Positions 1 through 64,000 of a DNA stretch of 64,000 nucleotides are shown piece by piece. The stretch spans positions 11,629 to 75,628 of the forward strand of contig JBBTVD010000020.1 in the NCBI GenBank assembly GCA_038063415.1. Reading direction: 5' to 3'. The notes under the pieces are model-generated. The model ran no database searches. It was not told the DNA's origin and saw only the letters and a list, made by a program, of their open reading frames with translations. Within the stretch, counting starts at the first letter, position 1. The number at the start of each line of letters is the position of its first letter. A program made the translations under genes and the position numbers. This stretch comes from Patescibacteria group bacterium (GTDB lineage: Bacteria; Patescibacteriota; Microgenomatia; Levybacterales; UBA12049).

Positions 1-395
1 ACACAAAGTTTTTTGGTGATCAAGATGGTGGAGAGAGAAATGCTTTCTCAGCTGCCAGAGATCGGTTGGAAGCACTTGCAGCAATGGACCCTGAAGAGCG
101 AGAATCACATCTAGTGGTAGTTGACAGAAAAGTTAAAGCGAAGCCAAAGAAGTATTCTGATAGTCAGTTGCTTGCTGAGTGGAGACGATTACAAGAAGGA
201 TTTGACGGGAGATCACCCTCACGAAGAGAGATGGAAGACCTCTATAGGCAGGGGGAAACTCCGTATAACGTCTTAGCTTATCAAAGGCGTTTTGGTACAA
301 GAGATGATGGGTCAACAAGCTTTTCTATGGCTCAGGCACATCTAGAAGCGCTAATAAACCAAGTGGGTGATGCTGGAGAGCAAGTTTTTCCGTAG
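1..395 (+). CDS. hypothetical protein, C-terminal part; the reading frame is open to the window start
   Basis: ORF 66..395 continues without a stop back to base 3 in the same frame. No recognisable motif. Confidence 0.3.
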   Translation, partial: TKFFGDQDGGERNAFSAARDRLEALAAMDPEERESHLVVVDRKVKAKPKKYSDSQLLAEWRRLQEGFDGRSPSRREMEDLYRQGETPYNVLAYQRRFGTRDDGSTSFSMAQAHLEALINQVGDAGEQVFP

Positions 396-438
396 CAACT
401 GTTGTGTTTTTGATATATTTTGATACAATTAGGTAACT

Positions 439-3306
439 ATGAATGAAAGAATCTTATCTTCGGATCTTTCTCGTGAGCGACCTAACAATATCGTTGTGCT
501 AGATGTTAATCAACTAATAGAAAGAAGCCCCACGTTTTTGGTTTTAGATGGAGAAATCCTGAATAAAATGAGAGGAAAAAAGTTTAATCCAAAGCGTTAT
601 GCTCGTGCTCTGCCTGAAGTTATTCGAATTGGTGATCCAAACAATACGGATGGGGAGGGCTTTCGGTATGAAATGCTTAATGGACATCATCGACTGGTAT
701 CAGCGCTTAGTTATAAAGTCCTGCATCCGGATTATGTAATTGAGGTACATGATAGTACTGATGATGTCCTCTCAGGTTATCCGGTACAAAGTGATATTGA
801 TGGAACTGAGGATCGTCTTACAAGACGTCCTGACCAAGAGCATCTTACCGAAGCACAACATTTTGCTGAATGTACTGATCCTGAAAGGGCACATCAGGAG
901 CTTGCCTCACCGCGAGTGGCGGCACAACTTTTGACTAAGTGGCCACGAATAGTTGGTGATGAGCTTGCTGAAGAATATACAGCATTAGCAGCATATCTTC
1001 GTATCGGTTGTGCTTTTTTAAGCCCACGTAATGCTACGGGTGTCTCTAAATTCCTTCAAGAAAGAGATCCGCAAGAACATGATAATCCTGCTGGAAGAAA
1101 GAGAAGATTCTTTGTCGGAGAGACCGATGAAAGAAGGGAAAAAATTGAAAAAGCATTAATCGGTATGGCTGAATCTATGGATAAAAGAAATGTAGCGTAC
1201 TCAGATGTACTTAAAGATTTATTTGCGTTTACAAGAGAAAGATTAGGGGAAAAAGATGTGCAAGATGTCCGTGATCAAGTTCGTGGATTTCTTGCATTTC
1301 CTGAAGTTAATGAAAAAATTGTCACGACAGCAACTGATGAGCAGGTTGTTTTAGACCGTCGTGTACAGTTAGGAGAGGTGTTGACTGCGGTGGTTCTGGA
1401 GGATATCGAGACAACTCGGGATATTCAAGCGCTGTATACAACACTTATAGATACAGACATCACGTATGCGCAAATGCTAACGATATTACATCCCCCACAA
1501 GTGGTAGATGGTAAAAAGAAAGAAACTATTAGAAAGCGATACGATGCGATGAAAAAAAAGATTGCAGTTGAGGCTCTGACTGTCGCCTATACAGAAGTGA
1601 GAGGAGATACTGTTAATGTTCTTGCTCCAGTAGAAGTTACGTTGCTCGATAAGCTTGCAGAAGCAGATACGCCTAACCGTCTTGTCGGTCCGCTTGCCGA
1701 GGCCGTTACCGTTTTTGCAGAAGCCGCGGTTGTTCCTGTGGGAGATGAGGCTTTGGATGCTGCTCGTGCTGCTTTACAAGGAGCCTCTACAAGAAATAAA
1801 CTAATCAAAAGAACGGAAGAACTTAGAGAACTGCTTGATGGACGAGAAGATGCCACTCCTGCCTCTACTGAGCTGGCAGCAGATCTGCCTGCCACAACAG
1901 TCTTTGAAAGTCAAAGCAAGTTCAATCTTGAAGAAATTACTGCATTTGTAAGAGGACTTTCAAAGCCATTATCAGCTGGTGATCGAGAGAGTCTAGAAGG
2001 GTTGCATGCGCTTATTAAAGAATGTCTTGCCGAGAGAGAGCCGGTTTCCGTAGCTGCTATGGTCGAGCCAACGAGTGAAACTGGAACTATTTTTACTGAA
2101 AGACCTAATCTCGAAGCTGTTGCAAATCTGATTAATACCCATGCCATAGAGCTTTTTGGAGATCAACTCGTCTCAAGAGTTCTCGATCTTGCTCAAAATA
2201 ATCAGGGACAGCGGGGAATTCAGTTAATAAAAAAAAATTATGCTCGAAGACTCAATTCTCTTGGGAGAATATTTAACGCTGCAAAGGATGATCCTCGGAT
2301 AAAGTATCTCAACGGCTGCTTTTATTTACGTGTCATAGATGAACACATTTCTGGTCGAGAGGTAGATTTAAAGAGAATGAAAACGGACATGCTTGTTCAG
2401 CTTGCATCTTTTGCAGGACAAGAAGAAAGTTTAGATGAAAATACGCAAGGGATTATTCAGGTAGCAGCAACTTTGACAGGCAAAGAATATAATAATTTTA
2501 CCTTAAGTGTTTCGGTAAGAGGCAGATCCTATAGTGATGAACTTGGAAAAAAGGCTAATTCTCCAGGAGTAGCAGAGCATGTGGAAAGAATCTATAGTAT
2601 GCCGCAAGAAAAAATGGAAGTTACAAAGCCGGAAGTAAGAGATGTTGGTTACGACAGAGAACGAGATGGGACACCAGGCTGGTTTTCTGGAATAGATATT
2701 TCTGATGAAGCAGACATGATGAAGGTTAATGCGATGATTTCTGAATCTATTCATGGAATGAATTTAGGTTCATTCGAAGAGCTTGTTGCATCAATACCAT
2801 CTGAATTTGTGGCAGTGAGCCTGACCAACTTTGCTGCTAAGTTGGCTGTTTTTGCCAAGACATGTGAATGGGGGAGAGCTGCTCCTCAATTCCAGTTTTT
2901 AGGAAGAATGTTTGCTCGTCGTCTCTTACAAGTGTATGCTCCTGATGAAACAGGGAAGATAGCTGCTATAGCAACTTCGCTTGCTAATTATAGAAAAAAT
3001 ACCTTTAGTGATAAAGATCAACGATATGCTGCCTTATTGGAATTCTTAGCATATATCGATCCTGATGATCCAGATTATGCTCATGCATATAATCATAATT
3101 TGAATAGTCCTTTTGAGGATAATCTTACTAAAGTAAAGCGATTCACCGGAGATGCACCTTGGCTAATCGCTAAAAGGGATATGGAACCGGTGAGAAAAGC
3201 AGAGGCTTTCAAACATACACAGTATCATGAAAATTTGCTATTAGAGCATTTTAAATTTGATGTTTTGGGTCTAGCTTCTAGAGAAGTGCCTGAGTCTATA
3301 GAGTAA
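439..3306 (+). CDS. large (955 aa) protein with an N-terminal ParB/Srx-like nuclease domain; remainder unknown
   Basis: The N-terminal ~100 aa contain 'FRYEMLNGHHRLVSALSYKV', resembling the ParB N-terminal domain core (DGHHR-type motif). There is no TM segment. A -10-like 'tacaat' sits just upstream. Confidence 0.5.
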   Translation: MNERILSSDLSRERPNNIVVLDVNQLIERSPTFLVLDGEILNKMRGKKFNPKRYARALPEVIRIGDPNNTDGEGFRYEMLNGHHRLVSALSYKVLHPDYVIEVHDSTDDVLSGYPVQSDIDGTEDRLTRRPDQEHLTEAQHFAECTDPERAHQELASPRVAAQLLTKWPRIVGDELAEEYTALAAYLRIGCAFLSPRNATGVSKFLQERDPQEHDNPAGRKRRFFVGETDERREKIEKALIGMAESMDKRNVAYSDVLKDLFAFTRERLGEKDVQDVRDQVRGFLAFPEVNEKIVTTATDEQVVLDRRVQLGEVLTAVVLEDIETTRDIQALYTTLIDTDITYAQMLTILHPPQVVDGKKKETIRKRYDAMKKKIAVEALTVAYTEVRGDTVNVLAPVEVTLLDKLAEADTPNRLVGPLAEAVTVFAEAAVVPVGDEALDAARAALQGASTRNKLIKRTEELRELLDGREDATPASTELAADLPATTVFESQSKFNLEEITAFVRGLSKPLSAGDRESLEGLHALIKECLAEREPVSVAAMVEPTSETGTIFTERPNLEAVANLINTHAIELFGDQLVSRVLDLAQNNQGQRGIQLIKKNYARRLNSLGRIFNAAKDDPRIKYLNGCFYLRVIDEHISGREVDLKRMKTDMLVQLASFAGQEESLDENTQGIIQVAATLTGKEYNNFTLSVSVRGRSYSDELGKKANSPGVAEHVERIYSMPQEKMEVTKPEVRDVGYDRERDGTPGWFSGIDISDEADMMKVNAMISESIHGMNLGSFEELVASIPSEFVAVSLTNFAAKLAVFAKTCEWGRAAPQFQFLGRMFARRLLQVYAPDETGKIAAIATSLANYRKNTFSDKDQRYAALLEFLAYIDPDDPDYAHAYNHNLNSPFEDNLTKVKRFTGDAPWLIAKRDMEPVRKAEAFKHTQYHENLLLEHFKFDVLGLASREVPESIE

Positions 3307-3308
3307 TG

Positions 3309-3524
3309 TTATTCGCCAGTTTTATGTTGAATGCCAAGAAGCCAGAGGACAGCTTCTTTTTTGTATCTTCGATCTCCACGAGAATTAGTGCGAATTGCAG
3401 GAAGCTTTCCTCGCTTTCCCCAGCGTTTGATAGTAAGGGGGGAGACATAGAGACTTTTTGTGTTGCCATAATTTTTGCTTATAATGTCAAGAATGAAAAC
3501 TAGCCCTGATGTCAGTGTGAGCAT
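3309..3524 (-). pseudogene. truncated, divergent copy of the excisionase-family HTH gene (C-terminal two-thirds only)
   Basis: The C-terminal 45 aa ('PLTIKRWGKRGKLPAIRTNSRGDRRYKKEAVLWLLGIQHK') are nearly identical to the 4248..4490 gene. The N-terminal HTH helix is replaced by unrelated sequence. It lies in the ~127-bp direct repeat 3320..3446 / 4262..4388. Confidence 0.4.
3320..3446. repeat. direct repeat copy 1 (~88% identical to 4262..4388)
   Basis: Manual alignment shows 46 identical nt followed by scattered mismatches. Confidence 0.7.
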
Positions 3525-3563
3525 TCATTGACAGTGTTATGAGAAAAAGTTTATCATCAGCAT

Positions 3564-4247
3564 ATGGCAAAAGAGGGAGAAATGATTCATGAAGAAGAGC
3601 GTACTTTACAGTCGCTTCCATCGGAAGTGCTTGTGCCAAGTATTACGCTTATTGATACCGTGGCTCGGTTAGTTGCTGCTAGAAGAAAAAGAGAGGACTC
3701 ACTCATCTCTTCAGATACTTCACCCCTACCTTTGCCAGTGCGTTTAGATGACCCTGAAAGTTTAGATAGATTTAATTTTTATTACCATTACCCCGCTTAC
3801 GATAATGATAAGGAAGTTATCGAAGACAATACCGAGGTAGCCGAGAAAAGGAAGCGTGATAATAATCTTGCGAAGCTTACAGCGATGAGAGAAGTAGTCC
3901 CTGGGTTGATAAGAGATCCCCGAGCGTATCTTTTGGGACATGCAGATTCAGTTAAGCCAGATCTGAAACAAAGAACTGCTAATTTGCTCGCAGGTTTTTC
4001 TGATGAAGCACTTGCTGATCGATACAGCGCAGCTGGTGAGTTAGAAGCTGTTGGTGTTTTGGGCAGTGCTGTGTATGATCTTGATGGAAAAACCTTTGCT
4101 CGGTTGGAAGCTAATGTCGCGAGCGCACATGCAGCCCTAACTCTTGAAGAAAAGAGAATTACTCCTGTCCGTACCCGCGATACTTTATTAGGAGGTCTAG
4201 TACGTAGATCTTTGAGGAGATTACCTCGAAGAAGAACAAGGCCTTGA
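3564..4247 (+). CDS. hypothetical protein (227 aa)
   Basis: Complete ORF between the two HTH gene copies. No recognisable domain. Arg-rich C-terminus. Confidence 0.4.
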   Translation: MAKEGEMIHEEERTLQSLPSEVLVPSITLIDTVARLVAARRKREDSLISSDTSPLPLPVRLDDPESLDRFNFYYHYPAYDNDKEVIEDNTEVAEKRKRDNNLAKLTAMREVVPGLIRDPRAYLLGHADSVKPDLKQRTANLLAGFSDEALADRYSAAGELEAVGVLGSAVYDLDGKTFARLEANVASAHAALTLEEKRITPVRTRDTLLGGLVRRSLRRLPRRRTRP

Positions 4248-4490
4248 TTACATCTCTGTGCTTTTATGTTGAATGCCAAGAAGCCAGAGGACAGCTTCTT
4301 TTTTGTAGCGGCGATCTCCACGAGAATTAATGCGAATTGCAGGAAGCTTTCCTCTTTTGCCCCAGCGTTTTATCGTAAGTGGAGAAACGCGGAGAATCTC
4401 TGCAACTTCCCGAACAGTCAACAGGTCTGGAAGGTCAGCAATACTTACTGAGGGTTTATTATTTTTTAGGGTGGTCATAGAAGGAATCAA
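4248..4490 (-). CDS. excisionase/MerR-like helix-turn-helix DNA-binding protein (HTH_17 type)
   Basis: 'LLTVREVAEILRVSPLTIKRWGKRGKLPAIRINSRGDRRYKKEAV' is a typical excisionase-family HTH domain. The protein is 80 aa. Confidence 0.6.
   Translation of the reverse strand: MIPSMTTLKNNKPSVSIADLPDLLTVREVAEILRVSPLTIKRWGKRGKLPAIRINSRGDRRYKKEAVLWLLGIQHKSTEM
4262..4388. repeat. direct repeat copy 2 (pairs with 3320..3446)
   Basis: See copy 1. Confidence 0.7.
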
Positions 4491-4551
4491 TATGATATAT
4501 AACTATATATACAGTAACAAACTAATACATGCTTTGTCAATGGGTTAAATA

Positions 4552-6366
4552 TTATTTCGAACAGGGGACATTGGCAAATCCTTTCGTAGCACTGGTAACG
4601 GTATTATTACATGAAATGATATTGCCTGTGACATTATTTTGCACCCAGAATCCATTTCCTTTGACATTGCTTATCGTATTGTACGTAAAAGTATTTTTGT
4701 TGCCCCAGCCAGGGTAGACACCATGAATCTGATAGCCGTCAAGCAAAGCATTGCTTCCTTTGTTTTCTGTAATCAGCCAATTATTACCTTTGATATCTAC
4801 CCACGAGTCAGCAAAGTTTGTCCCGGCAATTCCAGCATTATCAAAGGTATTTCCTCGGATGATCCCATCTTTGGTTCCTTCTTTGATATCGATACCTTCA
4901 CCTGCGGTGTAACTAACGGTATTTCCAAGGATGTAGTTCCTGTTTGATTCATCTATCTTGCCACCAGTATACGTTGCCCAGTTACTATTGGCGCTCCCGA
5001 CATAAATACCTTCGCCATAGCCGTTATCAAGCGCTCCTGTTCGTTTGTCTTCACCGGTATGATGCACATAGCTGTTTCTAATGACATTATCACTTGAAAA
5101 AGATCGGAAATGGACACCTTCGTCACGAATATTGCGGACTTCAACGCCATCAAGAATATTGTGGTTTGAACCGTCAAGCATAATGCCTTTCTTTGCATTA
5201 AAGACCGTAAAGCCTTTGAGCTGTATATAATTTGCATTGAACAGATGTAATCCATAGTCATTATCTCCATCAATGAGTGCTTTTCTGGTTCCCTGGAGAA
5301 TAATTGGTAGTGCTGAGGTTCCTGATTGGCTGAGTCTAAAAGCTGCTGAAACGTTTTGTTTGCCAATCACAACAGAGGCACTTTTTGTTTTGTAGGTACC
5401 ATCAGCCATAGTAATAACATCTCCTGGTTTTGCATCTGCAAGTGCTGCTGTCAGCTGAGCTGCAGTCGCAACAGTGATAGTTCGTGCACCACCTGATGAA
5501 AGCGGTGGGGTTGTTGGGATAACGACAGTAGTTGTTGGTGAAGGTTGTTGGACTGGGGGTTGTGTGGCTGTAGCAGCAGCAGTCGGCTGTGTAAAGGCGG
5601 TTGGACTTACTGATGGTATGGTCACGGCAGTATTTGCTGTTTCAATAACAATAACAGGAGCATTGGAACTTTCTTTTGATGAGATATAGAGATTATTATT
5701 ATTTTCAGGAGTCGCATCTATGGCAAAGCTTATGACCTTTCCAGCATTTTCGGCAACATAGTTGGTAATATCAATATCTTTCCAGGTATTTTTCTTCGTA
5801 TCGCTAATGCTAGCAATAGTCCTTGGACCGACAGCAGGTTTATTTGTTGCGTTTATAGCTAACTCAGTCCAGTTACTAGCAACAACTTCTTTAATTGTTT
5901 GGGTATCTTTTGAATCATTGGTTATATAGAGGCGAAGCGTTGCTTTGGTAAGTGGCTTATTTGCCAGTTGTGCTAGATTAAATTTGAGATAGGTAATTTT
6001 GTCTTCATCTATCTTATTTTCATTTTTATCGCCGTAGTTTTTATCAGTACTTGATTGGCTCACATGGGTATCTTCAAGGACTGGGATAGTGATGCCTGTG
6101 GTATTTGCTTTACTGCTAAGTTCTGTTGTTTGTCTGGCCAGCCAAACAGCCGTACCGGTAGTAGTTACCAGTAATGTAATCGCAATAACCAGAAAAAAAG
6201 AATATTTGTGTGGAGTTTTCCTCTTCGTTATATGATGCTGCGTTTTCGTTCCTTGAGCAGTTGTGTCTGATTTTATTTCTTTTTCCATATGCTCTCTTTC
6301 CTTATTAATACTGAAGTTTTTACAAAAAGTTGTCAAGTAGGAATAGGGGCACTTATCCCTTGGCAA
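4552..6366 (-). CDS. membrane-anchored secreted protein with a right-handed parallel beta-helix (pectate-lyase-like) domain and a Pro/Thr-rich linker
   Basis: N-terminal TM 'FFLVIAITLLVTTTGTAVWL', a linker 'PTAFTQPTAAATATQPPVQQPSPTTTVVIPTTPP', and C-terminal repeats rich in N/G/D typical of beta-helix proteins. It shares a ~110-aa module with the 10913..12004 protein. Confidence 0.55.
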   Translation of the reverse strand: MPRDKCPYSYLTTFCKNFSINKEREHMEKEIKSDTTAQGTKTQHHITKRKTPHKYSFFLVIAITLLVTTTGTAVWLARQTTELSSKANTTGITIPVLEDTHVSQSSTDKNYGDKNENKIDEDKITYLKFNLAQLANKPLTKATLRLYITNDSKDTQTIKEVVASNWTELAINATNKPAVGPRTIASISDTKKNTWKDIDITNYVAENAGKVISFAIDATPENNNNLYISSKESSNAPVIVIETANTAVTIPSVSPTAFTQPTAAATATQPPVQQPSPTTTVVIPTTPPLSSGGARTITVATAAQLTAALADAKPGDVITMADGTYKTKSASVVIGKQNVSAAFRLSQSGTSALPIILQGTRKALIDGDNDYGLHLFNANYIQLKGFTVFNAKKGIMLDGSNHNILDGVEVRNIRDEGVHFRSFSSDNVIRNSYVHHTGEDKRTGALDNGYGEGIYVGSANSNWATYTGGKIDESNRNYILGNTVSYTAGEGIDIKEGTKDGIIRGNTFDNAGIAGTNFADSWVDIKGNNWLITENKGSNALLDGYQIHGVYPGWGNKNTFTYNTISNVKGNGFWVQNNVTGNIISCNNTVTSATKGFANVPCSK

Positions 6367-6394
6367 CGTAACATATATAGGCTATAATAGCCTC

Positions 6395-7239
6395 ATGATA
6401 TTAAAAGAATTTTTAGCTAAATATTCATCAAGCGAGGCATGTTTGCAGAAGATTATGTCTATACGGTTTGGGTTCAAGCCGTATTGTGGTGAATGCAAAC
6501 GAAGGCGATCATTTAAGAAGATGAAAGATCGTCCAGTATATCAATGCGGTGGTGGTCATCAAGTGAGTCCACTTGCGGGAACTGTGTTTGAGAAGACAAC
6601 AACCCCATTACAATACTGGTTCTATGCAATGTGGCTTATGACTGCTACCCGTGGCGGTATTTCTGCTAAACAACTAGAGCGAGAGCTAGGAGTAACATAC
6701 AAAACCGCATGGAGAATGATGAAGCAAATCCGTATTCTGATGGGTAAAAGAGATGGAAGAAAGCTTAACGGTGTGGTTGAGGTGGACGAATCATTTTTTG
6801 GCGGGAGGGGTACAAATAGAAAATATGTCCCTCATTTCAACGAGAAACCAAAAGATATTATTATGGAATGATTGAAAGAGATGGACAAGTTATCATGAAA
6901 AAGATCGAAACAACTGGAAGACGTGCATTATGGGAACAATTAGAGAGACACGTTGACCCGACTGCCACAGTCATGACTGATCAATATATTGGCTATAAGA
7001 ATATTTACCAAATGGGATACGAGCATCATGCAGTAGATCACGGTAAGACCTATGTTGTCGGCAAGACGCACACAAATAATGTTGAAGGACTTTGGGGACG
7101 GATTAAGCCTGGTATTAAAGGTGTTTATCGCAAGGTCAGTTCAAAATATATTGAAAGCTACATGGATGAGTATTGCTTCCGTTATAACAATCGTAAGACA
7201 CCGAATCAAATGTTTGATTTGTTGTTGACTAAAGTCTAA
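6395..7239 (+). mobile_element. IS1595-family insertion sequence, transposase region; element ends not defined
   Basis: orfA (6395..6871) has the zinc-ribbon/HTH N-terminal part ('CGECKRRRS...CGGGH', 'VEVDESFFGGRGT'). orfB (6868..7239) has the ISXO2-like DDE part ('MIERDGQV...TDQYIGY...HTNNVEGLWGRIK'). Together they correspond to one IS1595-type transposase. Confidence 0.7.
6395..7239 (+). pseudogene. IS1595-family transposase disrupted by a 1-nt frameshift at ~6862-6870
   Basis: The sequence 'atggaatgattgaaagag' would read 'M G M I E R' (the conserved GxxERxG region) if it were 'atgggaatg...'. A single missing G splits the gene into 158-aa and 123-aa ORFs. Confidence 0.55.
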
Positions 7240-7301
7240 TGATAGTGTTTGTATTCTTGACTAGTAATTAGCCATGAGATACAGTATAATCATACCCCGA
7301 T

Positions 7302-7571
7302 ATGGCAATTAATCAAATTACTGAAAAAAAAGAAATAATCCCCTCTGAGGGGAAAATATATCTCGAAATAGATAATGGAGACTTGAAAGCTCTTAATCTT
7401 ATAAAAACAATTTTCCGTTTCAAAGATTTTGAAGGTATTCTTCGTTTTGCTTTAGTTATCTTATTGAGAGCAGATAATAATACCATCTATATTGACGAAA
7501 AAGGTAAGAGAGTTAAAATTACGCCTACGGAAGAGGTTACAGAATCAAAAAATGATCCTGAAACTTCTTAA
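7302..7571 (+). CDS. hypothetical small protein (89 aa)
   Basis: ORF only. Confidence 0.3.
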   Translation: MAINQITEKKEIIPSEGKIYLEIDNGDLKALNLIKTIFRFKDFEGILRFALVILLRADNNTIYIDEKGKRVKITPTEEVTESKNDPETS

Positions 7572-7573
7572 TA

Positions 7574-7909
7574 ATGGGACGAACACCAGCAGTAAAAATA
7601 GAAATACCAGAAGAACTTAGAAGTGCAGCAAAAACTGAGGCTGTAGATGCTTTAAGTGAAAAAGTAGATAAATGTTTTTCGGAAGATAGATTTGAGCATT
7701 TTCAGAAAAAAGTTAGGTCAATTGTGCTTGACACAATGGGACATGAAGACGGAATTGCAAAAATCAAAAAATATGGTAAAGAATCAGCAAAGGAATATTC
7801 CGAGGAAAATGGTAAAGAAAAAAGAAACTTCTGGACACCTAATGGTATTTCAATAATCGGGATTTTAGTAGGAATTGTCGCAGTGCTTGTCGCAATCCTT
7901 AAGCCTTAA
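7574..7909 (+). CDS. hypothetical small protein with a C-terminal TM helix (111 aa)
   Basis: ORF with C-terminal 'ISIIGILVGIVAVLVAIL'. Confidence 0.35.
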   Translation: MGRTPAVKIEIPEELRSAAKTEAVDALSEKVDKCFSEDRFEHFQKKVRSIVLDTMGHEDGIAKIKKYGKESAKEYSEENGKEKRNFWTPNGISIIGILVGIVAVLVAILKP

Positions 7910-8619
7910 TTACTTCTTCTTATCAAATGCCTCATGCTTCGTTGACTCTTTTACTAACTTCCCAAATTCTTTTTCGTCAACCTCTGCATTCTCAATCACC
8001 TTGTGTAACTCTTTGTCTTCTGGATGCTCTTGATGTAGTTTCTGTATCTGCTTCAATGTGAGGTTCTTCATGCCTTCATTTTACCACAAACCAACTAGTT
8101 TCATAAGAATAGCTGCACCAATAATTAATGGTGCGATATCGCAGGTTTTTGTATAGAAAATCTTTAGTCCAGTTACTAAAACTGTACTCCATTTTTCAGC
8201 ACGCAATTGCATATATAACTTGTTTAAGTTACAATAACTTTTAGTAAATATCTTCATATGATCTGGGTCGGTTAGCGCCGACCTTTGTCGTTTTAAGTCT
8301 TCATAAATTTCAAGTAAGTACCCCAAATACCAAAAAAGACACCTCACTCGTGGACAAAAATGTCCTAAAGATCGGTGTCCGCATCGTGCTAGTTGCCTAA
8401 GATCGGTACATCTGGCTCAATCTGCTCTCACAGATTAGTTACCATCATTGTATGCTTTTGGGGTGGGAAATACAAGGTAGCTTCTCGTGGCTAGGTGATT
8501 ACGTGGTGTGGGGATATATGCCGGAATAGGAGGTGGATAAAAAGACAAAAAAATAGTATCGAGCACTTATGACGTTTCACTGGGAAACATAATCAGTAAA
8601 TACCGGATACTATTTTTTG

Positions 8620-9009
8620 TTACTTGAGTTCTACTGTAGCACCTGCTGCAGTGAGTTTCTCTTTAGCTTCTTCAGCGGTCTTTTTGTTGACCTGTGTCAA
8701 AACCTCTTTTGGTGCCGCATCAACTAAATCTTTCGCTTCTTTCAGACCCAATGTTGGGGCGAGTTCACGAAGAGCTTTAATAACTGCGATTTTTTGTGCA
8801 CCTGCTGATGCAATAACAACGTTGAAGACTGTCTGTTCTTCTTTTGGTTCTTCATCTACTGCTGCACCGACTGCGGGAGCTGCTGCTACCATAGTTGCTG
8901 CTGCTGAAACACCAAATTTTTCTTCGAGAGCTTTCACCAATTCTGAAAGTTCAAGAACGGACATTTCTTCGATTGCTTGCATTAATTCTTCTTTTGTCAA
9001 TTTTGCCAT
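8620..9009 (-). CDS. rplL: 50S ribosomal protein L7/L12
   Basis: '[34 protein letters not shown]...[13 protein letters not shown]' is the canonical L7/L12. Confidence 0.95.
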
Positions 9010-9024
9010 AAACTTTCACCCCCT

Positions 9025-9567
9025 TTACGCTTTTTTATCTTTGATTGCGTTTAGTGTCAAAACAAGTTGTTGTAAATTCCAATTAAGTGCGCGGTGTAAA
9101 CCTGAGATAGGTGCTTTCATTTGTCCAAGTAATTGTGCCCGCAGGACTGGCAATGGGGCAATTTGTGAAAGTTTTACTACTTGTTGGTCAGAAATAATGG
9201 TATTTTCCAGAACACCAAATTTAATAACAGGAAGTTTTAATTCCTTGATCGTTTTTGCAAGTAACTTAAGTGGTGCAACAACGTCGTTGTATAAAAAGAT
9301 CGTTCCAGTTGGTTGCTTAAGTTTTGCTTTATCTTCGTCAGATAGGCCTTTTTCTGCAAGTGCGCGGAGTAACAGGGTATTTTTTGTTGCAACATATTCA
9401 GCATCGTTTGCTTTCATTGCCTTTTTGACACCTTCAATTTGTTGATGCGTAAGCCCTGTATAGTTAGTAAAAACAATCGCTTTCGCTTTTGCTACTTTTT
9501 CAAGAAATTTTTCAACAAGAACTTCCTTTTTTTGTCTATTTTGACTGGTAATTGTGTAACTATCCAT
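9025..9567 (-). CDS. rplJ: 50S ribosomal protein L10
   Basis: A 180-aa L10-like sequence immediately upstream of rplL on the same strand. Confidence 0.9.
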   Translation of the reverse strand: MDSYTITSQNRQKKEVLVEKFLEKVAKAKAIVFTNYTGLTHQQIEGVKKAMKANDAEYVATKNTLLLRALAEKGLSDEDKAKLKQPTGTIFLYNDVVAPLKLLAKTIKELKLPVIKFGVLENTIISDQQVVKLSQIAPLPVLRAQLLGQMKAPISGLHRALNWNLQQLVLTLNAIKDKKA

Positions 9568-9670
9568 AATTTTTAACGCTCATAACGAATTTTTTCTTGC
9601 TCTCAACGCGATCAGTACTTTATTTTTACTAGCTTCTCTTACTCGCTTTCCTTCTTATTCTATCCAAGAA

Positions 9671-9696
9671 ACAAAAAAACGCTCTCAAGGAGCGTT
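9671..9696 (-). terminator. rho-independent terminator-like hairpin (stem aacgctc/gagcgtt, 5-nt loop, then a U-run on the minus strand)
   Basis: Plus-strand sequence 'acaaaaaaacgctctcaaggagcgtt'. On the minus strand the hairpin is followed by 7 T. It lies between the IS481 copy and rplJ, in the L10 leader region. Confidence 0.5.
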
Positions 9697-9818
9697 ATAA
9701 ACACTTTCAGATGTCTGAAAGTAACATGTCGTGCTCCTCGGTAGGACTTATCAATGCCTACTTTCTTTGGATACAACTATTATAGCAGTGAATAGGTTAC
9801 CTGTCAAGAAAATGTCCT

Positions 9819-10880
9819 GGTTGCCTAGATAGAGAACGGTTGTCCTCCTTTCTTTTCTTGCAGGATAATAACACATTCAGCAGGAGTTTTGTAACCTAAC
9901 GAACGATGAAACCGTTGAGTATTATACTTTGTATTAAATGCCATACACCGCTCATTGATCATGTCCAATTCATCTAAAAGGTCTGTTTGGTAATTGAAGT
10001 ATTCGTACTCTGCTGTCTGGTGTAGCCGCTCAACTCGTCCGTTTTGTTTCGGACAGTGAGGGTTAGTAAAGTAGTGGGGAATGCCCCAATCTACAAGCTC
10101 TTTATGGAAGTTCAGCAAATATTCACTGCCATTGTCAGTATTCACAGCGTGGATTGGAAACGGGAAATACTCCCGTACTCGTCTGAGAAAATCTTGGCCT
10201 GAGGCACTTGAAATGGTCTTGTAACAATACAAAAAGCCATACCTAGATTTGCAATCTATCGCTGTGAACAGATAAAACTTTTTTGTTAACACATATAAAT
10301 ATTTTGTGTCTACCTGCACCAATGAACCAAGTGCTCTTTCTCGTAACTCTACGCTTGCTTTCACCCGTGCAATCGCATAATTCCTGTGTTTCTTCATCCG
10401 TTTCTTGTGTTGCATATTCTGAAGCTCTGCATGCCGATTAATCACTTTTTGGATACTTGTTTGCCCAACCTTCACACCTTCTCGCCTTAACTCTTCCTGG
10501 ATCTCGTATTTGCTCTTCTCTGGATCTGCTTTTCGAATCGCAACCACTCGCTGTTGTACCCACAGAGGTGTGGTCATCTCTCGTACCCTTTTCGGTCGTC
10601 TCGTTTTGCTATCAAACTCAAGGCTTTGCAAGTTCCTCTTGTCAAAACGGTTCTTCCATCGGTAAAACACACTCTTGGATAAACTAAAATGTCTGCACGT
10701 CGCTTCTGCATTCTTCCCATGTCCGTAGTACCAATCTATCCATTGCAGTCGCTTCAGGGCTTCCTTTGAAAGTGACGCTACCCTTATCTCTTCGGTCGGT
10801 AAAATGTTGTAGTGACGCATGACCGCGTCAGTATATCTCTTGCTCAACCTAGCTTCAACCGTTCTCTATGTATCGCAACC
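9819..10880 (-). mobile_element. IS481-family insertion sequence (~1.06 kb) with imperfect ~24-bp terminal inverted repeats
   Basis: Left end 'ggttgcctagatagagaacggttg' (9819-9842) matches the reverse complement of the right end (10856-10880, 'caaccgttctctatgtatcgcaacc'). The enclosed gene has an intact DDE integrase core. Confidence 0.7.
9825..10847 (-). CDS. IS481-family transposase (HTH plus rve/DDE integrase core), apparently intact, 340 aa
   Basis: Motifs 'VQVDTKYL', 'NTDNGSEY' and 'NPHCPKQNGRVERLHQT' are typical of the IS481/IS3 superfamily integrase core. Confidence 0.8.
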   Translation of the reverse strand: MSKRYTDAVMRHYNILPTEEIRVASLSKEALKRLQWIDWYYGHGKNAEATCRHFSLSKSVFYRWKNRFDKRNLQSLEFDSKTRRPKRVREMTTPLWVQQRVVAIRKADPEKSKYEIQEELRREGVKVGQTSIQKVINRHAELQNMQHKKRMKKHRNYAIARVKASVELRERALGSLVQVDTKYLYVLTKKFYLFTAIDCKSRYGFLYCYKTISSASGQDFLRRVREYFPFPIHAVNTDNGSEYLLNFHKELVDWGIPHYFTNPHCPKQNGRVERLHQTAEYEYFNYQTDLLDELDMINERCMAFNTKYNTQRFHRSLGYKTPAECVIILQEKKGGQPFSI

Positions 10881-10912
10881 TAGACAAGAATTATTACGGA
10901 GATCTTTTCTGA

Positions 10913-12004
10913 CTAGTAAGTAATGACAAGTTCAGGTTGATTTTTGAAGCTATCTCTTGATGCAAAGTCTAGTCCGTTATTGCCAGAAGATTCAAATGCT
11001 AAAGAGACAATATTTCCAGCGTTCTCTTTTACAAATTTGGTAAGGTCAATTTCTTTCCATGTATTTATCTTTCCTCCAGTAATAGATGTGATGGTAGCTG
11101 AGGTAGCAGGTCTGTTTTTGTACGTCAAGGTAGATTCTTGCCAATTTGTGTTTTTTACTTCCTTAAGCGATTGTTTTGAGTCTGAGCCATTTACCACGTA
11201 TAATCTAAGTTTTGCTGTATTAATACGCATGTTTTTGAATACCTTAAGATCAAATTTCATATAAATGATCTTATTATTGTCCTGATCAACTTCAAGCGTT
11301 TTTGCTTTGCCATAGCTCGTACTTGTCTTATCATTTCTCACAAACGTATCAGCTATTGGTTTAATAGAGAAGCTTCCTGTTGCAATCAGTGGCGTCGGGG
11401 TAGCGGATGGAATTGTTATTTTAGTAGGTGTTGGCAGATTGCTTGGTTTGATCGTTGGTAAAAAAGGTGTCGGCGTTATGGCAGATGGAGCGATAGTATT
11501 TGTGGGTTGAATGGTAGCGGTAGCTACAGAAGTAGGGGTTATAGGGGCTGTTGTGCAATTTTGACCGAGATTAAGCGGAATACAGGTAAGATCTTGAGTA
11601 AAGACTAGTTTATCAATTTTTACTCCTGGTTTGTTGCCGATAAGGGTAATCAGATGTGCTCCTTGGGTTAATTGTATGGTTGTTGGAATATTTAACCATG
11701 TCCAAACATTTGTTGGCATATCTTGTTTATCTCCAATGAGCATCCCGCACTTATTATCTATCTGAAGCCAGTAGGAATTATTTATGGTATCTGGGATCAT
11801 TATCCTGCTCCAAATGTTGTAGGTGCCTGAAGCCGTAATGTCTGTTGGTATTGTCACACTTCCGGTGTTCGTAGGTAGACTAGGGCAGGAGTTTGTTGGT
11901 ATTGATGTTTGAGCGTTTGCTTGTCCAACAATCCCCATCCCGAGCAAAAATATAACAGCAAAAAGCAAATTTTTGGTTAGAATAGTATCTGTTTTTTTAT
12001 GCAT
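10913..12004 (-). CDS. secreted/membrane-anchored protein with a Thr/Pro-rich linker and a C-terminal ~110-aa module shared with the 4552..6366 protein
   Basis: N-terminal signal/anchor 'LLFAVIFLLGMGIVGQANA'. Linker 'PTPFLPTIKPSNLPTPTKITIPSATPTP'. C-terminus 'AKLRLYVVNGSDSKQSLKEVKNTNWQES...NTWKEIDLTKFVKENAG' aligns with residues ~110-215 of the beta-helix protein. Confidence 0.5.
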   Translation of the reverse strand: MHKKTDTILTKNLLFAVIFLLGMGIVGQANAQTSIPTNSCPSLPTNTGSVTIPTDITASGTYNIWSRIMIPDTINNSYWLQIDNKCGMLIGDKQDMPTNVWTWLNIPTTIQLTQGAHLITLIGNKPGVKIDKLVFTQDLTCIPLNLGQNCTTAPITPTSVATATIQPTNTIAPSAITPTPFLPTIKPSNLPTPTKITIPSATPTPLIATGSFSIKPIADTFVRNDKTSTSYGKAKTLEVDQDNNKIIYMKFDLKVFKNMRINTAKLRLYVVNGSDSKQSLKEVKNTNWQESTLTYKNRPATSATITSITGGKINTWKEIDLTKFVKENAGNIVSLAFESSGNNGLDFASRDSFKNQPELVITY

Positions 12005-12010
12005 ATGGTA

Positions 12011-13132
12011 TTAGTTTATGTATCCTGGTGATAGATAACTTGTTCCATTCCAAAGCGAAGCTGGTACAAAATCCCCACCAGGAGGTGTCGCCCCCTGAAA
12101 AAGACCTGCACTCGGCCAAGAACCAAAGGAATCAGTGGAGTTAAACTTCGCACCAATTGTATAGACGCGATCGCTCGTCATTTTTGTTAGACTAGGTTCA
12201 CGGTCGGCCAAGAGATATTTTGCTCCACCAAGTCGATCATCTCCCTCCAGATTCACGCGTCGAGTAACCCAGGGTTCTCCACTACCACTGGGGACTGACC
12301 GTCCATCGGCTGGATCCAAATAGAAACCTTGGTATGTTGCGTGCTTGGCAGTGAGTCCATCAATGAGTAATGTTCTTGGACCACCCCATGCCTGGATGAC
12401 ATCAGCATGAACGGTGGCTTGTGTACCATAATTAATGGCATCAACACGGACATTCTGCACAATAGCGGTGGTACCATTGTTTGTACGGATTGCAAATTGA
12501 ATAGCATCAGATAAATACGTACCAGGCTTAAACCACAAACCTTCAAGAAATACGATGCGAACATCGGAACCATCAGAAATGCGAATCCCTCTATTTGGAC
12601 TATCATAGGAGCCAGAGGGAACGTTGGTTCGTCCACCAAAGGTGCCTCCAATCCATACGATATTTCGACCTCCGACCAGCGTTACTGGTCCGGTAATGGC
12701 GTTTGGCGCAAGAATTTGGTAATCGGTACCGTTAGTAAGATTTAAGGTGCCTCCTGTTGTTGGCACGGTGACTTTGGTATAATTCTCATATCCTACTGGA
12801 GGAGCCCATGAGAGTTTCTCTCCTGAGGTTGATGGCGTTTGTGTCAGACTCGGAGCAGTACTTGGTATGGATGTCGGTTGAATTCCTCCAAATTGGATAT
12901 ACTTGCCCCCTGATGCATTCTCGTCATTCCCGACAGCGATTTGAGCATTTGTTCCACCTGCTTCAGCTTCAATTTCAGCGAGGGAAAAAGCTGATGCGCT
13001 TAAATTGGTCTGTTTGTTTTGGTAGATAACAAAAACGGGTACAGAGAGAACCAGCAAGGTCAAAAAACCGGCGAGTAAAAGCTTCTTATCAATGAAAAAA
13101 CGATGGAATTTTTTTGTCTGTAAATGCATCAT
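12011..13132 (-). CDS. secreted/membrane-anchored hypothetical protein (373 aa)
   Basis: N-terminal TM 'LLLAGFLTLLVLSVPVFVIY'. No recognised catalytic motif. Confidence 0.4.
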   Translation of the reverse strand: MMHLQTKKFHRFFIDKKLLLAGFLTLLVLSVPVFVIYQNKQTNLSASAFSLAEIEAEAGGTNAQIAVGNDENASGGKYIQFGGIQPTSIPSTAPSLTQTPSTSGEKLSWAPPVGYENYTKVTVPTTGGTLNLTNGTDYQILAPNAITGPVTLVGGRNIVWIGGTFGGRTNVPSGSYDSPNRGIRISDGSDVRIVFLEGLWFKPGTYLSDAIQFAIRTNNGTTAIVQNVRVDAINYGTQATVHADVIQAWGGPRTLLIDGLTAKHATYQGFYLDPADGRSVPSGSGEPWVTRRVNLEGDDRLGGAKYLLADREPSLTKMTSDRVYTIGAKFNSTDSFGSWPSAGLFQGATPPGGDFVPASLWNGTSYLSPGYIN

Positions 13133-13139
13133 GTAATCG

Positions 13140-14648
13140 TTATTGTGTTTGTGTAAAGGTTATATCATCAACCCAAACAGTTCCTGCTTCAAGCCCTGCT
13201 TGAAATCCGACAAATACATTGTTTTGCGTATCTGATGCGGTAAACGTATACGTAAAATCTTGCCATTCAGGGGTAAGATCAAATGTCTTTCTATCGTAGA
13301 CAGTGAATGGACGGACAGATTGTTGGACAACGACGTCTATTTTTCGGTTAGCTGCGGCTTTTGCAGAAAATCCTACCATATACGTCTTTCCAGTAGTGAT
13401 CGCTAAACCATATTGGGCGATCTCTACATCCCAAGGATTTTGTGCGGCTTGTGCTATTTCAATTTTGGCTGCATTTGATCCATCTTCTTGCGCTTCGGTG
13501 GTAACACTGAAATTGCCGCTGGCACCGGCTCTTTGGTTAAATTGCCAATCAGACGTACCATCTTCAAACGATGCATTTTTAAGGGCACCAGTATTTCCTC
13601 CAAGAAAGTGAGCAAAGAGTTCTTTGAGCAGTTCCAGAAGACGTATAAGTAATCCCTTAAGTTCTTCGTCGCTTAGATAATCAGTATTACTATCAGTATT
13701 TGGTGTCCCCGTAATTGATGGCTGCATGTCTGTTGGGTCGGCTGTTGTCCCACTGGGAGATGCAAGTATCTCAGTTGATGGTTCTGCGCTAGGTTGCTGA
13801 GAAATAGCTTCTGTTATGGATGGCCCACTAGACGGTTCTGCCGATGGTTCAGCAGAAGGTGGTTGTGTCGATGCTTGAGGCACATCACACGCTATTGGCT
13901 TGCAGCCCTTACCAAGGGTATCTTGGAAGCATACGGCACCACTTCCACAATCAGCATCAACACTGCATGGTTTGGAACAAATAGTTGCATCGGTAAACTC
14001 AGCCGCACAAATAAATGCTTCCTTTCCAGCGCATTCACCGCCACCTTTGGTGCAGTATTTCCCAACCCCTTTTTCATTACCAGCATCACCAGGGGCTCCA
14101 CATCCTTGAACTGGTCCCTGGCTAATGACCGTAGATGGGGCAACCGATAGTTGTTGTGTATCTGAAGGTTCAGGATTTGTGTCACATGGTGTCGTAGAAG
14201 GTTCAGGATTATTGTTGTCGCCACCATTGTCGTTATTATTTCCTTCACTACCAAGTAATATCTTGATCAACTCTTCAAGAAATTTAAAGATTAATTCAAT
14301 CAATTTCCCAATAAAGCCATTTTCTGTTTTTCTTTCCCAACGTTCTTGCTGACCATCAGGGGTTGGCTGGTTACGTGTGACAGAAACAGGAGCAGCTTGT
14401 GTTGTTATACAAGGGTTAGTTGTTATGCTGGCAGCTTGTTCACTACTTGGAGATGCCTCTGCTGGGGAAAGGGATTCAGTAATATCCGCCACTGCTTGTT
14501 CCTTGACAACAGTTGGGCAGGTATTGCCAAGACAAAAAAATTGATCAGTAGGACTTACTTCAAGAGCTTTACTCTGTGATGTGAATGGTAGCACAAGGAA
14601 GAACGAAACGAGGAAAAAGATAAAACTGATGAATAGCTTAGAACGCAT
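13140..14648 (-). CDS. secreted Cys-rich protein with a C-terminal CBM4/9-like carbohydrate-binding module
   Basis: Signal/anchor 'LFISFIFFLVSFFLVL', a Cys-rich central region, and C-terminal 'LKNASFEDGTSDWQFNQRAG...AKIEIAQAAQNPWDVEIAQYGLAITTGKTYMVGFSAKAAANRKI...TVWVDDITF'. The C-terminal part is paralogous to the N-terminal module of 22373..24544. Confidence 0.55.
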   Translation of the reverse strand: MRSKLFISFIFFLVSFFLVLPFTSQSKALEVSPTDQFFCLGNTCPTVVKEQAVADITESLSPAEASPSSEQAASITTNPCITTQAAPVSVTRNQPTPDGQQERWERKTENGFIGKLIELIFKFLEELIKILLGSEGNNNDNGGDNNNPEPSTTPCDTNPEPSDTQQLSVAPSTVISQGPVQGCGAPGDAGNEKGVGKYCTKGGGECAGKEAFICAAEFTDATICSKPCSVDADCGSGAVCFQDTLGKGCKPIACDVPQASTQPPSAEPSAEPSSGPSITEAISQQPSAEPSTEILASPSGTTADPTDMQPSITGTPNTDSNTDYLSDEELKGLLIRLLELLKELFAHFLGGNTGALKNASFEDGTSDWQFNQRAGASGNFSVTTEAQEDGSNAAKIEIAQAAQNPWDVEIAQYGLAITTGKTYMVGFSAKAAANRKIDVVVQQSVRPFTVYDRKTFDLTPEWQDFTYTFTASDTQNNVFVGFQAGLEAGTVWVDDITFTQTQ

Positions 14649-14708
14649 AGTGCAAAAAATAATGGTCTACTATACTTAAGCAGAAAAGTTAGAAGGTTGT
14701 CAATATGC

Positions 14709-15524
14709 TTAGAGGGAGGTAATATCAAGGGTAACCGCTGGACTCATGGTAGATTTTATCGTCACTGTTTTAATGTTTTTTGTTTGGACTGCCTGCACAA
14801 AAGCCTTAACGTTTTCCTGTAGCTTCTTTTCACCAAATGACGCTTTACCAACAGTAAAGTGAAGAATAGGGAATTTAGCTTCTGTTTTGTAATGCATTTG
14901 TCCTCCGGCAAACTTTTTGGCTGCTTCATCTGGCTTTTGAGTAACGGTACCATTTTTTGGATTTGGCATAAGACCACGAGGGCCAAGCACTTTTGCTACC
15001 CGTGCAAGTTTTGGCATAGTGTCCGGGGTTGCGATAAGGACATCAAAGTTAATTTGTCCAGCTTCAATTGCTTTGACCAGCTCTTCAACTTTTTTGGCAT
15101 CAACTGTTTGGTTTGCAATTTCGACACGGATCGTTTTGCCAGTTCCATGTGGAAGCACAACTGCTCCTGAAATACCTTTTTCAACAGTATTGATGTGGAG
15201 TTCAACGGTTTCATCAAACTTTGCTCGTTGCAATTTGGATAAGAGAGACAATGATTCAGTCAGTGAATATTTTTTGTCTTTGTCAACGTATGCAGCAGCT
15301 GTTGTATAGCTTTTTGAGTGAGACTTTGTTTGTCCAACTTTTTTTTGTTGCTTCTTAACGGCTGGTTTTTCTGCAACTGCTTCTTTTACTTCACCATTTT
15401 TTTCTTCTTCAGAAGCATCAGCTGTTTTTTGTGCACGTTTTGCTTCGGCACGTTTTTTAGCCTTGAGTTGTTCGTCTTTTTCTTGTTGTTCGTCTCCGAT
15501 TGTTTTTACTCTAATTTTTCCCAT
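14709..15524 (-). CDS. rplA: 50S ribosomal protein L1 with a ~70-aa Lys/Glu-rich N-terminal extension
   Basis: L1 core 'GKTIRVEIAN...LGPRGLMPNPKNGTVT...' lies directly downstream of rplK. The N-terminus is K/E-rich low complexity. Confidence 0.9.
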   Translation of the reverse strand: MGKIRVKTIGDEQQEKDEQLKAKKRAEAKRAQKTADASEEEKNGEVKEAVAEKPAVKKQQKKVGQTKSHSKSYTTAAAYVDKDKKYSLTESLSLLSKLQRAKFDETVELHINTVEKGISGAVVLPHGTGKTIRVEIANQTVDAKKVEELVKAIEAGQINFDVLIATPDTMPKLARVAKVLGPRGLMPNPKNGTVTQKPDEAAKKFAGGQMHYKTEAKFPILHFTVGKASFGEKKLQENVKAFVQAVQTKNIKTVTIKSTMSPAVTLDITSL

Positions 15525-15528
15525 ATAA

Positions 15529-15948
15529 TTATTCTACTGCTACACCCATAGACCGAGCGGTTCCAGCAACTACACGAGTTGCCATTGCAACGTCATCAGT
15601 GTTTAAGTCTTCAAGCTTATCTTTTGCGATTTGTTCTGCTTGTGCCATTGTGAGCGTTGCAACTTTTTCACGGCCTGGTTTTTGGCTACCAGCTTTGCCG
15701 ATAACTTTTTTAATCATTTCAGCAACTGGTGGCTTCTTGGTAATAAAGGTAAAGGTACGATCTTCATAGACAGTAATAACAACGGGAAGGACGTTGCCTT
15801 TCATGTCGGAAGTCTTGTCATTGAATGCTTTGACAAACTCCATGATCGGCAGACCATGTTGTCCAAGAGCCGGTCCAACAGGTGGTGCTGGGGTTGCAGC
15901 TCCTGCAGGAATCGTTAATTTAATGATTGTTTTTACTTTCTTTGCCAT
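15529..15948 (-). CDS. rplK: 50S ribosomal protein L11
   Basis: '[34 protein letters not shown]' is the canonical L11. Confidence 0.95.
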
Positions 15949-15952
15949 AGGT

Positions 15953-16552
15953 TTAGAGTTTTTGTACTTGCAAAAAATCTAATTCGACAGGAGTTTCACG
16001 ACCAAAGATAGAAACGAGTACTTTCAGCTTCCCGTGTGCTTCGTCAATCGTATCAATCGTTCCCAGGAATTCACTGAATGGACCATCGATGATCTTCACA
16101 GCTTCACCCATAGAGAACGATACTTTATACATCGGCTCATCAGTATTCATAAACTGTTGAATTGCTTCAACTTCTTTTTCTGAGATTGGGGTTGGTTTGT
16201 TTCCTGCACCTATAAATGAAGTAACACCCTGGGTACTTCTGACCATAAACCAGGTTTCGTCATCAAGTACCATCTTCACAAGCACATATCCTGGAAAGAT
16301 CTTTTCTTTAACGGTTTCTTTTTTGCCTTGAGAAACTTTGATGGTATTGCGAGTTGGAACGATGATGTCAAAGATTCGGTCATCAAACTTCATTGCTTCA
16401 GCACGTTGTTTGAGTGAACGAGCGACTTTGTTTTCGTGACCAGCATAGGTATGAATGATGTACCATTTGCCTGCACTTGAATCTATTGCTGGCTTATCTG
16501 CGAGCACATCTTCTGCTTCTGTTTTTTGTACTGCTTCAGTTGGTTGATCCAT
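15953..16552 (-). CDS. nusG: transcription termination/antitermination factor NusG
   Basis: NGN domain '[15 protein letters not shown]' plus C-terminal KOW '[25 protein letters not shown]'. Gene order is secE-nusG-rplK. Confidence 0.9.
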
Positions 16553-16560
16553 AATTTTGA

Positions 16561-16752
16561 TTATTTAAGTAACATTTCTTGAATCTTTACAAAAATAAAG
16601 TCCAAGGCGCCGATATATAAACCGACAAAAACACTTATGGTAAGGACAATGATCGTTAATCTAAAGACATCCTGCTTACTTGGCCAGACAACTTGCTTAA
16701 GCTCGTCGTAGGTTTGCTGTAAAAAGGTGACCGGCTTTGTCATTACGAACAA
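16561..16752 (-). CDS. secE: preprotein translocase subunit SecE
   Basis: 63-aa single-TM protein 'WPSKQDVFRLTIIVLTISVFVGLYIGALDFIF' immediately upstream of nusG. Confidence 0.85.
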   Translation of the reverse strand: MFVMTKPVTFLQQTYDELKQVVWPSKQDVFRLTIIVLTISVFVGLYIGALDFIFVKIQEMLLK

Positions 16753-16812
16753 CCGCTTTCGCGGAGGTGAGAACTATTGTACCAAATCAAACCCTTCTTG
16801 ACAACTGGGAGG

Positions 16813-17100
16813 TTATTCATCTTCAGACTTTGGTATTTCTCTCATAAAGACAATTCGTGTATGAGGGATATTAATGGTAACGGTACTTCCTTCTTCCAAT
16901 GCTTCTCGGACAAGTGCCATAACTCCACGGGCGCGCATCGTGGGTAACGCGCCTGGCGGAAAGAGCATTGGTTCCAGAGATTGGGGAGTTACTCTCATCA
17001 CGCCTGGTTCTTTTGGTAGAAATTGATCTCCAGATCCTCTTGTCTGTCTGCTTTCTTTCCATTTCGCAAGAGAAATGACGCTACCTGTCCTTTTTTCCAT
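16813..17100 (-). CDS. hypothetical ORF of doubtful status (95 aa)
   Basis: An ORF with no recognisable domain. It overlaps a locally GC-rich hairpin (16929-16956). It could be a real small gene or non-coding. Confidence 0.2.
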   Translation of the reverse strand: MEKRTGSVISLAKWKESRQTRGSGDQFLPKEPGVMRVTPQSLEPMLFPPGALPTMRARGVMALVREALEEGSTVTINIPHTRIVFMREIPKSEDE

Positions 17101-17121
17101 GAGCGTAAGTATACTATATGA

Positions 17122-18900
17122 TTACTTTACTGTCACGCTTTTGGCAAGATTACGAGGTTTATCTGGATCAAGTTTCCTGGAAAGCGCCATAAAGTAGGAT
17201 AGTAGTTGCATCGGGACAATATCCGTCAATAGGGGAGCTCCCGTCGTCTTCACCTCAATCCATTCATCAAATGTCGGATGATCCTTGGCCGAGATACCAA
17301 TCATATACCCACCTCGTGATTTAATCTCAATTGCATTTGAGATGATAGCATCATAGGTCTCATCTTCTGGTGCTACGACGATACAGGGCGTTCCTTTTTC
17401 GATAAGTGCAATTGTTCCATGTTTGAGCTCTCCACCTGCCATTCCTTCGGTGTGAATATAACTCACTTCTTTAATCTTGAGAGCTCCTTCAAGTGCGGTT
17501 GCATAAGAAACACCTCGACCAATAATATAGAGGTGATCTTTTTTCGTCAGAATCTTTGCAATCTTTTTTATCTTTGCCAATGATTTTTCCTGCAGTAATC
17601 GCTCAATTTCTTGTGAAGCAGCAAGTAATAGCTTTTTTCCTTCGGGCAGTTTTCCCGCTAAAGTATAAGCAATAAGTGTCAAAATCGAAATCTTTGCCAG
17701 ATAAGCTTTGGTGGATGCCACCGCTTTCTCTGGGCCTGCGCCAATGAGTACTTTATAATCACTCATACGGTAGATCGTTGAGCCTAGGACATTAACGAGC
17801 GCCATAATCTTGCTTTTCTTTTGCTTCGCCCGAATAAGTGGCTCAATCACGTCAATTGTCTCTCCGCTTTGGGAGAGGGGGATAATAAGGCTGTCTTTGG
17901 TAAGGAAATCTTCCAGGTACATAAATTCGGATGCGGGAGCAGTGTTGACATGACGACTGGCGATTTTTGAAAAAAGGTACGTTCCAGCCAGACAAGCATT
18001 AAAGGCAGTGCCAGAACCAATCAAAAAAACACCTTTTGCTTTGGTAATAACGCCTGCTATCTCTTCAATTTGGTCCGTATAGGTTTTGGCTATTGTCTCG
18101 ATGATTGCTGGCTGTTCTGCAATTTCTTTGAGCATAAAATGTTTGTATTTTCCTTTAACCGCTTGTGCGATATCCCAGGAGATCGTTTCCCTCTCAGGAG
18201 TAAGCTTCTTTCCCGTAGTGAGCGAAACAAGCTCAATATCCTTTTGTAACGCAATCAATTCATTGTCTTTAAGAAAGAGTACGTCTTTTGTATAGGGGAG
18301 AATCCCCGCCAGATCTGAAGCAAGAAAGAATTCGTCTTGCCCGATACCAATAATAAGCGGAGAGCCGTTTTTGGCAGCAACAATTTCAGAAGATTTTGTG
18401 CTAATAGCAATAATTGCATTTAGGCCCTGAAGTTTAGCAAAAACCGTTTGTATACTTGTTTTGAGAGAAGCATTTACTTGCTTCATTTCTTCTTCCAATA
18501 GGTGGGCGATTACCTCAGTGTCAGTTTCGGAGGTAAATCGGTGTCCTTTTTTAAGTAGATCATTTTTTAATTCCTGAAAGTTTTCGACAATGCCATTGTG
18601 TAAGACCGCTATGTGGCGAGTGCAGTCATAATGTGGATGAGCGTTCTTTTGCGTTACACCACCATGCGTTGCCCATCGAGTATGCCCGATTGCAATCTGA
18701 GGTTGGAGAGATGCAAGTGCTCCATCAAGTTTTTTGTCGCCAATTTTGCCGATATGTTTTTCGATTGTTAGTTTGCCTTGACTATCACGCACCGCAATTC
18801 CCCAGGAATCATATCCTCGGTACTCAAGTGTTTTGAGCCCTTCCAGGACAATTTCGGAAGCATTAGTTTTCTGACCGATATAACCGAAAATACCACACAT
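17122..18900 (-). CDS. glmS: glutamine--fructose-6-phosphate aminotransferase (isomerising)
   Basis: The true start is 'MCGIFGYIG' (catalytic Cys2); the 34 upstream codons of the ORF are probably not translated. Two SIS domains are present. Confidence 0.9.
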   Translation of the reverse strand: MCGIFGYIGQKTNASEIVLEGLKTLEYRGYDSWGIAVRDSQGKLTIEKHIGKIGDKKLDGALASLQPQIAIGHTRWATHGGVTQKNAHPHYDCTRHIAVLHNGIVENFQELKNDLLKKGHRFTSETDTEVIAHLLEEEMKQVNASLKTSIQTVFAKLQGLNAIIAISTKSSEIVAAKNGSPLIIGIGQDEFFLASDLAGILPYTKDVLFLKDNELIALQKDIELVSLTTGKKLTPERETISWDIAQAVKGKYKHFMLKEIAEQPAIIETIAKTYTDQIEEIAGVITKAKGVFLIGSGTAFNACLAGTYLFSKIASRHVNTAPASEFMYLEDFLTKDSLIIPLSQSGETIDVIEPLIRAKQKKSKIMALVNVLGSTIYRMSDYKVLIGAGPEKAVASTKAYLAKISILTLIAYTLAGKLPEGKKLLLAASQEIERLLQEKSLAKIKKIAKILTKKDHLYIIGRGVSYATALEGALKIKEVSYIHTEGMAGGELKHGTIALIEKGTPCIVVAPEDETYDAIISNAIEIKSRGGYMIGISAKDHPTFDEWIEVKTTGAPLLTDIVPMQLLSYFMALSRKLDPDKPRNLAKSVTVK

Positions 18901-19146
18901 ATAAGCGTAAAATATTGGGGTTCTTTGGGGAGTAGTAATTGCTTGTTTTCCCTCTGGTGATACATTACTGTACTGTTTAAGAAAAACATCTAGACTCAAT
19001 CAAGCCTGAAGGTCTCCGCAGATACTTCTTTGCCGACTGGCAAAGAGTTCGAGCCCCCGATGCAATCGGGGATCCTTCTTCCTCGTATCCCTCTGTACTC
19101 GAGGGCCTTGCGCTCTTTATTCTTTACCTACTCTATTCAAAGAACT
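18901..19146 (-). ncRNA. candidate glmS ribozyme in the ~246-nt glmS 5' leader
   Basis: The minus-strand leader contains 'AAAG-A|GCGCA', then a hairpin (GGCCCUC...GAGGG), then 'ACGAGGA' and 'AGAAGG', then a CCCCGAUUGCAUCGGGG hairpin and a UUGCC-AGUC-GGCAA hairpin. The order resembles the glmS ribozyme core as I recall it from Bacillus examples. This was not verified against a covariance model. Confidence 0.35.
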
Positions 19147-19153
19147 AAAAGCA

Positions 19154-19183
19154 AGTATAGTCCTTTATTGACGTATGTGTCAA
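19154..19183 (-). promoter_or_regulatory. sigma70-like promoter for glmS and its leader (-35 TTGACA, 18-bp spacer, -10 TATACT)
   Basis: Read on the minus strand: 'ttgaca-catacgtcaataaaggac-tatact'. Confidence 0.5.
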
Positions 19184-19220
19184 CTTTCGCTGCAAGGAAA
19201 TTAGTATCACTTTGATGTTG

Positions 19221-19248
19221 TTGTCAACAAAAAAAAAGATGCTATAAT
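19221..19248 (+). promoter_or_regulatory. sigma70-like promoter for galU (-35 TTGTCA, 16-bp spacer, -10 TATAAT), very short leader
   Basis: 'ttgtca-acaaaaaaaaagatgc-tataat' ends 9 nt before the ATG at 19258. Confidence 0.5.
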
Positions 19249-19257
19249 GAGTGCCAT

Positions 19258-20145
19258 ATGGCAAAAAAAATCCGTAAAGCAGTGATCCCCGCAGCTGGTT
19301 TTGGTACCCGCTTTCTTCCTCAGACAAAGTCTATTCCGAAGGAAATGCTTCCAATTGTTGATAAGCCAGTGATCCAATATGTCGTCGAAGAAGCTGTTAA
19401 ATCAGGCATTCAGGATATCATTATTGTCACTGGCGCACTTAAGCGGGCGATTGAAGATCATTTTGATGTACCAAACGCTGATCTTATCCAGAATCTTGAA
19501 ATGGGTAAAAAAGAGAAATTGCTTGAGCAAGTAAAAGCTATCTCTGAGATGGCAAACTTTATTTATATCCGGCAAAAAGGTCTGTATGGCAACGGTACTC
19601 CTGTGCTTTCCGCAGCATCAGTGATCGATAATGAATTTTTTGCTGTGCTTTGGGGAGATGAATTTATCTACAGTGATCCACCACGACTTGCACAGATGAT
19701 GGAAGTCTATGAAAAATATGGTGGGGCAGTTATTTCAGGTGTTCGTATCCCAAAGAAAGCAGATCTGAAGCGTTATGGTATTGCTGATGTAGAGACGGTT
19801 GAGGGCAATGTGTATAAGATCAAAAACATCGTTGAGAAACCTGATCCAGACAAAGCTCCTTCAAATCTTGCAACGCATGGTGCTTATATCTTGCCACCAG
19901 AAATTTTTGATATCCTGCGAGATCAGAAACCTGGAACCGGGGGAGAGATCTATCTTCCTGAAGCAATCGATGCCTTGATTAAGACAGGTTATCCAGTCTA
20001 TACCTGTGAGATCAAAGACGCCCATTATTATGACACCGGGAACAAGCTTGAATATATGAAGACCATTGTCCAATTCGCGCTCAAGCATCCAGATATCAGT
20101 GATGACTTCAAAACATTCCTCAAGACAGTAAATCTTGACCGCTAG
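19258..20145 (+). CDS. galU: UTP--glucose-1-phosphate uridylyltransferase
   Basis: 'KAVIPAAGFGTRFLPQTKSIPKEMLPIVDKPVIQYVVEEAV' and overall collinearity with GalU. Confidence 0.85.
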   Translation: MAKKIRKAVIPAAGFGTRFLPQTKSIPKEMLPIVDKPVIQYVVEEAVKSGIQDIIIVTGALKRAIEDHFDVPNADLIQNLEMGKKEKLLEQVKAISEMANFIYIRQKGLYGNGTPVLSAASVIDNEFFAVLWGDEFIYSDPPRLAQMMEVYEKYGGAVISGVRIPKKADLKRYGIADVETVEGNVYKIKNIVEKPDPDKAPSNLATHGAYILPPEIFDILRDQKPGTGGEIYLPEAIDALIKTGYPVYTCEIKDAHYYDTGNKLEYMKTIVQFALKHPDISDDFKTFLKTVNLDR

Positions 20146-20206
20146 CGGATAGAGGCGAGAACGTAATTTACAACTCCACCTCTGTATCATTATACTAAAT
20201 ATCATT

Positions 20207-21616
20207 ATGAGTGCAGAAGACCCCCCAGAACCACCACCAAGCGAAGAGGAGAGAAGAGCTGCGTTAGATGCTGCTCATCAGCAGATTGTAAAAGCTGGCC
20301 GTGATCCCCGATTAAATCTATTTAGATTTCGTCGTGGTCGATTTGGAAGACCAAAGGTTCTTAACGAATTTAATCCTAGTACCCGGCTTTGGTTAGCCGA
20401 TCAAGAACTTAAGCTTGATGCTCCTGATGAGGATGGTCAACAACGCGTCACAGAACTTGCGGATATCTCTCGTCCAGAAGGATCACCTCCTCCACTTCTT
20501 ACAACAGAAGAGCCGAGGCGTGAGAAATTTTGGTCAGAGTATCTTCCTCGCGAAAAGAGAGAAGCAGTGTTAGGCATTATTAGTGATAGAGCAAAGGAAA
20601 AGCTGACAAGTCGGTCTGAATTTGCGCAAGCAGCTGAAGCAGGCAGACTTGGCCCTTTTCTTGCAGAATCCTTTGCTGCGGTATCAGAAATTCATGCTAC
20701 AAATATGTATGAAGAAAAACTTACTATCGATAAAAAAGAAGAGAGTATTATCGTCGCTGGGAAAATGAGATTTATGGTTTCAAATAGAGATGAAGCAAGA
20801 AGGCTCTCAAAAATTTTTCAAGACCTACTTCCTTCAGTTAACCCAGCGAAATATAAGCTCTTGGTAGATACTGGTACGACCGATGCTGGACAGCATTATT
20901 TTGAAGTAGAGAATTTCAATGAACATCAAGCTCGTACGCTTGCACGAACGATAGAAGACATACAGGCGGAAGAAGAAAGTCAATTTACTATGCCTGAGCT
21001 TAAGTGGACAATGTTGGGGTTGGCAGAGCGGGGAGAAACAATGTCTAAGGAAGTCAGAGGACGAATGCTTGCTGCAGCGGTTAACTATCGCCAATTAAAA
21101 TTATTTGTTAATGGCGCTGATATGAGCGATCAAATTCTCAAAGCATTACTGGCAAGGGAAGCTGATCCTTCATTACAGGGTATACGAAATATTTTTAATC
21201 ATGGAGCCTCTGTTGCTGGTAGAACTACCCCAAACCAAGAACAGCATCCTGATCCAGAACAACGATCATGGTTAGAAGAAGGCATCACGTTAAAGCGTGA
21301 TGCTGATGAATCTCCTGATGATATTTCTCAGGGTCCCAGTACTTCTCGTATCTTAAAACCTCATGAACGAGCTGGAAGGAAAATAAAACAGAGAGTCTCA
21401 TATGTAAAAAAGCATCCTCTTGAATCGGTTGTGCAAGCAGGGCTAAAAGTGTATGCCGGGGCTGAAATTACCGGAGCATCAATATTAAAGATTCCTGATA
21501 CTGCAAGAGCAGTAAAAAAGGGAGGTAAGAATGTGATTGAATGGAGACGAAATACAAAAGAAGCCATTGCTGCAGGAACAAAATTAGATGAAAGAGTAGA
21601 GGAAACTGCTGCGTAA
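20207..21616 (+). CDS. hypothetical protein (469 aa), soluble, charged
   Basis: ORF only. No TM and no recognised motif. Confidence 0.4.
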   Translation: MSAEDPPEPPPSEEERRAALDAAHQQIVKAGRDPRLNLFRFRRGRFGRPKVLNEFNPSTRLWLADQELKLDAPDEDGQQRVTELADISRPEGSPPPLLTTEEPRREKFWSEYLPREKREAVLGIISDRAKEKLTSRSEFAQAAEAGRLGPFLAESFAAVSEIHATNMYEEKLTIDKKEESIIVAGKMRFMVSNRDEARRLSKIFQDLLPSVNPAKYKLLVDTGTTDAGQHYFEVENFNEHQARTLARTIEDIQAEEESQFTMPELKWTMLGLAERGETMSKEVRGRMLAAAVNYRQLKLFVNGADMSDQILKALLAREADPSLQGIRNIFNHGASVAGRTTPNQEQHPDPEQRSWLEEGITLKRDADESPDDISQGPSTSRILKPHERAGRKIKQRVSYVKKHPLESVVQAGLKVYAGAEITGASILKIPDTARAVKKGGKNVIEWRRNTKEAIAAGTKLDERVEETAA

Positions 21617-21681
21617 GATTCTATCTGTGTGCTAATCTAAATATTTTTGCAAAAAAGAGAAAGAGCCGATACAATAGAAAC

Positions 21682-22332
21682 ATGGTGCGCTCTCTACAAC
21701 TTTTTTTTCTCGGAGCAGTTTTCTTTTTTGCCTTCGTCTTTTTCTCCTATCTTGTCCACGAAAACCTTTTTACCAAGATTGATTTTAATACCACCGTCCG
21801 TTTGCAGGACAATATCGGCCGCAATTGGGATCGAGAGTTCTCTTGGTTTAGTGAGCTTGGGAGTTTTGAATTCATGCTTATTTTCTTGGTGTTGCTCTTT
21901 GCCTTGCTTCGTAAATGGGTTGCTGGCTGTATCGCTTTTGTTTTGTTTGGGATGCTTCATGTCGTTGAGCTTTTTGGCAAATATATGGTGAATCATCCAC
22001 CACCCATGCAGTTTATGCTCAGGACTGAAAATATGCTGGATTTCCCTCAATTTCATGTCAGGGCTGAATACTCGTATCCTTCAGGTCATGCAGGTCGTGC
22101 TTTTTTCCTTTCTGCCATTTTGCTTGTCCTGCTTTGGCAAGTTAAAAAATTTCCTTTATGGATAAAAGTAGGCTTATCGGGAGCCATTGTTGGTTATGAT
22201 CTTGCAATGATTGTTTCTCGTGTTACCCTGGGAGAGCATTGGATGACTGATGTTGTTGGGGGCGCGTTACTTGGAATGAGTTTGGGTCTTCTCACAAGCA
22301 TCTTTTTGGTAAAAACAAAAAATAGTTCTTGA
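21682..22332 (+). CDS. PAP2-superfamily membrane phosphatase
   Basis: PAP2 motifs 'YSYPSGHAGRAF' and 'SRVTLGEHWMTDVVGG'. Multiple TM helices. Confidence 0.7.
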   Translation: MVRSLQLFFLGAVFFFAFVFFSYLVHENLFTKIDFNTTVRLQDNIGRNWDREFSWFSELGSFEFMLIFLVLLFALLRKWVAGCIAFVLFGMLHVVELFGKYMVNHPPPMQFMLRTENMLDFPQFHVRAEYSYPSGHAGRAFFLSAILLVLLWQVKKFPLWIKVGLSGAIVGYDLAMIVSRVTLGEHWMTDVVGGALLGMSLGLLTSIFLVKTKNSS

Positions 22333-22372
22333 CACAAATAAGACAAACTGGTCTACTATAAATGGAGTTATT

Positions 22373-24544
22373 ATGTTGGAACGAGGTATGAAGCTAAACG
22401 GATTTAATCAATTTTTTACTACTTCTAAATCTTCGTTCATCCTGATCGGTATACTGCTCGTTACGATGGTTGTTGCGGTTAGTGTGTCGCTAACTCCTCA
22501 GGGACAACCAAGTCAGGCAGCTTTGGGAGCCAACATCGTTAAAAACCCTTCATTTGAGAGCGGCAAAACATCATGGCAGTTAAATCAACGATCACCTGGG
22601 AAGGGAACTTTTGCTACCACGACAAGCACAAAAAATGAAGGCAACAATTCCGCGCAGATTACGGTTACAAGAACTTCTTCAAATCCTGCAGGTGTAGAAC
22701 TAGCTCAATATGGTTTGCCTCTCACAGCAGGCAAGACATATACTGTTAGCTTTTGGGCGAAGGCATCAGCTAATCGTTCGATTAGAAATGTTATCCAACT
22801 TTCTTCTAGTCCTTATACTCTTTATTCAGACAAGACGTTTTCTCTTACATCAAACTGGCAACAGTTTTCTTATACTTTTAACTCTACTGTAACCAAAACA
22901 AACATATTGCTTGGCTTTCAAATGGCACAGGCAACGGGAACAGTGTGGATAGATACGGTGCAATTTGCGGAAGGTACAGTAACGAGTGCGACCCCTACCG
23001 TAACGCCTACTCCCATAGCGAACGCTACTTTATATGGTAAAGAAGGGACATTTGGACAATTGGCAACTGCTACAACACTTCCTTCAGGGCAGACTTTTAA
23101 GGCTGTCCCTGTCACTAATTGGGGTTTTCTTCCTGGCGAATCTGGATTCTTCTCCAATATTGCTTCAAATGGAGAAATTGTTATAGGAACGACTCCTTTA
23201 ACTGATAATCAAGTTTATTCTACCGGAGACACGATGGATATCGGTGTCTTTAACCCTGCAACAAATTCCTTCCGTAATATTATGGTTCCGACTACTACTG
23301 GTAAAACCAATGTAACTAATCCCTTCCATCCAGTTGGTGGGGCAAGTGTTGAAAGTCTTGTACCTGTTACGGTTGCTGGGCAATCTCGTTTGGCTTTTAT
23401 TTCTCTTGTTCCCTATCATGGATGGGATATTGCACAAAATGGTGAATTTCCAAGTCTAGGCTATCTAGATGTCGTTAATGGAAGTGTTCAATACAATCCA
23501 ACTTTATCCAAGTCTGCGAATCAGATTTATGGCAATGGTGGTGCTAGTGCTGTCGCCTGTCCACAAAGCGCGAACATTTTTGGACAACAAGTTGCAAACT
23601 GCCGAGGGTTTGGTGAAATGAGCTTATTACCACTCTCTCAAAAGTTTGTCATCACACAATATTTTCCTGATACTGCAAAAGGAGAGTATAGTGGCCGTAT
23701 CATTGTGATGAATACTGATGGATCAGTTGCCGCAAGTTATACCTATCCAAATATCCCGAACTCGAGTGGTGGCTATCTCACTGTCAATCCTCGCGAGGTT
23801 GTTGTTGATCCAACAGCAACTGGTTCGCTGGAATACTTTACCATAATTTCTGATGTAGCAGACAATGGTGTACAGCATCATTTCCCATTGCAGGAATTTG
23901 CCTATAACAGAAGTACCAATCAGATCACGCCAATATCTGCGCCTGTCTTTAGTGGACAGAAAGCTTCCAATGGCCAGATCTATCGTTTTGAGACAGCGAT
24001 GTACGACTCTTTAGGAAATCTTTGGGCAACACAAGCTCTCTCCGGCTCTCTTGCGGGAGGACCGATTGTTGTTTACACAAAAAATTCTGGGGTACGCAAG
24101 CTTGAAACTGCAACATGTACTGTGACGTTGCCTTGGACAGGTATTGATTGGGGAAAGACCTGTACTCCTGACCGTAGCGTGGCGGGTACGGGTGAATATG
24201 GTCAAACGAGAAGTTTTACGCAGGATCCCACAACTAAAACAGTCTTTGCCACGACACTTTCAGGATATTTATTGCGAGTAAAGCAATCAGGCAGCGGAAC
24301 AGGCTTAACTTTGACAAACCTCTCACCAATTACTATTGGTATGGATCAGTTAGTCGATCGGAATCAAAAAGCTATTGGTGTTAGAAAAGGAGTTGTTGAT
24401 GTGAAAAATCGAGCCCTTTATATCCCAGTAGTTCAAGTATACAACCAAACAGACTGTCCTACTTGGCCAGGAAGTACACCCTGTGCGCTGCAATCTTTCG
24501 ATCAGTGGCTTTATCGGTTTAATCTGGATGCAATTTCTTCCTAA
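22373..24544 (+). CDS. secreted/membrane-anchored protein with an N-terminal CBM4/9-like module and a large uncharacterised C-terminal domain (723 aa)
   Basis: TM 'FILIGILLVTMVVAVSVSL'. 'NIVKNPSFESGKTSWQLNQRS...AQITVTRTSSNPAGVELAQYGLPLTAGKTYTVSFWAKASANRSI...TVWIDTVQFAEG' is paralogous to the C-terminus of 13140..14648. Confidence 0.55.
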   Translation: MLERGMKLNGFNQFFTTSKSSFILIGILLVTMVVAVSVSLTPQGQPSQAALGANIVKNPSFESGKTSWQLNQRSPGKGTFATTTSTKNEGNNSAQITVTRTSSNPAGVELAQYGLPLTAGKTYTVSFWAKASANRSIRNVIQLSSSPYTLYSDKTFSLTSNWQQFSYTFNSTVTKTNILLGFQMAQATGTVWIDTVQFAEGTVTSATPTVTPTPIANATLYGKEGTFGQLATATTLPSGQTFKAVPVTNWGFLPGESGFFSNIASNGEIVIGTTPLTDNQVYSTGDTMDIGVFNPATNSFRNIMVPTTTGKTNVTNPFHPVGGASVESLVPVTVAGQSRLAFISLVPYHGWDIAQNGEFPSLGYLDVVNGSVQYNPTLSKSANQIYGNGGASAVACPQSANIFGQQVANCRGFGEMSLLPLSQKFVITQYFPDTAKGEYSGRIIVMNTDGSVAASYTYPNIPNSSGGYLTVNPREVVVDPTATGSLEYFTIISDVADNGVQHHFPLQEFAYNRSTNQITPISAPVFSGQKASNGQIYRFETAMYDSLGNLWATQALSGSLAGGPIVVYTKNSGVRKLETATCTVTLPWTGIDWGKTCTPDRSVAGTGEYGQTRSFTQDPTTKTVFATTLSGYLLRVKQSGSGTGLTLTNLSPITIGMDQLVDRNQKAIGVRKGVVDVKNRALYIPVVQVYNQTDCPTWPGSTPCALQSFDQWLYRFNLDAISS

Positions 24545-24601
24545 GGAAATCTGGTCTCTGTTGATAGTCGAGGCAACGTTTGTTTGGGAAAACGAGTACG
24601 A

Positions 24602-25405
24602 TTAATAGCTATTGATCTCAGACATGGAGTCGCGATTTTTTTGCGGGTTCTCGTATTCGTACTGATATTCATAATTGTTATTACGGTAAGTCTTTTTATC
24701 TTCCTGCAGAGAATCATTCCAATTATAAGCTGTTAAGAGTGCTCCCGCAATAATTAATGCTATTTTGACATTTTGGTGATTCATTGAGATTGAGAAACTT
24801 GGATATTTGTCTGATAATCCAACAAGATAAGCTGTCTGGGCAAGCGATACTCGAAGAGTATCATGTTCAAATTCATACAGGCTTTCAGGGAAGGATTTTT
24901 TGAAGAGAACAGTAAACCAGGAGATTATCATAGCAAGAGAGCTTCCATTACTTAGTACTTGGGAAAAGATCTGATAAGGCACAAGTAGAATAAATCGCAC
25001 AATAAATCCTAGAATTGGTATCGCTAACCATTTGTTTGGATGAGCTGGCTTTGGCATATCAAGTGCAAAATGCCCATCTGTTTTGAGGCTAAATCCTGGA
25101 TATTTGTCTGACAGTCCATAAATAAAGACGGAAATTTTGGTCGAAAATCGCATCACGCCGATGAAAAAACGATAGCCTGGATCCCAGTATTTTCCAGTAA
25201 ACTGAACAACAAACCAGGCAATAAGCAGAACAAATGGGAAAGCGATTGCAAGAACAATACTTTCAATAAAGACGGGGATAAGGATGATGAGTTTTATAAG
25301 GAGACCGAAAAAAGGAAATGCATAAAAGCGATTAGGTTTTTTGTTTGGCGGGATAACCAGATGTGGATAGAAGGTTTTTGCTGTCTTTGTTCCTTGCTCT
25401 TCCAT
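24602..25405 (-). CDS. membrane protein with two DUF4389-like repeats
   Basis: Internal duplication ('...FIYGLSDKYPGFSL...' and '...YLVGLSDKYPSFSI...'), each following TM hairpins. Confidence 0.45.
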   Translation of the reverse strand: MEEQGTKTAKTFYPHLVIPPNKKPNRFYAFPFFGLLIKLIILIPVFIESIVLAIAFPFVLLIAWFVVQFTGKYWDPGYRFFIGVMRFSTKISVFIYGLSDKYPGFSLKTDGHFALDMPKPAHPNKWLAIPILGFIVRFILLVPYQIFSQVLSNGSSLAMIISWFTVLFKKSFPESLYEFEHDTLRVSLAQTAYLVGLSDKYPSFSISMNHQNVKIALIIAGALLTAYNWNDSLQEDKKTYRNNNYEYQYEYENPQKNRDSMSEINSY

Positions 25406-25453
25406 ATTTCAACCGTATATCAATCGTGAATCCTTGTCAAGCAGTACTTTTAT

Positions 25454-26233
25454 TTAGGTGATAAATATTTGTAACCAACCGGGATGGTGGGCATTGATAA
25501 GTGCCAGATAGAGGATAAGATCAAGTGTCAGATGGATCGTTATGACATAGAGAAGTGAATCGGTTTTTCTAAAGATATATCCTTGAGCAAGAGCAAATGG
25601 ATAAATGGCAAATGGTGCCCATCCGATAAATCCTAGCTCAAAGAGGAACGAGGTAAAAAGTACCGCTTGTGCCGCGTTTGCCATCCAGAAAGAGAAATGC
25701 TTTCTGAGGATGGCCAGTACCGTGCTCACAAAAAAGAATTCATCCCACGTACCAAGGCCGTTGGTTCCGAGAAAAAGCATGAAGAGGTTGTCAGCACCTG
25801 GTTCAACTGTCCAATTAAGATACGCGCCCGTATTCCTCAGATAAAAGGGGAGAATTAGATACGCAATAGCCGCAGTGATGAAGATATACATAATTTCTTT
25901 GCGATACCATTTGCGGCCATGATGGAAAGGGAAGCGAATGGTATTTTCTTTGAACATATATCTGGTAATAATGAAGGGGAGGATAATCGCCAAAAGTAGC
26001 GGTGTCCCCATTTGCAAAATATGAAGCAAGCTTATATCGGTATTAATTTCGGTAAGGCCGAGGATGCCAAGTGCCCCAACGACAAGCAACATATCCCGAC
26101 GGAAATGCTTTTCTGTAAAAAGAAGGAGTATGGTAGTTGTTCCAAGAAGTATCCAACCAAGAGACTTCATTTGCAAGGCAATAAGGACAATTGCGTTAAC
26201 TGCAAGAAGTAAAAGAACAATATATCTTTTCAT
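25454..26233 (-). CDS. polytopic membrane protein, possibly a CPBP (CAAX-protease)-family member
   Basis: 7-8 predicted TM helices. There are weak matches to CPBP motifs (a 'DEFFF' region and a His in 'RKHF'). The assignment is tentative. Confidence 0.3.
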   Translation of the reverse strand: MKRYIVLLLLAVNAIVLIALQMKSLGWILLGTTTILLLFTEKHFRRDMLLVVGALGILGLTEINTDISLLHILQMGTPLLLAIILPFIITRYMFKENTIRFPFHHGRKWYRKEIMYIFITAAIAYLILPFYLRNTGAYLNWTVEPGADNLFMLFLGTNGLGTWDEFFFVSTVLAILRKHFSFWMANAAQAVLFTSFLFELGFIGWAPFAIYPFALAQGYIFRKTDSLLYVITIHLTLDLILYLALINAHHPGWLQIFIT

Positions 26234-26262
26234 TACGAAATTATTGTAGCAAAAACATCAGA

Positions 26263-27777
26263 TCATTCCCATTCCATCGTTGCTGGAGGCTTCGTCGTTA
26301 TATCATAGACCACGCGTGAGACATGTGGCACCTCATTCACAATACGAGAAGAGATTTTTTGTAAAACCTCATAGGGGATATTTGCCCAGTGAGAGGTCAT
26401 CACATCAACTGATTCATACGCTCTGATGCCTACAACCTCGGCAAAGACCCGTTCGTCACCTTTGACAGCGGTACTATACGCGCCAGTCATGAGGGCAAAA
26501 CATTGAAAGAGTTGGTCGTAGATTCCTGCCTGTTTGATCTCATCAAGCACAATTCGATCAGCTATTTTAACTTGCTCAAGACGTTCTTCAGTTACCTCAC
26601 CTCGTATGCGAACTGCATAACCTGGTCCTGGGAATGGATGCTGCATCACTACTTCTTCAGGTAGTCCTGCGAGTCGTCCGATTTCTCTCACTTCATCTTT
26701 GTAATAATTTCTGACAGGCTCAAGAAGTTGGAGTTTCATCTCTTTGGGAAGACCTCCTACGTTGTGATGTGACTTGATGTGTGATGCATGCTTGCTCCCT
26801 TTGCTTTCAATGACGTCTGAATAAATCGTTCCCTGTCCAAGAAAAGTTGCATCTTTGTGGAGTGCTGCCTGTTCGTCAAAGATCTCAATATATATTTTCC
26901 CAATTGTTTTCCTTTTTTCTTCAGGATCTGTGAGTCCTTTGAGAGCATCAAGAAATCGTTTTTTTGCGTCAATAACGACCAGATCTGCTTTGACAAGCTT
27001 GGAGAAAATGTAGCGGACAAGGTCGTCTGTCTCTGGGCGCATCAGTCCAGAAACATAGACGGGGATTAAGTTCTGTCCAATTGCTTTCCCGATCAAAAAT
27101 GCAGCAACACTTGAATCAACCCCGCCGGATACTGCACAAATGACTTTGTTACTTCCGACTTTTATTTTGATTTCATCAATAATACTTTGGGGGTCAAGAC
27201 GCATTGGATGCAGTTCTTCATCACAAATAGTTGCAAAGTTTCGAAGAACCTCCAGGCCATATTCGGTATGATTGGCTTCTGGGTGAAACTGGATACCATA
27301 AAGCTTCTCTTTTTCATTTATTACAGCGGTATATTCGACAGCTTTGGTACGAGCAAGTGTTTCAAAACCAGCAGGCAAAGACATGACCGTATCACCATGG
27401 GAAACAATCACGGTAAACTCTTTTTCAGGGAGGTTTTGCAACACCCCTTTTGTTTTGCCGATATGGATTTTTTCAGGACCGTATTCTTTGGCGGTATTTT
27501 TGACGTCGCCACCAAGGAGCTTTGCCATCAGTTGCCAGCCGTAACAAATGCCGAGTATCGGAATGCCAAGCCTAAGAATCTCTTTTTCAATAACCGGAGA
27601 ATTTTTTTCATTTACCGACCGGGGGCTTCCAGAAAGGATAATACCAGCAGGTTTAAGATCTGTTATTGTTTGGAGTGCTTCTTCGGGAGTGGTATAGTGA
27701 ACGTTGACGCCAAGTTGCCTGAGTCTTCGACCGATAAGATGTGCTGTTTGGGAGCCGAAATCAACAACGACTAACAT
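26263..27777 (-). CDS. guaA: GMP synthase (glutamine-hydrolysing)
   Basis: N-terminal class-I glutamine amidotransferase domain ('ILGICYGWQLM', 'SHGD'), an ATP-PPase 'SGGVDSSV' motif and a C-terminal dimerisation domain. Confidence 0.9.
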   Translation of the reverse strand: MLVVVDFGSQTAHLIGRRLRQLGVNVHYTTPEEALQTITDLKPAGIILSGSPRSVNEKNSPVIEKEILRLGIPILGICYGWQLMAKLLGGDVKNTAKEYGPEKIHIGKTKGVLQNLPEKEFTVIVSHGDTVMSLPAGFETLARTKAVEYTAVINEKEKLYGIQFHPEANHTEYGLEVLRNFATICDEELHPMRLDPQSIIDEIKIKVGSNKVICAVSGGVDSSVAAFLIGKAIGQNLIPVYVSGLMRPETDDLVRYIFSKLVKADLVVIDAKKRFLDALKGLTDPEEKRKTIGKIYIEIFDEQAALHKDATFLGQGTIYSDVIESKGSKHASHIKSHHNVGGLPKEMKLQLLEPVRNYYKDEVREIGRLAGLPEEVVMQHPFPGPGYAVRIRGEVTEERLEQVKIADRIVLDEIKQAGIYDQLFQCFALMTGAYSTAVKGDERVFAEVVGIRAYESVDVMTSHWANIPYEVLQKISSRIVNEVPHVSRVVYDITTKPPATMEWE

Positions 27778-27884
27778 GTATCTATTATAAAGATTTTTAT
27801 GTGCTTTGCAATCCTGAAATTACCATTGGATATAAATAGGTCTTGACAAACGTATAAAAAGTTTTCTATTCTATATGTAAGAGT

Positions 27885-28343
27885 ATGAAGAAGAAAACTG
27901 CCCCAAAAGCTGAAATCAAAAAAACAGCTTCCAAGTCAAAAGCACGTCGTACTTCCAGAACATTGTTTCCAGTTATTACCATCCACCGTTTTATTATTGT
28001 GAGTGCAGTTATCATTGCGCTTGGCGCTCTCTTTATCATCCCGCAGAAAAGAGATTTACAGCAAGCTGTTGCTGGTCTTTCTATCGCTAAGCCACTCTAT
28101 TCACAAGCGATTGTCGGTTGGGATGTTGAACCAAAAGCGACAGCGTACAATGTGTATTATAAAGAAGTAGGAGATGATGCTTTCTCAAATGCAGTCCAAG
28201 TCCCAGCTCCGTCAAACACGCATACAATCCAGTTCCTAAAGAAAAATGGCAATTACCTCTATCGGGTAGCAGCAGTTGATGCCAAGGGCAGCGAATATCG
28301 TTGGTCAGACGTAAAAGAAATTGATAATCTCCAGGGGATGTAA
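27885..28343 (+). CDS. membrane-anchored hypothetical protein with a fibronectin-III-like beta domain
   Basis: TM 'FIIVSAVIIALGALFII'. 'YNVYYKEVGDDAF...YLYRVAAVDAKGSE' has an FN3-like pattern. Confidence 0.35.
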   Translation: MKKKTAPKAEIKKTASKSKARRTSRTLFPVITIHRFIIVSAVIIALGALFIIPQKRDLQQAVAGLSIAKPLYSQAIVGWDVEPKATAYNVYYKEVGDDAFSNAVQVPAPSNTHTIQFLKKNGNYLYRVAAVDAKGSEYRWSDVKEIDNLQGM

Positions 28344-28388
28344 CTATTAAATCCTAAATTTAGATATTAGTGCTTATTATATCTTCTG

Positions 28389-28853
28389 CTAGAAAACCTC
28401 AACTCTCGTCCCGATATCTGACCAGGCAAAGAGCCATTCAGCTGAAGCAACGGAGACATTGACGCAACCATGACTTGCTGGTCTTCCTAAATTGTAATTC
28501 CATGGTGCTCCATGAATAGCATAGGCTCCACTATAGTACATAACATACGGAACATCCTTGATGTAGTACTTACCACTTGGATAAATATATTTATATGGAG
28601 AAGACCCTCGCATATCTTGCTTGGCATATTTGCTTTTAATACTAAAAGAGCCTTTTAAGGTAGGAGTAAGGTGCATACCTGTTGAGACTTTTGTTTGATG
28701 TTGGATCTGCCCATTTTGCCAAGCTGTCAAAGTCTGGCTCCCTCGATCAACCGTAATTAACTTATCTGTCGTCGAAATTTGTGCCTGAGCAGGAGAGACT
28801 GAAAAAACAAAAAAAAGTACAAAAGAGGTAAAAAGGAGAGCAATCCGTTTCAT
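28389..28853 (-). CDS. L,D-transpeptidase (YkuD family), secreted
   Basis: Signal peptide plus catalytic motif 'YAIHGAPWNYNLGRPASHGCVNV'. Confidence 0.75.
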   Translation of the reverse strand: MKRIALLFTSFVLFFVFSVSPAQAQISTTDKLITVDRGSQTLTAWQNGQIQHQTKVSTGMHLTPTLKGSFSIKSKYAKQDMRGSSPYKYIYPSGKYYIKDVPYVMYYSGAYAIHGAPWNYNLGRPASHGCVNVSVASAEWLFAWSDIGTRVEVF

Positions 28854-28904
28854 AACTCAAGCATACCATGTTTTTTGGCAGATTGTCCAGGAGCTTTTAA
28901 AAGA

Positions 28905-29432
28905 CTAGCCTCTTGGCACAACAGCCACGCTGCTTACCCTCGTCAATCGTTGGTGGCCTCTTTTGGGATTGTGGTGTTTAACTTCTCCAATAGTAATAGG
29001 GATCTGGCCAATTGACGGGCGGGTAAAAATGCCAATCTTAGGACGTATGGCACCTGTTACCTCATCTCTTCTCAATTCAAATCCGACAACATATAAGTGT
29101 TGCGTCTTTGGTGCCTGGACAACTCTTCCTAAGGTCGATCTATCAGAGGTAAGGGTCAGTCTCCTCCTCCCTTCACGTATTTCATCAAAACGTACTCGTA
29201 CAACGGTCCCTGGGAATGGATCTGCATAGGTATCTCCTTCTTTTTCTAATTTTGTTTGTGAGCTGAGTAATTCGCTTTGGTTCTTGGCTGTTGCACGAAG
29301 CTGGAATCTGGTCTTAGCCATTTGTTCATCCGTGATATCTTTAACTCCAGGAAAGGCAAGAGGCCCACATTGGTCGGTAAAGGTATGATCATTCCATCCG
29401 TCTGGAATCTCTTGAAGATATTCTATTTCCAT
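28905..29432 (-). CDS. hypothetical protein (175 aa)
   Basis: ORF only. Confidence 0.35.
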   Translation of the reverse strand: MEIEYLQEIPDGWNDHTFTDQCGPLAFPGVKDITDEQMAKTRFQLRATAKNQSELLSSQTKLEKEGDTYADPFPGTVVRVRFDEIREGRRRLTLTSDRSTLGRVVQAPKTQHLYVVGFELRRDEVTGAIRPKIGIFTRPSIGQIPITIGEVKHHNPKRGHQRLTRVSSVAVVPRG

Positions 29433-29480
29433 CAGGATATTATAGAAGATAAGCCCATAGTTGTAAAGGGGGGTGGTGGA

Positions 29481-30998
29481 CTAGTGCTTACGATACCGTT
29501 CGTACAGGGAGATAAAGATAGCTGCTGACCAGCTAAAGTCAGCAAAGCCAAAATGGAGGGTAGGCTCTTTAATTTCTTTTTGGTTAAACTTTTCTCCTTT
29601 TCCATGTGTTGGATCATAGTATTCATAAAAGTCATTTTGGATCATCATTTCCAGGGTTGAATCAATCAGTTGTTCTGCCAATTGCTCTGCTTTTGGATGA
29701 CGGTCTTTGTAGCGGAGTAGTCCTTCAATAATAAACATATTGGTGATTGGCCAAGTAGGACCACGCCAATACCTTGCAATTTCAAATTTTGGGCTATTAA
29801 TGGCCGTTGAGGGAATAGGGTAGGGTGTCCAAAATGTTTTGGGGTCAGTAAGGTTCTCGATAAGTTTTGGTAGTTGTGTGTCTGTGACGGCTTCTGCCCA
29901 GAGCGGTACAAAGGTCGCAATGGTAGGTTCAGCAATTTTTTCTTTTCTCCCTTGACTGACATCGATATCCGTATACTGTTTTTTTTCTGCATCCCAGGTT
30001 CCGGCTATGGCTTGTTTGGTTTGTTTGGCCCATTCTTTATACAGAGCTGCTTCTTCATACCTGCCGACCTTTTTGAGTAGTCTGGCAAGAGATTCATTGG
30101 CTCGTGCCCAAATCGAACTAAAGAGAATGTCTTTTACTGCAAAAGGAGATCTGGCAACAATCTTGTGATAATCCCAATCCCATTTGGCATACATATCGAT
30201 AAGCCCCATAAAACGATAGTAGTTTTCTCTGGTTGGCCGATGTGATACTTCACCAATCTGGTCATCTACCCGGTGCAGATTCACATCTTCTTTGACTGAT
30301 TGTGGGATCTTGTCCAGATCCACATGAGCATACACACTATCCCAGCGTGGAGAGTTGTCGGTGCCACTTTCCCAGGAATGGATAATTGTCATCAGTCCCT
30401 TATCTTCAGGATCACGGTAGGTCTTGAGATGCTCATGGAAGCGAATAATTGCTGGAAGCATCTCTTCAAGGAATGCTTCAGCTGCTTGTTTGTCTGGAGA
30501 ATGATCGTACACATATTCAACACCGATGGCAAACACTGGAGGTTGTGTGATGCCAGATGTTGGTACGCCATTTTGCCAGAATTGTTGCGTGCGCCACTTA
30601 TCTGCTTGTGGATAGTAGAGTTCTTCATCCGGGTTGTAGGTGATATGAGCAATCAGCCCATTCTCCCATTGTCCAGAAATAAGTGCCCGTAGTTCATCGT
30701 AGGCAGCTTGTGGGTGAAAATGAACCAGCCCCATAGCAACGGTTGCGCTATCCCAGTTCCACTGATGGGTATAATATTGTTTGGATGGAACGGTTCGACA
30801 GTACGTCTTTCCATGATGTTTGACGAGTACAAGGTTATGGTTGAGAATACGTTGTGCTTTTTGTTCTACTTCGGAGAGGATACTACGAGATTGGTGAGGA
30901 ATAATCTGCTGGATGGTACCAGCTGATGAAGAAGTGTTCTTTTTCATCGGGCGTGTATTTGTCTGCCTGTGATGATTTTCTTCTGTGCGTCGTTGCAT
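29481..30998 (-). CDS. (alpha/alpha)6-barrel glycoside hydrolase, GH63/GH37-like (mannosylglycerate/glucosylglycerate-hydrolase-like)
   Basis: About 500 aa with the Trp/Tyr/Asp-rich signature of six-hairpin glycosidases ('WNWDSATVAMGL', 'WESGTDNSPRWD', 'YYDPTHG'). The family-level call is from memory of these enzymes. Confidence 0.45.
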   Translation of the reverse strand: MQRRTEENHHRQTNTRPMKKNTSSSAGTIQQIIPHQSRSILSEVEQKAQRILNHNLVLVKHHGKTYCRTVPSKQYYTHQWNWDSATVAMGLVHFHPQAAYDELRALISGQWENGLIAHITYNPDEELYYPQADKWRTQQFWQNGVPTSGITQPPVFAIGVEYVYDHSPDKQAAEAFLEEMLPAIIRFHEHLKTYRDPEDKGLMTIIHSWESGTDNSPRWDSVYAHVDLDKIPQSVKEDVNLHRVDDQIGEVSHRPTRENYYRFMGLIDMYAKWDWDYHKIVARSPFAVKDILFSSIWARANESLARLLKKVGRYEEAALYKEWAKQTKQAIAGTWDAEKKQYTDIDVSQGRKEKIAEPTIATFVPLWAEAVTDTQLPKLIENLTDPKTFWTPYPIPSTAINSPKFEIARYWRGPTWPITNMFIIEGLLRYKDRHPKAEQLAEQLIDSTLEMMIQNDFYEYYDPTHGKGEKFNQKEIKEPTLHFGFADFSWSAAIFISLYERYRKH

Positions 30999-31061
30999 GA
31001 AAGAAAAGATTTGTTTATTTAAACACTAACGTCTCTATCTGTCAACAGCTGAGTAAAGCAA

Positions 31062-31961
31062 TCAATGGACAAAGGTAATGACAACAGAATCTGGCACTCC
31101 TTCATCTGCATCTTGTTCTGTTCGGATCACATGGTCGGTCTGATCACCATTTATGGCGGGTGAAGCTATTTGCTTTTTGTTTCCTTTATGCGGTAGAGAA
31201 GTGTCAATGAATCCATGAACATCGGTAAGGTTTACCTGTGATGTCGTGGAGCTGATACACAGGTAGTCTGGAGGAAGAGCAAAGCGGGGGTCATCAATAG
31301 CAACAAATAAGTCATTGACTGCTTCGCGACGATTTGTTTCTCCTTTAGTGTCGATTAAGATTGGTTCATCATTATCTCTTGGTGGTATCCACATTCTACT
31401 TCTTGGATCAAGCCTAAGCTCAATACCATAGGGTTCTTCTGGATGATCTGGATGAGTCCAAAATTCCCAGTCAGTGCCTTTTTCCCCTGTTAGATCAATC
31501 ATTCTCTTTGTTAGTAACTCTTTTAATGCTTCTCCAGTAATGGGAGGTCCAGCAAATCGGTAGGGTCTGACAATATCTGTATTATCTTCTATAAGAATTG
31601 GCCTCGCACAATGATTTTCAACAAGAACAAAAATGCCAGTATCTTCTGTCTGGTTTTCTTTAGTAAACGTTTCGAGCCAATTTGCATTTGGGTCAGGCAA
31701 ATGAAGTCCTAGATGAGCATACCTGCTACGTACATGAAAATTAATATCCTGATCAGATCTATCTGCTCTAAAAAGATGTGCTACGTCTTTTAATTCTGGT
31801 GCTCGTAGTTTGACAAAAGCCATTCCTCTTGCCGGGAGGACAACTTCACCTATAGTTGCCAAGTCTTTCTTTCCAAGAAGTAGAGAGCTTTCTTTTTTAT
31901 TCCCGGCAATCTCCTGGCGAATGCTATTTGCTTGAGAACATGTTTCTAAACGCATAGACAA
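31062..31961 (-). CDS. hypothetical protein (299 aa)
   Basis: ORF only. Confidence 0.35.
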   Translation of the reverse strand: MSMRLETCSQANSIRQEIAGNKKESSLLLGKKDLATIGEVVLPARGMAFVKLRAPELKDVAHLFRADRSDQDINFHVRSRYAHLGLHLPDPNANWLETFTKENQTEDTGIFVLVENHCARPILIEDNTDIVRPYRFAGPPITGEALKELLTKRMIDLTGEKGTDWEFWTHPDHPEEPYGIELRLDPRSRMWIPPRDNDEPILIDTKGETNRREAVNDLFVAIDDPRFALPPDYLCISSTTSQVNLTDVHGFIDTSLPHKGNKKQIASPAINGDQTDHVIRTEQDADEGVPDSVVITFVH

Positions 31962-32015
31962 ACCACATTATAAAGCAATAGTTATTGTTTGCAACAAATT
32001 TGCTAAAATGACAGT

Positions 32016-32729
32016 ATGATTGCACAATTACGAAAGGAAATCCAAAAAGCAGCAGATCCCAGGAAAGCTACATTTGTTGCACGGTTTTTTAAAACAGATC
32101 CAGGAGACTACGGAGAAGGGGATGTGTTTATTGGATTAACCGTTCCCCAATGTCGAAAGATAGTTGCTGCATATCATGATCTATCGCTTGAAGAGATTGG
32201 CCAGTTGTTGCAATCAAAGATTCATGAAGAGCGTTTAATTGCTTTACTATTGTTGGTTCACCAATTCCAAAAAGGGGATCAATCTCAAAAAAAAGATATC
32301 TATACGTTTTATCTTGCTCATACCAAGTTCATCAATAATTGGGACTTGGTTGATCTTTCTGCGGATAAGATTGTTGGAGAGTATCTTTTTTCTCAATCCG
32401 TCATTGCGAGCGAAGCAAAGCAATCTCATCGTGAGGGGATTGCCACGTCGTCTTTGACTCCTCGCAATGACGATATTTTGGTAATCCTTGCTCAGTCAGA
32501 CAGTCTTTGGGAGCGAAGAATTGCAATGATTGCAACCTATGCTTTTATTAAAAATGGTGAATCTGATTTGACGTTTAAGATTGCAGATATTCTCTTACAT
32601 GATAGTCATGATCTCATCCAAAAAGCTGTGGGGTGGATGCTTCGAGAGAGTCTCAAAAGAACAAGAAGAAGTATTTCTCAAACCAAGATATCACAAGATG
32701 CCGCGTACCATGCTGCGATATGCTATTGA
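32016..32729 (+). CDS. DNA alkylation repair protein (AlkD-like HEAT-repeat family) carrying an in-frame ~25-codon insertion from a palindromic mini-element
   Basis: The family signature 'ARFFKTDPGDYGEGDVFIGLTVPQCRKIVA...HEERLIALLLL...FINNWDLVDLSADKIVGEYLF' and C-terminal 'HDLIQKAVGWMLRE' flank the inserted segment 'SVIASEAKQSHREGIATSSLTPRNDDI', which is encoded by 32399..32472. Confidence 0.65.
   Translation: MIAQLRKEIQKAADPRKATFVARFFKTDPGDYGEGDVFIGLTVPQCRKIVAAYHDLSLEEIGQLLQSKIHEERLIALLLLVHQFQKGDQSQKKDIYTFYLAHTKFINNWDLVDLSADKIVGEYLFSQSVIASEAKQSHREGIATSSLTPRNDDILVILAQSDSLWERRIAMIATYAFIKNGESDLTFKIADILLHDSHDLIQKAVGWMLRESLKRTRRSISQTKISQDAAYHAAICY
32399..32472. repeat. palindromic mini-element copy 1 (12-bp perfect terminal inverted repeat cgtcattgcgag/ctcgcaatgacg with a nested inner hairpin), located inside a CDS
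   Basis: Read directly from the sequence. It is homologous to the 56890..56959 copy. Confidence 0.75.
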
Positions 32730-32778
32730 ACGGTTCCCAGATGTAGAACGGAGGCATTATTTACAGAAGTAATTCCTG

Positions 32779-34680
32779 TTAAATCCCTTCCCATACGATT
32801 GTTTCTCTTTGTGTCGGGATACCATACCCTTCCAGCTCTCTTTGTATTTGCTGTATGTCTGCGGTGCTGATAAATTCTTTATATGTTGTTGTTTTATCTG
32901 GGTGTGCTCCAGAATGCGCAAGTAAACCTAGGAAGAGAATATATGCGTCATTATCGTTAATCCAATCAGGTCTTGTGAATCGTTCGTAAAAGGCATCTCC
33001 CAAGGCTTCAGATGTTAGGGTAGAGGAGATATATGCCATGCCATTATAGTGATCAAGTGGATCAAGATTGGTCAATAATGTCTCATGCGGATGATTTATC
33101 CCTGTGCCTTTTTTATATAATGCACTGATGCGAGGTTGCATCTGATCAACAAGTTCTCCTGCTTGCTCACTACTGAGGTGCGTTTGTCCAGATTTTAATC
33201 TTCTTTCAAGCTCTTGTGCTACTGTTTGTTGGGTTAATGCTTCGACAATATTTCTTCGGATAATAATTGCCTTCTCAAGATCTGGTGACTCCTGGTGCGT
33301 TGTGGCAGATGAGTTTCCCATGATAATTCTCATTTGTGTTTCCAATAATTCAGCAATTTCTTCTTGAATACGAGGAGCGATTTCATGATAGGAACCTTTC
33401 TGATAGACGCCGTTGGTTTCTAATTGTTGTAAAAGAAAAGAGTGCGCTTTATGCGTCAGTTCATGGAGGTGGGCTGCCGCGAAACGTTCTTTTGAACGTC
33501 GTGGATTGTTGTTTACCACATTTACGGGAAGCCCTGCGGTATTGGTATAGCTGAAGTTCCAGGCTCGCATAGCACCTGTCCTGCTGGCAGTTGCTTCTAC
33601 ATGGCTTGTTTCAAGAGAAACATCTGCCAATGGTAAGAGGCTGTATGCATGATCCTCCACTTCTCTTATTTTTCTTGTAATTTGTTCTGCTGATTCAGCT
33701 TCTTCAGGAAGCCTGTGAGTGATTGCTCTTTCAAGCTGTACTTCTGCATAGTTTATTTTTCCCTCTTGCTCTCTCTTTTCTCTGGCGCGAGGAGTTTCTG
33801 TTTGCATATGAGCTAAGAGGTTTTGTGTCTCTGCGCTATCAGATTCGAGCGCGTTCTCCAGATTTATTGCTAAATTTTTAGGGTCAGGAAAGTCATATAT
33901 TTCTAAATACGTTTCCCAATCAATTCCCATTTGTAGCAGAAATGCATGCGTTTTCCAGGTTAATTGCAAATGTTTGATCTGGAGCTCTCTATCACTCAAT
34001 CTTTGTTCGACAACTCCAGAAAGAACATCTCTCACTTTTTTATCTCCGCGATGATTATCCAAAAAGTTTTTCGCGAAAGGGAAATGAGCGTTGTCAGTAG
34101 TTTGAAGAGCTCTTTGATACAGCTCATCAGCTTCTCCTTCATCAGCAGCTTTTTTTGCAGCTTCTTGCTTAAATAATGTAAGTATTTCTGGTGTCGGGGC
34201 TATTTCTCCCGACGCTCGACCTTGCGCAGTGACCCCATTTATTTCATCTTCCAGAACATAAAATTCCTGAGAAAAAAGATTCCATAACGCATATGAGCTG
34301 AATTTTCGAAGTTTTCTTGCGGTAGATTTTTTTTCAGTCTTATCCGTTGCGTGGTCATACTTTAGCTTCAAATAGCTGCCGATAGTAGCGAGTTGTTCTT
34401 TTCTTGCTTCGTGATTGTGCTCCAGTTGGATAGCACTTTTAAAAGGTTGACGCGCTTGATGAGAGAAAAATTTATCCGCGGTATCTTGTGACCAACCTAA
34501 GATATGTGCGATACGCGGGATCGTTGTTGTTGCATCAATTTCATCACCAACATCAGAGATGAGTCGATCAATGCCTTGTTCTCTATATGCTTCTGCACCT
34601 GACAGTCTCCAAACTTTTCTTTCTGCTTGTCTTACTCTCACCTCTGGAGACTTTAAAAAGGATATTCGCTCGATTGTCAT
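32779..34680 (-). CDS. hypothetical 633-aa protein with an HExxH zinc-metallopeptidase-like motif
   Basis: 'AAAHLHELTHKAHS' fits HExxH. No TM. Otherwise unrecognised. Confidence 0.4.
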   Translation of the reverse strand: MTIERISFLKSPEVRVRQAERKVWRLSGAEAYREQGIDRLISDVGDEIDATTTIPRIAHILGWSQDTADKFFSHQARQPFKSAIQLEHNHEARKEQLATIGSYLKLKYDHATDKTEKKSTARKLRKFSSYALWNLFSQEFYVLEDEINGVTAQGRASGEIAPTPEILTLFKQEAAKKAADEGEADELYQRALQTTDNAHFPFAKNFLDNHRGDKKVRDVLSGVVEQRLSDRELQIKHLQLTWKTHAFLLQMGIDWETYLEIYDFPDPKNLAINLENALESDSAETQNLLAHMQTETPRAREKREQEGKINYAEVQLERAITHRLPEEAESAEQITRKIREVEDHAYSLLPLADVSLETSHVEATASRTGAMRAWNFSYTNTAGLPVNVVNNNPRRSKERFAAAHLHELTHKAHSFLLQQLETNGVYQKGSYHEIAPRIQEEIAELLETQMRIIMGNSSATTHQESPDLEKAIIIRRNIVEALTQQTVAQELERRLKSGQTHLSSEQAGELVDQMQPRISALYKKGTGINHPHETLLTNLDPLDHYNGMAYISSTLTSEALGDAFYERFTRPDWINDNDAYILFLGLLAHSGAHPDKTTTYKEFISTADIQQIQRELEGYGIPTQRETIVWEGI

Positions 34681-34767
34681 TAAACTAATTATAGGCTAGA
34701 ATACTCGCTTATGCATTGACAGCATCGTCACTAGAGATAGTATTTCTTTTATACTATACTTAGCGGT

Positions 34768-35883
34768 ATGTCTGACATTACAAAAATTAAACTCTCCACC
34801 ATCCTTGCAAGCAGCCAATTCTGGTGGCCGACTATTATTCTGTATTATCAGTGGCAGGAAATTCCAACAGAACAGATTTATCTCATGCTTGCTATTTATT
34901 CCGTTTGTGCCTTACTGTTTGAATATCCCACAGGCGTTGTTGCTGATTATTTCTCTCCAAAAATTTCACTGATCATCGGCTACTTTATTATGACGACAAC
35001 GTTCTTTTTCCAGACATTACATCTGCCACTGATGTATTATATTAGTTTTTTTGTGATTAATGCAGCGGCATATACCTTGACTTCAGGGAGCAATACGGCG
35101 CTTCTTCATTCTGTCTCAACCAACTTTAAACATGACTTTGCGCAAGTAAAAATGTATTCACTGATGATGACTGTTTTTTCAACCATCGTTGGAGGATTAA
35201 CGATTGCATTCGATCTACGGTGGTCACTTTATCTTAGCGGGTTTTGTTTTTTTCTTTCGGGGGTACTGCTTTTGCTTGCGAAGCCACATTCCTACACTCG
35301 TATTAGTGGTAATATTTTCAAAGGGGGACTGATTGGCCTTCAACATGTTAAAGCAAATACCCAATTACTCTACTTGCTGGTTATTGCCTCACTTATCAGC
35401 GGGTTTTTTATGAGCTTTAAGTTTTTCTACACACCACTTTTTTCGGCAATGAAACTGGATGAGACCAGTTGGGGGTTCTATATTGCTATTGGTGTGCTGA
35501 GTAGTGCGTTTGGTGTCCACCTCTTCAAAAAGTATTCCGATTGGGATACTCGTTTATTACTCCTGCTATTTCTTGGTTCATTTTTGCTTATTGGACTCGT
35601 GACGCATCCAATTATTGCGCTTGTTGGCATGTTTATTGCCTATTTCTTCAGGGGATATCTTGAAGCAAAACTGGGGGTAGAGATTAATCAGGCAATCTCT
35701 TCTCATGCACGGGCAAGCATCCTGTCTCTGGAAAGCTTTTTGACAAGAATTGTTTCAACGATTTTTACGCTGGTACTTGGGGTACTTACTGCACAGGTGT
35801 CCTTTTCTCTCCTGATGGTTGGTTCAGCCGTCTTCTTACTGCTTGTGGGAAGTTATCCGTTACTTCGGTTAAAAAAGATATAG
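34768..35883 (+). CDS. multi-pass membrane transporter, MFS-like
   Basis: About 12 hydrophobic helices across 371 aa. Confidence 0.45.
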   Translation: MSDITKIKLSTILASSQFWWPTIILYYQWQEIPTEQIYLMLAIYSVCALLFEYPTGVVADYFSPKISLIIGYFIMTTTFFFQTLHLPLMYYISFFVINAAAYTLTSGSNTALLHSVSTNFKHDFAQVKMYSLMMTVFSTIVGGLTIAFDLRWSLYLSGFCFFLSGVLLLLAKPHSYTRISGNIFKGGLIGLQHVKANTQLLYLLVIASLISGFFMSFKFFYTPLFSAMKLDETSWGFYIAIGVLSSAFGVHLFKKYSDWDTRLLLLLFLGSFLLIGLVTHPIIALVGMFIAYFFRGYLEAKLGVEINQAISSHARASILSLESFLTRIVSTIFTLVLGVLTAQVSFSLLMVGSAVFLLLVGSYPLLRLKKI

Positions 35884-37071
35884 CTACTGTTCTTTACTCA
35901 AGGCAAATCCAACAGCTGGAATGATCGCCAGAAGTGCAGCGATGGCCATAACAAAAAAGGCAGTAGTGATACTAAATTCATCTGAAATAAATCCAAGGAG
36001 TATCGGGGCAATAGTACCTCCAATACGAGCAATCATGGAATTAAAACCAAAGGCTTTTTCAAAGTTCCCATGATGTTCGACTGATTCTGAGACCATGGTT
36101 TGGACGACTGGCACCGTGCCTTTGGTAAAGACTCCCAGGACTATTGAACTCACGATAATAAGAGGCAGGAATGGTGTACTTGCCATAATGGTAATAAAAA
36201 CAGCCATCAGTAGCTGTGAAACAATAAAAATTTTGGTATTACCAAACCTATCGACAAGTCTACCCAAAGCTGTCTTACCGACAAAATTACCGGCAAAGTA
36301 TGCAGCCGAAAGCAGACCCAACAGAGCCGGTTCAGTCCCTCTCTCGAGTAATAAAAAGGGAAGGAAGATAAAAAGAGAAGTACTGGCAAAACTGTCAAAA
36401 AGGCTTGTGGCATTCACAAAGAGAAACCGCTTCTGAGCGATAATTTCTCTCAGTCTCATTGGCAGTGCTGGCTTTTCTTTAAGTGTCATTTTTTCTGTCT
36501 TTTTGAGTAAAAAGAAGAAAAAGAAGAAGCCAATGACTATTGCTATAATTGCATAAAGAAACGCGGTTGAGCGCCATCCAACAGCGGCAATAATAATCGT
36601 TACCAGTGAGGCAATCCCTATTCTTCCAACCTCGCCTAGCGCGGTGAAATTACCCATTTGTCTGCCCCGTGTTTCTTTGGTCGACCACTTGGCGATAAGT
36701 GCAAAGGCCACTGGATGAAATATTCCAAGTCCCACACCCGCAAGAATAACGGCAGGGAACAACCCCAAATAATTGGGGGAAAAAGAAGTTGCGAGATACC
36801 CTAGGGCATAAAAGAACATGCCAAATACCAATAGTCGAAGACCACCTATTTTGGCTGCGATATATCCTGAGGGAAGGGCGAGAAAAAAACCAAGAGAGCT
36901 GAGAATTGTGCCAAGTAATCCTACGTCAGTAAGACTTATGTGCATATCTTTGGCAATAAAGGGAAGAAACAGTGCGAAACTAGCAAAGTAACCATCATTA
37001 AGAATATGCAAGAGATTAAGTTGGAAAAAGGGATGGGTATGTTTTTGTATGAATCTATGGAGTATTTTCAT
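35884..37071 (-). CDS. MFS transporter
   Basis: 12-TM architecture with an MFS-like N-terminus 'LNLLHILNDGYFASFALFLPFIAKDM' and 'GRQMG' loop motifs. Confidence 0.55.
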   Translation of the reverse strand: MKILHRFIQKHTHPFFQLNLLHILNDGYFASFALFLPFIAKDMHISLTDVGLLGTILSSLGFFLALPSGYIAAKIGGLRLLVFGMFFYALGYLATSFSPNYLGLFPAVILAGVGLGIFHPVAFALIAKWSTKETRGRQMGNFTALGEVGRIGIASLVTIIIAAVGWRSTAFLYAIIAIVIGFFFFFFLLKKTEKMTLKEKPALPMRLREIIAQKRFLFVNATSLFDSFASTSLFIFLPFLLLERGTEPALLGLLSAAYFAGNFVGKTALGRLVDRFGNTKIFIVSQLLMAVFITIMASTPFLPLIIVSSIVLGVFTKGTVPVVQTMVSESVEHHGNFEKAFGFNSMIARIGGTIAPILLGFISDEFSITTAFFVMAIAALLAIIPAVGFALSKEQ

Positions 37072-37131
37072 ACGCTTTAGTATAGCATAGCGCTTGACAG
37101 GGACATGTTTGTGTTATAACATAATTATATT

Positions 37132-37371
37132 ATGCAAATGCAGCAATCAGTTATTCAAATAGGAAATTCTCTGGGTATTGTGATCCCAAAAGGTCTTCGT
37201 GGTGAATTACAAGCAGGAGATAAGGTACTTATTACCGGAAAGCCAACCAATATTTTGATTACACCCGCAAAAACGAATAAAACAGGCGGTGTGGATGCAA
37301 AGTTTATGCAAATGGTTGACGAATTTATTACCGAGCACGAAGATGTCCTTAAGGAATTAGCAAAACGGTGA
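37132..37371 (+). CDS. AbrB/MazE-fold antitoxin (SpoVT/AbrB domain)
   Basis: 'VIQIGNSLGIVIPKGLRGELQAGDKVLI' is the swapped-hairpin AbrB domain. It overlaps the downstream Doc gene by 4 nt. Confidence 0.65.
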   Translation: MQMQQSVIQIGNSLGIVIPKGLRGELQAGDKVLITGKPTNILITPAKTNKTGGVDAKFMQMVDEFITEHEDVLKELAKR

Positions 37372-37757
37372 ATTATTTGACTCCACAACAAGTTTTGGCA
37401 ATTCATGATGCTGTCATCAAGCGGACAGGTGGTTCTCACGGCTTGCGTGATGTAGGGCTTTTGGAATCAGCTGTCTACCGTCCACAGGCAAGTTATGATG
37501 GAGGGGATCTCTATCCGACACTTTTTGAAAAGGCTGCTGCTTTGTTCCATTCATTACTTAAAAATCATCCCTTTGTTGACGGCAACAAACGCACATCGTT
37601 GGCTTCTGCTGGATTATTTTTGCAGATAAATAACTTGCAATTAGTGAATACACATGAGAAGGAGCTGGAGTTTGCTCTGAAGGTAGAGAATGCAAGTTTG
37701 ACGTTTGAGGAAATAACTCTTTGGTTTAAGCAAAATACAAAAAAGTTATCTACATAA
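37368..37757 (+). CDS. doc: Doc (death-on-curing) toxin, Fic/Doc family
   Basis: Canonical Doc motif 'HPFVDGNKRT'. 129 aa. Confidence 0.8.
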   Translation: MNYLTPQQVLAIHDAVIKRTGGSHGLRDVGLLESAVYRPQASYDGGDLYPTLFEKAAALFHSLLKNHPFVDGNKRTSLASAGLFLQINNLQLVNTHEKELEFALKVENASLTFEEITLWFKQNTKKLST

Positions 37758-37795
37758 AAATAACTGGTCTGACCAAAATAAAGCTTTTAATAAAA

Positions 37796-38227
37796 TTATA
37801 AAAATTTTGTCATTTCAACAAAGTCCGTGTGGAAATAATGGTTTGGAAGATCAGCTGTTTTTTTGTACCCTTGTGATACATAAAAGGTAACGGATTCCCA
37901 ATCTTTTCCAGTTTGTAAATATATTTTATGCACACCATGTTCTCTGGCAAGCTTTTCTGCTTTTGCGATGAGAACTCTCCCTATACCTTGACTCCTTTTG
38001 CCGTCGGCCACCAGAAAGATGTCGATGTAGGCGACATCTGCATTAATCGTAAAAGTAAGTGATCCGATAATTTCTTTGTCTTCACATACTTCCAGTGTGA
38101 AGTCTTTTTTCTGCCACCTGTCCCAAGGGATTGGTTTTCCATAATGTTTTACATCTTCAGAAGCCCACTCTTTCTTATGGAATGCTTCAAGTTTTTTACT
38201 GCCTTTTTTGGTAATTTTTATATTCAT
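37796..38227 (-). CDS. GNAT family N-acetyltransferase
   Basis: 'VADGKRSQGIGRVLIAKAEKLAREHGVHKIYL' is GNAT motif A. The likely start is the internal Met 'MNIKITKK', not the ORF's first Met at 38362. Confidence 0.6.
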   Translation of the reverse strand: MNIKITKKGSKKLEAFHKKEWASEDVKHYGKPIPWDRWQKKDFTLEVCEDKEIIGSLTFTINADVAYIDIFLVADGKRSQGIGRVLIAKAEKLAREHGVHKIYLQTGKDWESVTFYVSQGYKKTADLPNHYFHTDFVEMTKFL

Positions 38228-38411
38228 CGCTCTCTCGAATACTTTATCCCTAGAATGCCAACATTCATAATAATAACATACATTTGGATCCTGAATTAGA
38301 TCATCAGGAAGAACCCGTTCCACAGGTTGTCTGCATATCGTTATTATACATGAGATAACCAAATACCAGCTTGTCAGTGTCTCAAAAGATTGTTATTATT
38401 GCTAAACATCT

Positions 38412-38990
38412 ATGGCACAGCAAACATTTACCGAGAGTAACTTTAAAACCCAAGTGCTTAGCGCTGAGAATATCTCATTTCGAAGAGTACAAATGGAGGA
38501 TTTGCCACTTCTTCATAGGTGGTTAAATGAACCCCATGTCCATGCGTGGTACGATAAAGATGAAGAGCAAACCTTCGATCATGTTTCCAAAGAGTATCTA
38601 CCAAAAATAACTGGTGAAGAACCAACCAAAGGCTATATTGTCCTGTATGATACGTATCCTGTTGCCTATATACAAAGTTATAGAGCGGGAGACTGGCCAG
38701 AATTTTCTCATATAACAGGCTATGGGGCTTCAGATGCAGGAGTTGATCTTTTTGTTGGAGATCCAAAACTGATGGGTAAAGGTTTCGGGACTATGATGAT
38801 AAAAAAATTTTTACAAGAGATTATTTTTGTCGATCCAGGTATTAAAAAATGTTTCATTGACCCTGAACCCAATAATAAGCGAGCAATTAGAGCCTATGAA
38901 AAAGCAGGATTCAGGTATGTCAAAACAGTACAAATGCCTGACGAGCCAGACCCCTCCTATTTCATGGAGATTAATAAAGAAGAGCAGTAA
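38412..38990 (+). CDS. aminoglycoside 6'-N-acetyltransferase-like GNAT, AAC(6')-Ib family-like
   Basis: Collinear similarity to AAC(6')-Ib as recalled: 'LLHRWLNEPHVHAWY', 'YLPKI', 'AYIQSY', 'KLMGKGFGTMMIKKFLQEIIFVDPGIKKCFIDPEPNNKRAIRAYEKAGFRYVKTVQMPDEPDPSYFM' against 'QLGKGLGTKLVRALVELLFNDPEVTKIQTDPSPSNLRAIRCYEKAGFERQGTVTTPDGPAVYM'. Confidence 0.65.
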   Translation: MAQQTFTESNFKTQVLSAENISFRRVQMEDLPLLHRWLNEPHVHAWYDKDEEQTFDHVSKEYLPKITGEEPTKGYIVLYDTYPVAYIQSYRAGDWPEFSHITGYGASDAGVDLFVGDPKLMGKGFGTMMIKKFLQEIIFVDPGIKKCFIDPEPNNKRAIRAYEKAGFRYVKTVQMPDEPDPSYFMEINKEEQ

Positions 38991-39005
38991 TACATTGTAG
39001 CCGTC

Positions 39006-39440
39006 TTACGCCTCTTTTTTGGTTTGCCATAATATTCTATCTATAGGTCCGTCTTGGGACTTTGACTTTATATGTTCATAAGACTGTTGCAAGATTTTCT
39101 CAAGGATTGGCAGCTCTATATCATGAACCTGCTTGATATACAGACAATACCCGGTAGTCGTATGTTTACCTAGCGTAGCCAGGAGTTCAGAGTAACGTGC
39201 CGTGCCGTCCATCAGGTAAATAGTAATCTTACCTTTCCTTGGATAAAAGCCAATAACAAGACCGTCACCTTCACGTCCGCTATCGTATTTGTAATGGTAG
39301 GTATCAAATCCGATAGTGCCTACATTCCACATCTTTGGTGCCTGGTCGCTTATCCGCTGCATCATTGCAATAAGCACTTGGCTATCTTTTACGGTTTGTC
39401 CGTCTAGTGAAGTAAGGTAGTCTTTTGTCCATGAATCCAT
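39006..39440 (-). CDS. DUF1801 (YdhG-like) domain protein
   Basis: About 140 aa with the typical 'GFYPRKGKITIYL' core. Confidence 0.5.
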   Translation of the reverse strand: MDSWTKDYLTSLDGQTVKDSQVLIAMMQRISDQAPKMWNVGTIGFDTYHYKYDSGREGDGLVIGFYPRKGKITIYLMDGTARYSELLATLGKHTTTGYCLYIKQVHDIELPILEKILQQSYEHIKSKSQDGPIDRILWQTKKEA

Positions 39441-39445
39441 TATAT

Positions 39446-40288
39446 CTACTTTGGTTGACCAACTTCATGATTCAATAAAAAAATTACGCCTTCTGTTTGT
39501 CTAAATGAATTTGGCCAGGAAGTCCTTCGGTCCACACGAGCTCTGATTTCATCACCAGCTTGGGGACTTGGATAGACTAACGAGCCCTTTGGAGATCTCA
39601 ATTCAGTATAGCTACAAACTAATGTCGCTGGGCTTGTTCGTGGACCTAAATCTAGCGGAGTATGATAGTAATCTGACGGTGTTGTATCCTCGACTACGGT
39701 ACCCTGAATGTATCCTACTTTACCAGATGCTGCTAGATTACGATAATAACCCCGAGAATTCGGGGTAGAAATTGGTTGTTCTATACCTAGTACACGAGTA
39801 ATTTTAGCCCTTCTTGATGGTGCATAGATGTTTTTTTCTGGGCTTAATTCGACTTGCAGTGCAACGTTTACTCCCGCCAGTTGTTGCCATGCCGCCGCTT
39901 CCTGAGCATCTTCCATCTTGAAATACAAACGGTAGCTAGGAGAGTGTCGTCGATCATCTCTTACGTTCATCCAGGCAGTTTCTATTCCTCCAAATAGCAT
40001 TTCTCCTAATACTAAAGCTCGTGATTGGTCTGGAGCGTTTAAGCCTGCTGCTTCTGGATTGTATTTAGGAGTATATAGATTTTCGTTCGCCATGGATCCA
40101 AATGGCCAATGCGTTACAACGCTATCGCTATCTTCAACACGTGCCACAAATGTTTCCGATGATAATCCACGTTTTTTAAATTCAGCTGTCATGGAGGGAT
40201 TATAACGAATTTTGAAGAGATGATCAACTATCTGTACTATCGGATGTAATAGGCTCTTGTGAAAGACGTTAGAACTCTTTACGCACAA
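39446..40288 (-). CDS. hypothetical protein; start uncertain (possibly the internal Met 'MTAEFKK')
   Basis: ORF only. The annotated N-terminus overlaps motif-1 copy a. Confidence 0.35.
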   Translation of the reverse strand: MCVKSSNVFHKSLLHPIVQIVDHLFKIRYNPSMTAEFKKRGLSSETFVARVEDSDSVVTHWPFGSMANENLYTPKYNPEAAGLNAPDQSRALVLGEMLFGGIETAWMNVRDDRRHSPSYRLYFKMEDAQEAAAWQQLAGVNVALQVELSPEKNIYAPSRRAKITRVLGIEQPISTPNSRGYYRNLAASGKVGYIQGTVVEDTTPSDYYHTPLDLGPRTSPATLVCSYTELRSPKGSLVYPSPQAGDEIRARVDRRTSWPNSFRQTEGVIFLLNHEVGQPK

Positions 40289-40305
40289 AATGGTGAGTTT
40301 TACGG
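40254..40305. repeat. motif-1 copy a (promoter-like 5' flanking repeat, core 'GTTAGAAyTyTTTACGCACArAAT...')
   Basis: Aligned by eye with the copies at 43054, 47186, 48584 and 51004. Confidence 0.6.
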
Positions 40306-40381
40306 CCCCATATTGAATACTAACTAGATTTTATCCTTTAATGTTTTAATTGTGCTATAAATAATGTAAAATACACTTCTT

Positions 40382-41134
40382 ATGGCACGACCAGAAGGAA
40401 ATCCTATTGAAGGTTTAAGAAAGCTTATTCACGCAGCTTTTATGGAAGTAGTTCGTTCTTTTGCAGGGATTCTTGCATCTCTAAAAGTGCAAAAGAGGAA
40501 ACGCAGGATGTTCGTTATTTCTAGTAGTATAGGATTTGGCATTACCTATATATTATTTCTTCTTACCTATGGAATTCTCCCCCAATTTGATCGAACAAAT
40601 GTAAGACTGCCTGTATTCTGCGAAGGGACTCAAGGCGACCTTACGATACCTTCTCGATTGAGATATGCATTGCCTAATGGAGAGATTGGTATATTGATAA
40701 AGAGTAACGCTGAAACTGCTGTTGTAGCCACTATTGATACAAGTAATCCATCTGATGCAAGCACGGTCTTTGTGGTAAGCAAAGATGGCAATAAAATGCT
40801 GAGAACGATGCATTTTGAGAACGATGTTATTAGTGCCGCTATCGATGAGGGAATTGTTTACATTTTCAATGACAAGTTAGGGTATCTTCTGGACGAACAT
40901 ACTGGCGAGGATGAAAAAACATTTCTTAAAATAGATAACTATGGTGGTCTTTCCCAATCTAATAACCCCATTCTTCCATTTGGTTCTGATGGTTATTGGT
41001 ATATGGAAACGACTGGTATCATCTCAAGTTGGCATATTGATGGGAAAGTCAAATCACGACCTCGTTTGGTGTTTAATGGCATTGCGCGAGGTTGTTTTAT
41101 ATCAGGTGAGACTGGTCAGGTTATTAACCTCTGA
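40382..41134 (+). CDS. membrane protein with a C-terminal soluble domain (paralogue A, 250 aa)
   Basis: TM 'FVISSSIGFGITYILFLLTYGIL'. From 'NGEIGILIKSNAET' onward it is identical to 44454..45266. The N-terminal ~100 aa are only ~65% identical. Confidence 0.5.
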   Translation: MARPEGNPIEGLRKLIHAAFMEVVRSFAGILASLKVQKRKRRMFVISSSIGFGITYILFLLTYGILPQFDRTNVRLPVFCEGTQGDLTIPSRLRYALPNGEIGILIKSNAETAVVATIDTSNPSDASTVFVVSKDGNKMLRTMHFENDVISAAIDEGIVYIFNDKLGYLLDEHTGEDEKTFLKIDNYGGLSQSNNPILPFGSDGYWYMETTGIISSWHIDGKVKSRPRLVFNGIARGCFISGETGQVINL

Positions 41135-41192
41135 GAAGTAATTATGCATTCACTTGAAAAGCCCATAGTTTTATGATAAGATTTACGACTCT

Positions 41193-42548
41193 ATGGCGAG
41201 AGTAGATCATGAATCAGGAAGAACCAGTGTACTCGATCTAAATCGAGCAAAAGCAGTTGGATTCTTGGATTATAACTTGAGAGGACAAAGACATAAAACT
41301 TCAGTCATGCATGATTGGCGTGATTTTTTGGCAAGTGGAAGGACCGGAGGTTATCTTGAATTACCTACAGGCGCAGATAAGACCATTGTAGCTGAATTTG
41401 TGGCACTTGGTCTGAAGACAATTGTTACCTCATCAACAAGAGAGACCTTAGATGAAACGAAAGCAACAATTGAGAGTCATGCAGGGGGGATTGAGGTAAC
41501 TAATTATGATGGCCGCCTAACAGGTGTAAGAGGAAATGTCATCAACACAACATTACCTTCCCTTGAAACATTATCAGATATTCCAGCGGTTGCAAAAGGA
41601 GTAGAATTGATCATTGTTGATGATGATACATTGGGAAGACAACGCCAGGAACTGTGGCGGAGATTTCCAAATGCGCTTTTTGTAGGACTTACCACTACAT
41701 CGGATTTTTCTCAACGTGATCAATTAGAACGCAGAGGGACGGTAGATCCGGGTGAACGTTGGACGGGAATGTTTAAAAATCGTATTCATAGGCTTAGCAG
41801 AGAGGAATTAGTGACAAAAGCTAAAATAGGAGAAAGAATAGCAGCAGCAACTGACCTTCCATCAATAAATAATGTCCTTGATGATATGGTAATAATGGTA
41901 CGCAAACGTAATCAAGCAGGATCAGTTTTAGATTTTTATAGAATGATGGCAGAACTCCTTCCAGACACGCTTCGTCTAGATAAACAAGAAATACTTTTAG
42001 AAGGAATAAGTAATACGAATGTTGATCAACAAAAAATGGGAAAAAAAGCCTTGTTGTTCCTTAATCTGAGATCTGTCTTTACCGTAGTACAACCGCATTT
42101 TTCTGCTGATGAAGAGACAAATGTAGAGATCTTGCAAACAGCATTATTGCAATGTTATGAGAAAATGAAAAATAAAAAAACAACTCCGCAACAAATATTA
42201 AGGGAAGGGGCGACTGCTTCATTGGTAAGAAAGCAAAGAGAGATGCAGGAGGTAATCGTCTATCGGGATACGAGAGAGCCCGATAGGGAAGATGGAAGAC
42301 AAGCTGATCTTATGAGCGCTGTTGAGGAGAGGGCTATGATTGCTTCTGTTTTAGGAGAACTTTCTGAAAGAGAAAGAAAAGTGATAGAATTACGTTTTGG
42401 GATTGGAACTAATGATTGGAGAGAACAAACTCTGGAGGAAGTCGGTCATGTAGTTGGTGTATCAGGGAGAAGAATTAGCGTAATTGAGACAAAAACATTA
42501 AGTAAGTTACGAGACACGAGATTAAGGAAGTTTCTCGATGATTTATGA
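41193..42548 (+). CDS. fusion protein: degenerate SF2-helicase/ResIII-like N-terminal domain plus C-terminal sigma-70 region-4 HTH (451 aa)
   Basis: N-terminal 'GYLELPTGADKTIVAEFVA' resembles a Walker A/motif I with Gly-to-Ala/Asp substitutions. 'ELIIVDDD' sits in the DExH position. C-terminal 'LSERERKVIELRFGIGTNDWREQTLEEVGHVVGVSGRRISVIETKTLSKLR' is a classic sigma-70 region 4. Sigma regions 2 and 3 are not evident. Confidence 0.5.
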   Translation: MARVDHESGRTSVLDLNRAKAVGFLDYNLRGQRHKTSVMHDWRDFLASGRTGGYLELPTGADKTIVAEFVALGLKTIVTSSTRETLDETKATIESHAGGIEVTNYDGRLTGVRGNVINTTLPSLETLSDIPAVAKGVELIIVDDDTLGRQRQELWRRFPNALFVGLTTTSDFSQRDQLERRGTVDPGERWTGMFKNRIHRLSREELVTKAKIGERIAAATDLPSINNVLDDMVIMVRKRNQAGSVLDFYRMMAELLPDTLRLDKQEILLEGISNTNVDQQKMGKKALLFLNLRSVFTVVQPHFSADEETNVEILQTALLQCYEKMKNKKTTPQQILREGATASLVRKQREMQEVIVYRDTREPDREDGRQADLMSAVEERAMIASVLGELSERERKVIELRFGIGTNDWREQTLEEVGHVVGVSGRRISVIETKTLSKLRDTRLRKFLDDL

Positions 42549-42643
42549 TAGTACAAAGGTTTGAGTCTGTCTACCGTGAGCCATATTTAGCTCATATTAT
42601 ATCAAGAAAGTCTTTATACAACTCTACTGATTTCTGCTAAAAT

Positions 42644-42955
42644 ATGGCAATGAGTCAAAAGTTGAGTTTCAAACCATCGGATATTGAAAAAGTATATAAA
42701 GATCAGGCCAAAAGATATTCAGGCTTTGCTAATGATTCTTTCAGTTGGCTTTATCTTGAAAAGCCATGGGGCACAACATCACCGCTATTTTTGAGACCAG
42801 TTGCTGATATTGTAAATGAAACAATAAAAGCGGGTTTTACTATAAAGTCATTAGAAGAACCCTCTGTTCCATTGGCAGCAAAAAAAGCAGACCATGTGAA
42901 TTATTTGAAGTATTCTTTTTGCCCATCACGAATTGCTGTCATTGCCACAAAATAA
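42644..42955 (+). CDS. small hypothetical protein (103 aa), possibly a remnant of a methyltransferase C-terminus
   Basis: ORF with a weak resemblance to the C-terminal beta strands of class I methyltransferases. Low confidence. Confidence 0.25.
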   Translation: MAMSQKLSFKPSDIEKVYKDQAKRYSGFANDSFSWLYLEKPWGTTSPLFLRPVADIVNETIKAGFTIKSLEEPSVPLAAKKADHVNYLKYSFCPSRIAVIATK

Positions 42956-43053
42956 AAATGATGAATCAACCACAAAGCTTGTTGGTGCAACGTAGGGGGC
43001 TAAGGAGTTTTGTTGCAATGATCCAAATGCTCATGAGAAGAGTATATCATTAA

Positions 43054-43100
43054 GTTAGAATTTTTTACGCACAGAATCAGGAGTTTAAATTCCAAGCTTT
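43054..43100. repeat. motif-1 copy b (upstream of the Fic gene)
   Basis: 'GTTAGAATTTTTTACGCACAGAATCAGGAGTTTAAATTCCAAGCTTT'. Confidence 0.6.
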
Positions 43101-43198
43101 ATATGAATTACTTTAGGGATGGTGTTAAATGTTAAAATGGCAATTGTTAAATGTTCGATAGTGTGATATTCTCTTTTTAGCTTCAAATTTAGCTAAAT

Positions 43199-44371
43199 AT
43201 GTTAAATATTGAAAATAAAATGAGTAAGTATTCATACGACAAATTATTACTAGTACAGCCCAAATTTAACTCTACTTTGACAGATTTAATTATTGAGTTA
43301 GATTATTTAAGGAAAAAGCCTTTAGGTGGTAGCACTCCACCTCGGATATTTTTCCAATTAAAAAGTATATTTCATACCTTAGAAAGTATTGGGTCTGCAC
43401 GTATTGAAGGAAATCATACGACTATTGCTGAGTTTATTGAAACGAAGTTAGAGAAACATAAGAGTAAAGACGAAAAAATAAATGAAATTCAAAATATAGA
43501 AGCAGCAATGGATTTTATTGATAATTCTATAGATGCAACACCTATAAATGACGCTTTCATACGTGAGTTACATAAGAGAGTTGTGGGTGGTTTATCTCCT
43601 CATGAAGAAGGAGATACTCATCCTGGTGAATATCGAAAAGGAAATATTAAAATTGCTGGTACACAACATGTACCCCCAGAATCTCTGCAAGTCATTGATT
43701 ATATGCAGGAGTTAAATGGATTTATTAATAATGACGATCCACATAAATATGATCTGCTTAAAATTGCATTAGCACATCATCGTTTTGTATGGATTCACCC
43801 CTTTGGAAATGGTAATGGTCGTACTGTTAGATTACTTACCTACGCACAACTTATAAAGTCAGGTTTTAATGTTCACGTAGGAAGAATTATTAACCCTACT
43901 GCAATTTTTTGTAGCGATCGAGAGAAATATTATTCGTATTTATCGAAAGCAGATGCAGGGGATAGTACTGGCCTCTTAAATTGGAGTGAGTATGTGTTAT
44001 CTGGATTGAAACAGGAGATAGAAAAAATTGACCATTTGTTAGATTATAGTTATTTATCTGAAAAAATATTACTTCCTGCCATTAGTTTCTCACTTGATAG
44101 AAAAGTTATTACTCAGCTTGAGGCGGATATTTTAAAAATTGCGGTTAAAAAACAATTATTTCAAGCATCAGACTTAAAAGAACTATTTCCCAACACAATT
44201 CCGGCTCAAGTTTCTCGTTATATCAGTCGTTTGAAAGAAAAAAAGATGATTGCTCCGGAAAATAAAAATAGTAGAAAGTACCTTATAGATTTTGGTAATA
44301 ATTACTTACTTCGGGGTGTTATTAAAATGTTAGATCAACATGGTTTTTTACCTCTTAAAGGAGAGTCTTAA
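43199..44371 (+). CDS. Fic family protein, class II (N-terminal inhibitory helix), with a C-terminal winged-helix-like domain (390 aa)
   Basis: Fic motif 'HPFGNGNGRTVRLL', in which Asn occupies the usual D/E position. An inhibitory-helix motif (S/T)xxxE(G/N) is present as 'SARIEGN'. Confidence 0.75.
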   Translation: MLNIENKMSKYSYDKLLLVQPKFNSTLTDLIIELDYLRKKPLGGSTPPRIFFQLKSIFHTLESIGSARIEGNHTTIAEFIETKLEKHKSKDEKINEIQNIEAAMDFIDNSIDATPINDAFIRELHKRVVGGLSPHEEGDTHPGEYRKGNIKIAGTQHVPPESLQVIDYMQELNGFINNDDPHKYDLLKIALAHHRFVWIHPFGNGNGRTVRLLTYAQLIKSGFNVHVGRIINPTAIFCSDREKYYSYLSKADAGDSTGLLNWSEYVLSGLKQEIEKIDHLLDYSYLSEKILLPAISFSLDRKVITQLEADILKIAVKKQLFQASDLKELFPNTIPAQVSRYISRLKEKKMIAPENKNSRKYLIDFGNNYLLRGVIKMLDQHGFLPLKGES

Positions 44372-44374
44372 AAG

Positions 44375-44428
44375 GTTCGAGTCCGTCCGTCGTAAAGCTA
44401 GAGTTCGAGGCTGAAATGTTGGGCAGGA
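44375..44428. repeat. motif-2 copy A (3' flanking repeat 'GGTTCGAGTCCGTCCGyCGTrAGGCTAGAGTTCGAGGCTrAAT...')
   Basis: Starts 4 nt after the Fic stop codon. Aligned with the copies at 48506 and 52507. Confidence 0.6.
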
Positions 44429-44453
44429 CAAACGTCTGCTATACTTATTAAGG

Positions 44454-45266
44454 ATGACGCCTTTACAAATAGGACTTGGTACCAGTATATTTATCAATCT
44501 AATAATTGGGCTACTCTATATCGCTATCCTACAAGAGCCAGGTTCAGCATATTATTTTTTTCTCTTTCTTACTTTCTTCAGCGGTTCCTTTCTTGCAGGA
44601 ATTCTTGCATCTCTAAAAGCGCAAAAAAGGAAACGCAGGGAGTTCGTTGTTTCTAGTAGTATAGGGTTTGGCATTACCTGTATGTTATTTCTTATTACCT
44701 ATGGAGTTCTTCCCCAATTTGATCGAACAAATGTTAGATTACCTGTATTCTGCGAAGGAAATCAAGGCGACCTTAAGATACCTTTTCAATTGAGATACAC
44801 TTTACCCAATGGAGAGATTGGTATATTGATAAAGAGTAACGCTGAAACTGCTGTTGTAGCCACTATTGATACAAGTAATCCATCTGATGCAAGCACGGTC
44901 TTTGTGGTAAGCAAAGATGGCAATAAAATGCTGAGAACGATGCATTTTGAGAACGATGTTATTAGTGCCGCTATCGATGAGGGAATTGTTTACATTTTCA
45001 ATGACAAGTTAGGGTATCTTCTGGACGAACATACTGGCGAGGATGAAAAAACATTTCTTAAAATAGATAACTATGGTGGTCTTTCCCAATCTAATAACCC
45101 CATTCTTCCATTTGGTTCTGATGGTTATTGGTATATGGAAACGACTGGTATCATCTCAAGTTGGCATATTGATGGGAAAGTCAAATCACGACCTCGTTTG
45201 GTGTTTAATGGCATTGCGCGAGGTTGTTTTATATCAGGTGAGACTGGTCAGGTTATTAACCTCTGA
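44454..45266 (+). CDS. membrane protein paralogue B (270 aa); N-terminus diverged from 40382..41134, remainder identical
   Basis: See 40382..41134. Confidence 0.5.
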   Translation: MTPLQIGLGTSIFINLIIGLLYIAILQEPGSAYYFFLFLTFFSGSFLAGILASLKAQKRKRREFVVSSSIGFGITCMLFLITYGVLPQFDRTNVRLPVFCEGNQGDLKIPFQLRYTLPNGEIGILIKSNAETAVVATIDTSNPSDASTVFVVSKDGNKMLRTMHFENDVISAAIDEGIVYIFNDKLGYLLDEHTGEDEKTFLKIDNYGGLSQSNNPILPFGSDGYWYMETTGIISSWHIDGKVKSRPRLVFNGIARGCFISGETGQVINL

Positions 45267-45324
45267 GAAGTAATTATGCATTCACTTGAAAAGCCCATAG
45301 TTTTATGATAAGATTTACGACTCT

Positions 45325-46680
45325 ATGGCGAGAGTAGATCATGAATCAGGAAGAACCAGTGTACTCGATCTAAATCGAGCAAAAGCAGTTGGATTCTTGG
45401 ATTATAACTTGAGAGGACAAAGACATAAAACTTCAGTCATGCATGATTGGCGTGATTTTTTGGCAAGTGGAAGGACCGGAGGTTATCTTGAATTACCTAC
45501 AGGCGCAGATAAGACCATTGTAGCTGAATTTGTGGCACTTGGTCTGAAGACAATTGTTACCTCATCAACAAGAGAGACCTTAGATGAAACGAAAGCAACA
45601 ATTGAGAGTCATGCAGGGGGGATTGAGGTAACTAATTATGATGGCCGCCTAACAGGTGTAAGAGGAAATGTCATCAACACAACATTACCTTCCCTTGAAA
45701 CATTATCAGATATTCCAGCGGTTGCAAAAGGAGTAGAATTGATCATTGTTGATGATGATACATTGGGAAGACAACGCCAGGAACTGTGGCGGAGATTTCC
45801 AAATGCGCTTTTTGTAGGACTTACCACTACATCGGATTTTTCTCAACGTGATCAATTAGAACGCAGAGGGACGGTAGATCCGGGTGAACGTTGGACGGGA
45901 ATGTTTAAAAATCGTATTCATAGGCTTAGCAGAGAGGAATTAGTGACAAAAGCTAAAATAGGAGAAAGAATAGCAGCAGCAACTGACCTTCCATCAATAA
46001 ATAATGTCCTTGATGATATGGTAATAATGGTACGCAAACGTAATCAAGCAGGATCAGTTTTAGATTTTTATAGAATGATGGCAGAACTCCTTCCAGACAC
46101 GCTTCGTCTAGATAAACAAGAAATACTTTTAGAAGGAATAAGTAATACGAATGTTGATCAACAAAAAATGGGAAAAAAAGCCTTGTTGTTCCTTAATCTG
46201 AGATCTGTCTTTACCGTAGTACAACCGCATTTTTCTGCTGATGAAGAGACAAATGTAGAGATCTTGCAAACAGCATTATTGCAATGTTATGAGAAAATGA
46301 AAAATAAAAAAACAACTCCGCAACAAATATTAAGGGAAGGGGCGACTGCTTCATTGGTAAGAAAGCAAAGAGAGATGCAGGAGGTAATCGTCTATCGGGA
46401 TACGAGAGAGCCCGATAGGGAAGATGGAAGACAAGCTGATCTTATGAGCGCTGTTGAGGAGAGGGCTATGATTGCTTCTGTTTTAGGAGAACTTTCTGAA
46501 AGAGAAAGAAAAGTGATAGAATTACGTTTTGGGATTGGAACTAATGATTGGAGAGAACAAACTCTGGAGGAAGTCGGTCATGTAGTTGGTGTATCAGGGA
46601 GAAGAATTAGCGTAATTGAGACAAAAACATTAAGTAAGTTACGAGACACGAGATTAAGGAAGTTTCTCGATGATTTATGA
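45325..46680 (+). CDS. helicase-like/sigma-70 region-4 fusion protein, second identical copy
   Basis: Identical 451-aa translation to 41193..42548. Confidence 0.5.
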   Translation: MARVDHESGRTSVLDLNRAKAVGFLDYNLRGQRHKTSVMHDWRDFLASGRTGGYLELPTGADKTIVAEFVALGLKTIVTSSTRETLDETKATIESHAGGIEVTNYDGRLTGVRGNVINTTLPSLETLSDIPAVAKGVELIIVDDDTLGRQRQELWRRFPNALFVGLTTTSDFSQRDQLERRGTVDPGERWTGMFKNRIHRLSREELVTKAKIGERIAAATDLPSINNVLDDMVIMVRKRNQAGSVLDFYRMMAELLPDTLRLDKQEILLEGISNTNVDQQKMGKKALLFLNLRSVFTVVQPHFSADEETNVEILQTALLQCYEKMKNKKTTPQQILREGATASLVRKQREMQEVIVYRDTREPDREDGRQADLMSAVEERAMIASVLGELSERERKVIELRFGIGTNDWREQTLEEVGHVVGVSGRRISVIETKTLSKLRDTRLRKFLDDL

Positions 46681-46775
46681 TAGTACAAAGGTTTGAGTCT
46701 GTCTACCGTGAGCCATATTTAGCTCATATTATATCAAGAAAGTCTTTATACAACTCTACTGATTTCTGCTAAAAT

Positions 46776-47087
46776 ATGGCAATGAGTCAAAAGTTGAGTT
46801 TCAAACCATCGGATATTGAAAAAGTATATAAAGATCAGGCCAAAAGATATTCAGGCTTTGCTAATGATTCTTTCAGTTGGCTTTATCTTGAAAAGCCATG
46901 GGGCACAACATCACCGCTATTTTTGAGACCAGTTGCTGATATTGTAAATGAAACAATAAAAGCGGGTTTTACTATAAAGTCATTAGAAGAACCCTCTGTT
47001 CCATTGGCAGCAAAAAAAGCAGACCATGTGAATTATTTGAAGTATTCTTTTTGCCCATCACGAATTGCTGTCATTGCCACAAAATAA
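46776..47087 (+). CDS. small hypothetical protein, second identical copy
   Basis: Identical to 42644..42955. Confidence 0.25.
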   Translation: MAMSQKLSFKPSDIEKVYKDQAKRYSGFANDSFSWLYLEKPWGTTSPLFLRPVADIVNETIKAGFTIKSLEEPSVPLAAKKADHVNYLKYSFCPSRIAVIATK

Positions 47088-47185
47088 AAATGATGAATCA
47101 ACCACAAAGCTTGTTGGTGCAACGTAGGGGGCTAAGGAGTTTTGTTGCAATGATCCAAATGCTCATGAGAAGAGTATATCATTAA

Positions 47186-47232
47186 GTTAGAATTTTTTAC
47201 GCACAGAATCAGGAGTTTAAATTCCAAGCTTT
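47186..47232. repeat. motif-1 copy c (duplicate of copy b inside unit 2)
   Basis: Offset 4132 from copy b. Confidence 0.6.
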
Positions 47233-47330
47233 ATATGAATTACTTTAGGGATGGTGTTAAATGTTAAAATGGCAATTGTTAAATGTTCGATAGTGTGATA
47301 TTCTCTTTTTAGCTTCAAATTTAGCTAAAT

Positions 47331-48503
47331 ATGTTAAATATTGAAAATAAAATGAGTAAGTATTCATACGACAAATTATTACTAGTACAGCCCAAATTTA
47401 ACTCTACTTTGACAGATTTAATTATTGAGTTAGATTATTTAAGGAAAAAGCCTTTAGGTGGTAGCACTCCACCTCGGATATTTTTCCAATTAAAAAGTAT
47501 ATTTCATACCTTAGAAAGTATTGGGTCTGCACGTATTGAAGGAAATCATACGACTATTGCTGAGTTTATTGAAACGAAGTTAGAGAAACATAAGAGTAAA
47601 GACGAAAAAATAAATGAAATTCAAAATATAGAAGCAGCAATGGATTTTATTGATAATTCTATAGATGCAACACCTATAAATGACGCTTTCATACGTGAGT
47701 TACATAAGAGAGTTGTGGGTGGTTTATCTCCTCATGAAGAAGGAGATACTCATCCTGGTGAATATCGAAAAGGAAATATTAAAATTGCTGGTACACAACA
47801 TGTACCCCCAGAATCTCTGCAAGTCATTGATTATATGCAGGAGTTAAATGGATTTATTAATAATGACGATCCACATAAATATGATCTGCTTAAAATTGCA
47901 TTAGCACATCATCGTTTTGTATGGATTCACCCCTTTGGAAATGGTAATGGTCGTACTGTTAGATTACTTACCTACGCACAACTTATAAAGTCAGGTTTTA
48001 ATGTTCACGTAGGAAGAATTATTAACCCTACTGCAATTTTTTGTAGCGATCGAGAGAAATATTATTCGTATTTATCGAAAGCAGATGCAGGGGATAGTAC
48101 TGGCCTCTTAAATTGGAGTGAGTATGTGTTATCTGGATTGAAACAGGAGATAGAAAAAATTGACCATTTGTTAGATTATAGTTATTTATCTGAAAAAATA
48201 TTACTTCCTGCCATTAGTTTCTCACTTGATAGAAAAGTTATTACTCAGCTTGAGGCGGATATTTTAAAAATTGCGGTTAAAAAACAATTATTTCAAGCAT
48301 CAGACTTAAAAGAACTATTTCCCAACACAATTCCGGCTCAAGTTTCTCGTTATATCAGTCGTTTGAAAGAAAAAAAGATGATTGCTCCGGAAAATAAAAA
48401 TAGTAGAAAGTACCTTATAGATTTTGGTAATAATTACTTACTTCGGGGTGTTATTAAAATGTTAGATCAACATGGGTTTTTGCCTCTTAAAGGTGAGTCC
48501 TAA
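47331..48503 (+). CDS. Fic family protein, class II, second copy
   Basis: Identical 390-aa translation to 43199..44371. A few silent or near-terminal nucleotide differences occur in the last ~30 bp. Confidence 0.75.
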   Translation: MLNIENKMSKYSYDKLLLVQPKFNSTLTDLIIELDYLRKKPLGGSTPPRIFFQLKSIFHTLESIGSARIEGNHTTIAEFIETKLEKHKSKDEKINEIQNIEAAMDFIDNSIDATPINDAFIRELHKRVVGGLSPHEEGDTHPGEYRKGNIKIAGTQHVPPESLQVIDYMQELNGFINNDDPHKYDLLKIALAHHRFVWIHPFGNGNGRTVRLLTYAQLIKSGFNVHVGRIINPTAIFCSDREKYYSYLSKADAGDSTGLLNWSEYVLSGLKQEIEKIDHLLDYSYLSEKILLPAISFSLDRKVITQLEADILKIAVKKQLFQASDLKELFPNTIPAQVSRYISRLKEKKMIAPENKNSRKYLIDFGNNYLLRGVIKMLDQHGFLPLKGES

Positions 48504-48505
48504 AA

Positions 48506-48560
48506 GGTTCGATTCTATCTGCCGTGAGGCTAGAATTCGAGGATAAATTATTGGGCAAGG
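48506..48560. repeat. motif-2 copy B
   Basis: 'GGTTCGATTCTATCTGCCGTGAGGCTAGAATTCGAGGATAAATTATTGGGCAAGG'. Confidence 0.6.
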
Positions 48561-48583
48561 GTACGCGCGCGGCGTTAGAACTC

Positions 48584-48620
48584 TTTACGCACAAAATTGT
48601 GAGTTTTATATTCCAGCTTT
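48584..48620. repeat. motif-1 copy d (best sigma70 match: -35 TTTACG, 17-bp spacer, -10 TATATT), not followed by a gene
   Basis: 'GTTAGAACTCTTTACGCACAAAATTGTGAGTTTTATATTCCAGCTTT' contains the palindrome CACAA-AA-TTGTG. Confidence 0.55.
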
Positions 48621-48700
48621 TATTCAAATCATTCAAGAAGACATGTACTTCAGCTTGTGTAAGGCATATTCATATACGGTGCAATACGAAGCTAATAAGC

Positions 48701-49069
48701 CTATTTAATTACGCGGACTTGTCTGTGTTGATCGAGTTCATCTGCGTTAGTGATAGCCCATTGCTGTAATCCTTGTAAAGGTTCAACGAGACTAATTCCG
48801 AGCTTTGTTAGTGAATAGGAAACCTTTGTAACGTTCCCTTTTATGACTTTACGTTCAATAAAGCCATCTGTTTCGAGCTTGCGTAACGTTTGCGTCAACA
48901 TTTTTTGAGAAATACATTCAATTTTTCGTTTGAGTTCCCCAAAATAATAGGGCTGTTCCGAAAGTGCTGCTAGAACCAAAATAGTCCACTTATCTGCAAT
49001 TTTCATAAGTGCATAGCGGGTAATGCATACTGCGGAAAATATATTAAATTTAGAAGTTGGTTTCATCAC
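48701..49069 (-). CDS. HxlR-family winged-helix transcriptional regulator
   Basis: 'CISQKMLTQTLRKLETDGFIERKVIKGNVTKVSYSLTKLG' is the typical HxlR core. It is divergent from a reductase gene. Confidence 0.65.
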   Translation of the reverse strand: MMKPTSKFNIFSAVCITRYALMKIADKWTILVLAALSEQPYYFGELKRKIECISQKMLTQTLRKLETDGFIERKVIKGNVTKVSYSLTKLGISLVEPLQGLQQWAITNADELDQHRQVRVIK

Positions 49070-49148
49070 TAGTTACCTTTTAGTGCCTTCTTGAAAAAAA
49101 GAAGGTAGTCACTTATAGTAACTATATGATAACACAAGGAGACTGTAT

Positions 49149-49814
49149 ATGAAAATAGCAATTATTGGAGCGGGTAATATCGGTGGATATCTCGCAACAC
49201 AGTTAAGTAAAGTTGGCCATGGAGTCACTATCTGTTTTACACGAAATGAAGAAAAGCTTAAAGAACGAGCTAGTAAAATTGGCAATGGTGTTCAGGGCTC
49301 TTCTGTACGTGAAGCGGTAAAAAAGAGTGAGCTAGTGATTTTATCTACCAGGTGGGAAGATATTGATGCCGCCTTGTTACAAGCGAAAGATTTATCAGAC
49401 AAAATAGTCATAGATGCAACAAATCAATATGGAGCAACAGGTCTTATAGATATTGGTACAAGCGTCGCAGTATTTAACCAAGCTCGTATGCCCGGAGTAA
49501 AACTCGTCAGGACTTTTAATATGTTCTTTGCAACGTATCTGTCCGAAGTTGGTCGTGGTCAACATCGACCGGTCGCTATGTTTTTTGCTTCCGAAGATAA
49601 ATACGCAAAAGAAGTTGCCACCCAGATTATAGCTGACATAGGTTTTGAACCAGTATATTTAGGTGGTTTGGATGTTGCTAAGTTTATTGAGATGCCGAAT
49701 GGAATGCTTGTCGGAAAAATATATCGACCCAAACAGGCACAAGCAATTGCTAAAGCTGTACAACAAGGTGATCTTGCTTTGGCTTCTCAACTGGCTAAAA
49801 ATGTAAGCGAGTAG
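49149..49814 (+). CDS. NADP-binding oxidoreductase, F420-dependent NADP reductase (Npd)-like family
   Basis: Rossmann motif 'MKIAIIGAGNIGGYLATQL'. About 220 aa, typical of PF03807-type proteins. Confidence 0.55.
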   Translation: MKIAIIGAGNIGGYLATQLSKVGHGVTICFTRNEEKLKERASKIGNGVQGSSVREAVKKSELVILSTRWEDIDAALLQAKDLSDKIVIDATNQYGATGLIDIGTSVAVFNQARMPGVKLVRTFNMFFATYLSEVGRGQHRPVAMFFASEDKYAKEVATQIIADIGFEPVYLGGLDVAKFIEMPNGMLVGKIYRPKQAQAIAKAVQQGDLALASQLAKNVSE

Positions 49815-49897
49815 CCGCATTTTCTTTTAGGAAAAGGAGATCTTGTCCGCAGTTCGTAATTAGTGGTAGTAATTTTTCGGTCGTATATAGATACTTT

Positions 49898-50845
49898 TTA
49901 GAAACTATACCTGCCATTTACTGCGAGTTTAGCACCGTTAACAATTGCGGTTGTTCCATCATATTTATATACGAATGTACGTCCTGCTGAATCAGCTGCC
50001 ACAGAAAGAGCAAAAGAGCTTGAGGTATTTTGCCCAGAGCCCGTTTCAAACTGATCTTTTGCTGCAACCGGAAGATTAATTTGCGTATATCCTGACCCTC
50101 CGGAGTTAGCATCATATGTGAAATCAACCCAATAGAACATTACGTTCCCTAAAATGAAAAACGTTGCTTTGTTAGTTGTTGGATTATTAGTAAAAGCACC
50201 TCCACCCGAAGTATAAGTTGGTGTGAAATTAAAGGTTCCAGGATAGCCTTGTGGACTTGCTTCATAAGAATAGTAGGGATTTGTTATTGCCGAATTGGCA
50301 AGAGAATAATCATTATTAGCAAAAAGAGTTACAGTTGTATCGGTTGAATAGCTACTTGAGAGTACAACACCATAATAAGTTGTAGAATTATTAGTAAGTT
50401 TCACACGTGTACCTTTAGTAAAGATTGCTGTTCGGTCAGTACCTGATATTTTGAAGCTATTTGCAGAAACATATGTCCATGTATCATTCGCTGTAGTCCA
50501 ACCATCTTGATTAGCTAAAGACAATGTTGCTCCAGAACTACTTCTGGATATAGTCAAACCATTGCCCGCATTAACATCTTTGAGCCAAGTTACTTGAGTT
50601 AAACCGGTATCGCAGCTTGCCCCCGGTGACACTAGTGTGACGATTCCGCGAGAGTCTTCGCATGCATTAATCAGACTACTATCACCCCAACTTCCAAAAC
50701 TAGCATGTACCAAACGAACAAAGTAGGGTCCAAAAAGTGTAAACGTAATTCCGAAGAGAATCACAAGAAGAGGAATACCAAAAGAGAAAATAAGACGGGT
50801 TCGCTTAACGATATGAAGGTATGATGTAATCTTAAGACGGTTCAT
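49898..50845 (-). CDS. membrane-anchored Ser/Thr/Gly/Asn-rich secreted hypothetical protein
   Basis: TM 'LIFSFGIPLLVILFGITFTLFG'. Low-complexity beta-rich body. Confidence 0.4.
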   Translation of the reverse strand: MNRLKITSYLHIVKRTRLIFSFGIPLLVILFGITFTLFGPYFVRLVHASFGSWGDSSLINACEDSRGIVTLVSPGASCDTGLTQVTWLKDVNAGNGLTISRSSSGATLSLANQDGWTTANDTWTYVSANSFKISGTDRTAIFTKGTRVKLTNNSTTYYGVVLSSSYSTDTTVTLFANNDYSLANSAITNPYYSYEASPQGYPGTFNFTPTYTSGGGAFTNNPTTNKATFFILGNVMFYWVDFTYDANSGGSGYTQINLPVAAKDQFETGSGQNTSSSFALSVAADSAGRTFVYKYDGTTAIVNGAKLAVNGRYSF

Positions 50846-51003
50846 ATTATATTTATTAACTTAATTCAATCTAATAATAAATGTAACTGTAAGTCAATAG
50901 GAAAAATAAATTTGTACATTGTGATAAGGACGTTCGATTCCATTTATCCGTTAGAATATTTTAGCAATTTTTGAGGCTAAAAATGAAATAAAACCGTGGC
51001 AGG

Positions 51004-51065
51004 TTCTCGTGAAGGACATTAGAATTTTTACGCACAAAATCCTGATTTTTAGATTTCCAGCTTTT
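51004..51065. repeat. motif-1 copy e (upstream of the 453-aa gene; -35 TTTACG, 17-bp spacer, -10 TAGATT)
   Basis: 'CTCGTGAAGGACATTAGAATTTTTACGCACAAAATCCTGATTTTTAGATTTCCAGCTTTT'. Confidence 0.6.
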
Positions 51066-51099
51066 AGATTAAAATTTGTTACTATCAGCCATGATATAA

Positions 51100-52461
51100 T
51101 TGAAATATATGAGTGAGATACCTCGTCCTACAGACGTAACCCCTACAGACTATCAGAGGGAGATAGTATCATTATTAGGATCAGATGGTTCTGAACAGAA
51201 TAAATATGAGCTAACTCTTGTGAACAGGCCAGATTGGCTTCCTCCTGAGAGTGGGGTATATTTTTTTCAGGATTCAGGAAAATGTAGCCAAATTCATACT
51301 ATACAGAGCGAGGATAATATAGAATATCAGGTTTCTTCTAATGCTGATCCGACCTTTCCTGGTTTCCAGGTTGGTGTGCCATGGTCAATTGGCAGAAGAT
51401 TAGCACCCAACGATCGTATATTTCTCAATAGCTCTTCATTCGTTGTCGTGCATACACCTGACGTTGAACCTATTCTCTATGATATTTCTCCTGAAGAAGT
51501 AGCTGTACCACCTCAAAGGAGTGAAAGAACATTCTCTTCTAAAGATATGATGTCTGGAATCCTTTCCAGAGAGATTTTTACTCAGACTTCACTGCCTGGT
51601 GTTGTGCGAGATCCACTAGTTGTAGCTGCAATGATTGCTGAGGAAAAAGAACGATCCAAGAGGGAGAGTAGGGGCGCGAGACCAGAAGCTCAATTTACTG
51701 CCATAGAGCCAGCGGTGGTCACTGAAGTAGATCTCAATGCTCCAAGGACAAAAATACTTAGTATCACCAAAGACTTCGATGGAAGTGCTATGGGGTTCCA
51801 TATATATATAATCACTGTTGCTGGTGAGAATAAAAGAGAGCTTAGAGTCCCTAATACTGGTGTATTTATACACATTGATGAGGATACGTCTCTTGTACGC
51901 AGACTTCAAACTTCATCATTATCACCACACATCTCAACCGAAGATGCTCCTACAGAATATATTGTTATGTTAGGTAAAGAACTCTCTGATGGTGAAGATT
52001 GGATGCGTGAGTGGCAGTTAAAGAATGAGCTTGCTTCTTCTGCAAGTGAACAATCTGGTACCTCATCAGCGCTTTTAGTTCAAAAGAGTGTAACACCAAA
52101 TGATCCGGCTCATCCTCAAGAAGCAAGAGTTGTTCCAGCGCAACTATCCTTTGGAAGCATTAGCTTTACTGGTCAATTTCTTGCAAGACATATAGGTGGC
52201 TCATATAGACAAATGATTTTAGAGGCACTTTTTGAAGCTAGCATGCCAGGGTATGAATCGACCCTATATAAGGCAAAGGACATACTGGAAGAGGTTATAA
52301 GAAACGCTTTACAAGGTGAAGCTGAAAGAATTTTTTCTGATGAGCAGAGTCCGCAGCCGGTAGCTAGAGGGTTTACATCAGTAATTGCAGAAGTAAAGAA
52401 AATTGTTGAAGGAAATAGAAGGCAAAAAGCTTGGGATGATCAGGTTGGAATGTATAGATAG
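51100..52461 (+). CDS. hypothetical protein (453 aa), bracketed by motif-1 and motif-2 like the Fic genes
   Basis: ORF only. Confidence 0.4.
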   Translation: MKYMSEIPRPTDVTPTDYQREIVSLLGSDGSEQNKYELTLVNRPDWLPPESGVYFFQDSGKCSQIHTIQSEDNIEYQVSSNADPTFPGFQVGVPWSIGRRLAPNDRIFLNSSSFVVVHTPDVEPILYDISPEEVAVPPQRSERTFSSKDMMSGILSREIFTQTSLPGVVRDPLVVAAMIAEEKERSKRESRGARPEAQFTAIEPAVVTEVDLNAPRTKILSITKDFDGSAMGFHIYIITVAGENKRELRVPNTGVFIHIDEDTSLVRRLQTSSLSPHISTEDAPTEYIVMLGKELSDGEDWMREWQLKNELASSASEQSGTSSALLVQKSVTPNDPAHPQEARVVPAQLSFGSISFTGQFLARHIGGSYRQMILEALFEASMPGYESTLYKAKDILEEVIRNALQGEAERIFSDEQSPQPVARGFTSVIAEVKKIVEGNRRQKAWDDQVGMYR

Positions 52462-52506
52462 ATACGTTTTCTTCCATTGTTTTTCGATGTTAGAAAGGGG
52501 TTCGAG

Positions 52507-52548
52507 TCCGTCCGCCGTGAGGCTAGAGTGCGAGGCTAAATTTATCAG
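52507..52548. repeat. motif-2 copy C, directly abutting the 3' end of tRNA-Trp
   Basis: 'GGGGTTCGAGTCCGTCCGCCGTGAGGCTAGAGTGCGAGGCTAAATTTATCAG'. Confidence 0.6.
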
Positions 52549-52620
52549 CAGGGGCGCACAGATTCGAACTGTGAAAAGCAGTTTTGGAGACTGCTGTGAT
52601 AGCCATTTCACCACACCCCT
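52549..52620 (-). tRNA. tRNA-Trp (anticodon CCA)
   Basis: Minus-strand fold: acceptor AGGGGTG/CGCCCCT (one G.U pair), D arm GTGA-AATGGCTA-TCAC, anticodon arm GCAGT-CTCCAAA-ACTGC, 4-nt variable loop, T arm CACAG-TTCGAAT-CTGTG, discriminator G. No CCA is encoded. Confidence 0.8.
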
Positions 52621-52628
52621 ATACAACG

Positions 52629-52640
52629 TTAGATTATACT
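52629..52640 (-). promoter_or_regulatory. -10-like 'TAGTATAAT' upstream of tRNA-Trp (minus strand)
   Basis: The minus strand reads 'tttttagtataatctaacgttgtat' immediately 5' of the tRNA. Confidence 0.35.
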
Positions 52641-52676
52641 AAAAAAGCGTATGGATCGCTAGTTTAACCATACGCT
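52641..52676 (-). terminator. rho-independent terminator downstream of rpmG (9-bp stem agcgtatgg/ccatacgct, then 6 U on the minus strand)
   Basis: Plus strand 'aaaaaagcgtatggatcgctagtttaaccatacgct'. Confidence 0.65.
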
Positions 52677-52703
52677 ATTTGCTATACCCCAACCTTTGCA
52701 TTA

Positions 52704-52880
52704 TTACTTTAACTTATCTACTTGCTTATGCTCAGTTACTTTGCGGCAGTGGCTACAAAACTTGTTGAGCTTCAATTTCTCAGGATTTTCCATTTTGTTT
52801 TTCTCGGTAACATAGTTTCTGTTTTTACAAACAGAACAAGTAAGTCCAATTTTGATTCGGTGTTCGCCTTTTTTTGCCAT
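52704..52880 (-). CDS. rpmG: 50S ribosomal protein L33 (58 aa; absent from the supplied ORF track because it is under 60 aa)
   Basis: Manual translation of the minus strand gives 'MAKKGEHRIKIGLTCSVCKNRNYVTEKNKMENPEKLKLNKFCSHCRKVTEHKQVDKLK'. This has the zinc-ribbon L33 pattern (C..C...C..C and RNY.T.KNK). Confidence 0.8.
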   Translation of the reverse strand: MAKKGEHRIKIGLTCSVCKNRNYVTEKNKMENPEKLKLNKFCSHCRKVTEHKQVDKLK

Positions 52881-52930
52881 ATGGACAATTATACACTATT
52901 TGAGGCAGGATTGAAAGAGTTCTTTACGTG

Positions 52931-53002
52931 AGCCTCGAGTGAGAATCGGACTCACGACCTCCATCTTACCAAGATGGCGTTCTGCCACTGAACTATCGAG
53001 GC
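52931..53002 (-). tRNA. tRNA-Thr (anticodon GGU); the T-loop reads UCCGAUU (C at position 55)
   Basis: Minus-strand fold: GCCTCGA-TA-GTTC-AGTGGCA-GAAC-G-CCATC-TTGGTAA-GATGG-AGGTC-GTGAG-TCCGATT-CTCAC-TCGAGGC-T. All stems are Watson-Crick. Confidence 0.7.
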
Positions 53003-53007
53003 GCTAG

Positions 53008-53092
53008 TGCCGGGTGAGAGATTTGCACTCCCGTAGGCCATACGGCCGTCTCGTCTACAGCGAGGTGCGATTGACTACTCCGCCAACCCGGC
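53008..53092 (-). tRNA. tRNA-Tyr (anticodon GUA), long variable arm; the T-loop reads UGCAAAU
   Basis: Acceptor GCCGGGT/ACCCGGC, discriminator A, anticodon loop CUGUAGA, variable-arm hairpin GGCC-GTAT-GGCC, 85 nt. The D arm and the top of the anticodon stem are slightly irregular. Confidence 0.6.
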
Positions 53093-53109
53093 TTAAATAT
53101 AAAACAAAA

Positions 53110-53184
53110 TGGAGCCGTCTGTCGGATTCGGACCGACGACCTGCTGTTTACAAAACAGCTGCTCTACCGCTGAGCTAAGACGGC
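53110..53184 (-). tRNA. tRNA-Thr (anticodon UGU) with encoded CCA; the T-loop reads UCCGAAU
   Basis: Minus-strand fold: GCCGTCT-TA-GCTC-AGCGGTA-GAGC-A-GCTGT-TTTGTAA-ACAGC-AGGTC-GTCGG-TCCGAAT-CCGAC-AGACGGC-T-CCA. Confidence 0.75.
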
Positions 53185-53512
53185 GAGTGCGATCAGACAA
53201 CTCGTAGGGATAATTTTATCAAACGCAAGAGGCTACGGCAAGCCGTAAAATAGAACAACAAGAAAAAGAGATAATTTTTGCTCTTTAATACGGGATTGAT
53301 TGCTTTTTTCCCTAAGCTAAATAATTAGGAAAATGCTTTCTGTTACCTCGGTAACAGAGAAAAAACATTTCGTCCCCTGATTGCTCAGGGTACCTCGGGA
53401 ATGGTGTATGTAGAGAAAAAACACACAACCAATTCCCAATATCAAAGAGCACGAATAGTATATGTTTGGAGTGAAAAAAAGTCAATAGAGGAATATTCGA
53501 GGCTAACTTGCC

Positions 53513-54814
53513 TTACATAATGCAGGTGAAGTCTTTGTGTTTTTCGTCAGCTTTGAAAAGCCCTCCCCATTCGGTAACGGTGAAGCCTTTTCTCTCAAAT
53601 CCTGTGAGTTTTGGTTCAGACACAGTAATTTTTTCATCAAGTGTCTTAAAGTAGAGCGTCACTCTTCCGATAGTTTCTGGTTTTGGATTGATTGCCAATG
53701 GTGCCCAGGCATCTACTTTTGCTTGAGGTATGACTCCGACGAAATAGTAAGGAGAAGCGGGAAGGGTTTCTTGCCAGTAGACAGTAAAGGCAAAGGTCTC
53801 TTTATCATTAAGCCCCAATTTTGGAAGAATATTTTCAAGTAGGTTATCAAGTTCTGCACGGGTTACCACATACCCTTCTTTTGGTTCAGTAATTAGATTA
53901 TCTGGGATACTTGATTCCCAATACAGATACGGGTAAGAAGCATTTTGATACTCAATGTTCCCATCAGGATTTGCTGTCACATCCCAACCTCCCTGTGGAT
54001 ATCGTGGGATGGTAATGGTAAAAGGTTGTTCTGGTTTAACCTGGACATTTACCTTCGTCTGTTCTTCAGGATAGAGGTAGATGGCCGGCTTACACCAAGC
54101 CCCAAGCCAGGTATATGGTTGTTTGTCCTCTTCCACAAGGAAAGTCTCAAGTTGGAGATTGTCTTGACCCTGAGGATCTTGGACATTAATGACTTGTTGT
54201 CCTCGTTCGGTAAGCGAGGTCTCAGGCTTTGGACAGAAGGTAGAAATTTCTGCTGGAACGGTTCCATCATCGACACGATAATAAACATCAAAGGGTACGC
54301 CCTCAGTCACCACATTTTGAGAACACTTTTCCTGAGTGTCACGACAAATATAGATCAAAGAATCATCTTCTACCCCAAAGCATCGGTTGCCAGTTGCTGG
54401 ATCATTAATCTCGACAAGATCTTTCCCATGCTCACAACCCGGGATATCATAATCTGCTTGCGTATCTGAGAGATTAATAAAAATCCTTTCTCCTGCTGGT
54501 GTATATTGATTAGTTGGTCCAATATGAAATGCCTCTCCTTGGGCAATGTTTGACTTAAGGAGCGCATATGTTTTGCCGTTATAGACAATCGACTTATCAA
54601 GAATTGGCTCACAAGCCTCAGCATCACCGGTATCACAACAACTGTAGAGCGAAGGATTTGGGGGAGGGTTCTTCATTTTTTGCACATTTGGTAGAGCTCC
54701 ACCTGCCATTACTCCTGCAAACGCTGTAGCTATAGCGAGAATCGCGACAGCATAGAGAGCTCCACTCTGTGCTTCTCCTTTTTGTTTTTTCTTACGTCGT
54801 ATACGGATTTTCAT
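53513..54814 (-). CDS. secreted/membrane-anchored hypothetical protein with a Cys-rich N-terminal region (433 aa)
   Basis: Anchor 'ALYAVAILAIATAFAGVMAGG', then 'YSCCDTGDAEACEP'. Confidence 0.4.
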   Translation of the reverse strand: MKIRIRRKKKQKGEAQSGALYAVAILAIATAFAGVMAGGALPNVQKMKNPPPNPSLYSCCDTGDAEACEPILDKSIVYNGKTYALLKSNIAQGEAFHIGPTNQYTPAGERIFINLSDTQADYDIPGCEHGKDLVEINDPATGNRCFGVEDDSLIYICRDTQEKCSQNVVTEGVPFDVYYRVDDGTVPAEISTFCPKPETSLTERGQQVINVQDPQGQDNLQLETFLVEEDKQPYTWLGAWCKPAIYLYPEEQTKVNVQVKPEQPFTITIPRYPQGGWDVTANPDGNIEYQNASYPYLYWESSIPDNLITEPKEGYVVTRAELDNLLENILPKLGLNDKETFAFTVYWQETLPASPYYFVGVIPQAKVDAWAPLAINPKPETIGRVTLYFKTLDEKITVSEPKLTGFERKGFTVTEWGGLFKADEKHKDFTCIM

Positions 54815-54864
54815 GAAAAGTACCTATTCTATTGTTGTCTCAAATGAAAAACTTTGTCAAGAGG

Positions 54865-55515
54865 TTAAAATCCTAAAATAGAGAGGGCGAAGCCGATTAA
54901 TGTCGAAACCAGACCCATGAGAGAAAAACCTCCAATCGGGAAGAAAAGGAGTACCATCAGAATCACCATTCCGAACGTCCCCATCGATAAATAAATGGCA
55001 GCTTCACGTTTGGGAAGGAGTAGCGCAAAGATCTTTGAACCATCAAGTGGGGGGATTGGGACGAGGTTAAAAATTGCAAGGACGAGGTTCCATTCAACTG
55101 TTTTGGTAAGAATAAAGCCGATGATATCGTTACTTCCAACTAACATAAAAGGTACATCTGGATAAAAAAGATGAATGAAAATGCTTGCAATGACAGCAAG
55201 TGAGATATTGGTTAATGGTCCAACGAGCGAAACTAATGCAAGATCCTTTATCCCATCACGAAGATTAAAAGAATCAACAGGTACGGGTTTGGCTCCTCCA
55301 AAAATAAATCTCCCACCAGTTGAAAGATACAAAACAACAGGCAATAGGACACTCATATACCAGTCAATATGTTTGAGGGGATTGAGCGTCAGTCGTCCTT
55401 GGAGTTTGGCTGTTGGATCTCCAAGACGATACGCCACATAACCATGAGCAATTTCATGAAGAACAGACGAGTAAACAAGCACCCCAATACTGAGAATAGC
55501 ACCAAATATATCCAT
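54865..55515 (-). CDS. site-2 protease family (peptidase M50) intramembrane metalloprotease
   Basis: 'HEIAHG' HExxH in TM1, plus a 'LDG' motif ('PIPPLDGSK') in a later helix. Confidence 0.7.
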   Translation of the reverse strand: MDIFGAILSIGVLVYSSVLHEIAHGYVAYRLGDPTAKLQGRLTLNPLKHIDWYMSVLLPVVLYLSTGGRFIFGGAKPVPVDSFNLRDGIKDLALVSLVGPLTNISLAVIASIFIHLFYPDVPFMLVGSNDIIGFILTKTVEWNLVLAIFNLVPIPPLDGSKIFALLLPKREAAIYLSMGTFGMVILMVLLFFPIGGFSLMGLVSTLIGFALSILGF

Positions 55516-55579
55516 GGAATGTAGCGTAGATAACCCTTGAGATTACACTGGTGATATGATATCATACTTTTCTATGGGA

Positions 55580-55828
55580 ATGAAATGCGCAAATTGTGGA
55601 AAAGGTGTAATGTATGGGCACAATGTGTCTCATTCAAAACGCCGCACCCGCAAAATTTTTAAACCAAATCTACATAGTACCCGTATTCTGGTTTCAGGTC
55701 GGTTTGTCCGGGTCAAACTTTGTACCAAATGTCTTCGTATGGTAAAAAAAGTAATGATGCCAAAAGAAGAAGTTATTACTGAAGAAGTCGATACAACTAC
55801 ATCCTCAATGCCTGTTGCTACTGCTTAA
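55580..55828 (+). CDS. rpmB: 50S ribosomal protein L28 with a C-terminal extension
   Basis: 'MKCANCGKGVMYGHNVSHSKRRTRKIFKPNLH...VRVKLCTKCLR'. The ORF's upstream Met at 55556 is probably not the true start. Confidence 0.7.
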   Translation: MKCANCGKGVMYGHNVSHSKRRTRKIFKPNLHSTRILVSGRFVRVKLCTKCLRMVKKVMMPKEEVITEEVDTTTSSMPVATA

Positions 55829-55843
55829 TAAAGCTATCTATTC

Positions 55844-56878
55844 TCAAAAAAGAGAACTTTCTTCCTCTTCCTGCTCTTTTTTGAATGCTTCATCAGCACA
55901 ATTGTTGCAAACGGGTTCTCCACAATGGCTACAATATTCAGGTTCTGTCGGATTAAGATCGGCCCCAGCCATCTCAAAGAGGGCATCATCAAGTGGTCGG
56001 AACGGCTTCATGCGTGCCTCTTTGTTTCTTTTGTCAAAGAGTTTGGTGATAAGCTCCTGTTGCTCAGGATAGCCATTTAAAAAGTCTTTGAACGTCATAA
56101 TCTTTTTTCCTTCTACCTGCAATTTCCCCCCAGGAAAGAATTTCACTATTTTTTCTTCATCAGTAAGCAAGAGCTTTGTCCAGACAATTGGCCAGGGGTA
56201 ATACGCCCTGATCATTCGATCAAGTTGTTTTGGAGATGGGGGGTTTATCACATCAATAAAACTGTCTTTTTTGGTGAATTGTTTTGTGTAGGTCGCTTGT
56301 GATGCATCTTGTACTGTTGGTTTGGCGGTACCTTTTATATAATCCTGTATGATTGGGATGATGATCTCTCCACCGATTTGATTGAGTACTCTAAGAAGAG
56401 AATCGGTTGTTTCATCAGGTTTTACTGCATATTCCTGTTGCGTCAAAATTGCTCCAGCATCGACTTTTTTGGCCATGGTAATAACACTTACTCCGGTCTT
56501 TTTCTCTCCTGCAAGTATCGCTGATGGGGCAGGGGAAGCACCTCTATACTTGGGAAGTAAAGAATGGTGAATATTAAGACTCGCATATTTGGGGAGCTCA
56601 AGGAGTTTTTCGGGTAAAATGAGGCCATAATCTTCGACAATAAGAAAATCTGGTTGAAGTATCGCGAGGTTTTGAATGGTCGCATCATCCAGCTTATTGA
56701 TCATAAAGAGCGTCAGACCTTGTTCTTCGGCAAATGAACGGAGAGGATTTGGTGTACTGTTGCCTCGTTTGTCAGGTCGGTCGGGAAGGGTGACAACGGC
56801 CGAGAGTCCAATCTTGTCATGAAGAATTCGTGCACCGATAAGGGAATATTTACTGCTACCAAAAAAAATAATATTCAT
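55844..56878 (-). CDS. fmt: methionyl-tRNA formyltransferase with a C-terminal CxxC...CxxC extension
   Basis: 'NIHHSLLPKYRGASP' is the formyltransferase signature. The extra C-terminal ~60 aa end in 'CSHCGEPVCNNC'. Confidence 0.85.
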   Translation of the reverse strand: MNIIFFGSSKYSLIGARILHDKIGLSAVVTLPDRPDKRGNSTPNPLRSFAEEQGLTLFMINKLDDATIQNLAILQPDFLIVEDYGLILPEKLLELPKYASLNIHHSLLPKYRGASPAPSAILAGEKKTGVSVITMAKKVDAGAILTQQEYAVKPDETTDSLLRVLNQIGGEIIIPIIQDYIKGTAKPTVQDASQATYTKQFTKKDSFIDVINPPSPKQLDRMIRAYYPWPIVWTKLLLTDEEKIVKFFPGGKLQVEGKKIMTFKDFLNGYPEQQELITKLFDKRNKEARMKPFRPLDDALFEMAGADLNPTEPEYCSHCGEPVCNNCADEAFKKEQEEEESSLF

Positions 56879-56889
56879 AGTTGATTAAA

Positions 56890-56959
56890 CGTCATTGCGA
56901 AGAGCGAAGCGACGAAGCAATCTCTTATGAGGATCGCCACGCTTCGTCCGCGATGACGG
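56890..56959. repeat. palindromic mini-element copy 2 (intergenic, between def and fmt)
   Basis: 'cgtcattgcgaagagcgaagcgacgaagcaatctcttatgaggatcgccacgcttcgtccgcgatgacgg' shares its arms and internal blocks with 32399..32472. Confidence 0.7.
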
Positions 56960-57523
56960 TTACAAAGTGATCTCTTCAAATGCTGTTTCTCCCTCTGCAT
57001 TTTTTCGTGAACGATAGAGATGATTATGTTGCTCAAAAACTCTTTTGGGAAAGAGAATTCCTTCAAGGTGGTCGCATTCGTGTTGAATGATGGTTGCCAA
57101 AAAGCCATCAAATGTTTTTTTATGCTGTTCACCTGTCTCATCCTGATAAGAGAGGATAACCCCATGGGCTCTTTTGACTACTCCCCAAATGTCCTGAATA
57201 GAAAGGCATCCCTCAAGCTGTACTCCTTTTTTATTTTTCGTTTTTGTTTTCCCTCCATGTACCTCATGTGGCGCTTGCATCCTCGATTCAATTTTGGGAT
57301 TAATAAAGGTAAGCAAGGGAGATTTAGGACTCTGTTTTACGATAAAAATTTGCACTGCTTTGCCGACCTGTGGGGCTGCAAGTCCAACGCCCTCAGGATC
57401 TTGTGCACTAAGAAGTGTTTCCTCCATCTCACGTAGCAGATCTCGAATGCGCTTATCAATGCTCGTTACGGGTTTTGCTTTTTGTGACAAGACTTTATTT
57501 GGTGATTGAACTATCGATAACAT
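56960..57523 (-). CDS. def: peptide deformylase
   Basis: Motifs 'GVGLAAPQVG', 'EGCLS' and 'QHECDHLEG'. Confidence 0.9.
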   Translation of the reverse strand: MLSIVQSPNKVLSQKAKPVTSIDKRIRDLLREMEETLLSAQDPEGVGLAAPQVGKAVQIFIVKQSPKSPLLTFINPKIESRMQAPHEVHGGKTKTKNKKGVQLEGCLSIQDIWGVVKRAHGVILSYQDETGEQHKKTFDGFLATIIQHECDHLEGILFPKRVFEQHNHLYRSRKNAEGETAFEEITL

Positions 57524-57537
57524 ACTGGGTATTATAC

Positions 57538-59805
57538 TTATTTATCTTCCCATGTGGCAAGTGACTCTTTCACTTCAGCATCGTTGGGGTTAATCTCCTC
57601 AAGGATATACTGATAGGTCTCAATTGCTTTTTGGTTAAGTTCGGGGTTTGTGACATTCTCACTGTCGTCAACGGCTAGCTCTCGGTAGAAAAGTCCAAGT
57701 GCATAATAAGCATCCCGATAGTCAGGTTTCACTGTAACTGTTTTTTGCAGCAGTTCGAGCGCCTTCTCCTGATTTCCTGTTTGTCCGAGCAGCACCGCAT
57801 AGTTATACATTATTTTTGCATCATTGGGTGCAAGCTCGTATGCCTTTTCGATTGCTTGCAGTGCATTTGTCAGATATACTTGTTGGTTTTGTGGATCTCC
57901 TTGAGCGAGTGTGTAAAAGAGACGTACTCTGTTTTTCCAGTAGACGACGTTATTAGGATGCTTCATGACGACTTGATCGCTGAGTCGGATAGCTTCCTTA
58001 CTGAGTGCTTGGGCAGTGGTAGCATCTTTTTGCATATACAGCGCAGTTGCCAATGTTGCGAGAGCGATAGACAGTTCATCGCTATACACTGGTTCATTTG
58101 TTTCTGTTTGCGTAGCTTGGGTCAAGAGAGAGTAGGCTTCTTGCGGGCTACCTGCTTTATTGAGGTTTGCCCCAAGAGCATAAGAAATATCAGCAAACCA
58201 ATAACGAGTTAATCCGATAATCATTGATCCCACAAAGATCATAAGGATAACAATTGCTGTCCATTGGTAGGCGTTTAAATCACTGCCACGTTTTGTTGTT
58301 TCTTCGCCAAAAACATACTGTAATTTATTTTCTGCAACAATTTTGCCAGCAAGAATAAGCATCCAAGCAGGAAAAAGAAAGAAGAAGAGATTAATAATCA
58401 CAACCGAAAAGCCAAAGAAGTTAGAAACCAAAATCGCAACAAATCCTGCTACAAGACCAAGAATGAGTAGATTAGCTGTAAGCAGTGAAGTGTCTTTGCT
58501 ATCTTCATAAAGCAATTTCTTGGTACGGATTCGTTTAATGAACCAAAGCACTGTCTGAAAAAGGAAGAAAACAATAATGGAGAGATAGGTGAGGAGTCCA
58601 AAAACCCCTGTAGTTGTCAAATAGTTAAGGTATTCGTTGTGTGCTTTGTTATAGAGGAAATCCCATTCAGACGTAAGGTTATGCTCTGCCGGTTTGTGTT
58701 TGTAATAGGCAAAAGCAAAGGTTTCGACCCCCGTTCCAAAGAGCGGACTACTTTTCCAAGCGTCAATAGCTCCTTGCCAGACGAGTAAACGAATCTTTCC
58801 TGAGTCGGTAATATTGACGCCACTGATACTATCAAGAGGTGCTTGCTGTTCTATCTCGACTTTTTGTTCAGAAGTTGTTGTCTGTGCAACTGGCATTTGT
58901 TGTTTCGTTAGTTCGTTCAGGGTAAAGCTATTCCAACTGCCAACTGGCATACCAAAGAAGAAACTTGAACTTGCGAGAAGTAAATGAAACGCTAGCCCGT
59001 AAACAAGAACTTTCTTCCAGGGGGAAAATTTGGCAAAAAGAAAGCCACCCCAAAAGACAACGTCAGCAGCAAAGAAAGAGAGAAATCCTGCTCGAGTGTT
59101 GGCAAAAACAATACTTATATAAAAAAGGACGGTGAATCCAGCAAGAAGGGCAAATTTCCATTTGACCCCATTGATAAAGCTAAGTGTATAAGCAAGCGCT
59201 ACTGGAAGCAGTGCAGCCAGATATGCAGCAAGCCAAGCTGGCTGTCCAAGCGTTGAGAAGGTTCGTATGGTTGGTTTAAATGCTTCTGTCCAGCAGGAGG
59301 TATCAAACGTCCCTCGGAAGACAAAACAGGTTGGATCGGCTCCAAAGTGAGAAGGAATTCCCCAGAGAATAACACCAAATGCAGAAATCATCGTAAGCGC
59401 TATTGCGCGAATCGTTTGGCTTTTGTTAAGGTTAGTGACAAAGGCATAGTACAGAAAAATGTAACAGATACTAGACAGAAGTCCGCCATTAAAACGGGAG
59501 TAGTATCCCCACCAAGAGACATGTTGATCCATCGAAAAAATAGTTGCCGTGATCTGCGAAAGGAGAAATAGCAGCAGGGGAATATCAAAAAAGGTTCGTT
59601 GTATGACAATCTTTTTCTCCGCGATCATTTTGATACCCCAGGCTGCGAGGATAATTGCACTCATGCCAAACGTTAGCCACATCTTGTTAAATTCGAAGAG
59701 TTCTGAGGTGCTACCGTTGAAGGTGAGTGGGACGAGGAGGAGAAGTGTATAAAAGGAGAATGCAATTATTTTATTACAAAAAGGAATAAGCTTCATTTTT
59801 TTCAT
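57538..59805 (-). CDS. O-antigen ligase (Wzy_C)-like polytopic membrane protein with C-terminal TPR repeats
   Basis: More than 10 TM helices, a Wzy_C-like loop 'WQGAIDAWKSSPLFGTGVETFAFAYYKH', and a TPR-like C-terminus. The start is taken at 'MKKMKLIPF'; the ORF extends to 59925. Confidence 0.6.
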   Translation of the reverse strand: MKKMKLIPFCNKIIAFSFYTLLLLVPLTFNGSTSELFEFNKMWLTFGMSAIILAAWGIKMIAEKKIVIQRTFFDIPLLLFLLSQITATIFSMDQHVSWWGYYSRFNGGLLSSICYIFLYYAFVTNLNKSQTIRAIALTMISAFGVILWGIPSHFGADPTCFVFRGTFDTSCWTEAFKPTIRTFSTLGQPAWLAAYLAALLPVALAYTLSFINGVKWKFALLAGFTVLFYISIVFANTRAGFLSFFAADVVFWGGFLFAKFSPWKKVLVYGLAFHLLLASSSFFFGMPVGSWNSFTLNELTKQQMPVAQTTTSEQKVEIEQQAPLDSISGVNITDSGKIRLLVWQGAIDAWKSSPLFGTGVETFAFAYYKHKPAEHNLTSEWDFLYNKAHNEYLNYLTTTGVFGLLTYLSIIVFFLFQTVLWFIKRIRTKKLLYEDSKDTSLLTANLLILGLVAGFVAILVSNFFGFSVVIINLFFFLFPAWMLILAGKIVAENKLQYVFGEETTKRGSDLNAYQWTAIVILMIFVGSMIIGLTRYWFADISYALGANLNKAGSPQEAYSLLTQATQTETNEPVYSDELSIALATLATALYMQKDATTAQALSKEAIRLSDQVVMKHPNNVVYWKNRVRLFYTLAQGDPQNQQVYLTNALQAIEKAYELAPNDAKIMYNYAVLLGQTGNQEKALELLQKTVTVKPDYRDAYYALGLFYRELAVDDSENVTNPELNQKAIETYQYILEEINPNDAEVKESLATWEDK

Positions 59806-59928
59806 CCTATCATATTGGCAAACGGTGGGCAAGCTGGTAGAATGAACAGGCTTGGTACGAGGAGGGATCACTGCTTTTTCGTTCGCGAATAAAATTTTTT
59901 CCGGGCGTAACTCACTTCGCTCCACTCT

Positions 59929-61035
59929 ATGAAAATACTCAACAAATTTTTTAGCCTTTTCTCACATGACATTGGTATTGATTTGGGAACTGCAAATACC
60001 TTGGTTTTTGTACGGGGTAAAGGTATTGTTATCCGTGAACCATCCGTCGTTGCGCGTCATAAGAAAACCAAACAGATTCTTGCCATTGGAACCGAAGCCA
60101 AAAAAATGCTTGGTAAGACGCCGGCTTCGATTATTACTGTCCGGCCTCTTCGCGGGGGAGTCATTGCAGATTTTGATGCGACTCAAGCAATGATTGAGCA
60201 TTACATCAAACAAGTGCACGAAATGGGGAATCCTCTGACTACGATGCTTGCCCGCCCAAAAGTAGTTATCGGGATTCCCTCAGCGGTAACTGAAGTAGAA
60301 CGAAGAGCTGTGTGGGAGGCTGCACTTGGTGCTGGAGCCCGGGAAGCATATCTCATTGAAGAGCCAATGGCTGGAGCGATAGGCGAGGGGATTTCTGTTT
60401 TCCAGTCAAAAGGAGTAATGGTTGTCGATATTGGTGGTGGGACAACAGAAATTGCTGTCATTTCTCTCGGTGGCATTGTGGTTGGTCAATCCCTCAAAGT
60501 AGCAGGCGACGACATGGATCAGAGTATTTTGCACTACATTCGTTTGCGTCATGGACTCCTTCTTGGAGAACGAACTGCTGAAGAAATCAAATTAAAAGTA
60601 GGTAGTGCCTATGAAAGAAGGGGAAAGGGGAAAGGGGAAAAGGGAAAGGAAGATGAACGTGAAAAGGAAAAGACGGAAAAATCAATGATCGTACGAGGGA
60701 GATATCTGGAAACAGGTCTTCCCAAAAGTATTCGAATTACTGAAGCCGAAATACGGGAAGCATTAACCCCTATCCTGACGCAAATTATCCAAGGGGTAGC
60801 AGATGTGCTTGAAGAAACGCCACCTGAACTGATTCCCGATATTCTTGAACATGGTATTCTTCTTACCGGTGGTGGTGCAAATCTTTCTGGGCTAGATCAA
60901 TTGCTCGTTGAGCGAGTACATATGCCAGTAGTTGTGTCGAGTGATCCTCTTACTTCTGTAGTACGGGGAACCGGTCGAGTGCTTGAGCGTGAAGATTTGC
61001 TTGAAAAAGTACGGGTTATTGGAGGGTTAAAATAA
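59929..61035 (+). CDS. mreB: rod-shape-determining protein MreB with a ~30-aa K/E/G-rich insertion
   Basis: 'GIDLGTANTLVFVRGKGIVIREPSVVA', 'MVVDIGGGTTEIAVISLGG'. Insert 'RRGKGKGEKGKEDEREKEKTEKS'. Confidence 0.85.
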   Translation: MKILNKFFSLFSHDIGIDLGTANTLVFVRGKGIVIREPSVVARHKKTKQILAIGTEAKKMLGKTPASIITVRPLRGGVIADFDATQAMIEHYIKQVHEMGNPLTTMLARPKVVIGIPSAVTEVERRAVWEAALGAGAREAYLIEEPMAGAIGEGISVFQSKGVMVVDIGGGTTEIAVISLGGIVVGQSLKVAGDDMDQSILHYIRLRHGLLLGERTAEEIKLKVGSAYERRGKGKGEKGKEDEREKEKTEKSMIVRGRYLETGLPKSIRITEAEIREALTPILTQIIQGVADVLEETPPELIPDILEHGILLTGGGANLSGLDQLLVERVHMPVVVSSDPLTSVVRGTGRVLEREDLLEKVRVIGGLK

Positions 61036-61040
61036 AGATA

Positions 61041-61958
61041 ATGAAAAAGAAAAAAGAACAAAAATCATCGCTTATTCAGATAGAAACTTCTGATGGACTA
61101 ACCCTTCCGGGGATATTCTATGAAGTTCCTCAGTCAAAAAAAGCAGCTATTTTTTTACATGGTAACGGAAGCGCGTCGGTATTTTATAAAGATGATTTTC
61201 GGGGAGGACAAGCAAAAGCTTTACAGGCACAAAGTATTGCTACATTATTATTTAATAACCGTGGAGCACACTATATAAAAAGTCTTCATGTGAAAAAAAA
61301 GAATGGGGAAGAAGAACGGGAATTATTTGGGATGACTTTTGAAAAGATTAAGGATTGTGTGTTTGATATTGACGCAGCGGTTACCTTTCTCAAGAAGCTT
61401 GGATACACCGAATTTTACCTCGTTGGTGAATCAACGGGAGCAAATAAAATTTGTGTGTATGATCACTACAAAAAAGATAATCTCATTGCTAAGTATATCT
61501 TGCTCGGAGGAGGGGATGATACCGGAATTTACTACGATATCCTTGGAAAAGAGTGCTTTAATCGTCTCCTAAAAGAAGCAAAAGAAAAAATTGCACAGAA
61601 AAAAGGGAAAGAGCTAATCGCCGAGTTATTGCCTGATGATTTTTTCTCGTATCAGGCTTTTTATGATACGGCAAATCCTGATGGAGACTATAATACGTTT
61701 CCTTTTCTGGAAGCATTGCGCGGGGTAAAGCTTTCTCAGAAGAAAAGGTTCCGTTATTTTCAAGCAATTAGGAAACCAACACTTGTTGTCTATGGTGAAA
61801 GCGATCAATATCTTTGGGGAGAGTTACCACGAATTATTTCGATACTGCGAGAAAAACAACCTGATGCCACGTATGCTACCATCCCGAATGCCGATCATGG
61901 TTTATCGGGTCATCAAAAAGAAGTCGGGAAGCTTATTGCACAGTGGCTTAGCAAATAA
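61041..61958 (+). CDS. alpha/beta-hydrolase-fold protein (GxSxG 'GESTG')
   Basis: 'FLHGNGSAS', nucleophile elbow 'LVGESTGAN', C-terminal 'NADHGLSGH'. It lies between mreB and mreC. Confidence 0.5.
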   Translation: MKKKKEQKSSLIQIETSDGLTLPGIFYEVPQSKKAAIFLHGNGSASVFYKDDFRGGQAKALQAQSIATLLFNNRGAHYIKSLHVKKKNGEEERELFGMTFEKIKDCVFDIDAAVTFLKKLGYTEFYLVGESTGANKICVYDHYKKDNLIAKYILLGGGDDTGIYYDILGKECFNRLLKEAKEKIAQKKGKELIAELLPDDFFSYQAFYDTANPDGDYNTFPFLEALRGVKLSQKKRFRYFQAIRKPTLVVYGESDQYLWGELPRIISILREKQPDATYATIPNADHGLSGHQKEVGKLIAQWLSK

Positions 61959-62138
61959 AGCAAAATCCCCATAGCACAGACAAACTACGGGGATTTATTT
62001 CTATCACTTCTGATCAGAAAAAGATAGTAAAACAACTATAGAAAAAAGACGTGAGAATAAAATAGGAAGTATGTAAGGATCGCGCAAGAAACTTCGACTC
62101 AGGTTGCCAGGAGGTGGCAAAGAGGCTACAATAGCCCT

Positions 62139-62924
62139 ATGCAACAGCGTGTTAGCTTTATTCGTTTTTTTCTCCTTTTTTTCTTCCTTTCTCTTAGTGT
62201 TTTTCTCCTTGCACGGATAGGTGTGCTTACCCCAATAACAGGCTTTTTTGAACAGGGGACAACTTCTCTACAAAAAGGAATGTTTGGTTTTTCTCATACG
62301 ACAGAAAAGTCTGATGAAATAACACTTCTTAAAGAAGAAAACAGAAAATTACGGACACAACTCGTCCAACAGAGCGAACTAAAAAAGGAAAATGAAGCAT
62401 TTCGTGATCAATTTGCAAAGACAACACTTCCAGCGAAAAAACTTATCCCGGCAACAGTTATTGGATTGTTAGAGTTCATCCCTGGAGAGTCAGTCAGTAC
62501 AAAGATGGTAATTGACAAGGGGAGTGCTGATGGTATTATCGTCGGAGACGTTGTTGTCTCTGAAGAGAATCTTTTGGGACGTGTGCAGCAAGCGTCTGTA
62601 CACCTCTCTATCGTTAGCCTGATTAGCAATCATGACAGTGTGATTACTGCTAAAACTCAGAAGACCAACGCTCTTGGCCTTATACAAGGGCAAGATAGCC
62701 CCAGCTTGCTCCTTGGTAATGTCATCCTCTCTGATAAGCTGGAAAAAAATGAGTTGGTTTTGACCAAAGGAGACGTTGATCAAAAAGGCGAGGGATACCC
62801 TCCTGATCTTATCATTGGCAAAATTGTTTCAGTAAATAAAAAAGCGAGTGATCTTTTCCAAGGAGCACAAGTGCAAAGTTTGGTTGATTTCTTAACATTA
62901 GAAACGGTTTTTATACTAAAGTAA
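62139..62924 (+). CDS. mreC: rod-shape-determining protein MreC
   Basis: N-terminal TM, a coiled-coil 'LKEENRKLRTQLVQQSELKKENEAFRDQ', then a beta domain. It sits between the hydrolase and mreD. Confidence 0.7.
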   Translation: MQQRVSFIRFFLLFFFLSLSVFLLARIGVLTPITGFFEQGTTSLQKGMFGFSHTTEKSDEITLLKEENRKLRTQLVQQSELKKENEAFRDQFAKTTLPAKKLIPATVIGLLEFIPGESVSTKMVIDKGSADGIIVGDVVVSEENLLGRVQQASVHLSIVSLISNHDSVITAKTQKTNALGLIQGQDSPSLLLGNVILSDKLEKNELVLTKGDVDQKGEGYPPDLIIGKIVSVNKKASDLFQGAQVQSLVDFLTLETVFILK

Positions 62925-62927
62925 ATT

Positions 62928-63350
62928 TTGAAAATAAAGAATATGTTTATTTTTCTTCTTATTTTTCTCTTCATGAGCATCTTTCTTGAAGGTACGGTTA
63001 CAACCATGCCATTAGTTCTCATAACGCTGATTCTTGCAAGCATTTACTTTCGAGATTGGCGGGTATTTCCTTTGGCATTCTTCAGTGGTATGGTTTTGGA
63101 CATTTTTACCTTTAGGATAGGTGGATCTTCAAGCATCTTCTTTCTCTGTTGTGTCTTTTTGATACTTTTGTACCAACGAAAGTATGAAATACAAACAGTA
63201 TATTTTGTTGCTGTTGCTTCTTTTATCGCAGCTTTTTTGTACCTACTGCTTTTTGGATATGATGATAGCTTGCTGCAAGCCCTTGCCAGTGCTATAACAG
63301 GGGTAGTTATATTCACACTGCTGCAATATGTTCTGCGTAAAAAACACTAA
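62928..63350 (+). CDS. mreD: rod-shape-determining protein MreD (membrane)
   Basis: 140-aa 4-5 TM protein directly after mreC. Confidence 0.55.
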   Translation: MKIKNMFIFLLIFLFMSIFLEGTVTTMPLVLITLILASIYFRDWRVFPLAFFSGMVLDIFTFRIGGSSSIFFLCCVFLILLYQRKYEIQTVYFVAVASFIAAFLYLLLFGYDDSLLQALASAITGVVIFTLLQYVLRKKH

Positions 63351-63353
63351 CCT

Positions 63354-64000
63354 ATGAAACCTGGACTCGCTTTTGGTGATCATATTAGAACAGAAAAAAT
63401 AAAACGACGTCATTATCGGGATGACTCAATCTCTGAAATGCCGTTGCGATTTCGTGGATTTTTATTTCCTGTAGTATTGGTGTTATTTGGTTTGCTCCTT
63501 TTGGGGAAACTTTTTTCGTTGCAAGTCGTTCACGGGGGAAAATATCAAACCCTTGCTGATTCCAATAGAATTCGTGCACAAGTTATTGGTGCTCCCCGAG
63601 GTGTTATTTTTGATAGACATGGATCGCCACTTGTTTACAATATTCCAGGATTCCGTCGTACCACATTTGATAAAAAGACTGGTGAAGTACGAGAAACCGA
63701 AGTAATACAAGCAGAAGAAGCGTTGGCTCAGATTGCAAAAGGCGATCATACAATTTCTGTTGATTCACTGCGAGAATATCCGTATAAAGACGCGATGAGT
63801 CATATTCTTGGCTATATTGGGCAAATTTCAGCTGAGGAGATAAAAACAGCTTCTTTTGTTGGCTATCCTTCAGATGCATGGATCGGTAAAAGTGGTATTG
63901 AAAAAGAATATGAACATGTTCTCAGGGGAGAAAACGGGCAACAACTAATTGAAGTAGACGCGATGGGCAAAAAAGTTCGCGCTTTAGGAGCATCAGATCC
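63354..64000 (+). CDS. mrdA: penicillin-binding protein 2 (peptidoglycan D,D-transpeptidase), N-terminal part; runs off the window
   Basis: Manual translation: 'MKPGLAFGDHIRTE...RGFLFPVVLVLFGLLLLGKLFSLQVVHGGKYQTLADSNRIRAQVIGAPRGVIFDRHGSPLVYN', the typical PBP2 N-terminus. It follows mreCD. Confidence 0.7.
   Translation, partial: MKPGLAFGDHIRTEKIKRRHYRDDSISEMPLRFRGFLFPVVLVLFGLLLLGKLFSLQVVHGGKYQTLADSNRIRAQVIGAPRGVIFDRHGSPLVYNIPGFRRTTFDKKTGEVRETEVIQAEEALAQIAKGDHTISVDSLREYPYKDAMSHILGYIGQISAEEIKTASFVGYPSDAWIGKSGIEKEYEHVLRGENGQQLIEVDAMGKKVRALGASD

Follow-up and report, generated by a model that had tools for sequence, protein, structure and literature searches.

We consider it fairly probable that the 64,000-nucleotide stretch of DNA analysed here, the window, carries two paralogous units of 4.13 kb that are genuine, lie head to tail and arose in an old duplication by unequal recombination, and whose interior was either homogenised or flattened by the assembler. 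The window was taken from an NCBI MAG contig of 96.6 kb with the label Patescibacteria, in whose annotation both copies appear. When positions 40676-44343 were compared position by position with positions 44808-48475, at an offset of 4132, the two were identical at 3668 of 3668 positions, and an exact match of this length means that a chance origin is not possible. The original prediction of a near-perfect repeat with a 4132-bp offset holds, and the exact run goes 3 bp beyond the ends given there (44340 and 48472). The first copy of this exact repeat (R), which like all features described here is on the forward strand unless stated otherwise, includes the 3' two-thirds of the gene A1, the genes B and C, and the Fic gene to 28 nt short of its stop codon. 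Comparison of the open reading frames confirmed the claim that each copy encodes the same B, C and Fic proteins, of 451, 103 and 390 aa. The two copies of R are joined by a piece, J (44344-44807), in which a diverged Fic 3' end is followed by a post-element (44372-44430) and 25 nt, and these by the intact N-terminus of A2 and the left shoulder of unit 2. R and J together come to 4132 bp. Downstream of tRNA-Trp in this groundwater Patescibacteria genome lies a strain-variable, low-GC accessory stretch (about 40.2-52.5 kb), which contains the duplication; at 40-50 kb the GC content is below that of the flanks.

At the edges of the exact repeat the two units diverge. The left shoulder of unit 1, which lies inside gene A (40461-40675), has 25 mismatches in 215 nt to 44593-44807 (88% identity), and further to the left the segments 40300-40460 and 44432-44592 are unrelated. 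The right shoulders (44344-44425 and 48476-48557) have 16 mismatches in 82 nt (80% identity), and the right edge of the unit homology, in J, ends inside the core of the post-element (GGCAGG). In the last 28 coding nucleotides of Fic there are 4 differences between the copies, all of which are synonymous because both proteins are identical. With shoulders that are 12-20% diverged and an interior that is 100% identical, the reading of old paralogy at the edges around a homogenised interior is supported, and an interior identity higher than that of the edges in a head-to-tail direct repeat is what is expected of tandem duplication with gene conversion.

The two copies of gene A show the same pattern at the protein level. 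A2 (270 aa, 44454-45266) is an intact member of its family with three transmembrane helices and an extracytoplasmic beta-rich domain (model pLDDT 86.6), and it can be aligned over its whole length with over 100 protein clusters at 41-58% identity. Its first 46 residues, which are encoded by J, form two of the three transmembrane helices common to more than 100 homologues and include the family-invariant residues Y22, L26, E28 and Y34. In A1 (250 aa, 40382-41134) the N-terminus is replaced, these four residues are missing and one transmembrane helix remains. The first 26 residues of A1 are unrelated to the first 46 of A2, whereas across A1 residues 27-250 the identity is 94%, and from NGEIGILIK on the two are the same. 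It had been proposed that the N-terminal third of A is about 65% identical between the copies; the diverged start and the identity from NGEIGILIK onward stand, but the figure averages a stretch of about 82% identity with an unrelated one. A fold search with the A2 model gave weak beta-propeller-like matches at most (best E 4.6e-3).

A probable course of events starts from an ancestral arrangement of post-element core, A-B-C-Fic and post-element core, which was duplicated when the core repeats on either side recombined unequally; this would produce the junction that is seen, namely a core followed by an intact A. This model requires an additional, unobserved rearrangement at a later stage for the 5' end of A1, and a remodelling of the left copy at that end would have given A1 its new N-terminus. 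Gene conversion between the two copies may then have kept the interior identical or recently made it so; another possibility is that a short-read assembler walked one graph edge twice and thereby flattened small differences. In concerted evolution, tandem paralogues are kept alike by gene conversion. The pair resembles concertedly evolving tandem duplicates in its head-to-tail order, its identical core, its diverged edges and a putative deletion derivative in the population, but unlike these it carries mostly decayed genes with no apparent dosage benefit, and its perfect identity is possibly in part a product of the assembler.

The Hainich assemblies were made per replicate from short reads with metaSPAdes (PMC8672522). 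In sister short-read assemblies from Hainich well H14 the locus either lacks exactly one unit or the contig breaks at the repeat edge. Contigs L001/L005 and L004 correspond to the window minus 4132 bp, and L001 and L004 are without J. At 43454-5 the window reads AA and the one-copy contigs read CG, so that these contigs represent a haplotype other than that of the window. An intact N-terminus of gene A is encoded by J alone, and the two-copy form can therefore not be derived from the one-copy form. From this comparison of sequences, the one-copy contigs are probably derived from the two-copy form by deletion or by assembly collapse; the deletion would have come about by recombination between the copies. 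The caution that the repeat could be an assembly artefact was warranted, although a collapse probably concerns the sister one-copy contigs and not the window.

The strongest competing explanation, though an unlikely one, is that strains were mixed in the assembly, such that there is a single complete unit per genome, A2 in a second strain is preceded by no more than a Fic 3' remnant, and the assembler looped the paths of both strains through the shared 3.7-kb edge. Such mixing would be in keeping with short-read metaSPAdes data, with one-copy contigs that were produced by two assemblers, and with the CG/AA variant inside the repeat, which shows that there is more than one haplotype. J is also found in one contig only in the collection, and look-ups by way of A2 or of the Fic variant of the window gave no more. 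However, J extends the Fic 3' end, with synonymous changes only, into an intact gene A, which means that some genome has a Fic-like sequence directly upstream of A-B-C-Fic. In addition, L003 starts exactly at the left repeat edge (44808) and L002 starts at 44842, 34 nt inside it, as would be the case if the repeat were entered from two different sequences in that sample. Still less likely is ongoing amplification, in which some or all of the population would have three or more copies in tandem and the assembler would have given the minimal two. Assemblers normally pass only once through a loop in a short-read graph, so that two copies would be a lower bound, and the perfectly identical interior suits recent events, but the diverged shoulders represent two old, distinct types of flank, one-copy haplotypes exist, and there is no sign of selection for dosage.

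The genuine pair of old units, which we prefer, carries as cargo one intact Fic gene, one membrane protein gene and two decayed genes, and these do not make up a coordinated system. The domain assignments made earlier were correct: A is a membrane protein, B joins a degenerate SF2-like domain to sigma-70 region 4, and Fic, which has the inhibitory motif SARIEGN, belongs to class II. Fic (43199-44371; second copy 47331-48503) is, as judged from its sequence, an intact, autoinhibited, predicted AMPylase of the SoFic type, with a Fic domain that passes the Pfam threshold (PF02661, 67.6 bits, cut-off 24), the core HPFGNGNGRTVR and a C-terminal domain. Compared to the motif HxFx(D/E)GNGRxxR the core has N at the D/E position, a variant also carried by PDB 7XUX. 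The inhibitory (S/T)xxxE(G/N) helix is SARIEGN, at residues 66-72, in the same chain and N-terminal to the core. The entry 7XUX ('Fido domain-containing protein') matches over the full length (E 1.8e-116) and shares both the HPFGNGNGRTVR core and the GSARIEGNHTT inhibitory helix. Fic also matches the PADLOC SoFic model (E 5.7e-48) and phrog_5978 (E 7e-71), and it scores 42.2 bits against the NCBIfam SoFic equivalog NF046030, below the cut-off of 550. EcSofic/AS1 (PMC12249575) is named among the closest known SoFic-type class II Fic AMPylases. Unlike the known SoFic, the gene described here is in a Patescibacteria host, is duplicated and is bounded by lineage-specific intergenic boxes. A phage origin was rejected, as a search of IMG/VR gave neither the box nor a relative of Fic.

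Gene B (41193-42548; second copy 45325-46680) is a decayed, internally deleted relic of a CPR family of SF2 helicases fused to sigma-70 region 4. This family is found in Levybacteria, Saccharibacteria and other CPR MAGs, where it is annotated as sigma-70 family or as helicase, and 190 representative proteins match at E<=1e-3. Residues 1-208 of B are 52% identical to P0158, and its helical linker and sigma region 4 align with the CPR fusions, which are about 780-1100 aa long; B lacks about 250 aa, which is the entire Helicase_C/RecA2 domain that the relatives carry as PF00271, and another about 80 aa of the linker. Motifs I-III are mutated to PTGADKT, VDDD (with a 3-aa gap) and TTTS, as compared to PTGSGKT, CDEAHT and TATP in the family, so that Walker A reads GADKT and the DExH box DDD, and B does not have the GxGKT, DExH and TAT/SAT signatures of SF2 helicases. 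Sigma-70 region 4 is intact (PF04545, 55.5 bits against a cut-off of 24.1) and matches region 4 of RpoD/SigA in PDB. For region 2 there was no match to Pfam Sigma70_r2, and TIGR02937 gave 46.2 bits against 42.9 across residues 288-441. MzaA of the MZA defence system was rejected as an identity for B, as the equivalog gave 51.9 bits against 800 and the match was confined to the region 4 end. A single-sequence AlphaFold model of B was uninformative (pLDDT 41). The full-length CPR fusions adjoin dnaG-rpoD-uvrD or gyrB and are without A, C or Fic, whereas B is in an accessory island. A literature search found nothing relevant on helicase-sigma fusions in CPR. Gene C (42644-42955; second copy 46776-47087) is, by the same kind of comparison, a C-terminal remnant of a class I SAM methyltransferase: its residues 34-103 correspond to the C-terminal 70 aa of such an enzyme and are 71% identical to the last 70 aa of P0309, the SAM-binding Rossmann core is missing, and there was no Pfam match.

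It had been suggested that the four genes form an undescribed functional system, and such a module could be one for defence or regulation, with A as sensor, B as regulator, C as accessory and Fic as effector, duplicated as a unit under selection. The genes are indeed co-oriented and closely spaced, the reading frames of B and C are still open, sigma region 4 of B is well kept and Fic matches the PADLOC SoFic model. We nevertheless regard this module as very improbable, as RecA2 and the ATPase motifs are gone from B, for which 5.8 billion proteins included no full-length homologue, C is without its SAM-binding core, and the genes are linked in no relative. A search of related genomes for the same four-gene neighbourhood had been proposed. 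Elsewhere, genes of the A and B families were in no case found together or with Fic, which is the scattered arrangement that the original prediction had named as evidence against a module. Genes of the A family elsewhere have unrelated neighbourhoods without B or Fic, and Fic is found alone, at 88-94% nucleotide identity, in two other genomic contexts (L007 and L061). Least probable of all is a free 4132-bp circle of R and J, an excised cassette or small plasmid beside a one-copy chromosome that was assembled as a tandem repeat, for although R and J would close with a core followed by A2, as excision at a repeated site would give, the unit has no replication or recombinase gene and its B is degenerate, no integrase was seen in the scanned parts of the window, and the IMG/VR search gave no related sequence.

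The accessory stretch is punctuated by intergenic sites. Copies of the post-element (about 60 nt, E about 1e-18) are found at 44372, 48504 and 52499; the element follows the Fic stop codon as well as the next cassette, and it abuts tRNA-Trp, where the copy at 52499-52554 runs into the 3' end of the tRNA gene (52548-52620, minus strand). The sequence CAGCAGGGGC, which is common to the post-element and tRNA-Trp, is the antisense of the acceptor 3' strand of the tRNA. A second element, the box, has the consensus GCAGGGGCTCGTGAACGACGTTAGAACTTTTTACGCACAAAAT and is found upstream of A1 (40250-40309; E 4.5e-14 against a model made solely from external loci), upstream of Fic as a right half only (43052-43089, duplicated at 47184-47221) and upstream of a 453-aa open reading frame (box 50993-51059, frame 51100-52461). 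A complete composite site follows the second Fic copy (48504-48615), with the post-element at 48504-48563, the core, and the box at 48547-48615. Several identities for these elements were rejected. The sequence GGTTCGAGTCC after the Fic stop codon is T-arm-like and was considered as a tRNA fragment serving as an att site, yet neither ARAGORN nor Rfam found a tRNA there, and the recurrence of the post-element as the flank that also follows tRNA-Trp replaces this reading. A structured RNA or terminator was rejected for the post-element and box, with no Rfam match at E<=5 and no folding signal. A promoter (TTTACG-17-TATATT) suits many copies of the box but is insufficient, as several boxes face convergent genes. 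An integron attC was rejected since RYYYAAC was upstream in 1 of 23 instances, folding z-scores were -0.6 to +1.3, and there was no consistent hairpin.

It is possible, though doubtful, that the stretch at 40.2-52.5 kb, together with similar arrays that at least 14 metagenome contigs carry, represents an undescribed cassette-capture system of Patescibacteria-like bacteria, in which cassettes such as Fic move between genomes by recombination at the core shared with the 3' end of tRNA-Trp. As in integron cassette arrays, CALINs and tRNA tandem islands, copies of a conserved site of 45-140 nt in the same orientation, 1.3-2.8 kb apart, bound one to three accessory genes, one copy of the site abuts the 3' end of a tRNA, and different genomes have the Fic 'cassette' in common, from box to box. 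Unlike in integrons, there is no RYYYAAC/GTTRRRY pair and no hairpin signal, the conserved part of the site is mostly downstream of the putative crossover, and no integrase was seen among the open reading frames of the window that were scanned, where the sole find was an rve-type transposase at 9825-10847. A literature search found nothing relevant on integrons in Patescibacteria.

What had been a candidate for a new four-gene system is thus downgraded to a duplicated patch of an accessory island, which saves effort on the relics B and C. The CPR helicase-sigma region 4 fusion of which B is a relic is widespread, apparently undescribed and adjoins core replication and transcription genes, and the Fic data suggest that Patescibacteria carry SoFic-type Fic genes that move between genomes as small units. 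If the cassette reading is true, the composite site of post-element, core GCAGGGGC and box would bound one to three genes, and the tandem duplication would have come about as a side effect when two such sites recombined. The conserved intergenic site at the cassette boundaries coincides with one edge of the duplication, and this may hint at a mechanism of recombination in organisms about whose mobile genetics little is known.

When the window was compared with itself, 40676-44343 was identical to 44808-48475, which is a run of 3668 bp without a mismatch at an offset of 4132, and thus the tandem repeat of the original prediction is real and was correctly described; its list of ORFs was also borne out. 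At the edges of this exact repeat the sequences diverge. In the left shoulder 25 of 215 positions differ (40461-40675 compared to 44593-44807), in the right shoulder 16 of 82 differ (44344-44425 compared to 48476-48557), and outside the left shoulder 40300-40460 and 44432-44592 show no relation. The B (451 aa), C (103 aa), and Fic (390 aa) proteins are the same in the two copies, and the four nucleotide differences in the final 28 coding bases of Fic cause no amino-acid changes. Gene A, however, encodes 250 aa in copy 1 (A1, 40382-41134) and 270 aa in copy 2 (A2, 44454-45266), which are the same from NGEIGILIK on. The GC content across 40001-50000 is 0.35-0.39, below the 0.40-0.43 of the flanks, and the GC skew is elevated there; the lower GC over 40-50 kb fits an accessory region.

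Exact look-ups placed all the proteins of the repeat unit on one 96,609-bp NCBI MAG contig labelled Patescibacteria group bacterium (MEK7571882 for A1, MEK7571886 for A2, and two accessions each for B, C, and Fic). The same locus is carried by contigs from Hainich groundwater well H14. In L001/L005 (ERZ1292645, 34.9 kb, coverage 6) and in L004 (Logan ERR3858141) the sequence is that of the window minus exactly one 4132-bp unit, the left side being A1-type and the right side HxlR-type. Sister contig L003 begins at 44808, which is precisely the left edge of the exact repeat, and L002 begins 34 nt further in (44842). At 43454-5 and 47586-7 both copies in the window have AA (Fic K86) whereas all four sister contigs L001-L004 have CG (R86), and therefore these contigs represent a slightly different haplotype. 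The Hainich metagenomes are short-read data assembled per replicate with metaSPAdes (PMC8672522), and we infer the same origin for the contig of the window. In that case both interior copies would stem from one graph edge that was walked twice, and their identity would be perfect partly by construction. An assembly artefact from the mixing of strains is possible but less probable than a genuine tandem pair.

The direction of change can be read from gene A. For A2, full-length alignments were obtained with more than 100 protein clusters (270-290 aa, 41-58% identity), and Y22, L26, E28, and Y34, which are invariant in the family, lie in 46 residues encoded solely by the junction piece between the two copies (J, 44344-44807). 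In the confidently predicted structure of A2 (pLDDT 86.6), a beta-rich outer domain comes after three transmembrane helices, of which A1 retains the third only. Duplication of a truncated A1 cannot yield an intact N-terminus, so the one-copy form arose from the two-copy form, by deletion or by collapse in the assembler, and is not its ancestor. Since J runs on from the 3' end of Fic, in at least one genome Fic-type sequence lies directly upstream of A-B-C-Fic. Gene A had no matches in Pfam, PHROG, PADLOC, and NCBIfam and no significant structural neighbours in a fold search.

That the four genes form a functional system, as originally proposed, is unlikely, because relatives of A and B and Fic are unlinked elsewhere and because B and C have decayed. 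The neighbours of three A homologues on long contigs are unrelated genes, and A, C, and Fic are absent from seven genomic loci, mostly of CPR MAGs, with full-length B relatives. A word-indexed search with B gave homologues for sigma region 4 only, and an exhaustive HMMER search with residues 1-370 gave 190 representatives, the best of which are 780-1100 aa long with ResIII/DEAD, Helicase_C, and Sigma70_r4 domains. In alignment with these relatives B is without the entire RecA2 domain and about 80 more residues, and its motifs are altered from GSGKT to GADKT, from DEAH to DDD, and from TATP to TTTS. Residues 34-103 of C are 71% identical to the C-terminal 70 residues of a SAM-dependent methyltransferase, and C lacks the core that binds SAM. 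The relatives of B make up a family of SF2 helicase (ResIII and Helicase_C)-sigma-70 region 4 fusions of about 780-1100 aa in CPR genomes (P0158-P0183), on which our literature search found no paper. At the two loci inspected, the full-length gene adjoins dnaG-rpoD-uvrD (L015, 8298-10670) and gyrB (L010, 7947-10418).

Fic passes the Pfam Fic model, with SARIEGN upstream of HPFGNGNGRTVR, is matched end to end by PDB 7XUX (E 1.8e-116), and is also matched by the PADLOC SoFic model (5.7e-48) and phrog_5978. It occurs in two other neighbourhoods, as a frameshifted, box-flanked pseudogene of 88% nucleotide identity in L007 (9528-10982), which is similar to the window from box to box, and intact at 94% identity and without boxes in L061 (221-1505). 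Its 5' leader (43113-43165 and 47245-47297) is conserved in both, contains two copies of TGTTAAATGTT in the window, and is a possible operator or promoter. A second Fic-fold gene, for a Doc/Fic-family toxin (129 aa), lies 2.6 kb upstream of the repeat. It overlaps the gene of a MazE-like antitoxin (79 aa; the pair spans 37132-37757, + strand), and two GNAT acetyltransferases follow.

A 36-nt direct repeat, at 40267 and 48573 (35 of 36 positions match), lies at either end of the interval originally delimited. Related copies precede each Fic, and the repeat belongs to a conserved intergenic box (GCAGGGGCTCGTGAACGACGTTAGAACTTTTTACGCACAAAAT). A profile built solely from external copies found five boxes in the window, all on the + strand, at 40.2-51.1 kb. 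The box core matches 14 JGI metagenome contigs exactly, often arrayed in one orientation; four to five copies lie 1.5-1.7 kb apart in L052, two flank a Fic-domain gene in L057, and three occur in L007. A second repeat, the post-element, lies 3' of the stop codons of Fic copy 1, Fic copy 2, and a 453-aa ORF (51100-52461); the third of these elements, which shares CAGCAGGGGC with the box, extends into the tRNA-Trp 3' end. In L050 the same flank follows tRNA-Trp, with a box 3.3 kb off in the same relative orientation. Arrays of box and post-element in the same orientation bound 1-3 genes (window 40250-52554; L007, L047-L060), and a weak partial post-element (E 0.005) directly 3' of the B stop (42556-42580 and 46688-46712) hints that B once closed its own cassette. 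The box was rejected as an integron attC site and was not found in IMG/VR, and neither repeat showed detectable structure on folding or matched an Rfam family. No integrase was seen among the ORFs scanned in the window, of which the only recombinase-like one encodes an IS-type DDE transposase with rve, rve_3, and HTH domains (9825-10847, - strand).

J is homologous to the sequence that follows Fic copy 2 only as far as a point within the core (TTGGGCAGG). From there J continues with 25 nt and then the intact start of A2, and the other copy continues with the box. A junction of this kind would be expected if an ancestral A-B-C-Fic had lain between two post-core repeats and these had recombined unequally. 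The diverged shoulders show that the duplication is old; the 5' end of the left copy would have been remodelled later, and the interior would then have been homogenised by conversion, or the assembler would have flattened small differences. The one-copy haplotype would result from recombination between the copies. More than two tandem copies are improbable, and a free 4132-bp circle is more improbable still. Most likely, the repeat is of an ordinary kind and consists of tandem paralogues that evolve in concert, within an accessory island that is decaying, in a MAG built from short reads. Of greater interest are two leads that emerged on the side, the arrays of boxed cassettes near tRNA-Trp and the family of helicase-sigma region 4 fusions in CPR genomes.

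Follow-up and report, generated by a model that had tools for sequence, protein, structure and literature searches.

A composite repeat between accessory-gene cassettes arrayed beside tRNA-Trp in Patescibacteria

Gene content of the array

Within the 64-kb window, by which we mean the whole stretch of DNA analysed, composite repeats divide positions 40251-52555 into cassettes, and a profile search located no sites beyond this interval in the window. The composites measure ~120-170 nt and are ordered as left arm, core, variable segment and right arm. Motif-1 (m1), five copies of which (a to e) had been described in the initial annotation, is the right arm of this larger repeat; taken as the entire feature, it represented only half of the composite and overlooked the left arm, D3 (44374, 48506 and 52499, and in degenerate form at 50930), which makes one continuous unit with m1 in copies d and e.

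The leftmost array junction is m1 copy a (40251..40309, plus strand), comprising a core remnant, AGG (40251-53), a 14-nt segment C (40254-67), the box GTTAGAAC (40268-75) and TTTACG (40278-83). No left arm is found upstream of copy a; the DNA there is unrelated and includes the beginning of a divergent 248-aa gene. Cassette 1 (40382..42955, plus strand) encodes a 250-aa TM protein, a 451-aa P-loop-like/sigma70-r4 fusion and a 103-aa ORF, with a weak IRL-like box (42550-42581) directly past the sigma-r4 stop codon. In copy b (43054..43100, plus strand), similarity begins at GTTAGAA, with neither core nor segment C, and the box is joined directly to an extended -10 block (AGTATATCA, minus strand). 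Cassette 2 (43199..44371, plus strand) carries a Fic protein of 390 aa, and the left arm D3-1 (44372..44427, plus strand) begins directly past its stop codon. D3-1 contains the IRL box GGTTCGAGTCCGTCC, which resembles a tRNA T-loop and acceptor, a GCTAGAG..GAGGCT repeat and the core GGGCAGG. Composite similarity ends exactly past CAGG, to be followed by TGCTATACT and the ATG of a second TM gene, TM2.

A second copy of cassettes 1 and 2 (44454..48503, plus strand) comprises TM2, the sigma-r4 fusion, the 103-aa ORF, m1 copy c (47186-47232, plus strand) and Fic. The resulting 4.1-kb tandem repeat (40451-44425 versus 44584-48557) shows 98.9% identity, with the second unit 100% identical to the first outside its first ~300 nt; the N-terminus of TM2 differs from that of the unit 1 TM protein, and 44426-44583 is found in this window alone. 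Assemblies of the same population are colinear save for a collapsed 4.1-kb repeat. Next comes a complete composite (48504..48622, plus strand), formed by D3-2 (48506-48559), the core GGGCAAGG, a GC-rich segment C (48560-73) and m1 copy d (plus strand; GTTAGAAC at 48574, TTTACG at 48584 and TATATT at 48607).

Copy d had been taken for the orphan of a lost unit; it instead heads cassette 3 (48701..50845), which consists of a convergent HxlR regulator gene (minus strand), an F420/NADP oxidoreductase (plus strand) and a 315-aa secreted-type protein (minus strand) and ends at a degenerate left arm (50928-51003). This arm (ACGTTCGATTCC) belongs to a composite at 50928..51065 (plus strand) with hairpin B (ATTTTAGC..GCTAAAAT, 50957-50985), the core GGCAGG (50998-51003), segment C (51004-17) and m1 copy e (plus strand; ATTAGAA at 51018, TTTACG at 51027 and TAGATT at 51050). 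Cassette 4 (51109..52461, plus strand) encodes a 450-aa protein, described earlier as a 453-aa ORF; the ATG at 51109 is the likelier start, 450 aa being the length called in other assemblies, and the gene has its own TGATATAAT at 51092, 8 nt ahead of the ATG. The gene order described initially, with copy a preceding the TM gene at 40382, b and c the Fic genes and e the 453-aa ORF, is borne out. The tRNA-proximal end of the array consists of left arm D3-3 and a core (52497..52555, plus strand), which adjoin the 3' end of an intact tRNA-Trp (CCA; 52549..52620, minus strand) on the opposite strand.

Anatomy of the boundary repeat

The left arm consists of an IRL box (GGTTCGAG/GGTTCTAAC) and either AGGCTA repeats or a hairpin. 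The core, CAGCAGGGGC, is separated by a variable 12-nt segment (segment C, 14 nt in copies a, d and e) from the right arm, in which the IRR box GTTAGAAC is followed by TTTTTACGCACAAAAT..TTTTATATTCC. Cores in the window are degenerate (GGCAGGTT, GGCAAGGG and TAGGCT). In type-2 composites, TTCTAAC and GTTAGAA lie ~85-100 nt apart around a length-variable central part, in which a 34-37-nt block is present or absent. The AAC box is missing from D3-type left arms (GGTTCGAGTCC), and a right-arm variant, m1', lacks TTTACGCAC. Hairpin B has undergone a compensatory change in a related locus, L029 (TTTAGA/TCTAAA versus ATTAGA/TCTAAT).

All five m1 copies were recovered by an nhmmer profile (E = 1e-15 to 1e-20), which found none elsewhere in the 64 kb, the next-best match having E = 0.09. 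The pattern GTTAGAAYTYTTTACGCACARAAT matches at 40268, 43054, 47186 and 48574 in the window and in 0/100 shuffled sequences, for a chance expectation of 0; the fifth copy, e, reads ATTAGAA-TTTTTACGCACAAAAT from 51018 and differs by a 1-nt deletion and a G>A change. Start coordinates given previously hold for b and c and differ for the others by small offsets that are not errors: 40254 (a) and 51004 (e) mark the beginning of the conserved 14-nt 5' flank, and 48584 (d) is the position of TTTACG. Copies b and c are identical because both lie inside the 4.1-kb tandem repeat, leaving four independent copies. As had been argued, m1 is not duplication debris, with true extended copies on more than 20 other contigs. 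The 24-mer GTTAGAACTTTTTACGCACAAAAT is identical at 20-24 of 24 positions across 29 copies and at 20-23 in those not picked by the search pattern. Overall, the repeats are 83-100% identical between genomes whose core genes share just 65-77% DNA identity. The palindrome CACAA-AA-TTGTG noted in copy d is present there, but only there, and is not a conserved feature of the 29 copies.

Related arrays, tRNA anchoring and breakpoints

Co-oriented arrays also occur on at least 20 other contigs of related Patescibacteria, ultra-small bacteria of groundwater and soil, and two collection scans yielded 22 true loci. Profile searches placed 2-6 sites in each locus, spaced 0.7-3 kb apart and all co-oriented within the locus. 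L057 has a solo right arm in opposite orientation. Every genome has different cargo, of kinds usual among accessory genes (Fic, GNAT, HAD, PIN, PadR, pentapeptide, zeta-like kinase, SRPBCC, HSP20 and PNPOx); the other loci hold no homologues of the window's cargo proteins but a distant Fic. Some cassettes recur with different neighbours, namely a Fic cassette common to L021, L025 and L033 (74-79% identity) and a pentapeptide and kinase cassette common to L024 and L038 (83%). In the latter pair, the IRL variant follows the cargo upstream of it and segment C changes with the cargo downstream, which places the exchange point between IRL and segment C.

Six arrays end at tRNA-Trp (the window, L021, L037, L027, L054 and L056), and the tRNA is intact in all six. 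The core equals the last 7 nt of tRNA-Trp plus a 3-nt trailer, matching the terminal CCCCTG and the CTG trailer; in the window, CAG (52546-48) is the trailer and CAGGGGC (52549-55) the reverse complement of the last 7 nt. The T-loop of the tRNA occupies the position held by the IRR box in composites, and the left arm of L021 matches the tRNA-Trp 3' end perfectly over 19 nt in inverted orientation. In a relative, L055, tRNA-Trp has neither arm nor array. In L056 a left arm stands at tRNA-Trp without a second site, so that the arm may belong natively to the region downstream of the tRNA.

Breakpoints cluster at the core, most of them 14-18 nt upstream of the IRR box, as in window copy a (GTAAT|AGGCTC), window 44427 (GGGCAGG|ACAAAC), L024 4040 (AGTAG|GCAGGGGC) and L054 13935 (TTGCAGG|CACTGAGC); every tRNA junction also breaks at the core. 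Some junctions lie off the core: L028 2858, truncated immediately ahead of GTTAGAAC, window b/c, which begins at GTTAGAA, and the L021 Fic cassette, with a break within the AGGCTA region.

Putative att-like sites and competing explanations

From the arrangement of these sequences, we consider it reasonably probable that the composites are att-like sites of integrase-less cassettes, which would accrete at tRNA-Trp via a recombinase acting in trans. A circular cassette would carry one complete site, with left arm, core CAGCAGGGGC and right arm. Its core would recombine with the identical terminal nucleotides of tRNA-Trp, or with a resident site, and the inserted cassette would have the right arm on its 5' side and the left arm on its 3' side; the tRNA would remain intact, and repeated insertion would build a co-oriented array. 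The putative recombinase would be encoded elsewhere in the genome or supplied by another element. Searches of the 64-kb window and ~30 related loci (Pfam, PHROGs and precomputed Pfam) detected no tyrosine, serine or other candidate recombinase. Only two transposase-type genes were seen: one, at 30 kb from the array, is an IS-type rve transposase, and the other, of the DDE_3 type, lies downstream of the motif in L001. Circular forms, excision junctions and strict empty/filled allele pairs were not observed, and we infer cassette mobility from sequence comparisons. Also counting against this reading are the degenerate cores in the window, the junctions off the core, the left arm of L056 with no second site and the solo, oppositely oriented right arm of L057.

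Several known systems share parts of this arrangement. The pdif modules of Acinetobacter plasmids are Xer-dependent, have 28-bp XerC/XerD sites in alternating orientation and are presumably moved by a housekeeping recombinase encoded elsewhere. They likewise place discrete accessory-gene modules between short conserved recombination sites; unlike theirs, the sites here exceed 100 nt, are all in direct orientation, have no recognisable dif-like 11-6-11 layout and are tRNA-anchored. Like tRNA-targeting integrative elements and CIMEs, their decayed derivatives accreted in tandem (PMC5704250), the cassettes have a core that matches a tRNA gene's 3' end exactly and recurs at each junction, stand in tandem at the same tRNA and have att sites without integration genes, and they would be mobilised in trans. 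Unlike those elements, the units are 1.4-2.8 kb with 1-3 cargo genes, show no integrase, excisionase or transfer gene remnants in ~30 loci, and are bounded by a site with two structured arms, much longer than a simple tRNA-derived direct repeat. The tycheposons and tRNA-seeded islands of Prochlorococcus (bioRxiv 10.1101/2020.12.28.424599) offer a further parallel: a streamlined genome holding flexible genes in a tRNA-seeded island, built by repeated site-specific integration beside partial tRNA sequence and carrying niche or defence cargo. Tycheposons, however, have as their defining gene a tyrosine (or serine) recombinase that faces inward, often with a replication module (bioRxiv 10.1101/2020.12.28.424599), neither of which was found here, and they use a ~40-nt tRNA fragment rather than a composite two-arm site.

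The earlier proposal of a shared, cassette-like cis element 5' of unrelated accessory genes is supported, whereas a promoter as its main function is weakly founded. In a purely regulatory reading, which we judge unlikely, m1 would be a promoter of the sigma-70 type, its operator the invariant 24-mer; the type-2 composite would be a conserved divergent promoter region co-regulating accessory genes, and the repetition would reflect a regulon rather than mobility. The hexamers and spacing are as described initially, with TTTACG followed after 17 nt by TATATT (d) or TAGATT (e); a TATAT-type hexamer at exactly this distance occurs in ~18/29 copies, and in ~70% of copies the next gene, 60-260 nt downstream, is co-oriented. 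That the 24-mer is invariant would fit a protein-binding site, and a leftward TGnTATAAT/TATACT precedes the type-2 left arm, 6-7 nt from a divergent ATG (L001, L024, L025, L027, L037, L038 and L056). Against this, a consensus scan scored copy d alone, and the region holds no more promoter-like sites than expected by chance (46 versus 42.5 +/- 6.5). The -10 boxes of a and b/c are poor, that of copy a being TACGGC. About 7 of 25 copies (~30%) face a convergent gene and yet retain TTTTATATTCC, and cargo genes have TGnTATAAT-type -10 boxes of their own, 6-8 nt ahead of the ATG. A regulon would also leave single-locus co-oriented arrays, tRNA-Trp 3' anchoring, core breakpoints and the m1' variant without TTTACGCAC unexplained. 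The 3' half of m1 (TTTACG, 17 nt, TATATT) may still fire transcription into the cassette; this possible promoter role would be secondary, given the convergent copies and the cargo's own -10 boxes.

We also consider it unlikely that a native terminator-promoter module downstream of tRNA-Trp was duplicated to give the composites, with no dedicated recombinase. Arrays would then grow and swap by tandem duplication or, once DNA has been taken up, by homologous recombination, with the ~150-nt repeats as homology arms. The lone left arm of L056, the window's 4.1-kb duplication with its two sites and the negative recombinase search all fit such a module, and gene conversion could maintain high repeat identity. 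Homologous recombination does not, however, predict breakpoints within 3-4 nt of the core or identity of the core with the tRNA end, and the similarity of repeats between genomes with such divergent core genes also counts against the module. A selfish MITE-like repeat is an alternative form of this idea, related to the suggestion in the initial annotation of a MITE-borne promoter. MITEs are dispersed in either orientation, with terminal inverted repeats and target duplications. Promoter-bearing examples such as the Neisseria Correia elements resemble the present repeat in being ~150-nt intergenic sequences with inverted boxes and promoter-like hexamers. Here, unlike in MITEs, the copies are clustered and co-oriented in one tRNA-anchored array, the inverted boxes are internal, and both terminal inverted repeats and target duplications are lacking; the repeat is not MITE-like.

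Integron attC sites have boxes of consensus RYYYAAC/GTTRRRY, and type-2 TTCTAAC and GTTAGAA each match 6/7 positions. We nevertheless regard it as improbable that the repeats are bona fide attC sites forming a CALIN, a cluster of attC sites with no integrase, with IRL as the R'' box, GTTAGAA as the R' box, an integron integrase encoded elsewhere and crossover at G|TTAGAA. The length-variable centre is like a variable terminal structure, L001, L025, L037 and L038 are predicted to form long imperfect IRL/IRR stems, the cargo is typical of integron cassettes, and the breaks in window b/c and L028 2858 coincide with the GTTAGAA boundary. The missing nearby integrase also fits, since CALINs without nearby intI are common (PMC4889954). 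As in integron arrays and CALINs (PMC4889954), the cassettes are co-oriented, short, mostly of 1-2 genes and unrelated in function, and are bounded by an imperfectly palindromic ~100-nt site, homogeneous within the lineage, with inverted GTT..AAC-type boxes. Unlike in integrons, the array is docked on a tRNA 3' end rather than an attI beside intI, most breakpoints fall at the central core rather than the R' box, many left arms (D3-type) have no AAC box, and the cassettes have their own promoters and can face in either direction. Every cassette retains the ~45 nt past the R'-like box, a conservation left unexplained by attC recombination, and duplex energies are no better than those of shuffles (z -2.9 to +1.5). 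A crossover at the box would moreover fall in the T-loop at the tRNA end and destroy tRNA-Trp, contrary to the six intact genes. The host is a ~1-Mb Patescibacteria genome, a size class reported without complete integrons (PMC4889954).

We strongly disfavour a structured cis-regulatory or processing RNA, such as tRNA-like punctuation between cassette transcripts, for although the left arm resembles the T-loop and 3' acceptor strand of a tRNA (with the inverted copy in L021) and hairpin B shows its compensatory change, folding z-scores are -0.02 and +0.92, Rfam gives no matches at E<=1, segment C varies without compensating change in the invariant TTTTTACG, and ARAGORN predicts no tRNA-like gene at any site.

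We thus retain att-like sites used in trans as the preferred explanation. Conservation of the pattern across genera gives the units the look of designed cassettes, not of random decay products. As a boundary repeat between swappable cassettes beside tRNA-Trp, the composite looks like an integron-like gene-capture site.

Anatomy of the repeated site

Motif-1, which the initial annotation described as a promoter-like element repeated five times in the window, is a real repeat. Its core pattern occurs at 40268, 43054, 47186 and 48574, where none is expected by chance, and a fifth copy with a 1-nt deletion is present at 51018. A profile built from these copies (a to e) and searched against the 64-kb window returned all five with E = 1e-15 to 1e-20 and revealed no further ones; the positions first assigned to copies a, d and e are shifted by 10-14 nt, an immaterial offset. 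The palindrome reported for copy d is present there and is not conserved in the other copies. Copies b and c are identical because both sit in a 4.1-kb tandem repeat, leaving four independent copies.

The units of this tandem repeat, 40451-44425 and 44584-48557, each encode a TM protein, a sigma-r4 fusion, a 103-aa protein and a Fic protein, and are 98.9% identical overall, with 100% identity over most of the length and 87-91% in the first 300 nt or so. The intervening stretch, 44426-44583, which specifies the N-terminus of the second TM gene, was found in this window alone. Colinearity with the window extends to other assemblies of the population, among them L045, which has a single copy of the unit; as this may be an assembly collapse, it is not counted as evidence of mobility. 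In short-read assemblies of the population, the unit is single or the assembly is broken at it, the repeat being either collapsed in those assemblies or polymorphic in the population.

By repeat finding, we detected a second family in the window, D3, with the sequence GGTTCGAGTCCGTCCGCCGTGAGGCTAGAGTTCGAGGCTAAATTATTGGGCAGG, at 44374, 48506 and 52499; weak or degenerate matches lie at 42550, 46682 and 50930. D3 begins directly past the Fic stop codons and 37 nt past the stop codon of the 453-aa gene. It is contiguous with motif-1 copy d (48506-48622) and, in degenerate form, with copy e (50928-51065); the real unit is therefore a composite, with motif-1 as its right-hand part. The element first described is thus genuine but only a portion of the site, and the D3 repeat and an adjacent tRNA had been overlooked.

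A consensus for the composite was derived by aligning 29 non-redundant copies together with flanking sequence. It comprises a left arm with the IRL box, either tRNA-like (AAGGTTCGAGTCYGTC) or of a second type, type-2 (CAGAGGTTCTAACGTACCTTTGCGGGTAAGG); an optional 34-37-nt block in which two AGGCTA repeats form a hairpin with an A/T stem, TTTTAG..CTAAAA; the core, CAGCAGGGGC; a variable 12-nt segment; the IRR box, GTTAGAAC, repeating the IRL box in inverted orientation; and TTTTTACGCACAAAAT, 3 nt and GAGTTTTATATTCC. Of the inverted GGTTC/GAAC boxes, one lies 9-27 nt to the left of the core and the other 12-18 nt to its right. A 24-mer of the site is near-invariant, with 20-23 of 24 positions identical even in copies that had not been selected by the search pattern. 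A right-arm variant, m1′, reads CTGAGCAACTTTGTTGGAACCTATT and lacks TTTACGCAC. In L029, one of the related Patescibacteria loci compared with the window (all given L numbers), a divergent sub-family of sites at 1856-5466 has the same 24-mer and a different core, AAGTCCAGACT, and its hairpin shows a compensatory change (TTTAGA/TCTAAA versus ATTAGA/TCTAAT); the L029 contig does not include the docking site of this sub-family. Terminal inverted repeats at the level of whole cassettes were considered and rejected as a general feature, the right-arm box matching its own left-arm box in the cassette of L024 and L038 only.

Cassette arrays at tRNA-Trp and the probable point of exchange

The array in the window spans 40251-52555. 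It opens with a junction bearing the right arm only (copy a), followed by cassette 1 (TM protein, P-loop/sigma-r4 fusion and 103-aa ORF), motif-1 copy b, cassette 2 (Fic) and a left arm with core. Cassettes 1 and 2 are then repeated, after which come the full composite d, cassette 3 (HxlR, an oxidoreductase and a 315-aa protein), composite e, cassette 4 (a 450-aa protein) and a last left arm with core, which leads to tRNA-Trp. The third copy of D3 continues into the 3′ end of this tRNA (52549-52620, opposite strand): the end of D3, CAG and CAGG followed by GGC, is the reverse complement of the 3-nt trailer and last 7 nt of tRNA-Trp. The core is identical to the 3′ end of the tRNA and recurs at the internal junctions in direct orientation, the arrangement by which tRNA-targeting integrative elements and CIME accretions are recognized. 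Further accessory-type genes flank the array on its left (37132-37757, 37796-39440), namely a MazE-Doc toxin-antitoxin pair, two GNAT acetyltransferases and a DUF1801 gene. They carry no recognizable sites and may represent older cassettes in decay.

Wherever an array end is visible on a contig, it consists of a left arm and core abutting an opposite-strand tRNA-Trp. Six such ends were found (window, L021, L027, L037, L054 and L056); L054 and L056 were retrieved independently of the repeat, by homology to the M50 protease encoded nearby. In L055, which is a relative at similar distance rather than an isogenic empty site, a gene follows tRNA-Trp after 12 nt, and neither arm nor array is present. 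At L021 2056-2120, the left arm opens with 19 nt that reproduce, perfectly and in inverted orientation, the 3′ end of the tRNA-Trp of that genome (GGGTTCGATTCCCTCTACC; tRNA at 1993-2068), 37 nt away; the window has a counterpart with only 13/17 matching and other genomes have none, and gene conversion or a recent event are possible origins. L057 carries a solo right arm, GCAGGGGCAGAGTAACTACGTTAGAACTTTTTAC, at 12866-12900 between rpmG and tRNA-Trp; it lies on the tRNA strand, the reverse of the usual orientation, pointing to either a local inversion or another insertion site. The rpmG and tRNA-Trp genes are ~36 kb from secE-nusG-rplK-rplA (window 14709-20145; L049-L052). That the array had split tRNA-Trp from secE was ruled out: the order glmS-secE-nusG-rplKA is ancestral in relatives, so the separation is not due to the cassettes.

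The window derives from a Patescibacteria MAG from Hainich groundwater. As the initial annotation had envisaged, relatives could be searched with the motif, and true copies occur on other Patescibacteria contigs: a scan of a genome collection gave 22 loci, 3 true and 19 chance singletons, as predicted from the information content of the pattern, while all 19 loci from a metagenome collection were true (19/19). The other contigs belong to relatives whose core genes share just 65-77% DNA identity. By centre and left-arm profiles, each locus has 2-6 sites, always co-oriented within the locus and spaced 0.7-3 kb apart. The genes between them vary by genome and include Fic proteins, GNAT acetyltransferases, HAD hydrolases, a PIN toxin, PadR, TrmB and HxlR regulators, a pentapeptide protein with a zeta-like kinase, SRPBCC/AHSA1 proteins, HSP20, PNPOx, alpha/beta hydrolases and many ORFs without a family. 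Apart from a distant Fic, no homologues of the window cargo were found in the other loci. Some cassettes are shared between loci but flanked by other genes in each: L021, L025 and L033 have a Fic cassette in common (74-79% identity), and L024 and L038 the pentapeptide-kinase cassette (83% identity). Public MAG labels place L021 (DASQPC010000077.1) and L011 (CAZDOJ010000002.1) in Methylomirabilota and Gammaproteobacteria, respectively; these labels are probably wrong for the contigs, because the contigs agree with the window Patescibacteria in tRNA cluster, flanking genes and RplA (65% identity).

Comparison of the L024/L038 pair locates the boundaries of a shared cassette. On the left, homology begins exactly at GCAGGGGC, preceded by unrelated DNA; on the right, the IRL variant goes with the cargo, and the 12-nt segment past the core and the downstream cargo differ. 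Further breakpoints fall between GTAAT and AGGCTC in window copy a, between GGGCAGG and ACAAAC at window 44427, beyond which the sequence is missing from other assemblies, and between TTGCAGG and CACTGAGC at L054 13935. Taken together, the core, 14-18 nt upstream of the GTTAGAA box, is where at least four independent breakpoints and six tRNA junctions fall. Since tRNA-Trp is intact in all six arrays (6/6), any exchange cannot lie at the position equivalent to GTTAGAAC, in the T-loop, and would have to occur at or beyond the last tRNA bases.

Some junctions are atypical. Two lie at the GTTAGAA boundary: in window copies b/c (43041-43060), an extended -10 block is joined directly to the box, and at L028 2858-2916, everything is kept up to GGAC and the box is lost. 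A third, in the Fic cassette of L021, breaks inside the AGGCTA block. We read such junctions as secondary deletions; the cuts at L028 2858 and window b/c may represent deletions between the inverted boxes or a second cleavage position. As these junctions lie away from the core, our crossover assignment is only provisional.

Alternative explanations for the conserved site

The initial annotation described a shared cis element reminiscent of cassette or MITE-borne promoters. Promoter-like hexamers are present, with TTTACG followed after 17 nt by a TATAT-type hexamer in ~18/29 copies. As a main role, however, a promoter is weakly supported: in a consensus scan of the region, only copy d scores, promoter-like sites in total are at chance level, and the -10 boxes of copies a and b/c are poor. 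The gene after ~7/25 copies (~30%, by Pfam or length) is convergent, as in L024, L028, L029, L037 and window copy d, and TTTTATATTCC is still kept in these cases. Cargo genes have extended -10 boxes of their own (TGnTATAAT or TATACT) 6-8 nt before the ATG, for example at window 44437 and 51092 and in divergent genes beside type-2 left arms. A promoter may direct transcription into the cassette; the conservation can be accounted for without one, and the m1′ variant dispenses with it. Many genes combine such an extended -10 box, just 6-8 nt ahead of the ATG, with the lack of a Shine-Dalgarno sequence, as observed at the window gene starts 40192, 44454, 51109 and 37071 and beside type-2 left arms in L001, L024, L025, L027, L037, L038 and L056, a layout that suggests leaderless transcripts are widespread in the lineage.

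The sites might instead be integron attC sites, a reading that we consider unlikely. In attC, the R″ and R′ boxes read RYYYAAC and GTTRRRY, and crossover occurs between the G and TT of R′, the sequence past the box belonging to the next cassette. The TTCTAAC/GTTAGAA boxes of type-2 sites resemble these inverse-core and core sites, each matching the consensus at 6/7 positions. In contrast to attC, D3-type left arms (GGTTCGAGTCC) have no AAC box, ~45 nt past GTTAGAA are conserved in the 29 copies, contrary to a crossover within R′, and exchange maps elsewhere. An attC site also folds into an imperfect hairpin made up of R and L boxes, spacers and a variable terminal structure. Stems between IRL and IRR are predicted in some of the present sites, with duplex energies no better than those of shuffled sequences (z -2.9 to +1.5); an attC-like fold is therefore not claimed. 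In organization, the closest known arrangement is the CALIN, an integrase-less cassette array defined by at least two attC sites without an integrase, as opposed to a complete integron with adjacent intI (PMC4889954). The lack of intI here fits a CALIN only if the sites are attC.

A MITE, recognized by terminal inverted repeats, a target-site duplication and dispersed copies in both orientations, does not fit, since all sites lie co-oriented in one array and the inverted boxes are internal, with conserved sequence continuing 12-45 nt past them. A phage or plasmid attP origin was rejected, as neither motif-1 nor the left arm had any match when each was scanned against viral contigs. An RNA element was likewise dismissed: composites d and e fold no better than shuffles (z about 0), the variable 12-nt segment changes without compensation, and Rfam, at the gathering threshold and at E ≤ 1, recovered only true tRNAs. 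The reverse complement of motif-1 is about tRNA-sized, but a tRNA pseudogene was discarded because ARAGORN and Rfam found nothing at the sites and no cloverleaf could be drawn.

A model for cassette accretion and its relation to known systems

All sizeable ORFs of the window and loci were searched with Pfam and PHROGs for a recombinase that could act on the sites. Neither PF00589 nor any other candidate was found in the window or the ~30 loci, precomputed Pfam annotations included; for one batch of 38 ORFs, the result covers the best 25 of 50 families, in which a weak integrase match could be hidden. No integrase or integrase remnant was found in any array element of the ~30 loci, and no tycheposon-type recombinase, primase or helicase module was found. 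The sole transposase-type genes were a DDE_3 transposase in L001 and an IS-type transposase in the window (9825-10847, minus strand), with an rve integrase core and HTH domains, 30 kb from the array; we saw no link between either gene and the sites. For the 451-aa protein of cassette 1 (41193-42548 and 45325-46680), sigma-factor families were the only matches, and these cover only its C-terminal part, a sigma-70 region 4 helix-turn-helix; the N-terminal part is P-loop/DExD-like (LELPTGADKT, IIVDD). No excision product was observed in the assemblies.

Site-specific accretion of cassettes at tRNA-Trp is the simplest model covering these observations and, on balance, we consider it probable. A circular cassette would carry one complete composite and recombine at the core with the identical tRNA-Trp end or with a resident composite, an event that would leave the right arm (motif-1) at the 5′ side of the cassette, the left arm at its 3′ side and the tRNA intact. 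At the chromosomal site, the T-arm of the tRNA would supply the right-hand box, providing paired half-sites such as a recombinase would need, and the 24-mer and AGGCTA repeats could serve as arm-type or accessory binding sites. Since the search of the window and ~30 loci yielded no recombinase, the putative enzyme would act in trans. The repeat is real and richer than first described, with the mechanistic reading drawn from comparative anatomy only.

In mechanism, the closest systems are tRNA-targeted integrative elements and integrase-less tandem CIMEs (PMC5704250), together with the genomic islands that tycheposons build from tRNA seeds in the streamlined genomes of Prochlorococcus (10.1101/2020.12.28.424599). 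Tycheposons are recognized by an inward-facing site-specific recombinase and hallmark replication genes (10.1101/2020.12.28.424599). Unlike CIMEs and tycheposons, the arrays described here show no recombinase or replication module, and combine small, uniform cassettes with a long two-armed site. Overall, we rate the system as a probable case of site-specific cassette accretion at a tRNA with an integron-like organization.

We tentatively extend this to a Levybacteria-like CPR lineage of groundwater and soil, which may possess a gene-capture platform analogous to integrons and docked on the 3′ end of tRNA-Trp. Its site would be a ~150-nt two-armed element, with the core CAGCAGGGGC between inverted GGTTC/GAAC boxes and motif-1 as the right arm, at which cassettes with their own promoters would be exchanged by a putative trans-acting recombinase. 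CPR/Patescibacteria have tiny genomes and few recognized mobile elements, and we know of no integrons described from them; little is understood of the routes by which they gain and trade accessory genes. If the site proved to be regulatory only, it would still be a strongly conserved operator or promoter module common to accessory genes across genera. If the accretion model is true, the searchable boundary site would offer a handle on a flexible pool of toxins, Fic proteins, acetyltransferases and hydrolases and a defined recombination substrate with which to find the recombinase, and would represent a third design of modular gene capture in streamlined genomes, beside integrons and the tRNA-seeded islands of tycheposons.

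Follow-up and report, generated by a model that had tools for sequence, protein, structure and literature searches.

A repeated element beside tRNA-Trp as the probable DNA end of small gene cassettes in Saccharimonadales

In a stretch of DNA of 64,000 nucleotides (the window), a repeated element, m2, is found just after stop codons and, in one copy, next to a tRNA-Trp gene. Is this element an RNA, a 3′ UTR that belongs to a gene family, or the end of a DNA unit? To address this, the window was compared with four related lineages of Saccharimonadales, which are tiny-genome 'candidate phyla radiation' bacteria. The explanation that we favor, with a probability of about two in three, is that m2 is a conserved DNA end (recombination-site arm) of small gene cassettes which insert site-specifically at the sequence CAGGGGC of the Saccharimonadales tRNA-Trp gene. 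On this reading, the element is neither an RNA nor the 3′ UTR of a gene.

Results

The m2 copies and the array

A reading made from the letters of the window alone (the sequence-only reading) had listed three m2 copies, and a consensus scan, shuffled sequences and a repeat finder confirmed that these are real and far beyond chance. The degenerate consensus matches 44374-44416 (2 mismatches) and 52499-52541 (0 mismatches) and had no match in 100 dinucleotide shuffles; the repeat finder supplied the third copy (B) beyond these two matches and placed the copies at 44374-44427 (A), 48506-48559 (B) and 52499-52552 (C), with pairwise identities of 76-81%. An extra copy (D), degenerate and with an insertion, lies just upstream of the m1 element of cassette E4. 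It gives a weak profile match over 50931-50981 (E = 1.6), the remainder being read by eye from the sequence, and is followed by a core-like 7-mer and m1 in the same order as in the other composites. First-half-only m2 copies occur 7 nt past the stop of the 451-aa genes. All m1 and m2 profile matches of the 64-kb window fall within one array (Table 1), in which the GC content is 0.32-0.40 as compared to 0.41-0.43 outside. The right flank of the array is syntenic with relatives; the left content is not.

Table 1. Features of the cassette array and the adjoining tRNA gene (window coordinates)
Feature	Position	Strand	Remark
Whole cassette array	40250-52555	+	degenerate left core to intact core inside tRNA-Trp
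Degenerate core TAGGCTC	40250-40256	+	left array boundary, followed by m1
Cassette E1	40257-44423	+	itself composite, m1 to m2 copy A; also holds 250-aa protein, 451-aa protein, 103-aa ORF
m1 of E1	40257-40308		
Partial m2 of E1	42555-42580		first half only
m1′ of E1	43053-43101		
Fic of E1	43199-44371		
m2 copy A	44374-44423	+	this assembly only
Degenerate core CAGGACA	44424-44430	+	4/7
Cassette E2	44431-48555	+	second tandem-duplication unit; no m1 at left end; also holds 270-aa membrane protein, 451-aa protein with sigma-70 region 4, 103-aa ORF
Partial m2 of E2	46687-46712		first half only
m1′ of E2	47185-47233		
SoFic-like Fic of E2	47331-48503		
m2 copy B	48506-48555	+	with core-like 7-mer and next m1, 120-bp composite junction 48502-48622
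Degenerate core CAAGGGT	48556-48562	+	5/7
Cassette E3	48563-50999	+	m1 to m2 copy D
m1 of E3	48563-48623		
HxlR regulator of E3	48701-49069	-	
NADP/F420-type oxidoreductase of E3	49149-49814		
315-aa ORF of E3	49898-50845	-	
m2 copy D	50931-50999	+	degenerate, internal insertion; right end of E3
Degenerate core CAGGTTC	51000-51006	+	5/7; between m2 copy D and m1 of E4
Cassette E4	51007-52548	+	m1 to m2 copy C
m1 of E4	51007-51066		
453-aa ORF of E4	51100-52461		no Pfam, NCBIfam, PADLOC, PHROG or PDB sequence match
m2 copy C	52499-52548	+	includes 7-nt spacer; right end of E4
Intact core CAGGGGC	52549-52555	+	reverse complement GCCCCTG, tRNA positions 67-73; sole intact core in array
tRNA-Trp, CCA anticodon	52548-52620	-	ARAGORN; Rfam 58.6 bits

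The copies are indeed close to stop codons, but the distances that had been given (4 nt for the Fic genes and 45 nt for the 453-aa gene) need correction: the GGTTCG of m2 begins 2 nt past the Fic stops, which end at 44371 and 48503, and 37 nt past the 453-aa ORF stop at 52461. Copy C had been described as ending exactly at the end of tRNA-Trp, whereas a 7-nt spacer separates the two; the likeness among the m2 copies extends through this spacer to CAGGGGC, the 7 nt with which the tRNA ends. Units of m1, gene and m2 of about 1.4-1.5 kb, also part of the sequence-only reading, do exist (43053-44427 and 51007-52552).

Copies A and B cannot be counted as independent, since each marks the 3′ end of one unit of a 4.1-kb tandem duplication (40451-44425 and 44584-48557, 98.9% identical), and two of the three copies thus represent one duplication. 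This duplication is recent. Its centre of 3,668 bp is 100% identical, and all 48 differences between the units are located at their two ends, 16 of them in or beside m2. In four further assemblies from this groundwater population, the 4.1-kb unit is single and has a B-type m2. The A-type m2 and the junction 44426-44583 are confined to this record, and strain mixing during assembly may be the source of copy A.

A 7-nt core shared with tRNA-Trp

We propose that the CAGGGGC sequence at the tRNA end is the crossover region. The internal cores of the window have 2-3 mismatches each, and the window array is largely fossil since only the tRNA-adjacent core is intact. In L026, L015 and L007 the 7-mer borders every cassette. 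In L026, GCCCCTG is present eight times between 5043 and 11112, all on one strand and all intergenic, the first copy being at the 3′ end of tRNA-Trp; the rest of the 19.4 kb has no copy, and 0.28 copies are expected by chance (Poisson P = 7e-10). The eight cores therefore define seven cassettes of 0.6-1.5 kb directly after tRNA-Trp. L015 has five cores (P = 1e-5) with three m2...m1 units, and L007 has three (P = 0.01). Across all junctions, irrespective of arm type, the 7-mer is the only shared element, and sequence homology between units ends exactly at the core on both sides. A shared core of only 7 bp is short, and this, like the mismatches in the internal window cores, counts against the favored explanation.

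The spacing around the core is fixed. In all window-type copies the m2 boxes lie to the left of the core, one at 50 nt (GGTTCGAG in copy C) and one at 22 nt. To the right, GTTRGAAC is found at 11 nt in 11 junctions and at 40 nt in 3 junctions that bear a 29-nt insert; at the left array boundary the core-like 7-mer has a GTTAGAAC box at a distance of 11 nt. The T-loop DNA of tRNA-Trp itself yields a ATTCGAAC box, 6 nt right of the core. The composite junction at copy B is 80% identical to L001 (6362-6483) and 79% to L002 (1551-1663).

Cassettes in related lineages

About 20 units were seen in the five lineages, with lengths of 0.6-4 kb, m2 at the tRNA-proximal end and often m1 at the other end. 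As in the window, m2 adjoins tRNA-Trp in L002; copy C together with the tRNA shows 92.7% identity to L002 over 124 nt, whereas core and flanking proteins are only 43-62% identical. Cassette number and content around tRNA-Trp vary among the relatives. The syntenic relatives L006 and L013 have empty sites, with tRNA-Trp present and no m1, m2 or repeated core. Several junctions in L026 are devoid of m2 or m1 and display other arm types (m3, m4) or no recognizable arm beside the tRNA, which indicates that these arms are not strictly required for the presence of a unit. The fmt sequence of the window is closer to that of L005 and L007 (59-60% identity) than to that of the L002/L015/L026 clade (41-43%), and the canonical m1 and m2 are common to the window and this latter clade; the distribution of m1 and m2 does not follow the protein tree. 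The cassette architecture with a tRNA-associated entry point, as suggested by the sequence-only reading, is supported by the same m1 and m2 ends around unrelated cargo directly after tRNA-Trp in L002, L015 and L026, by the 7-nt tRNA end that borders every unit, and by the variation between lineages.

Discussion

Is m2 an RNA or part of a gene?

The T-loop-like 11-mer GGTTCGAGTCC could suggest that m2 is a tRNA-like or other RNA element, such as a small RNA or a signal for 3′ processing or stability, and the tRNA-adjacent copy can pair with the 3′ half of the tRNA over 13-15 bp (z -1.5 to -1.8 as DNA, -2.3 as RNA). This possibility is very improbable. Structure prediction on aligned copies, proposed earlier as a check, gave no covariation and no consensus structure for 10 copies: for the plus strand RNAalifold reached -3.6 kcal/mol and 0 compensatory pairs, and the minus strand yielded nothing. 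Single m2 sequences, including the junction copies away from the tRNA, fold no better than shuffles, and an Rfam search gave no match at E ≤ 10. The flanks had already been judged not to complete a tRNA fold, in agreement with the lack of a tRNA or tmRNA call and the mere 2 base pairs that can form in the would-be T stem. Moreover, m2 keeps one orientation with respect to the tRNA, not with respect to neighboring genes. The T-loop-like box matches tRNA-Trp at 17/21 positions, but other tRNAs match at 14-16/21, and the box cannot be assigned to any tRNA as its remnant.

As a fallback, the sequence-only reading had kept the possibility of a 3′ UTR conserved within a paralogous family. We reject this explanation because a Fic ortholog with 72% identity (L025) has no m2 and the cargo is unrelated and oriented either way, in addition to the lack of covariation and structure. 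The L025 gene has its own 5′ region in common with the window copy and carries neither m1′ nor m2; the homology starts just past m1′ and stops at the stop codon. Hence m2 does not belong to the Fic gene. The cargo differs everywhere and includes a SoFic-type Fic, HxlR with an oxidoreductase, ArsR with a cation-efflux transporter, GNAT and HAD proteins, an FAD monooxygenase, an ECF sigma factor and HSP20. The position of m2 just after stop codons is incidental.

Alternatively, m1 could act as promoter or operator and m2 as terminator or some other regulatory module. After natural transformation, homologous recombination between such conserved modules would then have shuffled the genes that carry them into a hot spot. 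A TTTACG-17 nt-TATATT sequence in m1 (48584-48612) matches a sigma-70 consensus scan and recurs in the L001 and L002 copies, and m2 follows stop codons in the window. However, promoter-like matches are no more frequent than in shuffled sequences (48 vs 41.5 ± 6.3), and by hand count the gene beside m1 points away from it in four of ten units and the other way in six, which places m2 upstream of gene starts. There is no hairpin with a T-run, no fitting terminator and no inverted repeat in m2, a 7-mer common to all junctions is too short for homologous recombination, and the profile search revealed no m1 or m2 copies outside arrays in 64 kb. We consider such a modular regulatory origin improbable.

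Where is the recombinase?

Neither the arrays nor their flanks yielded a recombinase gene, whether of the tyrosine, serine or another type, and this too speaks against the favored explanation. The search covered about 40 kb left and 11 kb right of the window array; in L026 it extended about 8 kb past the final core and, on the side of the tRNA, about 5 kb. L015, L007 and L002 were covered as well. The sole transposase found belongs to an unrelated DDE-type insertion sequence (9825-10847). As an alternative, the units could be remnants of integrase-carrying islands or prophages in tRNA-Trp, similar to tycheposons, that later lost the integrase and most of their other genes by deletion and left m2 and m1 as functionless attL and attR. 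The site at a tRNA 3′ end, the stacking and the degenerate window cores resemble older tycheposon integrations (10.1101/2020.12.28.424599), and L014 has a displaced and interrupted tRNA-Trp pseudogene. Against such decay, which we regard as unlikely though the least so of the alternatives, the approximately 20 units of five lineages contain no integrase fragment, even though most keep both ends, and the cores in L026 and L015 are exact. The 0.6-1.9 kb units carry no phage genes, and their accessory genes are ordinary and intact. The tRNA-derived repeat is 7 nt instead of the usual ca. 40 nt, and three scans of viral collections gave no full-length relative with an m2-core-m1 site and an integrase.

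With m2 as a recombination-site arm, each insertion would set a cassette between two cores, with m1 or another left arm away from the tRNA and m2 beside it. Any further cassette that enters at the regenerated site next to the tRNA would shift older cassettes outward, and stacking would give rise to m2-core-m1 composite junctions of about 120 bp that resemble attP sites. Two sequences of m2 are putative protein-binding boxes, the T-loop-like GGTTCGAG at 50 nt and GTTCGAG at 22 nt from the core, and the inverted GTTRGAAC, 11 nt across the core, would occupy the place where the tRNA offers its own T-loop DNA. The T-loop-like box of m2 is probably a protein-binding box that mimics tRNA T-loop DNA. 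The process would be conservative site-specific recombination, with a recombinase or accessory factor bound to the boxes and the enzyme encoded elsewhere and acting in trans. We infer both this enzyme and present-day mobility, since no recombinase gene turned up in or near any array. Neither an excised circle, nor an empty-site allele within one population, nor an identical cassette in two places was seen, and the case for mobility is therefore built on comparative anatomy.

Comparison with known systems

The arrays hint at an integron-like gathering of accessory genes, which is not yet described for Saccharimonadales. In integrons and CALINs, which lack an integrase in the latter case, small units of unrelated function, most of them with one or two genes, are arrayed with a repeated recombination site between them. 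Their recombinase is encoded outside the cassettes, the most recent cassette should be the one closest to the entry site, and toxin and acetyltransferase-type cargo is common. The arrays described here are similar in their small unrelated units, repeated site, cassettes without a recombinase, expected place of the newest cassette and type of cargo. Unlike integrons, they have no attC-type imperfect palindrome and no adjacent intI, attI or Pc promoter; the cargo runs both ways, often with its own upstream region, and the entry site is the end of a tRNA gene.

The CIMEs of Streptococcus thermophilus are integrase-less, cis-mobilizable, att-bounded elements that are moved in trans by the integrase of a related element. 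Similarly, the units of the present arrays are att-flanked and integrase-less, are stacked in tandem at one chromosomal site and would need an enzyme in trans. CIMEs occur in small numbers and go back to integrative conjugative elements known from the same species, whereas no parent element is known for the present units, which are far smaller and occur in greater number. The pdif modules of Acinetobacter plasmids are Xer-dependent, with 28-bp XerC/XerD sites in alternating orientation. They share with the cassettes a small cargo, short bounding recombination sites and a recombinase encoded elsewhere; the cassettes differ by direct repeats of a 7-nt core and by asymmetric arms without resemblance to dif.

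Tycheposons possess their own tyrosine recombinase and partial-tRNA repeats of about 40 nt (Hackl et al., bioRxiv 10.1101/2020.12.28.424599). Like these and other tRNA-targeting islands, the cassettes are inserted at a tRNA end, newcomers would push older elements outward, and stacks of cargo are split by tRNA-end repeats; as in tycheposons, adaptive or defence cargo sits in a small streamlined genome (10.1101/2020.12.28.424599). In the arrays described here no unit has a recombinase and the tRNA-derived repeat is only 7 nt long; the conserved parts are instead the element-specific arms (m2 of ca. 50-80 nt and m1 of ca. 60 nt), which enclose mostly one or two genes per unit.

Motif-2 copies in the window

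We consider it probable, at odds of roughly two in three, that motif-2 (m2) is the recombination-site arm of gene cassettes associated with tRNA-Trp. This element of ca. 50 bp marks the tRNA-proximal end of the cassettes, and motif-1 (m1) often the opposite end. The sequence-only reading had listed three copies of m2, here called A, B and C, and these are real: its consensus matches at 44374-44416 and 52499-52541 with no match in 100 shuffled sequences, and all three copies were grouped by a repeat finder. The count needs correction, however, as A and B are not independent, both lying within a 4.1-kb tandem duplication, and as a degenerate copy D and the copies consisting of the first half of m2 only had been overlooked. 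Coordinates are collected in the table.

Self-comparison of the window showed that the two duplicated segments share 98.9% identity. Their centre comprises 3,668 bp at 100% identity; all 48 differences are found at the two ends, which diverge by 14-21%, and 16 of them lie in or adjoin m2. In another four assemblies of this groundwater site/population there is a single unit with a B-type m2, and the A-type m2 with the junction at 44426-44583 is present in this record only. The duplication may stem from gene conversion, from two cassette variants that recombined, or from a strain chimera in the assembly.

Positions of the features discussed (window positions unless a locus is named)
Feature	Position	Remark
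m2 copy A	44374-44427	
m2 copy B	48506-48559	
m2 copy C	52499-52552	
m2 copy D, degenerate	50931-50999	directly upstream of the m1 copy at 51007
m2, first half only	42555-42580 and 46687-46712	7 nt past the stop of the 451-aa gene
Duplicated segments	40451-44425 and 44584-48557	
Degenerate core TAGGCTC	40250	
Degenerate core CAGGACA	44424	
Degenerate core CAAGGGT	48556	
Degenerate core CAGGTTC	51000	
tRNA-Trp	52548-52620, minus	then tRNA-Thr, tRNA-Tyr, tRNA-Thr
rpmG and tRNA-Trp	52548-52930	
Composite junctions, 120 bp (m2 then m1)	48502-48622; L001 6362-6483; L002	
451-aa gene	41193-42548 and 45325-46680	
248-aa ORF	39446-40192, minus	
Fic/Doc and MazE-like pair	ca. 37100-37700 (L021, the corresponding locus, 11684-12309)	just outside the array
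nusG and rplA	14709-16552, minus	
DDE (rve) transposase	9825-10847, minus	
Direct repeat, 118 bp	3320-3437 and 4262-4379	92% identity
L026 cores (GCCCCTG)	5043, 5812, 6514, 7432, 8032, 9522, 10311, 11112	one strand; 5043 is the tRNA-Trp 3' end
L026 cassettes		226-aa ORF; HAD hydrolase; 241-aa ORF; GNAT; ArsR and cation-efflux transporter; 153-aa ORF; second HAD hydrolase
L015 m2...m1 units		FAD monooxygenase; ECF sigma factor and partner; 99-aa ORF
L015 unit with 192-aa gene	13203-14412	between two cores
L014 second tRNA-Trp-like sequence	ca. 15770-15850	right after the intact tRNA-Trp
L025 block bracketed by CAGGCCT	2949-7213	

Arrays and empty sites in related genomes

Exact-pattern scans returned one locus each from the genome collection (L001, a Candidatus Saccharimonadales genome bin, with L026 as its extended contig) and the metagenome collection (L002, a soil contig); both loci are Saccharimonadales-like. 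To the right of the window array lie a tRNA cluster, rpmG, an M50 protease gene, fmt, def and a Wzy-like gene, and this synteny is kept through the M50 protease in all relatives fetched; the left side of the window is non-syntenic. In L002, m2 abuts tRNA-Trp in the same place as in the window, and the segment of m2 and tRNA is 92.7% identical over 124 nt as compared to only 43-62% for the flanking proteins. A second m2 in L002 is directly followed by m1, and such composite junctions of 120 bp are also found in the window and in L001.

The boundaries of the units coincide with a 7-nt core, CAGGGGC (reverse complement GCCCCTG), which is formed by the last 7 nt of the tRNA-Trp gene. The array begins at these nucleotides in the window, L002, L015, L026 and L007. 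On L026 the core occurs eight times on one strand, with 0.28 copies expected (P = 7e-10); all eight copies are intergenic, no further one is present in 19.4 kb, and they delimit seven cassettes of 0.6-1.5 kb each. Five cores are found in L015, where three m2...m1 units with different cargo follow tRNA-Trp, and three in L007. Gene order and tRNA-Trp are conserved in L006 and L013, yet m1, m2 and the repeated core were not found there. The content of the occupied sites (window, L002, L015, L026 and L007) differs in each, and L006 and L013 are empty. These relatives bear out the cassette architecture with a tRNA-associated entry point that the sequence-only reading had proposed, as core-bounded units with differing cargo start at tRNA-Trp; the cassette number, for which it had suggested a comparison of this neighbourhood, ranges from none in L006 and L013 to seven in L026.

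By def and fmt, L002, L015 and L026 form one clade and the window is nearer to L005 and L007. Despite this, the window shares the canonical m1 and m2 ends and the tRNA-Trp type with the L002/L015/L026 clade; the distribution of the arrays departs from the protein tree. One tRNA-Trp sequence type (AGGGGTGTGGTGAAATGG...) is common to all genomes with canonical m1 and m2 (window, L002, L015 and L026), and the def and fmt genes of the window are closer to those of genomes carrying the other type. The tRNA-Trp gene itself may travel with the platform. In L014, a second tRNA-Trp-like sequence of another type, with an insertion of ca. 30 nt, directly follows the intact gene. The arrangement suggests that an incoming element took the place of the resident tRNA gene.

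Two further loci show variant ends. In L015, a unit with a gene for a 192-aa protein lies between two cores and carries a palindromic hairpin, GACCGTTTTGAAACGGTC, on both sides instead of m1 and m2; a homolog of its product (38% identity) adjoins tRNA-Trp in L025. The 3' end of tRNA-Trp in L025 reads CAGGCCT, and the same 7-mer recurs in an intergenic position 4.3 kb away, the pair bracketing a Fic ortholog and six other small genes. The region may represent a block of cassettes that uses another core, for which the statistics are weak.

Core and anatomy of the junctions

The architecture of the arrays is observed directly, as are their core, spacing and variability. In L026, L015 and L007, each unit has CAGGGGC at its two ends, and homology between units ends exactly at the core, on the left as well as on the right. 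In window orientation, a junction consists of the m2 box GGTTCGAG 50 nt to the left of the core, AGTTCGAG 22 nt to the left, the core itself and an inverted GTTRGAAC box on the right. In 11 junctions, 11 nt separate the right-hand box from the core, and in three junctions that have a 29-nt insert the distance is 40 nt. For the T-loop DNA of tRNA-Trp (ATTCGAAC) it is 6 nt. In view of this phased spacing, a GTTCNAR box is present in several copies, the T-loop-like start of m2 being one of them, and the equivalent box on the chromosomal side is supplied by the T-loop DNA of tRNA-Trp itself.

The arms on the two sides of the core are of different types. The right-hand arm is m1 (TCGTGAACGAYGTTAGAAC...) or else of a second type, m3; to the left there is m2, a shorter arm type, m4, or no recognisable arm. 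The L015-type m2 is enlarged to ca. 80 nt by an insertion and retains the boxes and the GAGGCTA and GCTAAA blocks. The window array is composed of four units, two of them composite, and its sole intact core is the tRNA-adjacent one. Since the internal cores are degenerate, the local array is a fossil that was later reshaped by the 4.1-kb duplication.

Alternative explanations for m2 and m1

A structured RNA encoded by m2, for which the sequence-only reading had suggested structure prediction and a covariation check, is not supported. Single-sequence folds of the three copies on both strands were no more stable than those of shuffled sequences, except when the real tRNA was included, and RNAalifold gave neither a consensus structure nor a compensatory pair for 10 copies, whichever strand was used. 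Rfam gave no family at m2 under the gathering threshold, and none across 40000-52560 with E relaxed to 10; ARAGORN called no tRNA at m2. As for a tRNA-Trp remnant, the box is T-arm-like and matches tRNA-Trp best, at 17 of 21 positions, but other tRNAs match at 14-16 of 21 and the box is not assignable to tRNA-Trp. An apparent lineage-specific covariation in L007 did not hold on comparison with other tRNAs. For m1 as a decayed tRNA-Trp, comparison by eye left the GAAC box alone in common, and this reading was rejected.

A hairpin resembling attC was considered for the recombination site. There are no inverted repeats in 38-56 kb, and the composite junctions folded inconsistently as DNA, with no advantage over shuffled sequences (z-scores of -2.0 to +0.15).

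A role in gene expression was examined in several forms. As a terminator or 3' UTR element, m2 should follow genes; it has no terminator-like site and no stable fold, and it lies upstream of gene starts in three units of L015, in the copies L001_b and L002_b and in window copy D. The gene beside m1 points away from it in four of 10 units and towards it in the other six, so m2 is found upstream of starts as often as downstream of stops. As to a promoter function of m1, only one copy matches the promoter consensus, and the region shows no enrichment of matches of this kind. The fallback offered in the sequence-only reading, a conserved 3' UTR of a paralogous family, fails on a Fic gene next to tRNA-Trp in L025. 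This ortholog is 72% identical to that of the window and lacks both m2 and m1', the m1 copy preceding the window Fic gene; the two genes share their own upstream region, with homology starting just past m1' and stopping at the stop codon.

Transposition as a MITE or insertion sequence does not fit the ends, as m1 is unrelated to m2 and the two do not form an inverted pair, one and the same 7-mer flanks the units throughout, and the arrays contain no transposase. The only transposase found in the window is of the DDE (rve) type with HTH domains and belongs to an insertion sequence that is unrelated to the array. For a phage or plasmid origin, the composite junction gave no BLAST match in phage or plasmid collections, and scans of viral collections with m2 or junction patterns were empty. 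A 23-nt match to m1 in the viral contig L020 lies inside a tail-fibre-like coding run with a partial profile match (E = 0.0055) and was treated as chance.

Cargo and neighbouring genes

The Fic protein of the window array matches the SoFic defence model at 5.7e-48. The array also encodes an HxlR regulator and an NADP/F420-type oxidoreductase, and several of its ORFs have no family match. The duplicated 451-aa protein combines an N-terminal P-loop/helicase-like part (ELPTGADKT, IIVDD) with sigma-70 region 4 at the C-terminus. Among named proteins it matches MzaA best, through the C-terminus alone; MzaA is the sigma factor of MZA, an anti-phage system. The 451-aa protein is encoded next to a membrane protein, a 103-aa ORF and the SoFic-like Fic, and together these four may form a defence module.

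The 248-aa ORF diverges from the array at its left edge, where an integron would have its integrase. It is conserved in other assemblies of the same population and gave no Pfam, NCBIfam, PADLOC, PHROG or PDB sequence match. Just outside the array, a small Fic/Doc protein and a MazE-like antitoxin are encoded beside two GNAT acetyltransferases and a DUF1801 gene; this neighbourhood is of accessory type and has no m1, m2 or cores. The window further harbors a 118-bp direct repeat. In many bacteria, tRNA-Trp directly precedes secE-nusG; here nusG and rplA are found on the same strand as rpmG and tRNA-Trp, ca. 36 kb away.

Recombinase, mobility and proposed mechanism

No recombinase gene was found in or near any array examined (ca. 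20 units). Pfam searches of nearly all window ORFs of at least 150 aa, with precomputed Pfam annotations for the others, revealed none, nor did Pfam, NCBIfam and PHROG scans of the array ORFs or the precomputed Pfam annotations of the relatives. Scans of the family-less array proteins of the window with NCBIfam, PADLOC and PHROG gave nothing relevant, as did a PDB sequence search with the 453-aa, 451-aa and 248-aa proteins. An excised circle, an empty allele within one population or an identical cassette at two sites was not seen. No instance of one cassette in two arrays was found; orthologs of the Fic gene (L025) and of the cation-efflux gene (L028) occur in contexts without m1 or m2.

The observations agree with conservative site-specific insertion at the 7-bp core derived from the tRNA-Trp end. 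The arms would be borne by the cassettes, m2 facing the tRNA and m1 or m3 lying at the distal end, and repeated insertion at the tRNA-proximal site would produce a stack with attP-like composite junctions. We infer this recombination chemistry, and likewise that the boxes serve as binding sites and that the enzyme is supplied in trans.

The array suggests an undescribed gene-capture platform in candidate-phyla-radiation bacteria, with a putative recombinase and putative ongoing mobility. More tentatively, at odds somewhat short of even, Saccharimonadales and perhaps other members of this radiation may possess a dedicated platform in which the 3' end of tRNA-Trp acts as an attI-like site. A recombinase acting in trans and reading T-loop-like GTTCGAG boxes would there stack integrase-less cassettes of one or two genes with conserved asymmetric ends, and so spread defence, metal-efflux and stress genes among distant lineages. 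Genomes of the candidate phyla radiation are ca. 1 Mb in size and have few recognised mobile elements. To our knowledge, the exchange of accessory genes among these bacteria is poorly understood, and a cassette array at one tRNA, if true, would offer a concrete and testable route of gene exchange for such tiny genomes. The cargo carried includes a SoFic-type defence gene, ArsR with a cation-efflux transporter, acetyltransferases, hydrolases and a sigma/anti-sigma pair. The short defined site, a 7-bp core with phased boxes, can serve as a lead to the missing recombinase and is a possible natural landing pad for the engineering of Saccharibacteria. In annotation, the T-loop-like motif should not be labelled a tRNA fragment or an RNA gene.

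Comparison with known systems

No description of the array or its sequences was found in the literature. Among described systems, the arrays come closest to tRNA-targeting islands that grow as stacks through successive integrations, above all the tycheposons. Islands of this kind share with the arrays the position at a tRNA 3' end, direct repeats derived from a portion of the tRNA, and the occurrence of occupied and empty sites; they encode their own integrase, unlike the units described here. Tycheposons carry a tyrosine recombinase, attachment sites of ca. 40 nt and partial tRNAs scattered through the island (10.1101/2020.12.28.424599). The ca. 20 units examined here have no recombinase, a tRNA-derived repeat of 7 nt instead of ca. 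40 nt, long, element-specific and asymmetric arms, and mostly one or two genes each.

Similar to integron cassettes, the units form an array of small cassettes of unrelated function. The attC site of integrons, an imperfect palindrome (R''-L''...L'-R'), folds in single-stranded form, and no such palindrome is present here. Integrons also have an adjacent intI gene, an attI site and a Pc promoter, whereas no intI gene adjoins the present arrays, which have rpmG and tRNA genes at one end and ordinary or unknown genes at the other. By analogy, the absence of a recombinase, the short repeat, the asymmetric arms and the small size of the units would place these arrays nearer, in spirit, to integron cassettes, to the integrase-less attC clusters known as CALINs and to integrase-less cis-mobilizable elements (CIMEs).
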